Shown here piece after piece: positions 1 through 32,000 of a DNA stretch of 32,000 nucleotides. The first letter of the stretch is position 1. Each line of letters begins with the position of its first letter. The notes beneath the pieces are model-generated. The model had not been told where the DNA came from. It worked only from the letters and a program-made list of their open reading frames with translations, and did no database searches. Position numbers and translations under genes: made by a program. Origin of the DNA: Candidatus Scalindua sp. (lineage in GTDB: Bacteria; Planctomycetota; Brocadiia; Brocadiales; Scalinduaceae); NCBI GenBank assembly GCA_031316235.1, contig JALDRA010000001.1, positions 2,250,001 to 2,282,000 on the forward strand. Direction: 5' to 3'.

Positions 1-452
1 TACTCATAGCTTTTGGACTGGGATATTTTATCTGGGGAGTATTCATAGCACGAAAGAACCTGCCACACAAGCACTGGCATGCACATGGGGATGTAAGTAT
101 GCCGATACACAAACACAAGCATAAACATAGTAATGACCAATTACATATACACAAAGGGGAAAAGGCAAAGAATCTCACTCCCTGGATACTCTTTACAATC
201 TTTGTATTCGGGCCTTGTGAACCTTTAATTCCGTTAATGATATATCCGGCTGCAAAGAGCAGTATCTTTGGCCTGGTGCTGGTAACGGGCGTCTTTGGTG
301 TAGTAACGATTGCTACAATGTTAAGTATTGTTATACTTCTATCTTTAGGCGCAAATCTTCTGCCTATAGGACGATTGGAACGTTATACTCATGCCCTGGC
401 AGGGGCTACGATATGTATTTGCGGAGTAGCGATTAGATTTCTTGGATTATGA
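1..452 (+). CDS. His-rich-loop metal (Ni/Co-type) membrane transporter, C-terminal part; 5' end lies outside the window
   Basis: The frame of the 99..452 ORF stays open back to base 3 (LIAFGLGYFIWGVFIARKNLPHKHWHAHGDVS-MPIHKHKHKH...), so the Met at 99 is internal. A His-rich loop (HKHWHAHGD...HKHKHKHSNDQLHIH) lies between hydrophobic helices. There is a GPCEPLIP motif. The gene sits next to cbiMNQO. Family assignment (NicO/RcnA-like versus DsbD_2/UreH-like) is not resolved. Confidence 0.55.
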   Translation, partial: LIAFGLGYFIWGVFIARKNLPHKHWHAHGDVSMPIHKHKHKHSNDQLHIHKGEKAKNLTPWILFTIFVFGPCEPLIPLMIYPAAKSSIFGLVLVTGVFGVVTIATMLSIVILLSLGANLLPIGRLERYTHALAGATICICGVAIRFLGL

Positions 453-474
453 TTATAAAAGACTTGCCTGGTTC

Positions 475-520
475 AAAGATTTTTTGAATTACAGTAGCAC
501 GAATATAATACCAGTGCCAC
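475..520 (+). promoter_or_regulatory. Operator/promoter-like element upstream of cbiM: AAAGATTTTTTGAATT followed by two CAGT(A/G)(G/C)CAC boxes 20 nt apart
   Basis: CAGTAGCAC lies at 492-500 and CAGTGCCAC at 512-520, with TATAAT at 504-509 between them. The whole ~46-nt block recurs at 3019-3066 upstream of the next transcription unit. Confidence 0.5.
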
Positions 521-589
521 ATGCGCTCTCCAGGAAACCTTAATCCAAATTGAGTATATTAACAAGGAATAGTATGAAAGGAACTTTTT

Positions 590-1195
590 ATGCACATTAG
601 TGATGGTGTACTTTCTCCTGTTATTGTTGCCACAGGGTGGGCGGTAGCTACACCTGTTTTAGCTGTATCTGTGCGGCGATTAAGACCTGACCAAATCGGA
701 GCCTATGGTGTGGTGGCTGCTGCTTTCTTTGCAGGATCGACAATTCATATACCTTTTGGCCCGTTTAGTATGCATCTTGTGCTGAATGGCATTGCCGGAC
801 TTTTGCTGGGCTGGGGCGCCCTGACGGTAATAACCGTAGGACTCTTATTGCAGACATTATTAATCGGTTTTGGAGGGTTAACTGTAATGGGTGTTAATAT
901 TGCGATTATGGCCTTGCCTGGCGCTTTAATGGGAGTGTCAGGCCGTCATTGGATAATGAAAGCTTCAAACAAAAAGCGCCCATGGATTGGTGCATTCATT
1001 GGATGCGGAACGATATTTTTCTCAGCAATTTTACTTTTTGCAGTTCTATCTACGACACATCCAGGATTGGCAACTCTTGGCAAACTTGTTTTTTTGGGGC
1101 ATATTCCTATTGCCATAGCAGAAGGAATCATCAGTTTTTGGCTTGTACATTTTTTACAAAAGGTCAAACCAACGTTACTTGGGATCTCGACATGA
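590..1195 (+). CDS. cbiM: ECF-type cobalt/nickel transporter substrate-capture component CbiM/NikM
   Basis: The N-terminus MHISDGVLSP matches the conserved MHIxDG/EG metal-ligating start of CbiM/NikM. The ~200-aa protein is polytopic. It is followed by an accessory gene, cbiQ and cbiO with overlapping stop/start codons. Confidence 0.85.
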   Translation: MHISDGVLSPVIVATGWAVATPVLAVSVRRLRPDQIGAYGVVAAAFFAGSTIHIPFGPFSMHLVLNGIAGLLLGWGALTVITVGLLLQTLLIGFGGLTVMGVNIAIMALPGALMGVSGRHWIMKASNKKRPWIGAFIGCGTIFFSAILLFAVLSTTHPGLATLGKLVFLGHIPIAIAEGIISFWLVHFLQKVKPTLLGIST

Positions 1196-1614
1196 AAATT
1201 TATTTTATCGTATTTGTTTTTTGTTTCCTCTTTTTATTGTCTTCATCAGCAAGCGCTCATGGGCTTTATATTTCTTCAAAAGATGGACAATTACATGCAT
1301 ATTTCAACAGTGGTTCTCCTGCTTCCAATGCCATTGTCAAAATTGTGGATGATAGCGGCCTTGTAATTCTTAATGATAATATGGATGAGAATGGAAATTG
1401 GTCATTGCCTGATAAGTTTGACTATCCTCCTCATTTGATTGTTGTAGAAACACCCGGTGGGCATCGTACTCAGATAATATGGCAGAAAGCGATAGAGAAT
1501 ACCAGGCATGGAGTTTTTGATTCTCTCATTGTTCAGCTTATATTAGGGATTTCTGTCCTTGTAGGCAGTGGTTTTGGCATAAAATGCCTAATCAGTCCGA
1601 AATCTAAATTTTGA
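1192..1614 (+). CDS. Small accessory membrane component of the CbiMQO/NikMQO transporter (CbiN/NikL-like position); signal/TM helix, beta-rich extracytoplasmic domain, C-terminal TM helix
   Basis: The ATG at 1192 overlaps the cbiM stop (ATGA). The sequence has MKIYFIVFVFCFLFLLSSSASAHG at the N-terminus, a carboxypeptidase-regulatory-like stretch (KIVDDSGLVILNDNMDENGNWSL), and a C-terminal hydrophobic helix (LIVQLILGISVLVGSGFGI). The upstream part of the track ORF (949..1191) overlaps cbiM and is not coding. Confidence 0.6.
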   Translation: MKIYFIVFVFCFLFLLSSSASAHGLYISSKDGQLHAYFNSGSPASNAIVKIVDDSGLVILNDNMDENGNWSLPDKFDYPPHLIVVETPGGHRTQIIWQKAIENTRHGVFDSLIVQLILGISVLVGSGFGIKCLISPKSKF

Positions 1615-2321
1615 AATCTATAATGACTATTTCTCCTCCTTCAACACGCATAGGTACAGTATTTATTTTGTTAGTTTTGATTGGGTTGAGTTTATTGAAT
1701 AATCTATTTTGTCTACTAATTTGTTTATCGATTATTTGTCTATTAGGAGGGCTTCTAGTCAGGAATGCCTTTATAACAACAGTACGACACGCTACCGGAG
1801 TATGGATTTTTTTTGTATTAACAGGCATAAGTTTACTTTGGACGGAGGAGGGCCGTTATCTTGCTCCTGTCTTGTTAATCAAGATGTTGTCTATGTGGTT
1901 GTGGATCGTGATATGGATTAAGTGGGTTGATTTCGAACGTATACTGTCAACTCTGGAAAGATTAGGAATACCTTCAACCCTGGTACATATTATAGCTTTT
2001 ACTGCAAGGTTTTTGCCAATCTTGTCACAACGGTTAAGGATGATGCTTGCTGCTCAGTCTTCACGGGGAGCACGAAAAGGGATTCATCCTTTCCAATTGC
2101 GCAATCTTGCGGGTGGTATTGGCTGCCTGCTCTTGTCAAGTTTTGAGCAATCCGAAAATGTAGAACATGCTATGAAGTCTCGCGGGTTTAATGGTGTATT
2201 CCCTTTACTGGTCGAAGACGATGTTTCAATACCTTACGGCAGTTTGATTATTATTTTCATCTTTGTAAGTATAGTTTGGTCTGGAGTAGTTTACGATGTC
2301 TTGTGTCATACATGCAGATAA
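1611..2321 (+). CDS. cbiQ: ECF transporter transmembrane (T) component CbiQ
   Basis: Polytopic 236-aa protein between cbiM/accessory and cbiO. It carries the C-terminal Arg-containing coupling-helix region (ARFLPILSQRLRMMLAAQSSRGA). The start may be TTG 1611 (overlaps the previous stop) or ATG 1623. Confidence 0.8.
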   Translation: MKSIMTISPPSTRIGTVFILLVLIGLSLLNNLFCLLICLSIICLLGGLLVRNAFITTVRHATGVWIFFVLTGISLLWTEEGRYLAPVLLIKMLSMWLWIVIWIKWVDFERILSTLERLGIPSTLVHIIAFTARFLPILSQRLRMMLAAQSSRGARKGIHPFQLRNLAGGIGCLLLSSFEQSENVEHAMKSRGFNGVFPLLVEDDVSIPYGSLIIIFIFVSIVWSGVVYDVLCHTCR

Positions 2322-3018
2322 TATAACTTTTAGTTATGCAAATGGAATAAATGTGTTATCAGGGCTATCATTGCGCGTTCATGAAGGCGAGAAAGTAGGC
2401 GTAATAGGTACAAGCGGGGCTGGCAAAACCACTCTTTTCTGGCATTTAAATGGTCTGTTGCGACCTGTTTCCGGAAATATCAAAGTATTAGAACGTCAAC
2501 TTTCTGAACATAAGAATATTAATGAGGTAAGGCGTCACGTTGCACTAACCTTTCAGCAGGTAAACGACCAGCTTTTTTGTTCCTCTGTCTGGGATGAGAT
2601 TGCCTTTGGTCCACGTAATCTGGGTTGGGCAAAGAAGCAGATTCAAGATACTGTTGAAAGATGGTTAGTATACTTTGGTTTAACGGAAGTAAGCCAGCGT
2701 CCGCCTCAACATTTATCCGGGGGCCAGAAACGAACGGTCGCCCTGGCCGCAGCTATGGCTATGGAACCAGACCTGTTAATCCTGGACGAACCGGCAAATG
2801 ATCTGGACCATCGCCAGAGACGCAGAATGATTACATACCTCAAGGGGTTGCAAATTGCTTTTATGATTGCCACTCATGATTTACGCTTGATAATGGAATC
2901 AACAGAACGTTGTATTCTTATGGACAAAGGTAAGATTGTTGCAGATCGTCCCACAGTTGAATTATTACGTAATGAGAAAATATTAGAAAAATATAAGATG
3001 GAGGCGCTAAAGATGTAA
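2296..3018 (+). CDS. cbiO: ECF transporter ATPase CbiO (ABC ATP-binding protein)
   Basis: Walker A GTSGAGKTT, signature LSGGQKRTVALA, Walker B LLILDEP and an H-loop (ATHD). It overlaps the cbiQ end by 26 nt. Confidence 0.9.
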   Translation: MSCVIHADNITFSYANGINVLSGLSLRVHEGEKVGVIGTSGAGKTTLFWHLNGLLRPVSGNIKVLERQLSEHKNINEVRRHVALTFQQVNDQLFCSSVWDEIAFGPRNLGWAKKQIQDTVERWLVYFGLTEVSQRPPQHLSGGQKRTVALAAAMAMEPDLLILDEPANDLDHRQRRRMITYLKGLQIAFMIATHDLRLIMESTERCILMDKGKIVADRPTVELLRNEKILEKYKMEALKM

Positions 3019-3066
3019 AAAGATTTTTTTTGCAAGACAGTAGCACGTATTTTATTAAAGTAGCAC
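3019..3066 (+). promoter_or_regulatory. Second copy of the operator/promoter-like element (two (C/A)AGTAGCAC boxes 20 nt apart), upstream of the outer-membrane protein gene
   Basis: AAAGATTTTTTTTGCAAGACAGTAGCACGTATTTTATTAAAGTAGCAC, with boxes at 3038-3046 and 3058-3066. It is collinear with 475-520. Confidence 0.5.
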
Positions 3067-3096
3067 TTATTGTTGTAAATGTTAAAGGAGACTAAA

Positions 3097-4107
3097 ATGT
3101 TACGAACAAAACGGATTCAAATGATAACAACTCTTTTTTTCTCTTATTTTTTCATAGTATGTTTACCGGTAAATGCTCATCATGGGGGAGTATCAACGGC
3201 ATTTGGTCCCGGAGCACCTATCGAAACGGCTTCTCCAATGACATTAGGTAAGGGAAGGTTCCTATTATACGAAAGGATGGAGTATGTTCCATTCAGAAAC
3301 AGGGATAATGCGGAACCCGAAAACGTTGACACTTTTACTTTTTTTAACACCCTTGTGGGTTTTGGCGTTACTGACGCTCTGTCACTTTACCTGACGATGC
3401 CGGCAGCCATAAAGGAGCAGGATAGTCTGGGAAAATCCAGAGGAATCGGTGATCTGGAATTCATGGCACAATATGGTTTTAAATATGGAGAAAGAGATGG
3501 GATTAGAGGCTTCTATCAAAACGGACTGGAAGACACACAAGGCGCTCGCCATACTATGGATGATCTGAAGATGTCATTGACAGGGAGTATTTCAGCGCCT
3601 ACAGGAACCACTTCAAACCGTGATGATTTTGGTAATAAATTCGATATTGGCATGCAACCGGGCTTTGGATCGCCATCATTTTCTCTTGGCTTTTCAGCAT
3701 CCAGGCTTATGCTCCCTCATTTTACCTTGACGGCAGATACATCATTCAGGACGTTTTCAAAACATAATGACAGCAAAGCTGGCAATGAAATTCGTTTCAA
3801 TATGGCTGGGGGGTATGAAATCTTTGAGAATCAAGACGGGTTTCTTTCCAGACTGGATATTATTGCTGAAGCAAATCTTTTGCATCTAACAAAAGACAAG
3901 GGAGAAGATGGGGAAACCGACCATGATAGCGGTGGTACGATCCTCTATCTCTCTCCTGGTGTCAGGGCTTCATTTGGTAAACATGTAAGTATTGGCGCCT
4001 TAATGAAAATCCCAACATGGCAGGACTTGAATAACGAATCTGTTCAGCAGGGTTCTGAAGGTCTTGAAGATTATAGGGCGATAGTTACATTAACAATTTC
4101 TTTTTAA
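3097..4107 (+). CDS. Putative outer-membrane beta-barrel channel (MetA/phenol-degradation-like transporter family), possibly for metal uptake
   Basis: An AAGGAG at 3085-3090 favours ATG 3097 over 3079. The signal peptide ends ...LPVNA/HHGG. The sequence has alternating beta-strand-like composition rich in G, D, N and aromatic residues, and a C-terminal ...VTLTISF with terminal Phe typical of OMPs. Confidence 0.55.
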   Translation: MLRTKRIQMITTLFFSYFFIVCLPVNAHHGGVSTAFGPGAPIETASPMTLGKGRFLLYERMEYVPFRNRDNAEPENVDTFTFFNTLVGFGVTDALSLYLTMPAAIKEQDSLGKSRGIGDLEFMAQYGFKYGERDGIRGFYQNGLEDTQGARHTMDDLKMSLTGSISAPTGTTSNRDDFGNKFDIGMQPGFGSPSFSLGFSASRLMLPHFTLTADTSFRTFSKHNDSKAGNEIRFNMAGGYEIFENQDGFLSRLDIIAEANLLHLTKDKGEDGETDHDSGGTILYLSPGVRASFGKHVSIGALMKIPTWQDLNNESVQQGSEGLEDYRAIVTLTISF

Positions 4108-4120
4108 AGAGGAGGATATT

Positions 4121-4681
4121 ATGTTAAGAAGTAAATATCTAAGGAGTTTTATTATACTCTTGCTATTCTTACATTTTTGCAACCCGCGTAATGTGTTTGC
4201 TCACACAGGTCATGATCATTCTCACGATACAACACAGATTACTATTGAACGATCTACGTATACTCATTTCAAATCCGTTTTGGCTGTCTATCTTGAGATT
4301 TATGGAAGTTTAATAAATGGAGGATTGCATGATATTTCAGTTTTAGCTCAAAAACTATTGGATGCTGCCGGTAGAGGAGTTCAAACTGAACCTGAAGGTC
4401 CAGGCTGGCACATGATGAAACATATCCTTCAAGGAGCAGAGAACCTGAAACAAGCCAAAGACATGCAAGGAATGCGGGAAGCATATATATCGGTCAATGA
4501 TGCCATAATACCATTTTTCAAATCATGGCCTAACCAACTTAAATACAACAAAATAAAACTATATCAGTGTAAGGAACATGGACGTTGCTGGTTACAACCG
4601 CAGGATATTCCACCGACTTGTCCGTATAATGCTGCAAAAATTTCTACCTGTTCAGATATAGAAGAAATGGTAATTAAATAA
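4121..4681 (+). CDS. Secreted DUF3347-like protein with His-rich N-terminus and C-terminal Cys cluster; putative periplasmic metal-binding protein
   Basis: RBS AGAGGAGG. A signal peptide is followed by AHTGHDHSHD. A helical core precedes a C-terminal LYQCKEHGRCWLQ...PTCPY...STC, which resembles the YQ(Y)CPM...W...C tail I recall for DUF3347 proteins linked to heavy-metal systems. Confidence 0.5.
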   Translation: MLRSKYLRSFIILLLFLHFCNPRNVFAHTGHDHSHDTTQITIERSTYTHFKSVLAVYLEIYGSLINGGLHDISVLAQKLLDAAGRGVQTEPEGPGWHMMKHILQGAENLKQAKDMQGMREAYISVNDAIIPFFKSWPNQLKYNKIKLYQCKEHGRCWLQPQDIPPTCPYNAAKISTCSDIEEMVIK

Positions 4682-4688
4682 TCTTTAA

Positions 4689-5015
4689 CACCGATTTTCA
4701 CACGTAGCGAAACCGCCATAATAATCACCTAATACACACTATATCATCGTTTTGCACAGGACTTGAGACGTTTTGAGGATAGTATTGCACCAACAATATT
4801 CAGGAAGTTTATTAATATGCCTGGGAGAGTAGTTTTTGACGGCAAAAAGTTTTTGATAAAAATAAGAAAAAGGGCGCATACTCCTGTTCTGACAGAAGTA
4901 GAAAAATTGAAAACTCATTTCTCTGTTCCGTGGCTTAATGGAAAATCAGTGGAAATTGTATGGACTGCATAATTAGGTCCCATTATGACGGTTTTGTTAC
5001 GCGTGAAAATCGGTG
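4689..5015. mobile_element. MITE-like internally deleted IS derivative bounded by ~34-bp terminal inverted repeats
   Basis: The left end CACCGATTTTCACACGTAGCGAAACCGCCATAAT (4689-4722) and the right end ATTATGACGGTTTTGTTACGCGTGAAAATCGGTG (4982-5015) are reverse complements with about 30/34 matches (hand alignment). The interior holds only a transposase C-terminal fragment. Confidence 0.6.
4763..4972 (+). pseudogene. Transposase C-terminal remnant inside the MITE-like element
   Basis: The 69-aa ORF (…GRVVFDGKKFLIKIRKRAHTPVLTEVEKL…VEIVWTA) ends just inside the right inverted repeat. It has no catalytic region and starts at a non-ATG codon. The family was not identified. Confidence 0.4.
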
Positions 5016-5090
5016 AATAAAAAGTTAGCCAAACAATATAAAATATTAAAGAAAACATGTAGTTATGAATGGACCCCTTTTCTTTTCTTC

Positions 5091-5475
5091 GTGCGGGAAT
5101 CGGGAGACCTCGGAAAGGAATCTGCGTGGCACTGAAGTAGCTACGGCAGAGGCGACAGGGAAGGTTAGTAGCCGTACGCCTGTGGTTGTTTCCCCCGAGG
5201 AGTCGGACGGCAACATATTACCTGGGAAGTCGGCGAACACAATGGGACGGAAGTCTCAGCGAAGTAGATGGAGGGAAGGACGCCGACCAAGAGGAACTCG
5301 GTACAGGAAGTCACGAACCGGATACAAAGCCGGAATGTCGCGTTGAATGGACTGGGCCGGGTGCGTCAAAGAGTTTGCTTTGACGCCAAATCCTTGAGGT
5401 AGGAGCCGTATGCGGTAGTTCCGCAAGTACGGATCTGCGCGGAGGGTGCTGGGTGACCAGCATTCCTACCGCGAC
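5091..5475 (+). ncRNA. ORF-less (IEP-deleted) group II intron RNA, compact or partly deleted
   Basis: The 5' end is GTGCG (5091). Domain V lies at 5403-5435 (GAGCCGTATGCGGTAGTTCCGCAAGTACGGATC), with the AGC triad, a 2-nt AA bulge and 9+4 bp helices. Domain VI lies at 5437-5475, with a GUGA tetraloop, a bulged A at 5468 seven nt from the end, and a 3'-terminal AC. A 9-bp hairpin (GCGTCAAAG/CTTTGACGC, 5368-5391) sits where domain IV and its ORF would be. GGAAGTC-type repeats typical of intron D2/D3 regions are present. Confidence 0.7.
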
Positions 5476-6163
5476 CATTCTTGAGAGCGCCGATTAAAAC
5501 CGGCAAGAAGTAGGGGCTGAAAGTGACCTATGGTGATGGGTTAACTACCCACATCAGCCCTGAGTCATGCGTTAATGATGATAACATTATTAACAAAGCG
5601 TTGACACCAGCCCGACGTGCATTCTGGCAGGGGGAGAAATGCGGGCTGAGTATTGAGCCTCGTAATAGATTTAATATCAAGTGCCGATGTACTTCGTGAA
5701 CATAGAAGGCAAAATCTTATGGTTCGCTTTGGTAAGGACTATAAGTACTTGACGGGGTCGGAGACCTCATGCATGCATGGAAACTTTTGCTCTAATGAAC
5801 TCTTGCCATGTCCTTCTGAACTCCTTCCAGAGTTAGGCGAGAAGATATTCCGAAGGACATTCATCTTGTTTTTTTTGAAATAAGTTTCGGTAACATGTAG
5901 AAATAGGATTTCAAAAAAAGAATCTTGCTAAGCGTATACGATGTTGTGGAACTTACCAATTATGTCAATAAGGTCAATTTGGAATTATTAAAATCAACAA
6001 TTATGAATAATTGCAAGCGGCAAGTAAAGACATTGAGTTATCTTAATTTCTATTGATTATTACTCTTTACTAAATTAAGATGTATTACTAATAAGACATC
6101 CATAATAGTTCGTCAGAACAAGTAGGCTCACAAATAAGCAAGAACACACGGCAACACTAACCA

Positions 6164-6397
6164 ATGCCCAAGATTTTCGAACAAGACGGTTACAAGTTCT
6201 TCTTCTACAGCAATGAGCACAGGCCAATTCACGTACATGTTCGTTATGGTGGCGGTGAAGCTGTCTTCAGCTGCGAAAATGCAGTGGAACTTCGGGAATC
6301 ATACGGCCTGAAGGTAAATGAGCTTGCACGAGCCCAAAATTTGGCGGAAGAACATCAAAATCTTATTAAGGAGAAATGGCATGAGCACCTTGATTGA
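6164..6397 (+). CDS. DUF4160-family small protein (first gene of a DUF4160/DUF2442 pair)
   Basis: MPKIFEQDGYKFFFYSNEHRPIHVHVRYGGGEAVF matches the DUF4160 signature (MP.I....G....FY..EH.P.H.HV). Confidence 0.75.
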   Translation: MPKIFEQDGYKFFFYSNEHRPIHVHVRYGGGEAVFSCENAVELRESYGLKVNELARAQNLAEEHQNLIKEKWHEHLD

Positions 6398-6629
6398 TAC
6401 GGCGCGTTCAGCTTGTTTTCGTGACGGTGAAATTGTCATCCGTATGAAGAGCGGCTCCGAGTTGCGCTTTTCCGTGGTGAAGAACTTGCGCCTCGCAAAA
6501 GGAACTGCAAAACAGTTGAACAATATTGAGATTTCACCCTTCGGTATCCATTGGCCTGATTTGGATGAGGATCTTTCATTTAGAGGGATTTTAGATGGAG
6601 ACTACGGTCAGCGTCGAACAAAAGGATGA
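6381..6629 (+). CDS. DUF2442-family small protein (second gene of the pair)
   Basis: ATG 6381 is preceded by AAGGAG (6368-6373) and overlaps the upstream gene by 17 nt. The stretch ...IVIRMKSGSELRFSV...LAKGTAKQLNNIEISPFG..IHWPDLDEDLS resembles the DUF2442 pattern. Confidence 0.7.
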   Translation: MSTLIDTARSACFRDGEIVIRMKSGSELRFSVVKNLRLAKGTAKQLNNIEISPFGIHWPDLDEDLSFRGILDGDYGQRRTKG

Positions 6630-6672
6630 AGTCAAAATTATTACATAGCGAGGATAATAGTTAATCGAGTTA

Positions 6673-6752
6673 ATCGGGGGGACATCATACCTGTTTTTTT
6701 CCTTTCTTGAGTTTTCTCCCTGGTATTCTAGGTTTGAGTAACTTATCTCTAT
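6673..6752 (-). pseudogene. 3'-terminal piece of a Y1-transposase-like (COG1943/RAYT-like) gene remnant, separated from its other half by the IS insertion
   Basis: The minus-strand reading continues the tail begun at 8759-8900. It is collinear with 11445-11519 of the uninterrupted copy, where the tail reads ...GRLLKPKSPGRKPKKGKKQ. Confidence 0.5.
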
Positions 6753-8758
6753 CGTGAGTTTATTACGAAAGTGATATTGTTTTAAGGTGTGTATGCTGTA
6801 ACCAGTTACAACGTAATTTGTTACAGTTTTTTTTGTATCAATATTTAATGTATACACTGAATATAATATTATTAATACTTGCTTAACATTCAATATGTAG
6901 TATAATTACTGCTTTATTACAACATATGTATACACTAAGTCAGGAGGAAGCTATCGCCACCATTCAATCAAAAACCTCAAGAGGCTACAAATACTGGTAT
7001 ATAGTTGAATCCAGACGCGTAAACGGAAAACCAAGACCAATCGTATTGGCATATCTTGGTAAAGCCAATGACCTGTTGAGAAGGCTACAGGGCCTTACAG
7101 AAGGGTTACGGTTAAAATCATATTCGCATGGCGCTGTGGCAGCACTACTCAATGTCGCCCATAAATTAGATGTCACTACTATAATAAACAAACATATAAA
7201 CGCTCAAAGGCCTTATATGTCCGAAAAACCTACAAGAAACAATCTGACAGCAGGGATTACCTTTTTGTTGGGATCAATAGGACGGATTTGCATGCCTACC
7301 AGTAAAAGAGACTGGTGGAACTGGGCAAAGACAACTACCTGCGAATACTTGCTCAGGTGCAGTTTGAGCAAAATAGATAGCCAGCATTATTGGGATTTGA
7401 TGGACGCTCTGCCTGTAGAATCAATACCAGAAATTGAACACGAGTTGCTCGATAATGCTTTCAATACATATGGCCTGAAGAGTGATACTCTTTTTTTTGA
7501 CACGACAAATTTCTTTACCTACATTGATAGCACAAATATGAGGTGCGCGATTGCACAGCGAGGCAAAAACAAACAAAAGAGATGCGACCTTAGACAGGTA
7601 GGGCTGGCTATGGTGGTTACGCGAGAAGATATGATTCCTGTGTTTCATCATGCTTATGAAGGCAACATGAACGATACGAAAGTTTTTAAAATCGTTATAG
7701 AAAAGATAAAGGGCAGAATAAAAGAATCAGGCTTGAATACAAAGATGCACACGGTTGTCTTTGACCGTGGAAACAATTCCAAGGTGAACCTGGTAATTGT
7801 GAAAAAACTGCAACTGCATTATGTTGGTGCGCTCACCCCTTATCATCACAAGGAGTTGGTAAATGATGCTATGGAGAATTTCCAGGAGCTTGAAGTTGAT
7901 GGTAAGAATATATGGATTTACCGGGACAAACGAATTATTTGGCAAGAAGAGAGGGCCGTTATTGTTTTTATCTCAGAGAGATTAAAGAGTGGGCAGATAA
8001 GGGGAATATATCAATCACTGGGAAAGGCAGAAAAACAGTTACAGCAATTGCAGGAATCTTTGTCTAAACCAAAGGCAAAGAAGCGGGACAGGAAACAATT
8101 GGAAGATAAAATAACAAATATCGTTAAAGGGCAATTTATAAAAGATATTATTGATTGGTCGTTAAATGGGACATCAGAAGGCAAGTTTTGTTTAGAGTTT
8201 ACAATCAATCAAGCAAGACTTGGTGAAATAGAGAAGAAATTGGGATTCAGGATTCTCATGACAGACCGTCATGAATGGGAAACTGTTGAAATTATAAAAA
8301 CTTACTATGGACAATCTATGATTGAACAATCTTTTAAGAACCTTAAAAATCCTTACCACCTTGCACTTAGACCTCAGTTCCATTGGACAGATCAGAAAAT
8401 CAAGGTGCATTTCTTTATTTGTGTACTCGGGTATCTCCTTGCCACAATAGTGTGGAGAGAGGCGAGGACGAAGGCTCAATTCAGGGGGACTTTAGATAGA
8501 TTGATTGACACCCTGAACAATGTGAGGCTTGCTGCAATACTGGAAGACTCAAAGACAAGGGGAAGAGTCAAAGCGGCATATAAGTTGGAAGAAATGTCTG
8601 ATGCGGAAGAAGTGATAATTAAAGCACTGGAGGTTAAAGATGCACACAATAATCGAACAAAGTTTAAGGGTGTTAGTGTATACAATTAGGGTCACACTTA
8701 ACCATAGTAATATACTTATCTTACGGTAGATCAGACTTGCGTTCGTAATAAACTCACG
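6753..8758 (+). mobile_element. IS1634-family (IS4-like) insertion sequence, apparently intact
   Basis: There are 17-bp perfect terminal inverted repeats: CGTGAGTTTATTACGAA at 6753-6769 and its complement at 8742-8758. A single 587-aa transposase gene is present. The flanks reassemble into one continuous sequence when compared with 11445-11571. Confidence 0.8.
6926..8689 (+). CDS. IS1634-family DDE transposase
   Basis: The N-terminus YKYWYIVESRRVNGKPRPIVLAYLGKANDL is typical of IS1634-type transposases. Acidic-residue motifs are FFDTTNFFTY and VVFDRGNNS. The ORF is full length between the inverted repeats. Confidence 0.85.
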   Translation: MYTLSQEEAIATIQSKTSRGYKYWYIVESRRVNGKPRPIVLAYLGKANDLLRRLQGLTEGLRLKSYSHGAVAALLNVAHKLDVTTIINKHINAQRPYMSEKPTRNNLTAGITFLLGSIGRICMPTSKRDWWNWAKTTTCEYLLRCSLSKIDSQHYWDLMDALPVESIPEIEHELLDNAFNTYGLKSDTLFFDTTNFFTYIDSTNMRCAIAQRGKNKQKRCDLRQVGLAMVVTREDMIPVFHHAYEGNMNDTKVFKIVIEKIKGRIKESGLNTKMHTVVFDRGNNSKVNLVIVKKLQLHYVGALTPYHHKELVNDAMENFQELEVDGKNIWIYRDKRIIWQEERAVIVFISERLKSGQIRGIYQSLGKAEKQLQQLQESLSKPKAKKRDRKQLEDKITNIVKGQFIKDIIDWSLNGTSEGKFCLEFTINQARLGEIEKKLGFRILMTDRHEWETVEIIKTYYGQSMIEQSFKNLKNPYHLALRPQFHWTDQKIKVHFFICVLGYLLATIVWREARTKAQFRGTLDRLIDTLNNVRLAAILEDSKTRGRVKAAYKLEEMSDAEEVIIKALEVKDAHNNRTKFKGVSVYN

Positions 8759-8900
8759 CTAGACCTTTCGAGACGGGTTAAAAATCCATCACTTCCAGGA
8801 GGCCGTCCAGTTCGTTCGTGCTGCTGTAACATTTTTACATCTTGTTCTGAAGTTGTTGAATTAAGAAACTCATTCCAGCCATCTATCATCTCATCGAATG
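8759..8900 (-). pseudogene. Upstream piece of the Y1-transposase-like (COG1943/RAYT-like) C-terminal remnant
   Basis: The minus-strand translation is PFDEMIDGWNEFLNSTTSEQDVKMLQQHERTGRPPGSDGFLTRLERS. The TGRP.GS..F...LE...GR.L.P...GRKPK tail is the pattern I recall from IS200-like/REP-associated tyrosine transposase homologues. No catalytic HUH/Tyr region is present. Confidence 0.5.
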
Positions 8901-8901
8901 G

Positions 8902-9117
8902 TCAGGTTCTTTGTGATGTTAATGTTACAGTTTCTTGATCAACCTTTTGTAGTGCTTTTTGGATATGAGTAACTTCATTTTCCTCAAAAAATGGTTCTCC
9001 GCATTGAGTACATACCCATGCAGGGATAGAGTCCCAGGAAATATGGTAGCCATTCCTATCCACGCTGAAGGGGGCTTTACCCTTAACCATTTTACCTTTA
9101 CAGTGAAAACATTCCAT
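8902..9117 (-). CDS. YgiT-type zinc-finger (MqsA-like) antitoxin candidate
   Basis: MECFHCKGKM...VCTQCGEPFFEE gives two CxxC pairs, typical of a YgiT/MqsA N-terminal zinc ribbon. It lies 1 nt downstream of the DUF4258 gene. Confidence 0.75.
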   Translation of the reverse strand: MECFHCKGKMVKGKAPFSVDRNGYHISWDSIPAWVCTQCGEPFFEENEVTHIQKALQKVDQETVTLTSQRT

Positions 9118-9118
9118 T

Positions 9119-9427
9119 TTATCTCCTTGTTTTGAAATCTGTCGACCACTGGTTTGGTTCTGGTAAATAAGCGGTAACTATTACTAAATAATCTGCTCTT
9201 GGAGCAGACACTACGTGCACAGGTCGTTTACTTGGCGTATGGAATATTAAACAACTCTCTCCTCTTGGATCATCCGTGTATTCTTCTATTACCTCGCCAT
9301 GTAAAATCGTTTTGTGTACTTCATCGGTGGTAATCATTCTGTCTGGTCGGGACATTTGTTTGATCGCATGCGGTAAAAAAAGAATATGCTTGTTTGCAGC
9401 GGAAATGACCTTTTGTTTCATTAACAT
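9119..9427 (-). CDS. DUF4258-family toxin candidate
   Basis: ...LFLPHAIKQMSRPDRMITTDEVHKTILHGEVIEEYTDDPRGESCLIF...PVHVVSA...LVIVTAYLPEPNQW matches the DUF4258 pattern (HA..rM.eR.I....V......G.vIe.Y..D.p......PlHvV.....iTvY.P....W). Confidence 0.75.
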   Translation of the reverse strand: MLMKQKVISAANKHILFLPHAIKQMSRPDRMITTDEVHKTILHGEVIEEYTDDPRGESCLIFHTPSKRPVHVVSAPRADYLVIVTAYLPEPNQWSTDFKTRR

Positions 9428-9583
9428 ATTTCCAGGACATGCTTTTTATTGTCTGTTAATTGAGAAAGACATTCAATGTTCGAGAATGAATATTCTTTTA
9501 TACTTCGATTTCCTTCTTTAACATTTTTCTCTTTTTGTCCTCGCATTAAATACAAAAGTCTGCTGTTATCGTTTAAAATGAAA

Positions 9584-9685
9584 TATACTCATCTTACAAT
9601 GGTTTTCGGATAAAATCCGAGATAAAATTGAGCGAGTATACCTTCGCCAAGATTTGGTTTCCGGTAAAACCGAAAACCAAATCGG
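9584..9685 (+). repeat. Structured intergenic repeat family R2, copy 1 (three-hairpin, ~100 nt)
   Basis: TATACTCATCT...GGTTTTCGGATAAAATCCGAGATAAAATTGAGCGAGTATACCTTCGCCAAGATTTGGTTTCCGGTAAAACCGAAAACCAAATCGG. Related copies lie at 15064-15192 and 30299-30396. Internal palindromes are TCGGAT/ATCCGA, TATACTC/GAGTATA and GATTTGGTTTCCGG/CCGAAAACCAAATC. Confidence 0.75.
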
Positions 9686-9790
9686 TAAAATCATTGTACC
9701 GTTTTTTTACTATAGTTCAATTTTTTTAATTGCCGAACTTTGATTTATAAAGAAGTCAGTCATCGTATTTAAGTTTTGATGGTATTCCTT

Positions 9791-9853
9791 AACAATGCTA
9801 TATTCTTGCTTATGCCAAGAAAGTAATTTCGCGTAGGGCAGGCATTGCCTGCC
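9791..9853 (+). repeat. Repeat family R1, copy 1: AT-rich module with a small hairpin, then a REP-like GTAG plus GC-rich hairpin
   Basis: AACAATGCTATATTCTTGCTTATGCCAAGAAAGTAATTTCGC-GTAG-GGCAGGC-ATT-GCCTGCC, with GTAG at 9833-9836 and a 7-bp stem at 9837-9853. Copies lie at 12364-12427 and 21523-21586. Confidence 0.75.
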
Positions 9854-9952
9854 AGTAAAAACCACCATCACAATAATTTGTGTTAGTAAAATAGTTATAC
9901 CCGTTTCAATAATTCACACCCTGTAAATATCTCGACTTACTATAAATGAAGA

Positions 9953-9971
9953 TAGGCAATGCCTACCCTAC
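9953..9971 (-). repeat. Inverted REP-like unit (GTAGGG-TAGGC-ATT-GCCTA on the minus strand)
   Basis: The plus strand reads TAGGCAATGCCTACCCTAC. Its reverse complement, GTAGGGTAGGCATTGCCTA, matches GTAGGGCAGGCATTGCCTG of R1 copy 1 about 120 nt away, in opposite orientation. Confidence 0.55.
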
Positions 9972-10162
9972 TGCCTTCTTGTCCCGTATGAATAACCGTA
10001 TACTATAATCTTTAACAACATCTTTGGATGGTATTCTTTTGCTCCCGCTTTTATTGCATTTATTACTATTCCCAGATCGGAAAAATTTAATGCATCTATA
10101 AATGCATCATATACTCGTACAGGATCATTTGGCAGACAAGCGCAATTTCTGCTGAAGCTCAA
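9968..10162 (-). pseudogene. N-terminal fragment of an IS5/IS1182-type (DUF772-containing) transposase
   Basis: ...VRVYDAFIDALNFSDLGI...GAKEYHPKMLLKIIVYGYSYGTR resembles the conserved YHP..MLK.L.YGYSYG.RS N-terminal region. It truncates after 64 aa exactly at the inverted REP-like unit. Confidence 0.55.
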
Positions 10163-10916
10163 CCATGGGACTCTGGTTTACTTTAAACATTCCTTCTGCA
10201 CCCCGATCAAGATCCAAAACAAGTAATAAAATTGCCGAAAATACAAGAGACAGAATCAGACTAATCAGAATACCTCCACCTCTGTTATGGCCGAAGTCAT
10301 AACCTACAGAAAACATTGTTAGTATCATCACAAAATAAAGCACCATCCAGATACTTCCAGGTATGCGGTACACAAGAAAGACTGTTACCCGTTTCTCTTG
10401 CAGGTCAATAACCTCGTTTAGTGACTGTGCATAAAGTCCAAACAATACCGAATCATTATTTTTTCTGGAAAGTGAGGTCACCTGTGACCAAAGCAGCCTA
10501 TGCAACTCCTCTGATTCCACCAATGCTTTTGATAGTTCAGCTGGATTCCTAGCCACTTCCACCCTGATATCTACATATCTCTTTAATATTTTTCGAGTCT
10601 CTGAACCTTCTGGTTCAGCCAAAAAATCTGTGCGCAAATAAGCGGTACCGATAGCGCTGACCTCGTCCAATAATAATTGCTTGCGAGAATCATATCGGGA
10701 AGCTGCCAGTCCAAAAGTGAAAGCGAGTATGAATGCAAGTAAGCCGAGCATTGAGCCAATAATCGTTCCTGTTGGAGTTTCTTTTTTATGGGTCTTGTGG
10801 TGCCTTATATAGCTTCCCAGTTTGAATCCAATTGTTATCGAGAGAAAGACTATAGCAGTTGTGATGATATACATCAATGGAAGGGGAATTTTGTCAAATG
10901 CGAAATTGATATCCAT
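10125..10916 (-). CDS. Integral membrane protein, DUF4239-like (function unknown)
   Basis: The likely start is the Met of MDINFAFDKIPLPL (10916); the track ORF extends to 10979. Two N-terminal TM helices, a soluble helical middle and two C-terminal TM helices fit the DUF4239 architecture as I recall it. Confidence 0.5.
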   Translation of the reverse strand: MDINFAFDKIPLPLMYIITTAIVFLSITIGFKLGSYIRHHKTHKKETPTGTIIGSMLGLLAFILAFTFGLAASRYDSRKQLLLDEVSAIGTAYLRTDFLAEPEGSETRKILKRYVDIRVEVARNPAELSKALVESEELHRLLWSQVTSLSRKNNDSVLFGLYAQSLNEVIDLQEKRVTVFLVYRIPGSIWMVLYFVMILTMFSVGYDFGHNRGGGILISLILSLVFSAILLLVLDLDRGAEGMFKVNQSPMVELQQKLRLSAK

Positions 10917-11444
10917 ATAATAGACGAATCCTTTCCCGGGACAGTTGACAAGAATATAATCAGTTTCTGAATAATACAACTATTGCAACAATAACCAAAT
11001 AACCCTGCATTTCAATTGAAAAAATAACAGAAATGGCTACCTGATTTCAATCTGAATATCAATCAACCATAAATCATGAGCGTTTCATTATGAAAAAGAC
11101 AATATCGTATTGCTATAACAATATGCGTCTTGCTTCTTGTTATAGTTTTGATGGATAAAACATTTTGATTGCGGTTGTCAAAAGGACAGAGCAAGACATC
11201 ACAAACCTCATTCTTCCTGTAAATCCACACTTTAGATTAACACATTAGCCCTGGAACCCAAATAGAATAACCTTCTTCTGTTTTCTTAATGTTTACTTTG
11301 TACCTCATAAATCTCTCCAAATTCAATAACTATACTCCGCAATCAGGGTATTTTCGCACTAAATATTTCATTTGTCAATAGGATAGACTCTGACATGACA
11401 AACCTTCATATTTAACACTATGTATACTACTTATCGCTACTTTT

Positions 11445-11571
11445 ATCGGGGGACACCATACCTGTTTTTTGCCTTTCTTGGGTTTTCTCCCTGGACTTTT
11501 GGGTTTGAGTAACCTGCCTATAGACATTTCGAGACGGGTTGAAAATCTATCACTTCCAGGAGGACGTCCAG
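11445..11571 (-). pseudogene. Second, uninterrupted copy of the Y1-transposase-like C-terminal remnant
   Basis: The minus strand encodes ...GRPPGSDRFSTRLEMSIGRLLKPKSPGRKPKKGKKQVW. At the nucleotide level it is collinear with 6673-6752 plus 8759-8810 (high but imperfect identity, by eye). Confidence 0.55.
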
Positions 11572-11858
11572 CCAACAAAAACTGATTATCTAATATTATA
11601 CGATACTCTAAAAAGGAAATTCCTATCATTCATCATCCATCATTATCAATATATTTTACCTTGTCATTGTCTGCAAATATTGTTAAATTAAAACGTAGTA
11701 ACGTCACGTTGGATTGAATAGTGATATAAAGGCATCCTCAGAAAAATAAATGTCAGGAATATGGCAAGTGAGCGACAGTGCCTTATGTACCATTACAGGG
11801 CCTATACACATTTAAACGGGGTAACTGTTTGTAACATTAACGAAAGGAGTATGGACAT

Positions 11859-12257
11859 ATGGGAGCAACGGTAAATAGTTTTAAAGCAACACACCAGGCA
11901 GCAGCAGGTTTATTAGGGCAAATTAATTCTCAGAGCGGACAAGAAAGAGCCAATACCCTTAATGGTTTAAAGGAGGCTTTATTAGCACACGTTGGAGAAG
12001 AAAATAAAGTTATAACAGAAGCAATCGAAAAGTCAAAAGATGAGTCTTTTAAGTCGGCAGCAAGGGCGTTTCTAGATGAACTCGGAAAGATTGCCGAGAC
12101 TGCGTTATTGCCATTCTTCGGTAAATATTCATCAGCTGATGCTGTAGATAGCGACGATTTTGCGAATGATTTCGCTGGTATAAAAAACGCACTTGTAGAC
12201 AGGATTGCGTTTGAGGAAGCAAAGTTTTATCCAGAACTTGAAAAGCTTGGTTATTGA
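11859..12257 (+). CDS. Small soluble helical protein, tentatively hemerythrin-like (HHE-type) domain
   Basis: RBS AAAGGAG upstream. ...LKEALLAHVGEENKVI... and ...RIAFEEAKFYPELEK resemble the H...EE / ..FEE..l.P helices of hemerythrin-like domains, but the ligand set looks incomplete. Confidence 0.4.
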   Translation: MGATVNSFKATHQAAAGLLGQINSQSGQERANTLNGLKEALLAHVGEENKVITEAIEKSKDESFKSAARAFLDELGKIAETALLPFFGKYSSADAVDSDDFANDFAGIKNALVDRIAFEEAKFYPELEKLGY

Positions 12258-12363
12258 GTTACACAAGCAACACTGATAATGCATCAATTAATCGTTTACC
12301 CCGTTTTAATGTTGTAAAGGAGGCAGACCTCGCATTATTACGTATTGATGGTGTCCCTTACGT

Positions 12364-12427
12364 AATAATGCTATATTCTTGCTTATGCCAAGAAAGTATT
12401 TCCAAGCAGGGCAGGCAATGCCTGCCC
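12364..12427 (+). repeat. Repeat family R1, copy 2
   Basis: AATAATGCTATATTCTTGCTTATGCCAAGAAAGTATTTCCAA-GCAGGGCAGGC-AAT-GCCTGCCCTGC. The stem is extended to 11 bp and the tetranucleotide is GCAG instead of GTAG. Confidence 0.7.
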
Positions 12428-12684
12428 TGCTTGACTACCCATTCTGTTTAAGTGCGTCTAAACGTCCAGTGTGGTTATGTCTTGATAGAGTGCCTAATTG
12501 CCATAGTGTGGAAGGCACTCGTAAGGGGCATGCCTGGTACCCCCAATATACAACAGTGTGTTGGTGAAATAGCTGGGAGCAAGGCCCCTTAGAGTCTGGA
12601 TCCCCATTGGTCCGGGATTCGTCGTGGTTGGTATTTGGGTTGTGATGTGTTTCGTAATACTATTACCAGTAGCGGATTTTCGAT

Positions 12685-14718
12685 ATGGAAAACCTGCAAA
12701 TAAACATCAATCATGTCTGGGTTATGGCTGCAGCCTGTATGGTATTTTTCATGCAACTGGGCTTTACCTCCTACGAAGCGGGCTTCGCACAATCAAAAAA
12801 TGCCATTAGCGTTTCTATTAGAAACCTGATGGTTACTGTCATAGCTCCCCTGGTATTTTACACCTTTGGATTTGGATTTATGTTTGGTGAAAGCTATGTT
12901 GGGTGGATTGGATTAGATCATTTCTTTGCCAGAGGGGTAATGACACATCAGGGTAATCTGGCTTTTAGCTTTTTCTTTTTTCAATTGGTCTTTGCCGCTA
13001 CTGCCGCTACCATAATGACAGGCGCTATGGCAGAACGTTCGAATTTTATTTCTAATGTGGTGGGAGTCGTATTTGTGACAGGCATTATCTACCCGATTTT
13101 CGGCCATTGGGTATGGGGGAATCTCTTTTGTCCAGAACAATCCGGCTGGCTGGGAAGATTGGGGTTTATTGATTTTGCAGGCTCCACGGTGGTGCACTCG
13201 ATTGGCGGATGGTTTGCTTTGGCCGGGGCATTGGTTGTGGGTCCAAGAATTGGTAAGTATAATCCCGATGGTTCTTCAAATCGAATGGGGTTACATAACA
13301 TTCCGTTGGCTACACTGGGTACTTTTTTCCTCTGGTTTGGTTGGTTTGGATTTAATGGAGGAAGTCTCTTCCGGTCAGGCGCAAACATAGGCCTCGTTAT
13401 TACAAACACAAATCTTGCGCCGGCAGCAGCAGGAGCATCAGCGCTGATATTTAATTACATAAAGGAGAAGAGAATCAATGTTGACAGGTTTTTCACAGCG
13501 ATCCTGGCAGGACTGGTAGCGATAACAGCAGGCTCTAACAGGCTAAATCCTGAAGACGCTGTTTATATCGGTCTTATTACAGGTATCGTTGTGATCCTGG
13601 CTCAGGACTTTATTGAAAAGATATTAAAGATCGATGATCCCGTGGCTGCCATCGCCGTTCATGGGGTGGGAGGCGTTATAGGCACCCTCTGCGTTGCGCC
13701 TTTCGCCGACAAATCAACCCTTCTTGTTGAAAACAACAGCCGCATTCTCCAACTGGGCATTCAGGCAGTTGGCGTTGGGACAGCCTTTGTATGGTCGTTT
13801 GGGCTGGGAATTCTATTCTTCTGGTGCGTCAAAAAGACTTTAGGCATACGGGTAAGCCCTGAGGAAGAAAGAAAGGGGCTCAATGTGGCCGAATACGAAG
13901 ACGTGGCTTCCTGGCTTGATTTTATTCGTATTACAAGGCTTCAAGACTTGAACACCCTCCTGGAAAAGAGAGTTGAAGAAAGAACAGATGAACTTCATAA
14001 GACAAACATTGCACTGGAAAAGGCCAACAGACTTAAATCAGAGTTTTTGGCTAACATGTCTCATGAGTTGCGTACTCCACTCAATGCAATCATTGGTTTT
14101 GCCGAAGTTTTAAGGGACGAAGTCGTCGGGGCCCTCAGCGCCGAACAAAAAGAATACCTGAGCGATATTCACGGAAGCGGCCAGCACCTGCTCAATATGA
14201 TTGACAGCATCCTGGATCTATCAAAAATTGAGGCCGGGAAATTAGAACTCCACTACGAAGAGTTTCCAATAAAAGAGACTGTCAATGAGGTGCTTAATAC
14301 CATTATTGGAATCTCCAATAAGAAGGGCATTCAGATACATAGTAACATCCAGACGGATGTTCCTTCCATAAAAGGAGACAAAGTAAAGTTTAAACAGATA
14401 ATGTTCAATCTATTATCCAACGCTGTCAAGTTTACGCCGGAAAATGGCAGGGTTGTTATCAATGCAGGCCTTAAGAACCAGCATATCCAGGTTGCAGTGA
14501 GCGACACCGGTATCGGAATAAAACCTGAAGACATGGACAAAATATTTGAAGCATTTCTTCAGGTAGATGCCTCATACGCACGTCATTATGAGGGAACCGG
14601 ACTTGGCTTGACACTCACAAAACGACTGATCGAATTGCACGGAGGCAAGATATGGGTAATAAGCGACTTTGGGAAAGGAAGCACCTTTACTTTTACGCTA
14701 CCCTTAAAACCAAAATAA
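12685..14718 (+). CDS. amt: Ammonium transporter (Amt/MEP) domain fused to a histidine kinase (HisKA + HATPase_c); Ks-Amt5-type ammonium sensor kinase
   Basis: The N-terminal ~400 aa carry Amt hallmarks (FMQLGFTSYEAG, DFAGSTVVHSIGG, FGWFGFNGGS, AVHGVGG). A coiled-coil linker leads to the H-box SHELRTPLN, an N-box (LLSNAVKFT) and G-boxes (DTGIGI, GTGLGL). Confidence 0.9.
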   Translation: MENLQININHVWVMAAACMVFFMQLGFTSYEAGFAQSKNAISVSIRNLMVTVIAPLVFYTFGFGFMFGESYVGWIGLDHFFARGVMTHQGNLAFSFFFFQLVFAATAATIMTGAMAERSNFISNVVGVVFVTGIIYPIFGHWVWGNLFCPEQSGWLGRLGFIDFAGSTVVHSIGGWFALAGALVVGPRIGKYNPDGSSNRMGLHNIPLATLGTFFLWFGWFGFNGGSLFRSGANIGLVITNTNLAPAAAGASALIFNYIKEKRINVDRFFTAILAGLVAITAGSNRLNPEDAVYIGLITGIVVILAQDFIEKILKIDDPVAAIAVHGVGGVIGTLCVAPFADKSTLLVENNSRILQLGIQAVGVGTAFVWSFGLGILFFWCVKKTLGIRVSPEEERKGLNVAEYEDVASWLDFIRITRLQDLNTLLEKRVEERTDELHKTNIALEKANRLKSEFLANMSHELRTPLNAIIGFAEVLRDEVVGALSAEQKEYLSDIHGSGQHLLNMIDSILDLSKIEAGKLELHYEEFPIKETVNEVLNTIIGISNKKGIQIHSNIQTDVPSIKGDKVKFKQIMFNLLSNAVKFTPENGRVVINAGLKNQHIQVAVSDTGIGIKPEDMDKIFEAFLQVDASYARHYEGTGLGLTLTKRLIELHGGKIWVISDFGKGSTFTFTLPLKPK

Positions 14719-15063
14719 AAATATCTCTTAACTCCAAGTATGCAAAATGATTTTCCGCAAAAGGTAACTTGTTTTTTTTTTTAGTAATGCCTAAATTCTG
14801 CAAATGCCACCCTTGAAACTTCCTGCAGTAGTATTTGTTTCCATTTTTATTCTCTCATAAAGACTCAATAAAGAGAGAAAGTAATTTAAATCTTCTGATC
14901 TCAATAAGTTATATATTGAGAGAATTCATAATCTTTATCGAGTGGTAAACCTTAGGGAGTTTCAAAATCAGAAATAACAAAAACGGTTTGAGCTGTCAGG
15001 GGTCTTCGTTCTACCAGGAAAAGTATTCTTTTTGCATAACCTGAATAGGCTCACATTACCTAT

Positions 15064-15192
15064 TATACTCATCTCATACTGGATTTCGGATACAATCCGA
15101 GATAAATTTGAGCGAGTAAAGTCCTCGGCGCTTTTTGTCCGGGGATACTTTCACCAGGATTTGGTTTCCGGTAAAACCGAAAACCAAATCGG
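15064..15192 (+). repeat. Repeat family R2, copy 2, carrying a ~27-nt inserted submodule
   Basis: It has the same modules as copy 1. AAAGTCCTCGGCGCTTTTTGTCCGGGG (15118-15144) is inserted between hairpins; the reverse complement of that submodule occurs at 30249-30273 next to copy 3. Confidence 0.75.
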
Positions 15193-15208
15193 TTTTAGTA
15201 TTTAACCA

Positions 15209-15946
15209 TTACACTTCCTCTTTTTTTCTTAAGATCAATATAATAGTAATTAACTCACTGTCTTCAGTGAACAGCTTTATTAGGTTCGCGTTTATAGTAT
15301 AAGGATACTGAGTATTTGAAAAATAAACAAGAAAATCGCTTATCTTCTCCTGCGTATTCTTTATTGTATCTAAGCAGTCTGATAGATTCATGTCTGCCAG
15401 AAACGCAAGGAGATCCAAGTTTTCCTTTTCTGTTTCACGGATAGTTAAAAAGTCTCTGGCCGCTTGATTTATATGTTTAACTTTCCATTGTTTGTCTGCA
15501 ACGACCACGCCTTCTGTTAAATGAGGGATGAGAGCATCTAATACCACGGAATTCTTTTTTTGGGCAGTTCCTTTTTTTGTGCGAATTAATGCCTTCACCC
15601 TTGCCAGGAGCTCTGCTTTATTAAAGGGTTTGCTGATAAAATCGTCCGCACCCGCGTCAATACCCTTAATGCGATCATCCATCTCGCGTAAAGAGGTAAT
15701 CAACACAATCGGCAGGTTACTGGTTTTCTCGTCTGCGCGCAATTTTTCGCATACTTCATATCCCGTAAGCTTTGGCATCATAATGTCCAGCAAGATTAAA
15801 TCCGGATTCTCTGTTTTTACCTTTTCCAGCGCTTCTTCACCATCATAGGCCTCAACGACGTCATATTCGGATGCGGTCAGAATTACGCGCAATAATTTTA
15901 CATTCTGTTTAACATCGTCAGCAACTAATATTTTTGCTTTACCCAT
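15209..15946 (-). CDS. Response regulator: receiver domain plus C-terminal PAS-like domain, no DNA-binding domain
   Basis: ILVADD...DLILLDIMMP...ITS...KP receiver motifs. The C-terminal ~110 aa (LTEGVVVADKQWKVKHINQAARDFL...) look PAS-like. Confidence 0.8.
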   Translation of the reverse strand: MGKAKILVADDVKQNVKLLRVILTASEYDVVEAYDGEEALEKVKTENPDLILLDIMMPKLTGYEVCEKLRADEKTSNLPIVLITSLREMDDRIKGIDAGADDFISKPFNKAELLARVKALIRTKKGTAQKKNSVVLDALIPHLTEGVVVADKQWKVKHINQAARDFLTIRETEKENLDLLAFLADMNLSDCLDTIKNTQEKISDFLVYFSNTQYPYTINANLIKLFTEDSELITIILILRKKEEV

Positions 15947-15953
15947 ATCTCTT

Positions 15954-16328
15954 TCAAGTTTTCCTTAAATACTGTTCCATGATGTTTATCAACTCATGGG
16001 TATCGATAGGTTTGCTGATATAGCCGTTACACCCGGAAGATAATATTTTCTGCTCATCACCCTTCATAGCAAAAGCAGTTACGGCTATGATGGGGATATC
16101 ATTTGTATTTGCATCTTCCTTAATTTGTTTAGCAAGTGTAATGCCGTCAATACCGGGCAGTTGGATATCCATAAGAATAATATCTGGTTTTTGTTTCTTT
16201 AACGCACTTATGGCCTCCTCACCGGTAGTTGCCTCAATCACATTGTAGCCTTTTGATTTGAGTATTACCCGCATTAATTTTCTGTTCTTCTCGTTATCTT
16301 CAACTACCATTACATTCTTATCGGACAT
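15954..16328 (-). CDS. Single-domain CheY-like response regulator
   Basis: A 124-aa protein with VMVVEDN...DIILMDIQLPGIDG...VTA...GYISKP and nothing beyond the receiver domain. Confidence 0.85.
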   Translation of the reverse strand: MSDKNVMVVEDNEKNRKLMRVILKSKGYNVIEATTGEEAISALKKQKPDIILMDIQLPGIDGITLAKQIKEDANTNDIPIIAVTAFAMKGDEQKILSSGCNGYISKPIDTHELINIMEQYLRKT

Positions 16329-16365
16329 ATAATTTTCCTTTGCTCATTATTGATCTGATTTAGTA

Positions 16366-18783
16366 TTATTTTTCATGTAATTTTTCGATATTCTGAATTT
16401 CCCTGAGAAGCTCTTCCTTCGTATGACTTCCCTTTTGTACAATTGCCATAATATTACCATTCAATACTTTTTTGTCTTCTTCGGTAATATCCTTAGAGGA
16501 ACAGATAACAATAGGAATATTCTTTGTTTTTTGATGTTTTCTGAGGTTTTCCACAACATCAAAACCGCTGATATCCGGCATCATCAGATCAAGTATGATC
16601 ATATCTGGATTATTATTTATGGCAAGCTCGATTCCTGCTTTACCTCCATACGCCGTAAGTACCCGAAACCCTGCATTCTCAAGAATGGCCCTGATGTATT
16701 TCACGGCCTCTTCGTCATCATCTACAACCAATATTTCCATTGGTTTATCCTTTGTGCTTAGATTTGATGTGATAATTTCTACCGTGTTGATGAGTATTTT
16801 CCTGTCAACTGGTTTCATCAGGTAGCTGGCTGCACCCAAACTATACCCGAGATTCTTATTATCAACAATCGACACAATAATGACCGGAATATCCGCTGTC
16901 TCCGGAAAATTCTTAAGCTTTGAAAGAACTTCCCACCCGTCTACCTTCGGCAGCATGATATCAAGAGTAATCAAAAATGGTTTAAATTCCTTTGCCTTTT
17001 TGATAGCTTCTTTGCCATCCACTGCAACAATTACATTATAACCTTCATTTGTCAAATATACGGCAAGAAGATCAGCGGCCATACGGTTGTCCTCCACTAC
17101 CAGAATGGTCTTCACATCATTTCCAGCCAGCTTGTGCTGTCTGGCTTCATTCACCTTTGGCTTTGGAATACGAAAGGTAGCCTTTAGCGGTAACGTAAAA
17201 CAAAAGGTACTTCCCTTTTCATATTCACTTTTGAACCAGATCTTCCCACCATGCATTTCTACAATCCTTTTTGTCAAAGCGAGTCCCAACCCGGTTCCCT
17301 GGTATTTTCGTGAAAAGGAGTTATCCGCCTGCCAGAATTCTTTGAATACCTTCTCCTGATCTTCAGGTTTCATCCCTATTCCCGAGTCCGTTACCGAAAC
17401 CTGTAACGTATCGTCTATAATGCTCGCCTTTGTGATAATATTACCATTTTCTGAAGTGAACTTTATGGCATTTGAGAGCAGATTATAAAGAACCTGTTTA
17501 AATTTAACCCTGTCTGCCTCAATGTCTTTTGTCTCCGGATGTATTTCTGTCTGTAAGTGTAAATGCTTTTTATCAGCAAGCCCCTGTATTATATGGTACA
17601 CATCTTGAATAGCATCAGTCACAGAAAATACCTCATGTTGAAGAACCATTTTCCCTGCCTCAATTTTAGATAAATCGAGGATATCGTTTATCATTTGCAA
17701 AAGATGATAGCCGCTACTGTGAATATCTTTTACAAAATCCAACTGTTCTTCGTTGAGATCACCGCAAATCTTGTCCCTGAGTACCTCTGCAAAACCAATG
17801 ATTGCATTGAGTGGAGTACGCAACTCATGAGACATGTTAGCCAGAAACTCTGATTTCAGTTTATTGGCACGTTTCAGGGCTATGTTCGCCTCCTGTAAAT
17901 GAGCGGTTTTCTCGGCAATTCGCTGTTCTAATAATGAATAAGAAGAGCGTAATTTACTGGACATGTCGTTAAAGGCCCTGCCGAGTCGTCCGACTTCATC
18001 ATTAGATGAAATATCAACCTTTGTCGAAAGATCTCCGGTTTTTGTTACAATCGCTGCAGCCGCCGTTAGTTTTTCAATGGGCCTCATGAGTTTGCCTGTG
18101 ATAAAGAAAATAATCACCACAATCAGCAGGATACTGACAACGCCAACAATGAGAAAAAAAATAATATCAGATGCAAACCGTTGCTCAGCTATTTCTTTTG
18201 GAATAATAACACTCAAAGCTCCCTTGATTTCCCCCAGCTTATAATCATATCCCGCACTGTAATTTTTCTGTATAACCTCCGGAGCCTTTTCTTTCGGTCC
18301 ATGACAGAGAAGGCATTCCTCTTTTACATATAAAGCGTACATATAACGTTCTACCCTGTTCCCCTCTATAATGTCATCTGACCAGTATTCCACAAGGCTG
18401 GAATCTGCTTCCATTTTCTTAAGCATTTCTTCCTCAAAGGCGTCTGGTTTATTTTCCTCATTTCGGTAACGCAAACTTGTCTGTTTAATAATATAGCCGG
18501 TCCTCTCAGCAAACTTTTTGCTGATAGCATTCGTAGCAATGGCCGGGACAAAATGTTTTGTCCTGTCATTAATTTCAATGTTTTGAGAGTGTATAACGGA
18601 TGCAAGGTAATTCCTCGAAGTTTCCAATTCTATGACCAACATCCGTGCCTTCTCCTGGATTTCCTTGATGAATTCCTGGTGTGTTCGTTTATAAACCAAG
18701 AAAGCTACTATGCCGTTCAAAGTAACGAGTAACGCAGCCAATAAAATTACTAATTTATGTCTTATCTTCATACTTCTTCTCAA
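16366..18783 (-). CDS. Hybrid sensor histidine kinase: TM, DUF3365/Tll0287-like extracytoplasmic domain with a CxxCH heme-c motif, TM, HAMP, HisKA, HATPase_c, two receiver domains
   Basis: ECLLCHGPKEKAPEV lies between two TM helices. HAMP (DEVGRLGRAFNDM), the H-box SHELRTPLN, DSGIGM/GTGLGL, then two REC domains (ILVVEDN...LDIMLP; ILVVDDD...LDLMMP). An alternative start is Met5 (18771). Confidence 0.85.
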   Translation of the reverse strand: MRRSMKIRHKLVILLAALLVTLNGIVAFLVYKRTHQEFIKEIQEKARMLVIELETSRNYLASVIHSQNIEINDRTKHFVPAIATNAISKKFAERTGYIIKQTSLRYRNEENKPDAFEEEMLKKMEADSSLVEYWSDDIIEGNRVERYMYALYVKEECLLCHGPKEKAPEVIQKNYSAGYDYKLGEIKGALSVIIPKEIAEQRFASDIIFFLIVGVVSILLIVVIIFFITGKLMRPIEKLTAAAAIVTKTGDLSTKVDISSNDEVGRLGRAFNDMSSKLRSSYSLLEQRIAEKTAHLQEANIALKRANKLKSEFLANMSHELRTPLNAIIGFAEVLRDKICGDLNEEQLDFVKDIHSSGYHLLQMINDILDLSKIEAGKMVLQHEVFSVTDAIQDVYHIIQGLADKKHLHLQTEIHPETKDIEADRVKFKQVLYNLLSNAIKFTSENGNIITKASIIDDTLQVSVTDSGIGMKPEDQEKVFKEFWQADNSFSRKYQGTGLGLALTKRIVEMHGGKIWFKSEYEKGSTFCFTLPLKATFRIPKPKVNEARQHKLAGNDVKTILVVEDNRMAADLLAVYLTNEGYNVIVAVDGKEAIKKAKEFKPFLITLDIMLPKVDGWEVLSKLKNFPETADIPVIIVSIVDNKNLGYSLGAASYLMKPVDRKILINTVEIITSNLSTKDKPMEILVVDDDEEAVKYIRAILENAGFRVLTAYGGKAGIELAINNNPDMIILDLMMPDISGFDVVENLRKHQKTKNIPIVICSSKDITEEDKKVLNGNIMAIVQKGSHTKEELLREIQNIEKLHEK

Positions 18784-21097
18784 CAGTAATAGCCCCTAAC
18801 GGGCAACATTTTTCAAACCCTGGCTGGACATCCCATTCAGATGTTTTTTCAGCAATAATCTTTGCCTTATCCGCAACCACTTCCATAGCACCTTCAGAAT
18901 TCGCGACGCATATTCCACAGCCGACACATTTCGCTTCATCTACGTTCACCGTAACAGGTTTATCACCACCCGTTATAGTTGCCTGATCAAGATAGTGAAA
19001 GTGTTCTTTCCCGGGAATTTCATCGGTATATTCTGACGTACGCCTTTTTAATTGCTGTCGGCCTTTTCGGTTATAAATAAAAATTGAGCGTCCACATTGA
19101 TTACAGATATGTAGTTGCTGCAGCTTATCAAGATAATCAATCACCGTCTGGACTACCGTTGCATGGCTCCATGTTAAAGGAGAAACAGAAACAGGCTCGC
19201 CCGTATATGGATCAATCTGCTCTGCGAGCACGCCTGAAGGTAACGCCCGTGATACTGCCCACTTGAGATGTTGCACCACACATTCGAGGTCTTTTGTAGA
19301 TTTCGCTATCAATGATTGATATTGTGCCAACCACATTGTACAGATTATCCACGGGTTGCCCGGCATCGATTCATCATTACTTACACGCTGATATGGATCA
19401 CGCTCGTATCTGGCTATTCCTCCTATGTTAGTTTTAACCCACAGGCTTTCCTCAATCGACCTCATCGTGTTTTTTACTTTAATATCATCCGGATGGTAAA
19501 CACCAAAGGCAAACATCCCATATAAGCTGGCATCAACGGTTGCGTCAATTTCATATCCTCCGTCTTTTTTGGGATAAATCATCCGCACAAACCTCTTGTG
19601 TTTTTCACTATAAAGATATTTACCAATAGCGTTTCTCATTTGTGCGGCAGTCTGTCTGTACAATCTGGCCTTTTCAGTATGACAAAATATTTCAGAAAGT
19701 TTCGCTGCGGCTATCAGGCCGCCATATACGGCCGCCGTTGTAAACGACAAGACCCCGCGCCTCTCCTCCCATAAGTCATAGGAAGGAAGGGGAAGACCCG
19801 TCTGTTCGTCACGATAACTTACAAGAAAATCTGCGGCCTTTTCTATGAAAGTGTGATAGAGTGATCGTATTACTTCAATATTTCTATATATGTCATAGTA
19901 TTGACCGATAGCCCAGAGGACCAGGGCCGTCTCATCCTCCTGAATCGGTATATGGATATCCTCTCCAATTACCCATGGATGCCATGAACTGCCGAAAGAA
20001 CCGTCAGGATTATATTTATGCAATAAAAATCCGTCTTCAGCCATGACACTTGCACAGAAATTGTAAGGTGTAATTACCCGTGAGCAGAAATCAAAAAAAT
20101 TTCTGCACTGTGTTGTATAACCCGCCTTCATCAGTGCATAGCTTACCAATGCCCCGTCGCGAGGCCACATATAACTGTAGGTATCCCTTGCGTATTGGCT
20201 GATATCGGTGTCATTTGCGGCAATGATTGCTCCTCCTCTATCAATCTGTGTCGCAATGACGAGTAAGCTCCGTTTAAAAAGAGCCACTACTTCGAGAGGC
20301 AAATTACCAAAGTTGAATTCCTCTTTATTCACCCAATGCCACCAATAACTCGCCGTTCTGTCAATAATTGCCTGAGGTTTCTCGCTTAAAATGAGGTTAT
20401 TCAGGTCGTTAACATCTCCATAATTATTACCAGCAGCAATCCAATAATACGCAAGAGACTCCCCTAAGGGTGAAATTTTCATGGGAATTCCTATTATAGA
20501 ATCCACAGAACCTTGAGCAATGGGGTTTCCTCCAAGAATACCATCTTCGGCATCACGCCAGGTACCTTCTGCTCCGTGAAGCTTCTTTACTCCCGTTGCG
20601 TATTGACGAACACCCCAAAAATCTTCAGTAGAACAATTAACAAGAAAATACCTGGAGCCTTTGTAGTGGATAAGACTATTTTGCTTGGCGTCATAAAAAA
20701 CCGTATCACCAATATCATTTTCAAGGACACTCAAATCCAGATGAAAGAAAAGCCGAACTTCTCTTTCCTCGTTTTTCATATTGCTCACTAATATCTTACG
20801 CAGATAGATATTTTTCTCAAAATCTACAACGTCGTTGCAGGTCAATTTGATCTGCAGGGATTCGTTTATCGCTTGCACGGAAGTGACAAGGGTTTCCTTC
20901 TGATATTCAAGTGTTAATTTCCAATCGTTTGCGTTAATCCATGAAAATCCTTTCGATGTCCACACACCGAATCTACTCGGATTTCCCATGGAGTGATTCT
21001 CCTTCCCGACATAAGGATAGTATATATCACGGATAGTATAGTTTGCGTCGAAAGTTACTAATAAAGACCCGTTTCCTATGGGAATATCTCTTGGCAC
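18755..21097 (-). CDS. Glycoside hydrolase family 15 (glucoamylase/glucodextranase-like) fused to a C-terminal CxxC segment and a single-cluster [4Fe-4S] ferredoxin domain
   Basis: The N-terminus IGNGSLLVTFDANYTIRDIYYPYVG and the (alpha/alpha)6-type core (SYMWPRDGA, LWEER, TWSHA) fit GH15. The last 119 aa (18755-19114) contain CNQCG and CVGCGICV...CCPLGAI. Confidence 0.75.
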   Translation of the reverse strand: MPRDIPIGNGSLLVTFDANYTIRDIYYPYVGKENHSMGNPSRFGVWTSKGFSWINANDWKLTLEYQKETLVTSVQAINESLQIKLTCNDVVDFEKNIYLRKILVSNMKNEEREVRLFFHLDLSVLENDIGDTVFYDAKQNSLIHYKGSRYFLVNCSTEDFWGVRQYATGVKKLHGAEGTWRDAEDGILGGNPIAQGSVDSIIGIPMKISPLGESLAYYWIAAGNNYGDVNDLNNLILSEKPQAIIDRTASYWWHWVNKEEFNFGNLPLEVVALFKRSLLVIATQIDRGGAIIAANDTDISQYARDTYSYMWPRDGALVSYALMKAGYTTQCRNFFDFCSRVITPYNFCASVMAEDGFLLHKYNPDGSFGSSWHPWVIGEDIHIPIQEDETALVLWAIGQYYDIYRNIEVIRSLYHTFIEKAADFLVSYRDEQTGLPLPSYDLWEERRGVLSFTTAAVYGGLIAAAKLSEIFCHTEKARLYRQTAAQMRNAIGKYLYSEKHKRFVRMIYPKKDGGYEIDATVDASLYGMFAFGVYHPDDIKVKNTMRSIEESLWVKTNIGGIARYERDPYQRVSNDESMPGNPWIICTMWLAQYQSLIAKSTKDLECVVQHLKWAVSRALPSGVLAEQIDPYTGEPVSVSPLTWSHATVVQTVIDYLDKLQQLHICNQCGRSIFIYNRKGRQQLKRRTSEYTDEIPGKEHFHYLDQATITGGDKPVTVNVDEAKCVGCGICVANSEGAMEVVADKAKIIAEKTSEWDVQPGFEKCCPLGAITVEKKYEDKT

Positions 21098-21465
21098 AGT
21101 TGTTTTATTTTAACAAAAAATTGGAATTAAACCGTGTTCCTATTTATGAATGTCACTGATACTTCTCAATTTTATGTACGAGTGAACGAAGGCCCATGGA
21201 CGATTTAAAGAATCACTTCAACAACCTCCCCATGTAGTCTTCTTTCAAGCACTTGGATTGATAGTTAACTGGAGAAAATTATAAGACGTATATACGATAT
21301 ATTAAATAGTAATTTGCGTCAATAAGAAACGCTCATTAAATTCAAATAGAGGGAAGAATCGGTGGATTGGAAGACTGATTTTCCACATGGCTGCATATTT
21401 GTTAACAAGTTAGATAAACTCGGATAGTGTAATTATGAAAAATTTTCTTGGGTGCTGCTTCTTCA

Positions 21466-21521
21466 CATTGAGTACATACCCATGCAGGGATAGAGTCCCG
21501 GGAAATATGGTAGCCATTCCT
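21466..21521 (-). pseudogene. Fragment of an MqsA-like zinc-finger antitoxin gene (near-identical to 9002-9056)
   Basis: 56 nt match the antitoxin gene at 9002-9056/57 with one mismatch (hand alignment). The minus strand reads NGYHISRDSIPAWVCTQC. The fragment is truncated by R1 copy 3 on one side and diverges on the other. Confidence 0.6.
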
Positions 21522-21522
21522 T

Positions 21523-21586
21523 AATAATGCTATATTCTTTCTTATGCCAAGAAAGCAATTTCACGTAGGGCAGGCATTGCGTGCCA
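21523..21586 (+). repeat. Repeat family R1, copy 3
   Basis: AATAATGCTATATTCTTTCTTATGCCAAGAAAGCAATTTCAC-GTAG-GGCAGGCATTGCGTGCC, with one stem mismatch. Confidence 0.7.
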
Positions 21587-21593
21587 AGAAAAA

Positions 21594-21642
21594 CTGCAAC
21601 CGATCTGGTTTTTAGAAAAATCCAAAACCAGATCGGTTGCAG
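21594..21642 (-). terminator. Rho-independent terminator of pyc (19-bp perfect stem)
   Basis: CTGCAACCGATCTGGTTTT (21594-21612) pairs with AAAACCAGATCGGTTGCAG (21624-21642). On the minus strand the hairpin starts 22 nt after the pyc stop and is followed by TTTTTCTT. The arm resembles the AAAACCAAATCGG hairpin of repeat R2. Confidence 0.7.
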
Positions 21643-21664
21643 TATATCATCATTACATACCGCA

Positions 21665-24600
21665 TTATCTGTACACAGCAAGCAGATCTCCGGTCTCGAC
21701 ACAATCTCTTGGCTTAACCAGAACCTGGCTGATTTCTCCGTCGCATTCGGCGTAAATGGTGGCCTCCATCTTCATCGCCTCCATAATCAAAAGCGCATCA
21801 TTCTTTACGACCTTATCACCGGCGGCAACTTTTACTTTGACTATCATACCCGGCATGGGAGCGCCAACATGTTTGTTATTTCCTTCCTCTACCCGGGGGC
21901 GCCTGGTTATTGAAGACGCAACTTTACGGTTGGCAATTACAACTTCACGCGGTTGCCCGTTCAGTTCAAAAAATACCGTACAGTTTCCGTCCTCATTGGC
22001 CGGACTGATTGCCACCAGTTTGAGAATCAGGGTTTTTCCTTCTTCAATATCAATGAAAACTTCCTCATGCATAGGCAGGCCATAAAAGAACACATCTGTA
22101 GGAATGATAGAGACATCATCATACTTCCTCTTGTGCGCTGCATATTCGAGAAATACTGCAGGGTACATTACATACGACATGAGTTCTTCGTTTGTAATAG
22201 TTCTCAGGATACGGGCCTCAACTTTTTCTTTCACCTCTTCAAGGTTTACGGGCGGCAGATTAGAGCCCGGTCTTTCGGTAAATGCAGGCGCTCCCCGTAA
22301 AATTTTATACTGGACTTCTTTCGGAAAACCTCCGGTCGGCTGGCCAAGACGGCCCTCAAAAAATTCAACAACTGAGGTGGGAAATGAAATATCCCTCTCT
22401 CCGCTGAGAATATCCTGAGCCTTCATATTATTGGTAACCAGAAACAGTGTCATATCTCCTACTACTTTTGAAGAAGGGGTTACTTTTACAATATCACCAA
22501 AAATCTGATTGACGTCAGCATAGACATCCGTAATTTCACGCCACCGGTGTGACAGCCCCATGGAGTGTGCCTGCTGGAAAAGATTGGTAAACTGTCCTCC
22601 GGGTATTTCATGATGATATACCTCCGCAGTGCTTGCCTTCTGAACGGATTCAAATGGCGTGTAATACTCTCTGACCACTTCCCAGTAATCCGAGAGCAGT
22701 CCCAGGGCCTTGAAGTCCATGCCTGTGCTGTGGTCATGAAAACGAAGCATCTCTACCAATGTGTTCAAATTGGGCTGTGATGTTAGCCCGGAGAAGGGGC
22801 CCATCGCCGCATCCACAATATCCACACCTGCTTCCGCAGCCTTTATCAGGGTTGCGATTTGACCGCCTGAGGTATCATGCGTATGTAAATGTATGGGAAT
22901 ATTTATTTCCGACTTCAAGGCACAAACAAGTTCATAAGCAGCGTATGGTTTCAGCAGCCCCGCCATATCTTTTATTGCCAGTATATGAGCACCCAGTTCT
23001 TCTAATTCTTTTGCCATTTTCACATAATAACCAAGGTTGAACTTGGTACGCTTCGGGTCTAATATATCACCGGTATAGCATATTGCCGCTTCACACAAAA
23101 CACCGGTTTCCAGAACAGCATCGATCGCCACCTTCATATTTTCAACCCAGTTAAGCGAATCGAAGACACGAAATACGTCTATACCGCTTTCGGCAGCCTG
23201 TTTGATAAACTCCTTTACAACATTATCGGGATAGTTTGTATATCCTACGCCGTTCGATGCCCTGAGCAGCATTTGAAAAAGTATATTGGGAGCAAGCCTG
23301 CGCATGGAACGCAAACGATCCCAGGGACACTCCGTAAGAAACCTCATGGCAGTATCAAAGGTTGCCCCTCCCCACATTTCAAGAGAGAAAAAATCGGCAT
23401 GGTTTCTGGAATATACCTCAGAAATTTTCAGCATATCTATGGTTCTCATGCGGGTTGCAAGCAATGACTGATGTGCATCGCGAAACGTCGTATCCGTCAG
23501 CAACAGTCTTTTTTCGTCACGAATATAACGGGCAAATTTTGCCGGCCCCATTTCAAGCAACAGATCACGGGTTCCTCTGGGCCTGGATATTTTATGGTCA
23601 AAAGGAGGTACCGGCGCGGTGCGGCGGCATATTGATTTGGGTATTTCCCTGATGAGAGAGTGGCCATTGACAAGAACGTTTCCGAGAAAACGCATGATTA
23701 GGGTAGCACGGTCTCTGCGTCGGGGAAAACAGAAAAGGTTCTGATTTTCATCAATAAAAATTGTAGTGCACTTTCCTTCCAGGATATCCTTATGATTGAC
23801 AAGATTTATCAGAAAGGGAATATTGGTCTTTACACCGCGGATCCTGAATTCATCCAGAGCCCTGTCCATGCGGCTGACTGCGTCCTCAAAACAAATACCA
23901 AATGCCGTGACCTTCACAAGCAGCGAATCGTAAAAAGGGGTAACAATAGCTCCGGAAAAAGCGGTTCCCGCATCAAGACGGATACCCATGCCCCCGGCAG
24001 AACGATAATGCTGAATACGCCCATAGTCGGGAATAAACTTATTGGCCGGGTCTTCAGTGGTAATTCTGCATTGGAGGGCAGCTCCCCTGATCTGGATTGA
24101 CTTTTGGTCAGGTATGCGGATCTCCGGAGAGTGAAGAGGGTACCCTTCACTGATTAATATCTGTCTTTTGACAAGATCGATCCCGGTTATCGCCTCTGTG
24201 ACGGTGTGTTCAACCTGAATTCTCGGGTTGATTTCAATAAAATAAAATTTATCAGTTTCTGTGTCGAGAAGGAATTCTACCGTACCGGCATTATCATAAT
24301 TTACCGATTTACATATTCTTACCGCAGTGTCACAGATATTCTGCCTGATACCTGCATCAAGATTCTGTGCAGGTGCAATCTCGACAACTTTCTGATGACG
24401 TCTTTGGAGAGAGCAGTCACGCTCATAAAGGTGCACAATATTATGGTGTTTGTCCCCGAGAATCTGCACCTCGATATGGCGCGCCTTTTCAATGTATTTT
24501 TCGATGAAACATTCATCGGAACCAAAGGCTGTCATGGACTCGCGCTGGGCCTCATTGAGGCGGCTGATTAATTCCGTCTCGCTGCGAACTACGCGCATTC

Positions 24601-25114
24601 CCCTGCCTCCCCCTCCATGGACAGCCTTGATAATAACCGGATAACCCAGTTGACTGCAAAATGCCACAGCTTCCTCCGAACTTTTCACAGGAGCGTTGTT
24701 TCCCGAAAGTATGGGTACCTGAGCCTTTTCGGCAATCTGCTTTGCTGAGGTTTTGTTGCCAAGAAGCGTAAGAATTTCCGGGCGGGGTCCAATAAAGGCA
24801 ATACCTGCATTTTCGCACGTACGGGCAAAGTCCGTATTCTCAGATAGAAATCCGTAGCCCGGATGTATGGCGTCAACTTCCTTGTCTTTGGCAATCTGAA
24901 TAATTCCTTCGATATCAAGATACGCCTTAACTGGATTTTTGTCCGTACCCGTCAGATACGCTTCATCCGCTTTAAATCTATGAAGCGCAAAGCGGTCTTC
25001 GTGAGAATATATTGCTACAGTCCTTATACCTAATTCATGTGCCGCCCGGCAGACCCGTATCGCAATTTCACTGCGGTTGGCAACAAGTAGTTTTTTAAAT
25101 TTTCTGATTTCCAT
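21665..25114 (-). CDS. pyc: Pyruvate carboxylase, single-chain (biotin carboxylase + carboxyltransferase + biotinyl domains)
   Basis: A 1149-aa protein. The N-terminal ATP-grasp BC domain carries GGGGRGM and EMNPR-like INPRIQVEH. The central HMGL-like CT domain carries HTHDTSG. The C-terminus has the biotinylation motif EAMKME. Confidence 0.95.
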   Translation of the reverse strand: MEIRKFKKLLVANRSEIAIRVCRAAHELGIRTVAIYSHEDRFALHRFKADEAYLTGTDKNPVKAYLDIEGIIQIAKDKEVDAIHPGYGFLSENTDFARTCENAGIAFIGPRPEILTLLGNKTSAKQIAEKAQVPILSGNNAPVKSSEEAVAFCSQLGYPVIIKAVHGGGGRGMRVVRSETELISRLNEAQRESMTAFGSDECFIEKYIEKARHIEVQILGDKHHNIVHLYERDCSLQRRHQKVVEIAPAQNLDAGIRQNICDTAVRICKSVNYDNAGTVEFLLDTETDKFYFIEINPRIQVEHTVTEAITGIDLVKRQILISEGYPLHSPEIRIPDQKSIQIRGAALQCRITTEDPANKFIPDYGRIQHYRSAGGMGIRLDAGTAFSGAIVTPFYDSLLVKVTAFGICFEDAVSRMDRALDEFRIRGVKTNIPFLINLVNHKDILEGKCTTIFIDENQNLFCFPRRRDRATLIMRFLGNVLVNGHSLIREIPKSICRRTAPVPPFDHKISRPRGTRDLLLEMGPAKFARYIRDEKRLLLTDTTFRDAHQSLLATRMRTIDMLKISEVYSRNHADFFSLEMWGGATFDTAMRFLTECPWDRLRSMRRLAPNILFQMLLRASNGVGYTNYPDNVVKEFIKQAAESGIDVFRVFDSLNWVENMKVAIDAVLETGVLCEAAICYTGDILDPKRTKFNLGYYVKMAKELEELGAHILAIKDMAGLLKPYAAYELVCALKSEINIPIHLHTHDTSGGQIATLIKAAEAGVDIVDAAMGPFSGLTSQPNLNTLVEMLRFHDHSTGMDFKALGLLSDYWEVVREYYTPFESVQKASTAEVYHHEIPGGQFTNLFQQAHSMGLSHRWREITDVYADVNQIFGDIVKVTPSSKVVGDMTLFLVTNNMKAQDILSGERDISFPTSVVEFFEGRLGQPTGGFPKEVQYKILRGAPAFTERPGSNLPPVNLEEVKEKVEARILRTITNEELMSYVMYPAVFLEYAAHKRKYDDVSIIPTDVFFYGLPMHEEVFIDIEEGKTLILKLVAISPANEDGNCTVFFELNGQPREVVIANRKVASSITRRPRVEEGNNKHVGAPMPGMIVKVKVAAGDKVVKNDALLIMEAMKMEATIYAECDGEISQVLVKPRDCVETGDLLAVYR

Positions 25115-25668
25115 AATAAATCCTTAAAAGAGTTCCAGAAAAAAAGCAACCTTTCCTGAAAATGTTATTTACATTGTTTTTTATCTGTCTTACTAGAAAT
25201 ACTCCCTGTTCTAATGAGAGTCATGTTTTAAGGCAGATACTGGTAATTTGACGTATTATTCTCTCATGTATTTCAGCATTTTCAATTACTTTTATTGAGT
25301 CACTAACCCGCATTTCTCACCGGTATAACGGGGACACCCCTTAGCAGGCTCCTGTCCTTCAATCTCTAAAAAGAAAATTTCAGAAAATATTAGTGCTCTT
25401 ATTGCAGGCGAGCTGCGGTTCCAGATCCAGCGGATTTAATTGTCATGAGTGAAGATTAAACCATGAATTGGCTTGTTGTATTAAACCGCATTGGCCTCTT
25501 TTTTATGGGTATAAGGGAAGATATACTACACGGGGATGTCATTATCCATTGTTCACACACTGCTGTTCGCTACTATTACCACACATCTCACTCCCGCCTC
25601 GGGTTCCGCTTTCAAATGGGGACTTTACTGAGTTTATAGTAAAATTTACGAATCAACGGTTCGCACCA

Positions 25669-25692
25669 GCCCGCCCGCATCAGCGGACGGGC
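25669..25692 (-). terminator. GC-rich hairpin just downstream of the sulfatase gene (possible terminator, no U-tract)
   Basis: GCCCGCCCGC-ATCA-GCGGACGGGC with one mismatch, about 20 nt after the stop. No T-run follows on the minus strand. Confidence 0.3.
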
Positions 25693-25711
25693 ACATGCTT
25701 TGTGAAGATAT

Positions 25712-28087
25712 TCATTTCAGTGTGATCGTCACCTTATCGATCTTACCTGTAAACTTGCTGCTATCCTCGGTGTAGTCCGAGGATACGGATGTTTCCCGGT
25801 CAATGCCGACGTTTGCAGTCTCATCGGCCGACCAGATACCGAACTGCGTTTTCTCGATTCGGCTGGAACCAACCTTTTTGCCATTGATAGAGAGTGTGGC
25901 CGTACCTCCTCCCCCCAACTTGGGCTTGCCGTCGTAAGTGAAGTCCAGTTTTACCGTCGACTTATCAGCGGGCAAAGTGGAGTCCGATGCAACGGTATAG
26001 TTTTCCAGTCCCAGGTAGTTGTACATGTAGACCGGTTTGCTGTCCTTGACATAGAGGCTCCAGCCACCGAAACGCCCGCCCTGACTGACTATCACCCCGT
26101 TGGTCTTGTCATCCTTGGATTCAACTTCGGCTACGATGTCGAACGAAGTGTTCTTGGTGTTGATAAAATCGCTCTCGGGCAGGAATTCCATCCCTTCGTA
26201 CACGGTGAGCGACTTACGATCACCCATCACTGTTGGCCGACCGGCAAGTTTGGCGACGAGTCGTTCCTGTCGTCGATCGTCGATCGGGAGTACTTTATAC
26301 TTAACCGCTTCTCCGAGGAAGACCTCCTGCAACTCCTTGAGCTTTTGTGGGTATTTCGCAGCGAGATCCGTCGACATGCTGAAGTCCTCACTGACGTGGT
26401 ACAACTCCCAGACGTCAGTCTGTAAAGTGTTCCGTGGCGGTGCCCAGGGGAACTGATGGACAGTGCCGGCAAACCAGCCGTCATAGTACACGCCTCGGTT
26501 ACCCATGATCTCGAAGTACTGTACCAGATGCCGGTCCACGGCCTTGGGATTATCAAACGTGTACACCATGCTTACCCCTTCCATGGGACGTTGCCCGACG
26601 CCGTTGACGATCGTCGGCTGGGGCAGACCTGCCACCTCCAGGATGGTCGGGGCGATGTCGATCACGTGATGCCACTGAGTGCGCAGCTCGCCTTTGCCCT
26701 TGAAGCGCGCGGGCCAGTGGATAACCGTCCCCTGCCGGGTACCACCATAGTTCGAGGGAACCTGCTTGGTCCAGGTGAACGGAGAATCGAAGCAAACGGC
26801 CCAGCCGGCAGCCATGTGGGGATAGGTACTGGGGCTCCCCCACTCATCAGCCTTCTTGAGCATGTCTTCGACCTTCTCCTCGACACCGTTAAAGTAGGTC
26901 ATCTCGTTGTACATTCCGTTCATACCGCCTTCAGCACTGGTTCCGTTATCACCGGCTATGAAGACTATCATCGTATTGTCCAGCTCACCGAGATCCTCAA
27001 TCGCCTGGACCAACCGGCCGATCTCGGTGTCCGTCATATCCAAAAAGGCCGCAAAGACCTCAGCCTGACGCGCGAAGAGTTTCTGCTCGTCTGAGGTGAG
27101 GTCGACCCAGTCCTTGATATCCTTCGGTTTAAGGGCCAATTTGGTGTCCGCCGGAATCACACCCAGTCGCTTCTGATTCTCGAAGATCTGCGTGCGTATC
27201 ACATCCCAACCGGCATCGAACTTCCCCTCGTGCTTCTTGATGTACGACTTCGGCACGTGATGCGGCGCGTGCGTTGCTCCTGGAACGAAGTAGACAAAGA
27301 AGGGTTTATCGGGCGTTAGTGACTGCTGAGCACGGATCCAATTGATGGCTTTTGACGTCATGTCGTTCATGAAGTGGTAATTCGGATCTCCCTTGCTCGG
27401 GTTCTCGACGGGTGTGATGCCGTCGTAGAGTGCCGGAGACCATTGGTTCGTTTCACCGCCGAGGAAACCGTAAAACTTGTCAAAGCCCGACAGTGTCGGC
27501 CAGCGCGTGAGCGGTCCAGAGGGGCTTATCTCCCAGACGGCGACTTCGTGACATTTGCCGAAGTGAGCCGTGCTGTAGCCATTGAGCCGTAGGATCTCGG
27601 GCAGTTTGGCGCAGTCCGCTGGGAGCACGCCCGTGTTGCCGGGAAAGGATGTGGAGATCTCTGTGATCCCCCCCATGTTGACCGAATGGTGATTGCGGCC
27701 TGTCATCAGGGCCTGCCGAGTCGGGGAGCATAACGCGGTCGAGTGAAAGTGGTTGTACATCAATCCACTTTGCGCCAGCCGGTCAAACGTCGGTGTGGCA
27801 ATAACACCTCCGAACGCACTCGTTCCGCCGAAGCCGAGGTCATCGATCATGATAATGACAACGTTGGGCGAATCCTTCGGTGCCTTCACTTTGAATATGG
27901 GAGGCGCCATGGCATCGCGCGCATCCAGAGTCGTAATCGGTTTTTGGTACGGCGCCTTCAACGGCAGAACCGTACGGTCAATCGGTACAGACTCAAGATC
28001 CTGAAAAGTTTGCGCCTGTATCGTAATTGGCAAGAGGCCAAAGAGAACTGCGGTGAGCAATAGAAGGATACATTTAATCTTTTTCAT
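25712..28087 (-). CDS. Arylsulfatase (Cys-type, formylglycine-dependent sulfatase family), secreted
   Basis: The sulfatase signature is LCSPTRQALMTGRNHH (C-x-P-x-R). DDLGFG is the metal-binding N-terminal motif. The likely start is MKKIKCILLLLTAV at 28087, preceded by AAGGAGAAAG; the track ORF starts at 28138. A signal peptide is present. Confidence 0.85.
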   Translation of the reverse strand: MKKIKCILLLLTAVLFGLLPITIQAQTFQDLESVPIDRTVLPLKAPYQKPITTLDARDAMAPPIFKVKAPKDSPNVVIIMIDDLGFGGTSAFGGVIATPTFDRLAQSGLMYNHFHSTALCSPTRQALMTGRNHHSVNMGGITEISTSFPGNTGVLPADCAKLPEILRLNGYSTAHFGKCHEVAVWEISPSGPLTRWPTLSGFDKFYGFLGGETNQWSPALYDGITPVENPSKGDPNYHFMNDMTSKAINWIRAQQSLTPDKPFFVYFVPGATHAPHHVPKSYIKKHEGKFDAGWDVIRTQIFENQKRLGVIPADTKLALKPKDIKDWVDLTSDEQKLFARQAEVFAAFLDMTDTEIGRLVQAIEDLGELDNTMIVFIAGDNGTSAEGGMNGMYNEMTYFNGVEEKVEDMLKKADEWGSPSTYPHMAAGWAVCFDSPFTWTKQVPSNYGGTRQGTVIHWPARFKGKGELRTQWHHVIDIAPTILEVAGLPQPTIVNGVGQRPMEGVSMVYTFDNPKAVDRHLVQYFEIMGNRGVYYDGWFAGTVHQFPWAPPRNTLQTDVWELYHVSEDFSMSTDLAAKYPQKLKELQEVFLGEAVKYKVLPIDDRRQERLVAKLAGRPTVMGDRKSLTVYEGMEFLPESDFINTKNTSFDIVAEVESKDDKTNGVIVSQGGRFGGWSLYVKDSKPVYMYNYLGLENYTVASDSTLPADKSTVKLDFTYDGKPKLGGGGTATLSINGKKVGSSRIEKTQFGIWSADETANVGIDRETSVSSDYTEDSSKFTGKIDKVTITLK

Positions 28088-28208
28088 TTTCTTTCTCCTT
28101 TTTACCACGAGTGTAATAATTTTATGTTTATCATTCAACCGTAACTACTTCAACAGTCTCGGCTTGCCTGTCGTTGATAATTAGCTAAACGTCTTCGCTC
28201 TCTGGCTT

Positions 28209-28406
28209 TTAAATTGCGGTCATCTCAAACGAGTCCGGATTTGTGTCAGTGATTTCCGTATATTGGTAAAACTTTGCGCTGGCAGTGATACTCTTTTTAT
28301 CTTTTTTAAGAATGATCTGAAGGTCTTTTACCTTGATCAAATCATTGTGTCCGTGTCCCAGTCGTCCAATGATCCATGCGGTTTTTATATCAACAAAGAC
28401 AGCCAT
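28209..28406 (-). CDS. Hypothetical small protein (65 aa) in the AT-rich spacer between porin and sulfatase genes
   Basis: An ORF from Met (MAVFVDIKTAWIIGRLGHGHNDL...) begins 14 nt after the porin stop. It shows no recognisable motifs, and the long version in the track overlaps the porin gene. Confidence 0.25.
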   Translation of the reverse strand: MAVFVDIKTAWIIGRLGHGHNDLIKVKDLQIILKKDKKSITASAKFYQYTEITDTNPDSFEMTAI

Positions 28407-28419
28407 ATCCACCAGGACC

Positions 28420-29940
28420 CTAGAAATCCAATTGCAGCCTGAAACTAGCGGTGGTGGCGGTGTCAATAAATTCCAACACCGAGTCGACGACCTGTACATT
28501 CATGGTGAGGTGTGCAGCAGGCGTTACCTCAAAATTGTAGAAGGCCTCGAAGGCGTGCTCGAAGGAGTCGAGGTTTTTGCGGAGGACCCTGGTAATACTT
28601 CGCAGGTCATCGGAGATGTGCGTTCCCGACCAGCCGATGCCCCACCGATCTTGGTCCCGCCCCGGTATGAGCATGCCGTACCCGCCGATGCCGAAGCTGT
28701 AAAACTGGTCGATTACGTTACGGTCATTGGGCGCCCACCCCGCGCGGGCGAAGATGCCGATTCCGACCGGCGGCAAGTGTTGACGGGCATGTCCCGGATG
28801 AGAACTCTCTTTCAGACGACGTTTACGCTCGTAGGCTTCCACACTCCCACCCTTTACCCACAAGTACTGATCGAAGTTGGCCAGCACACTATAGTTACCA
28901 CTCTTCTTGGCGACGGGCACGACACCGAGAATCTGCCCGATGAGATGTCGCTTATCTATGGAGAAGTCGCGGGGGTTCTTGCTCGTATACGCGGAGAGGA
29001 TCCGGTAATTTCCTGGGCGCCCGGCGATCGTCGGCGAATACTGGTACTGGGCGGAGTAAGTGGTGTTGCCGTTGAAGATCGTGTTTAAGGCGATGGTATT
29101 CGCATCCCCGTCGGTAGCCAGAGCGCCCATGAAGAACGTGTGCTCTTTGTTGGGCATCCAGCCGGCCCCTGCACCCCATGTCACATACGGAACGAACGCG
29201 CCAAGAATGGGGTTGTTGACAAGGCCCGTATAGCTGAACTGGGTACGCATGTTGTTGGCAAAGGTGTTCTGCTCGGCAAACCCGGCCCAGTCGGCCCTAC
29301 CCGCTATAAAGATAGTATTCGCGGGCAAAGCCTGCATCATATAAAACTGGGAGAATGTTGACTTGGATTTATTGAGCACCGGCATGGTTGCATCATAGTT
29401 TGCCGGCAAAAGCGATCCTACGTCGGGGTTGATGCTCTGGTCTGCCTCCCACGAAGTCTCCCCATGCAGGACTAGAGATCCACCGGGCCAAAGGCCCGCC
29501 TTGCCTGTGTCAAAATACAGCCAGTAATCTGCCGTTCCGTTGTTCCGGATCTTCCCATCTTTCACGCCCCCGGATACGTTCGCTCCAAGGAATTGAGTGA
29601 TGCCCACGTCCAGGTAGACACCAATGTCAACCAGGCGGTCACGCAAACCCTTTGGGTTTCCCAGGAGCTGGGACCGGTGCAGGATATCGCCGTGTACGGT
29701 ATTACCGTCTCCGTAAAACTTGGGATAGCGTCGACTCTCGTAATAGAGTTCAGGCGCTACCTCGGCCAATGACACCTTGCCCTTCTCAGCAGTTTTGACG
29801 ACCGGCGTTTCATCCGCAGATTTTGCCGGCTCATCCGCCTTCAGTGATTGAGTGTGCAGACCCATGACGCAAACAGATAGCGTTATTACAAAAGTCATCT
29901 TTGGAAGTATATCACTTGCCTTGGTGGTTAAACGTTTCAT
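28420..29940 (-). CDS. Outer-membrane porin (OprB/carbohydrate-selective-porin-like beta-barrel)
   Basis: An N-terminal signal sequence, a long G/Y/N/D-rich sequence with alternating beta-strand pattern, and a C-terminal ...SFRLQLDF ending in Phe. It is co-oriented with and directly upstream of the sulfatase. Confidence 0.5.
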   Translation of the reverse strand: MKRLTTKASDILPKMTFVITLSVCVMGLHTQSLKADEPAKSADETPVVKTAEKGKVSLAEVAPELYYESRRYPKFYGDGNTVHGDILHRSQLLGNPKGLRDRLVDIGVYLDVGITQFLGANVSGGVKDGKIRNNGTADYWLYFDTGKAGLWPGGSLVLHGETSWEADQSINPDVGSLLPANYDATMPVLNKSKSTFSQFYMMQALPANTIFIAGRADWAGFAEQNTFANNMRTQFSYTGLVNNPILGAFVPYVTWGAGAGWMPNKEHTFFMGALATDGDANTIALNTIFNGNTTYSAQYQYSPTIAGRPGNYRILSAYTSKNPRDFSIDKRHLIGQILGVVPVAKKSGNYSVLANFDQYLWVKGGSVEAYERKRRLKESSHPGHARQHLPPVGIGIFARAGWAPNDRNVIDQFYSFGIGGYGMLIPGRDQDRWGIGWSGTHISDDLRSITRVLRKNLDSFEHAFEAFYNFEVTPAAHLTMNVQVVDSVLEFIDTATTASFRLQLDF

Positions 29941-30298
29941 CCATGTTCTCCTTGCATAATTCCATTAATATGACACAGACTCCACAAATGCCTGAATTCT
30001 CAGGAACTCCACGAGTCAGCTTAATTAAACCCGGATTCCCACTTAATCTGAGCAATTTCATTGTCTATCTTACCGTTTAACAATTGATAAAGTATCGAAA
30101 AAAATAATTATGCTACCTGCCAAACTATCCGTCGGGCAAGAAGACTTGACAGCAATATATAAAAAATGGAGATACTATTCCATTAAATTATTTTGTTGCT
30201 TTTCTCCCCCATATACTATACTAAAACCAGAAGCCTGGTTGCCGTTATCCCCGGACAAGGCGCCGAGGACTTTCCCCGCTCCGTTTTTTTCAGGATGT

Positions 30299-30396
30299 TA
30301 TACTCATCTCATACTGGATTTCGGATAAAATCCGAGAAAAAATTGAGCGAGCATACCTTCACCAAAATTTGGTTTCCGGTAAAAACGAAAACCATC
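30299..30396 (+). repeat. Repeat family R2, copy 3 (3' hairpin degenerate)
   Basis: TATACTCATCTCATACTGGATTTCGGATAAAATCCGAGAAAAAATTGAGCGAGCATACCTTCACCAAAATTTGGTTTCCGGTAAAAACGAAAACC. It is preceded at 30249-30273 by CCCCGGACAAGGCGCCGAGGACTTT, the inverted form of the submodule inside copy 2. Confidence 0.7.
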
Positions 30397-30484
30397 ATAA
30401 GGATGCGTATAAAGAAGATTTTTTAGAGATAGAGGGTAAAGTGAGATGTAACGTAAAGAGATTTCATTTCTCAGGAGAGTATTC

Positions 30485-32000
30485 ATGACATTATTGAGTC
30501 TGCAGGAAGTAAGCGTCAGTTTTGGTGGTCTGATTATCCTTGATCGGGTGAGTTTACAGATAGAGCGTGGTGAACGGGTCTGCCTCCTTGGGAGAAACGG
30601 TGCAGGAAAGTCAACGTTACTGAAGCTGATCAACGGGGCGGTTCTACCGGATTCTGGAGAGGTTGTTCGGCAAAAAGGACTCCGCAGTGCCTATCTTTCA
30701 CAGGAAATTCCTCGAGATGTACAGGGAACCGTATTTGACATTGTACTTGATGGCCTGAGAGGTCACGGCCAGGGCAATCCACACGATGAAATTGATCACG
30801 ATTGGGAGATGCATCATCTGGTGGAAAAGGTGATTTCGCTGATACAGCTGAATGCAGATTCAGAATTCCAGACACTATCTTCCGGCCTGAAACGGAGGGT
30901 ACTCCTTGCCCGGGGCCTGGTTTGTCAGCCTGAGATTTTACTTCTCGATGAGCCGACAAACCATCTGGATATTGCATCGATCGGCTGGTTGGAAGAGTTT
31001 CTCCTTCGCTATAAAGGGACAATTTTTTTTGTAACCCATGACCGTATGTTTTTACAAAAAACAGCCAATCGCATCATGGAACTTGATCGCGGCAAGCTTT
31101 CAGACTGGGAGTGTGACTATCAAACGTTTCTTTTACGGAAAGAGGCACTGCTTGATGCTGAGGAAAAGCAGCAGGCAGTTTTTGATAAGAAACTGGCACA
31201 GGAAGAGATATGGCTACGGCAGGGGATTAAGGCGCGACGCACACGAAACGAGGGACGGGTAAGGGCCCTTGAGAAAATGCGTGCAGTCCGGAGAGAACGA
31301 CGCATGGTAACAGGTACAGTGCGGATGAAAACCCATGAGGCTGAACGGTCAGGTGCAAAGATCATAGAGGTAAAGAACCTGGGTTACCGGTATGATGATA
31401 CCTCTGTTATCAAAGATTTTTCTACAACGATTATGAGGGGAGACAAAGTAGGCATTATCGGCCCGAATGGTTCGGGGAAGACCACACTCTTACGTCTTCT
31501 GCTCGGTGAATTGAGCCCCTGGAAGGGGACAGTACATCACGGTACACATATCCAGATTACCTATTTTGATCAGCTCCGTGAACAACTCAAAGAGGATAAG
31601 ACCGTCTATTACAATGTTGGTGAGGGGAGTGATTTTATTACCTTACAGGGTAAACAGAGGCATGTGATGAGTTATCTGCAGGATTTCCTCTTTTCACCCG
31701 ACCGTGCGCGTGTTTCTGCCAGTGTTCTTTCCGGTGGCGAGCGTAATCGTCTTCTCCTCGCCCGGCTCTTCACCAGGCCTTCAAACGTTCTCGTAATGGA
31801 TGAACCGACAAATGATCTCGATATTGAAACTCTGGAACTTCTGGAAGAATTGCTGGTGGATTACAAGGGAACACTCCTCCTGGTCAGTCACGATCGTGCC
31901 TTCCTCAACAATGTGGTGACCAGTACCATAGTGTTTGAAGGAGAAGGGCAATTGAATGAATATGTCGGAGGCTATGACGATTGGCTCCGACAGAGAAAGC
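30485..32000 (+). CDS. uup: ABC-F family ATPase (Uup/EttA-like), 3' end outside the window
   Basis: It is absent from the ORF track because no stop falls in the window. ATG 30485 follows AGGAGA. Translation gives MTLLSLQEVSVSFGG...GRNGAGKST...LSSGLKRRVLLAR...LLLDEPTNHLD, a Q/R/E-rich linker, then GPNGSGKTT...LSGGERNRLLLAR...LVMDEPTNDLD. There are no TM segments. Confidence 0.9.
   Translation, partial: MTLLSLQEVSVSFGGLIILDRVSLQIERGERVCLLGRNGAGKSTLLKLINGAVLPDSGEVVRQKGLRSAYLSQEIPRDVQGTVFDIVLDGLRGHGQGNPHDEIDHDWEMHHLVEKVISLIQLNADSEFQTLSSGLKRRVLLARGLVCQPEILLLDEPTNHLDIASIGWLEEFLLRYKGTIFFVTHDRMFLQKTANRIMELDRGKLSDWECDYQTFLLRKEALLDAEEKQQAVFDKKLAQEEIWLRQGIKARRTRNEGRVRALEKMRAVRRERRMVTGTVRMKTHEAERSGAKIIEVKNLGYRYDDTSVIKDFSTTIMRGDKVGIIGPNGSGKTTLLRLLLGELSPWKGTVHHGTHIQITYFDQLREQLKEDKTVYYNVGEGSDFITLQGKQRHVMSYLQDFLFSPDRARVSASVLSGGERNRLLLARLFTRPSNVLVMDEPTNDLDIETLELLEELLVDYKGTLLLVSHDRAFLNNVVTSTIVFEGEGQLNEYVGGYDDWLRQRK

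Follow-up and report, generated by a model that had tools for sequence, protein, structure and literature searches.

A conserved heme-kinase operon adjoining a Ks-Amt5-type ammonium receptor kinase in Candidatus Scalindua, and a candidate receiver for both kinases

The window, i.e., the whole 32,000-nucleotide stretch of Candidatus Scalindua DNA that was analysed, carries five open reading frames at exactly the coordinates given in the original prediction, with the domains claimed for them (Table 1; all coordinates are positions of the whole window, not of any single feature). The claimed spacings (gaps of 37 and 7 nt, and an overlap of 29 nt between reading frames) are correct, and the searches of Pfam and NCBIfam detected no DNA-binding domain in the signalling proteins, as had been claimed. 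The spacer between the two convergent transcription units presents a run of 11 T after the Amt-HK stop and a 15-bp hairpin just 3' of the REC-PAS stop (15158-15190; inverted repeat I2, 93% complementary); it matched no Rfam family and harbors no credible open reading frame. Mobile-element debris occurs upstream.

Table 1. Features of the locus in window coordinates (residue numbers refer to the proteins).
Feature	Residues	Window position	Strand	Remarks
Amt-HK, Ks-Amt5-type ammonium receptor kinase		12685-14718	+	677 aa; Ammonium_transp 370 bits, HisKA, HATPase_c (Pfam)
Amt-HK, Amt module	11-408	12715-13908	+	
Amt-HK, linker EYEDVASWLDF		13891-13923	+	
Amt-HK, HisKA/HATPase	451-675		+	
Amt-HK, phospho-His	H460	14062-14064	+	
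Convergent spacer		14719-15208	.	490 nt between two transcription units
REC-PAS response regulator		15209-15946	-	245 aa; REC 110.7 bits (Pfam)
REC-PAS, PAS domain	about 137-241	15224-15538	-	
REC-PAS, acceptor	D54	15785-15787	-	
REC124, stand-alone DivK/CheY-like receiver		15954-16328	-	124 aa; REC only, 110 bits (Pfam)
REC124, acceptor	D54	16167-16169	-	
REC124, alpha1 docking helix EDNEKNRKLMRVILK		16254-16301	-	
Hybrid histidine kinase		16366-18783	-	805 aa; Tll0287-like/DUF3365 120 bits, HAMP, HisKA, HATPase_c, two REC (Pfam)
Hybrid kinase, TM1	7-32		-	hydropathy
Hybrid kinase, sCache_heme/Tll0287-like domain	36-195	18199-18678	-	
Hybrid kinase, CLLCH (CxxCH)	157-161	18301-18315	-	between hydrophobic segments
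Hybrid kinase, TM2	201-237		-	hydropathy
Hybrid kinase, HAMP, then HisKA/HATPase	H319	17827-17829	-	
Hybrid kinase, REC1 and REC2 acceptors	D608; D732		-	
GH15-Fd glycoside hydrolase		18755-21097	-	780 aa; Glyco_hydro_15 115 bits (Pfam)
GH15-Fd, one-cluster ferredoxin-like domain		18770-19000	-	CVGCGIC 18908-18928; CCP 18800-18808
GH15-Fd, Cys knuckle CNQCGR		19088-19105	-	C-terminal
GH15-Fd, catalytic Glu	E626	within 19217-19225	-	
GH15-Fd, catalytic Glu	E444	within 19763-19771	-	

As anticipated by the original prediction, the sequence of Amt-HK makes it an orthologue of Ks-Amt5 (kust_3690), an ammonium receptor kinase from Ca. Kuenenia stuttgartiensis (PDB 6EU6; PMC5764959). It matches 6EU6 with an E-value of 3.4e-192 and is 70% identical to the K. 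stuttgartiensis protein over its full length; both proteins share the order Amt, EYxDVxSWLDF linker and HisKA-HATPase, and Amt-HK keeps all N1/N2 ligand residues (Q24, E31, R46, N47, T51, T106 and N124), the twin His and H460. It differs from Ks-Amt5 in belonging to another genus and another genomic neighbourhood, and in being known from its sequence alone. Together with the Amt-HAMP-GGDEF ammonium receptor Sd-Amt1 (PMC11152129), it falls in the AmR class, whose defining feature is the N1/N2 pocket.

The sensor of the hybrid kinase matches PF11845 well above the Pfam cutoff. It shares this family and the CxxCH motif, kept in all six orthologues, with Tll0287 (PDB 5B82; E-value 4e-12) and with the HAMP-linked NO-binding member of P. 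azotoformans (bioRxiv 10.64898/2026.02.01.703092), and like the other sCache_heme members it is extracytoplasmic, between two TM segments, and followed by HAMP. It differs from them in forming part of a hybrid kinase that has two receivers, its heme and NO binding being putative, and from Tll0287 in that the axial ligand Cys68 is replaced by Pro80. Such a sensor devoid of the Cys axial ligand should have an open distal heme site. The signalling-fused members of the sCache_heme class have recently been put forward as NO sensors (bioRxiv 10.64898/2026.02.01.703092), and by analogy we infer that the window sensor most likely reports NO or the redox state, NO sensing being extrapolated from a single Pseudomonas protein that has been characterised. 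The more probable start of the kinase is ATG 18771, which is preceded by gagaagaag, rather than 18783, and its orthologues start with MKIRHK; the 29-nt overlap holds for the reading frames, and that of the genes would be 17 nt.

REC124 is 76-85% identical to its orthologues across the Brocadiaceae genera. The orthologues of REC-PAS in the five other lineages are 59-65% identical to it, and neither an enzymatic nor a DNA-binding output was found in this protein. The REC part of the predicted "REC plus PAS-like" architecture stands, whereas the PAS match is sub-threshold in the window protein (E-value 0.007) and was obtained in all six orthologues (best E-value 2e-8); the family profile also matches the PAS domain of WalK (7DUC, E-value 5.6e-6). 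Among NCBIfam models, that of the PleD family gives the best match to the REC domain of REC-PAS (E-value 6e-48), a protein which differs from PleD in lacking GGDEF. These matches score far below the cutoffs of their families, and the relation to DivK and PleD is therefore one of analogy, not of membership. A source names the REC124 of B188 'DivK'.

GH15-Fd has a predicted structure (AF2 pLDDT 83) that Foldseek matches to the Thermoanaerobacterium glucoamylase 1LF6 (E-value 2.4e-28), both having an N-terminal beta-sandwich and an (alpha/alpha)6 barrel, and the two catalytic Glu of the glucoamylase are conserved in GH15-Fd, where E444 and E626 are invariant across 40 homologues. The two proteins differ in that they are only 18% identical and that GH15-Fd has about 115 extra C-terminal residues, with the CxxC knuckle and a ferredoxin-like [4Fe-4S] site; it also falls under the cutoff of every NCBIfam GH15 equivalog. 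The ferredoxin label of the original prediction holds at the motif level, C724-x2-C727-x2-C730 and the distal C765-P forming a putative ligand set for one [4Fe-4S] cluster, whereas the Pfam Fer4 match is sub-threshold (16.2 bits for a cutoff of 21.1). More distant homologues retain both full CxxCxxCxxxC(P) motifs, and conservation of the 780-aa form among orthologues begins at residue 1.

The minus-strand genes from 21097 to 15209 form, from gene order and sequence, an operon conserved across Brocadiaceae, the predicted linkage being complete for three of the genes and partial for GH15-Fd. The hybrid kinase, REC124 and REC-PAS occur together in all six lineages examined (the window, L087, Jettenia, B188, Kuenenia sp. 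and Brocadia, the last four being L089 to L092), and each downstream start in the operon is preceded by a Shine-Dalgarno-like sequence. GH15-Fd lies immediately upstream of the kinase in four of the six, with a stop/start overlap of 4-17 nt, and is apart from the trio in B188 and Brocadia, standing alone on B188-type contigs. The context upstream of GH15-Fd varies among lineages and the GH15-kinase junction is retained. Downstream of the Kuenenia sp. trio come genes for a PAS kinase, a REC and a REC-PAS-GGDEF-EAL protein. As for Amt-HK, it is a separate convergent transcription unit outside this conserved module, and a chance neighbour of it. It is not beside the cluster in Kuenenia, in Brocadia of the AMX2/sinica type or in B188; of the metagenome Amt-HK loci, 14 extend 3 kb or more past the gene on the downstream side, and not one of them carries a cluster gene; and five other cluster loci have no Amt-HK within 10 kb. 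In L125, one of the 14 metagenome loci, the about 88% identical Amt-HK is followed instead by genes for an M16 peptidase and a spermidine-synthase-like protein. The window arrangement is probably present in a relative of 95% identity too, where one 78,399-bp ENA contig carries both Amt-HK (P0001) and REC124 (P0242).

The kinase cores of Amt-HK and the heme kinase are 56-61% identical, and their first DHp helix, LKSEFLANMSHELRTPLNAIIGFAEVLRD, is the same. Core identity reaches 59% or more in only four clusters out of 1.84 billion representatives, namely Amt-HK, two Brocadia kinases and Tll0287-HHK, and is at 48% or less in all other kinases; the core tree shows three sister clades. By these sequence comparisons both cores belong to one small anammox-specific family. 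In the deep-branching loci L085 and L146, Amt-HK is followed, 2-3 nt past its stop codon, by a REC of 125-129 aa that is 47-60% identical to REC124 (22-42% for other local receivers) and has the same alpha1 EDNE[KR]NRKL. The original prediction had proposed shared receivers; locus linkage does not sustain them, and the core paralogy and this deep-branching Amt-HK-REC operon make them plausible. From these two observations, Amt-HK most likely phosphorylates REC124, and so it probably shares a receiver with the heme kinase. Two features count against this reading: the invariant motif of DHp helix 1 is widespread among HisKA kinases at large, and the two kinases diverge from each other at about 10 positions of helix 2.

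We propose, as a somewhat probable explanation taken as a whole, that the operon is a signalling module without transcriptional output, to which Amt-HK signals in trans. The extracytoplasmic c-heme Cache sensor would signal NO or redox through HAMP to the kinase core, whose phosphate would pass to the kinase's own REC1 and REC2 and also to two soluble proteins encoded next in the operon, the highly conserved REC124 and REC-PAS, both of them acting through protein-protein contacts. The GH15 hydrolase, with its one [4Fe-4S]-type site, would be translationally coupled upstream of the kinase, and hence co-expressed with the module, of which it may be the target. Amt-HK, which would have come to adjoin the operon in the window lineage only, would phosphorylate REC124 in trans as an orphan in Brocadiaceae. 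REC124 would then be the convergence point of ammonium and heme-sensor signals, as in the Caulobacter DivJ/PleC-DivK/PleD network, where a stand-alone receiver and a second regulator form the meeting point of several kinases. The window likewise has an output-less stand-alone receiver, a second receiver protein, no DNA-binding output and more than one paralogous kinase; it differs in that kinase convergence is here proposed by analogy.

The original prediction treated the whole 8.4-kb locus as one unit, in which both kinases share the two receivers and control GH15-Fd post-translationally in response to ammonium and redox. Physical adjacency in the window, the probably identical arrangement in the 95%-identical relative, the core paralogy and the receiver similarity speak for it, but the adjacency is missing from the three genera, 14 metagenome loci and five cluster loci mentioned above and is already gone at about 88% Amt-HK identity, while the genes are convergent, separated by the 490-nt spacer and preceded by the mobile-element debris. 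We regard it as very improbable: the synteny check named in the prediction was run, and the lack of conserved linkage refutes locus-level integration by the prediction's own criterion.

Paralogous two-component systems are normally insulated from each other, as seen in Laub-type specificity studies. It is accordingly conceivable, albeit unlikely, that the heme kinase serves its own operon receivers only and Amt-HK another, unlinked receiver, core similarity reflecting common descent only. The dissimilar DHp helix 2 fits such insulation, as do the Amt-linked RECs, which are less similar to REC124 than REC124 orthologues are to one another (75-92%); yet their alpha1 docking helix is essentially identical to that of REC124, and no alternative receiver was seen near any Brocadiaceae Amt-HK in the loci examined, the sole REC in L083 following its own GAF-PAS kinase and being 22% identical. 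An orphan that is more closely orthologous to the Amt-linked receiver may lie elsewhere in the Brocadiaceae genomes, and if the deep-branching genomes carry the heme-kinase trio, then REC124 and the Amt-linked REC are possibly insulated paralogues. A slightly stronger, though still doubtful, contender makes GH15-Fd a passenger, tied to the trio in some lineages by no more than a common promoter, the trio regulating c-di-GMP turnover, other kinases or the like. The trio without GH15-Fd in B188 and Brocadia, the solitary GH15-Fd of B188-type contigs and the genes that follow the Kuenenia sp. trio agree with it, but in four genera the GH15 stop and the kinase start overlap, a packing unusually tight for a gene that has nothing to do with the kinase, and the junction is kept though the upstream context differs by lineage. 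Returning to the heme-kinase module with Amt-HK signalling in trans, the receiver of Ks-Amt5 is, in line with the original prediction, 'a yet to be identified RR' (PMC5764959). With that receiver unpublished, REC124 stands as a testable candidate partner for this known ammonium sensor.

An independent association that speaks for the proposed explanation comes from another clade, in which the gene after a transducer-less AmR-type Amt encodes a Tll0287-type kinase at seven of seven loci, the heme-binding segment being seen intact in four of them.

The six-frame ORF list reproduced all coordinates of the original prediction, and its claim that the locus encodes no DNA-binding output held in all five ORFs, as searched with Pfam and NCBIfam. 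The claimed overlap between the genes of GH15-Fd (the GH15-ferredoxin protein) and HHK (the heme hybrid kinase) also exists, but it probably spans 17 nt rather than 29 nt: HHK most likely starts at ATG 18771, because gagaagaag precedes this ATG and the orthologues begin with MKIRHK.

Features of the window, with the domains and the source of their assignment
Feature	Coordinates	Strand	Domains or match	Source
CbiM/CbiQ/CbiO cobalt transporter genes	590-3018	+		
Group II intron RNA domain	5401-5767	+		
587-aa ORF	6926-8689	+	weak DDE transposase match	
Bestrophin-like channel	10125-10979	-		
Small hemerythrin	11859-12257	+		
Amt-HK	12685-14718	+	Amt + HisKA + HATPase	Pfam, NCBIfam
REC-PAS	15209-15946	-	REC + C-terminal half without assignment by Pfam/NCBIfam in the window protein	
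REC124	15954-16328	-	REC only	Pfam, NCBIfam
HHK	16366-18783	-	Tll0287-like (DUF3365) + HAMP + HisKA + HATPase + two REC	Pfam, NCBIfam
GH15-Fd	18755-21097	-	GH15	Pfam, NCBIfam
Pyruvate carboxylase	21665-25114	-		
Sulfatase with lectin-like C-terminus	25712-28138	-		
OprB-type porin	28420-29940	-		

The genes of HHK, REC124 (the receiver-only protein) and REC-PAS occur together, with their order unchanged, in each of the six lineages, i.e., the window, L087, Jettenia (L089), B188, Kuenenia sp. (L091) and Brocadia. GH15-Fd lies directly upstream, with a stop/start overlap, in four lineages (the window, L087, L089 and L091); in B188 and Brocadia CP091279 the trio is preceded by transposase or toxin-antitoxin genes, and GH15-Fd is solitary in B188-type contigs. 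From this synteny across six lineages, we conclude that the four-gene operon is real and probably ancestral, and that Amt-HK is a lineage-specific neighbour of it. The observation behind the original prediction is thus confirmed and its interpretation supported in part: judged by its own criterion of conserved linkage, the proposal of one locus-wide unit is upheld for the GH15 and kinase genes, and is refuted for Amt-HK, the linkage of which is not conserved.

The surroundings of the operon vary. In L087 (7486-9981) and L089 (7302-9670), GH15-Fd is immediately preceded by genes for Usp, archease and RtcB (RNA ligase); in the window this place is taken by pyruvate carboxylase. In the Kuenenia sp. 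locus (L091:11208-15749), genes for a PAS kinase, a 148-aa receiver and a REC-PAS-GGDEF-EAL protein come after the trio in the same orientation, a set that may provide the module with a c-di-GMP output. The G+C content reaches 0.49-0.56 at 26000-30000 of the window, as compared with 0.36-0.47 elsewhere; this stretch, which may be acquired DNA, holds the sulfatase and porin genes.

No cluster gene was found near Amt-HK in Kuenenia, where it is flanked by transposases; in Brocadia (AMX2/sinica type), where nitroreductase and Macro genes come next, with an unrelated GAF-PAS kinase that has a receiver of its own; or in B188, where dehydrogenase and aldolase genes follow. Scanning metagenomes with a family-specific linker motif, we collected 53 loci, 32 of which encode Brocadiaceae-type Amt-HKs, with at least 3 kb visible downstream in 14 and upstream in 11. 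REC124, REC-PAS, the heme sensor, GH15 and the hemerythrin and bestrophin-like genes present upstream in the window were absent from all these informative loci (0/14 downstream, 0/11 upstream). In L125 (about 88% identical, 8.9 kb downstream), an M16 peptidase gene and a spermidine-synthase-like gene stand in the cluster's place. The window's other flanking genes do not recur near any related Amt-HK or trio locus; accordingly, we rejected the idea that insertion of the cluster had separated Amt-HK from a conserved neighbour.

Mobile-element debris lies 4-7 kb upstream of Amt-HK in the window: group II intron RNA domains (RF00029; RF02005, 137 bits), followed by the 587-aa ORF. The cobalt transporter, bestrophin-like and hemerythrin genes, also upstream, are not conserved beside Amt-HK elsewhere. 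Rfam gave no match in or near Amt-HK or the cluster when the whole window was searched, and promoter and terminator scans returned counts not above those of shuffled sequence.

The several features of Amt-HK identify it, by sequence, as the orthologue of Ks-Amt5. The Amt fold is complete (PF00909 aligned over 1-398 of 399) and the twin histidines H171 and H326 are kept. The N1/N2 pocket, the residues of which define ammonium receptors (PMC11152129), is the same as in Ks-Amt5 at Q24, E31, R46, N47, T51, T106 and N124. The C-terminal fusion comprises HisKA (86 bits) and HATPase (110 bits), with H460 as the H-box histidine, and the protein matches PDB 6EU6 (E 3.4e-192) and the K. stuttgartiensis protein (70% identity over the full length). 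Apart from proteins of the same label (Ca. Scalindua sp.) at least 90% identical, the closest named relatives of Amt-HK, GH15 and REC124 belong to Brocadia, Jettenia and Kuenenia. Five non-anammox Amt-HK fusions were among the matches listed by a contig scan made with an Amt-HK alignment (L001, L002, L006, L013 and L014).

Though their genes are not stably linked, Amt-HK and HHK possess paralogous kinase cores, which share 56% identity in the window and 59-61% across genera, with a 29-residue stretch over the H-box and first DHp helix being identical in both. Among 1.84 billion cluster representatives searched, only four clusters are at least 59% identical to the Amt-HK core (Amt-HK itself, a 540-aa kinase of Brocadia sinica, a 404-aa REC-kinase of B. 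pituitae and the Tll0287 hybrid kinase), the remainder being at most 48% identical. In a distance tree, the cores form three sister groups, Brocadiaceae Amt-HK, heme kinase and deep-branching Amt-HK, and the two Brocadia kinases are nested inside the first. The cores of the latter two (P0371, B. sinica, WP_200891767.1; P0380, B. pituitae, BBO17075.1) are 67-70% identical to the Amt-HK core clade, and their N-termini are a 277-aa domain without Pfam match and a REC domain, respectively, which suggests that the Amt-HK transmitter has recently undergone domain shuffling. The Amt-PAS-HK proteins (P0106-P0117) were considered for the same kinase-core family and rejected, as their cores are only 31-37% identical.

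The deep-branching Amt-HKs (L085 and L146), a group that includes sequences named Ca. Anammoxibacter, are 58-59% identical to that of the window and 72% to each other. In both loci (L085:10001-12447; L146:10001-12463), located downstream of an F-type ATP synthase operon, an AIRS-domain gene and tsaE, Amt-HK forms a two-gene operon with a 125-129-aa receiver beginning 2-3 nt past its stop. This receiver is the first visible genomic partner of a Ks-Amt5-type kinase. It is 47-60% identical to REC124 (itself 75-92% identical across genera), as compared with 22-42% for all other receivers in the examined loci, and shares with it the alpha1 motif EDNE[KR]NRKLxxVxLK and the beta5-alpha5 region. Alpha1 is the main kinase-docking determinant in established two-component work. 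Because of the core paralogy, the Amt-HK-REC operon and the receiver and alpha1 similarity, we propose REC124 as a specific candidate partner of the orphan Brocadiaceae Amt-HK. The alpha1 of REC124 also resembles that of REC-PAS, and not those of HHK's own receivers. In an Anaerolineae MAG (L013:1269-5300), the core and two receivers of a hybrid Amt-kinase are 42% identical to the window heme kinase, and the next gene encodes a stand-alone receiver that shares 40% identity with REC124.

Ks-Amt5 is the founding transporter-built ammonium receptor, and the only one in this family shown to autophosphorylate in an ammonium-dependent manner without net transport; its regulator has been described since 2018 as 'yet to be identified' (PMC5764959). 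The deep-branching operon and its close Brocadiaceae counterpart REC124 offer a concrete candidate, testable with the existing Ks-Amt5 proteins.

As to the receivers themselves, REC124 displays the features of a stand-alone receiver (the acidic pair E10-D11, the acceptor D54, T84 and K106, with no second domain in 124 aa). The C-terminal half of the 245-aa REC-PAS is assigned as a PAS domain from profile searches: PF00989 matches in all six orthologues (best E 2e-8), and the family profile aligns over its whole length with the WalK cytoplasmic PAS domain 7DUC. Profiles were used for this call, the single-sequence AlphaFold model having a pLDDT of 33. REC-PAS lacks a GGDEF domain and scores 163.7 bits, where the cutoff of the PleD family (REC-REC-GGDEF) is 474; it therefore does not belong to that family. 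Pfam and NCBIfam detected no HPt domain in the five proteins or their neighbours; hence, the system looks more like the branched DivJ/PleC-DivK/PleD pathway than a His-Asp-His-Asp relay, a likeness by analogy and not by family membership.

The sensor of HHK belongs to PF11845 (sCache_heme, Tll0287-like; 119.6 bits vs a cutoff of 24.1) and matches 5B82 (E 4.4e-12). Its CLLCH heme-c motif (CxxCH; residues 157-161) is kept in all six orthologues. The domain (residues 36-195) is flanked by hydrophobic segments (7-32 and 201-237) and is predicted to be extracytoplasmic, in the periplasm or the anammoxosome lumen. Whereas the heme of Tll0287 proper is His/Cys-ligated, the axial ligand Cys68 corresponds to Pro80 in HHK, the only sensor cysteines of which are the two of CxxCH. 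A 2026 preprint reclassified the Tll0287/DUF3365 family as heme-c Cache domains, reporting that His/Cys-ligated stand-alone members resemble redox proteins, and that signalling-fused members show tight binding of NO and none of O2, high-affinity NO binding without a stable O2 complex being described for a single P. azotoformans sCache_heme protein (bioRxiv 10.64898/2026.02.01.703092). HHK fits the signalling class.

GH15-Fd is recognised by PF00723 (115 bits); its predicted structure (pLDDT 83) best matches the bacterial glucoamylase 1LF6 in Foldseek (E 2.4e-28), and the catalytic pair E444 and E626 is invariant among 40 homologues. It falls below the curated cutoffs of the GH15 equivalogs for oligosaccharide amylase (TIGR01577, 325.9 vs 820.7), glucan 1,4-alpha-glucosidase (89.8 vs 741.9) and trehalase TreH (88.6 vs 820), so its substrate is not fixed by family assignment. 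The Fer4 profile PF00037 is sub-threshold (16.2 bits vs 21.1), and Fer4-family matches are recorded for the homologues P0186, P0214 and P0240. C724-x2-C727-x2-C730 and the distal C765-P, kept in all anammox orthologues, constitute the ligand set of one predicted [4Fe-4S] cluster; a second motif has been lost from the anammox proteins, and more distant homologues retain both full motifs. Beyond the anammox bacteria, GH15 proteins of about 775-815 aa that carry this C-terminal extension occur widely. NCBI lists the identical protein, P0121, with 744 aa, 36 residues fewer; the 780-aa GTG-start form is probably right, because the alignment with orthologues runs from residue 1. Literature searches on GH15-ferredoxin fusions, anammox glycogen or glucoamylase and anammox two-component systems retrieved nothing relevant from the collection searched.

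The families of all these parts were known, and Amt-HK had been characterised in Kuenenia; new are the candidate receiver for Ks-Amt5, the family of kinase cores specific to anammox bacteria, and the conserved anammox operon in which an Fe-S GH15 enzyme is coupled to a heme-c Cache hybrid kinase and a pair of output-less receivers. Hydrazine synthase takes ammonium and NO as its substrates, and anammox catabolism runs through NO. In organisms of such catabolism, the conserved trio of HHK, REC124 and REC-PAS is a candidate module for NO/redox signalling. Its heme domain would sense NO or redox, HHK would phosphorylate REC124 and REC-PAS, Amt-HK would also signal through REC124, and GH15-Fd would be a target. 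In the full form of this scheme, which we regard as unlikely, anammox bacteria possess a small family of paralogous kinases that sense both hydrazine synthase substrates (ammonium by Amt, NO by the c-heme Cache domain) and converge on the ultra-conserved REC124 and on REC-PAS, adjusting the mobilisation of carbon reserves by the Fe-S GH15 enzyme, along with other targets, with no transcription involved.

The basic signalling scheme has two main rivals. The two kinases may serve insulated pathways. Alternatively, GH15-Fd may be a passenger of the trio, consistent with the two lineages where they are apart; its tight coupling to the kinase gene in the other four points to a redox-linked control of storage carbohydrate, unexplored for anammox bacteria.

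If the full form of the scheme, regarded above as unlikely, is true, a repeated pairing in a second clade (sAmt, Tll0287-kinase, NtrC, GlnK, Amt) would amount to a general logic of sensing 'ammonium plus NO'. The Amts of this clade, recovered by the metagenome scan with the linker motif and about 541 aa long, keep the pocket residues Q24, E31, N47 and T106, with Lys and Phe as in Sd-Amt1, and the Ks-Amt5-type linker, and end in a C-terminal coiled coil with no transducer. The next gene encodes a Tll0287-type-HAMP-PAS-GAF-PAS kinase in all seven loci with visible downstream sequence (L141 (3596-12770), L137, L115, L132, L105, L112 and L118), the heme-binding segment appearing lost in three (L105, L112 and L118). 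Ammonium-receptor Amts and Tll0287-type kinases are thus repeatedly associated. Further along, on those contigs that extend far enough, are the genes of an NtrC-type regulator, of P-II and of a transporter-type Amt without the pocket.
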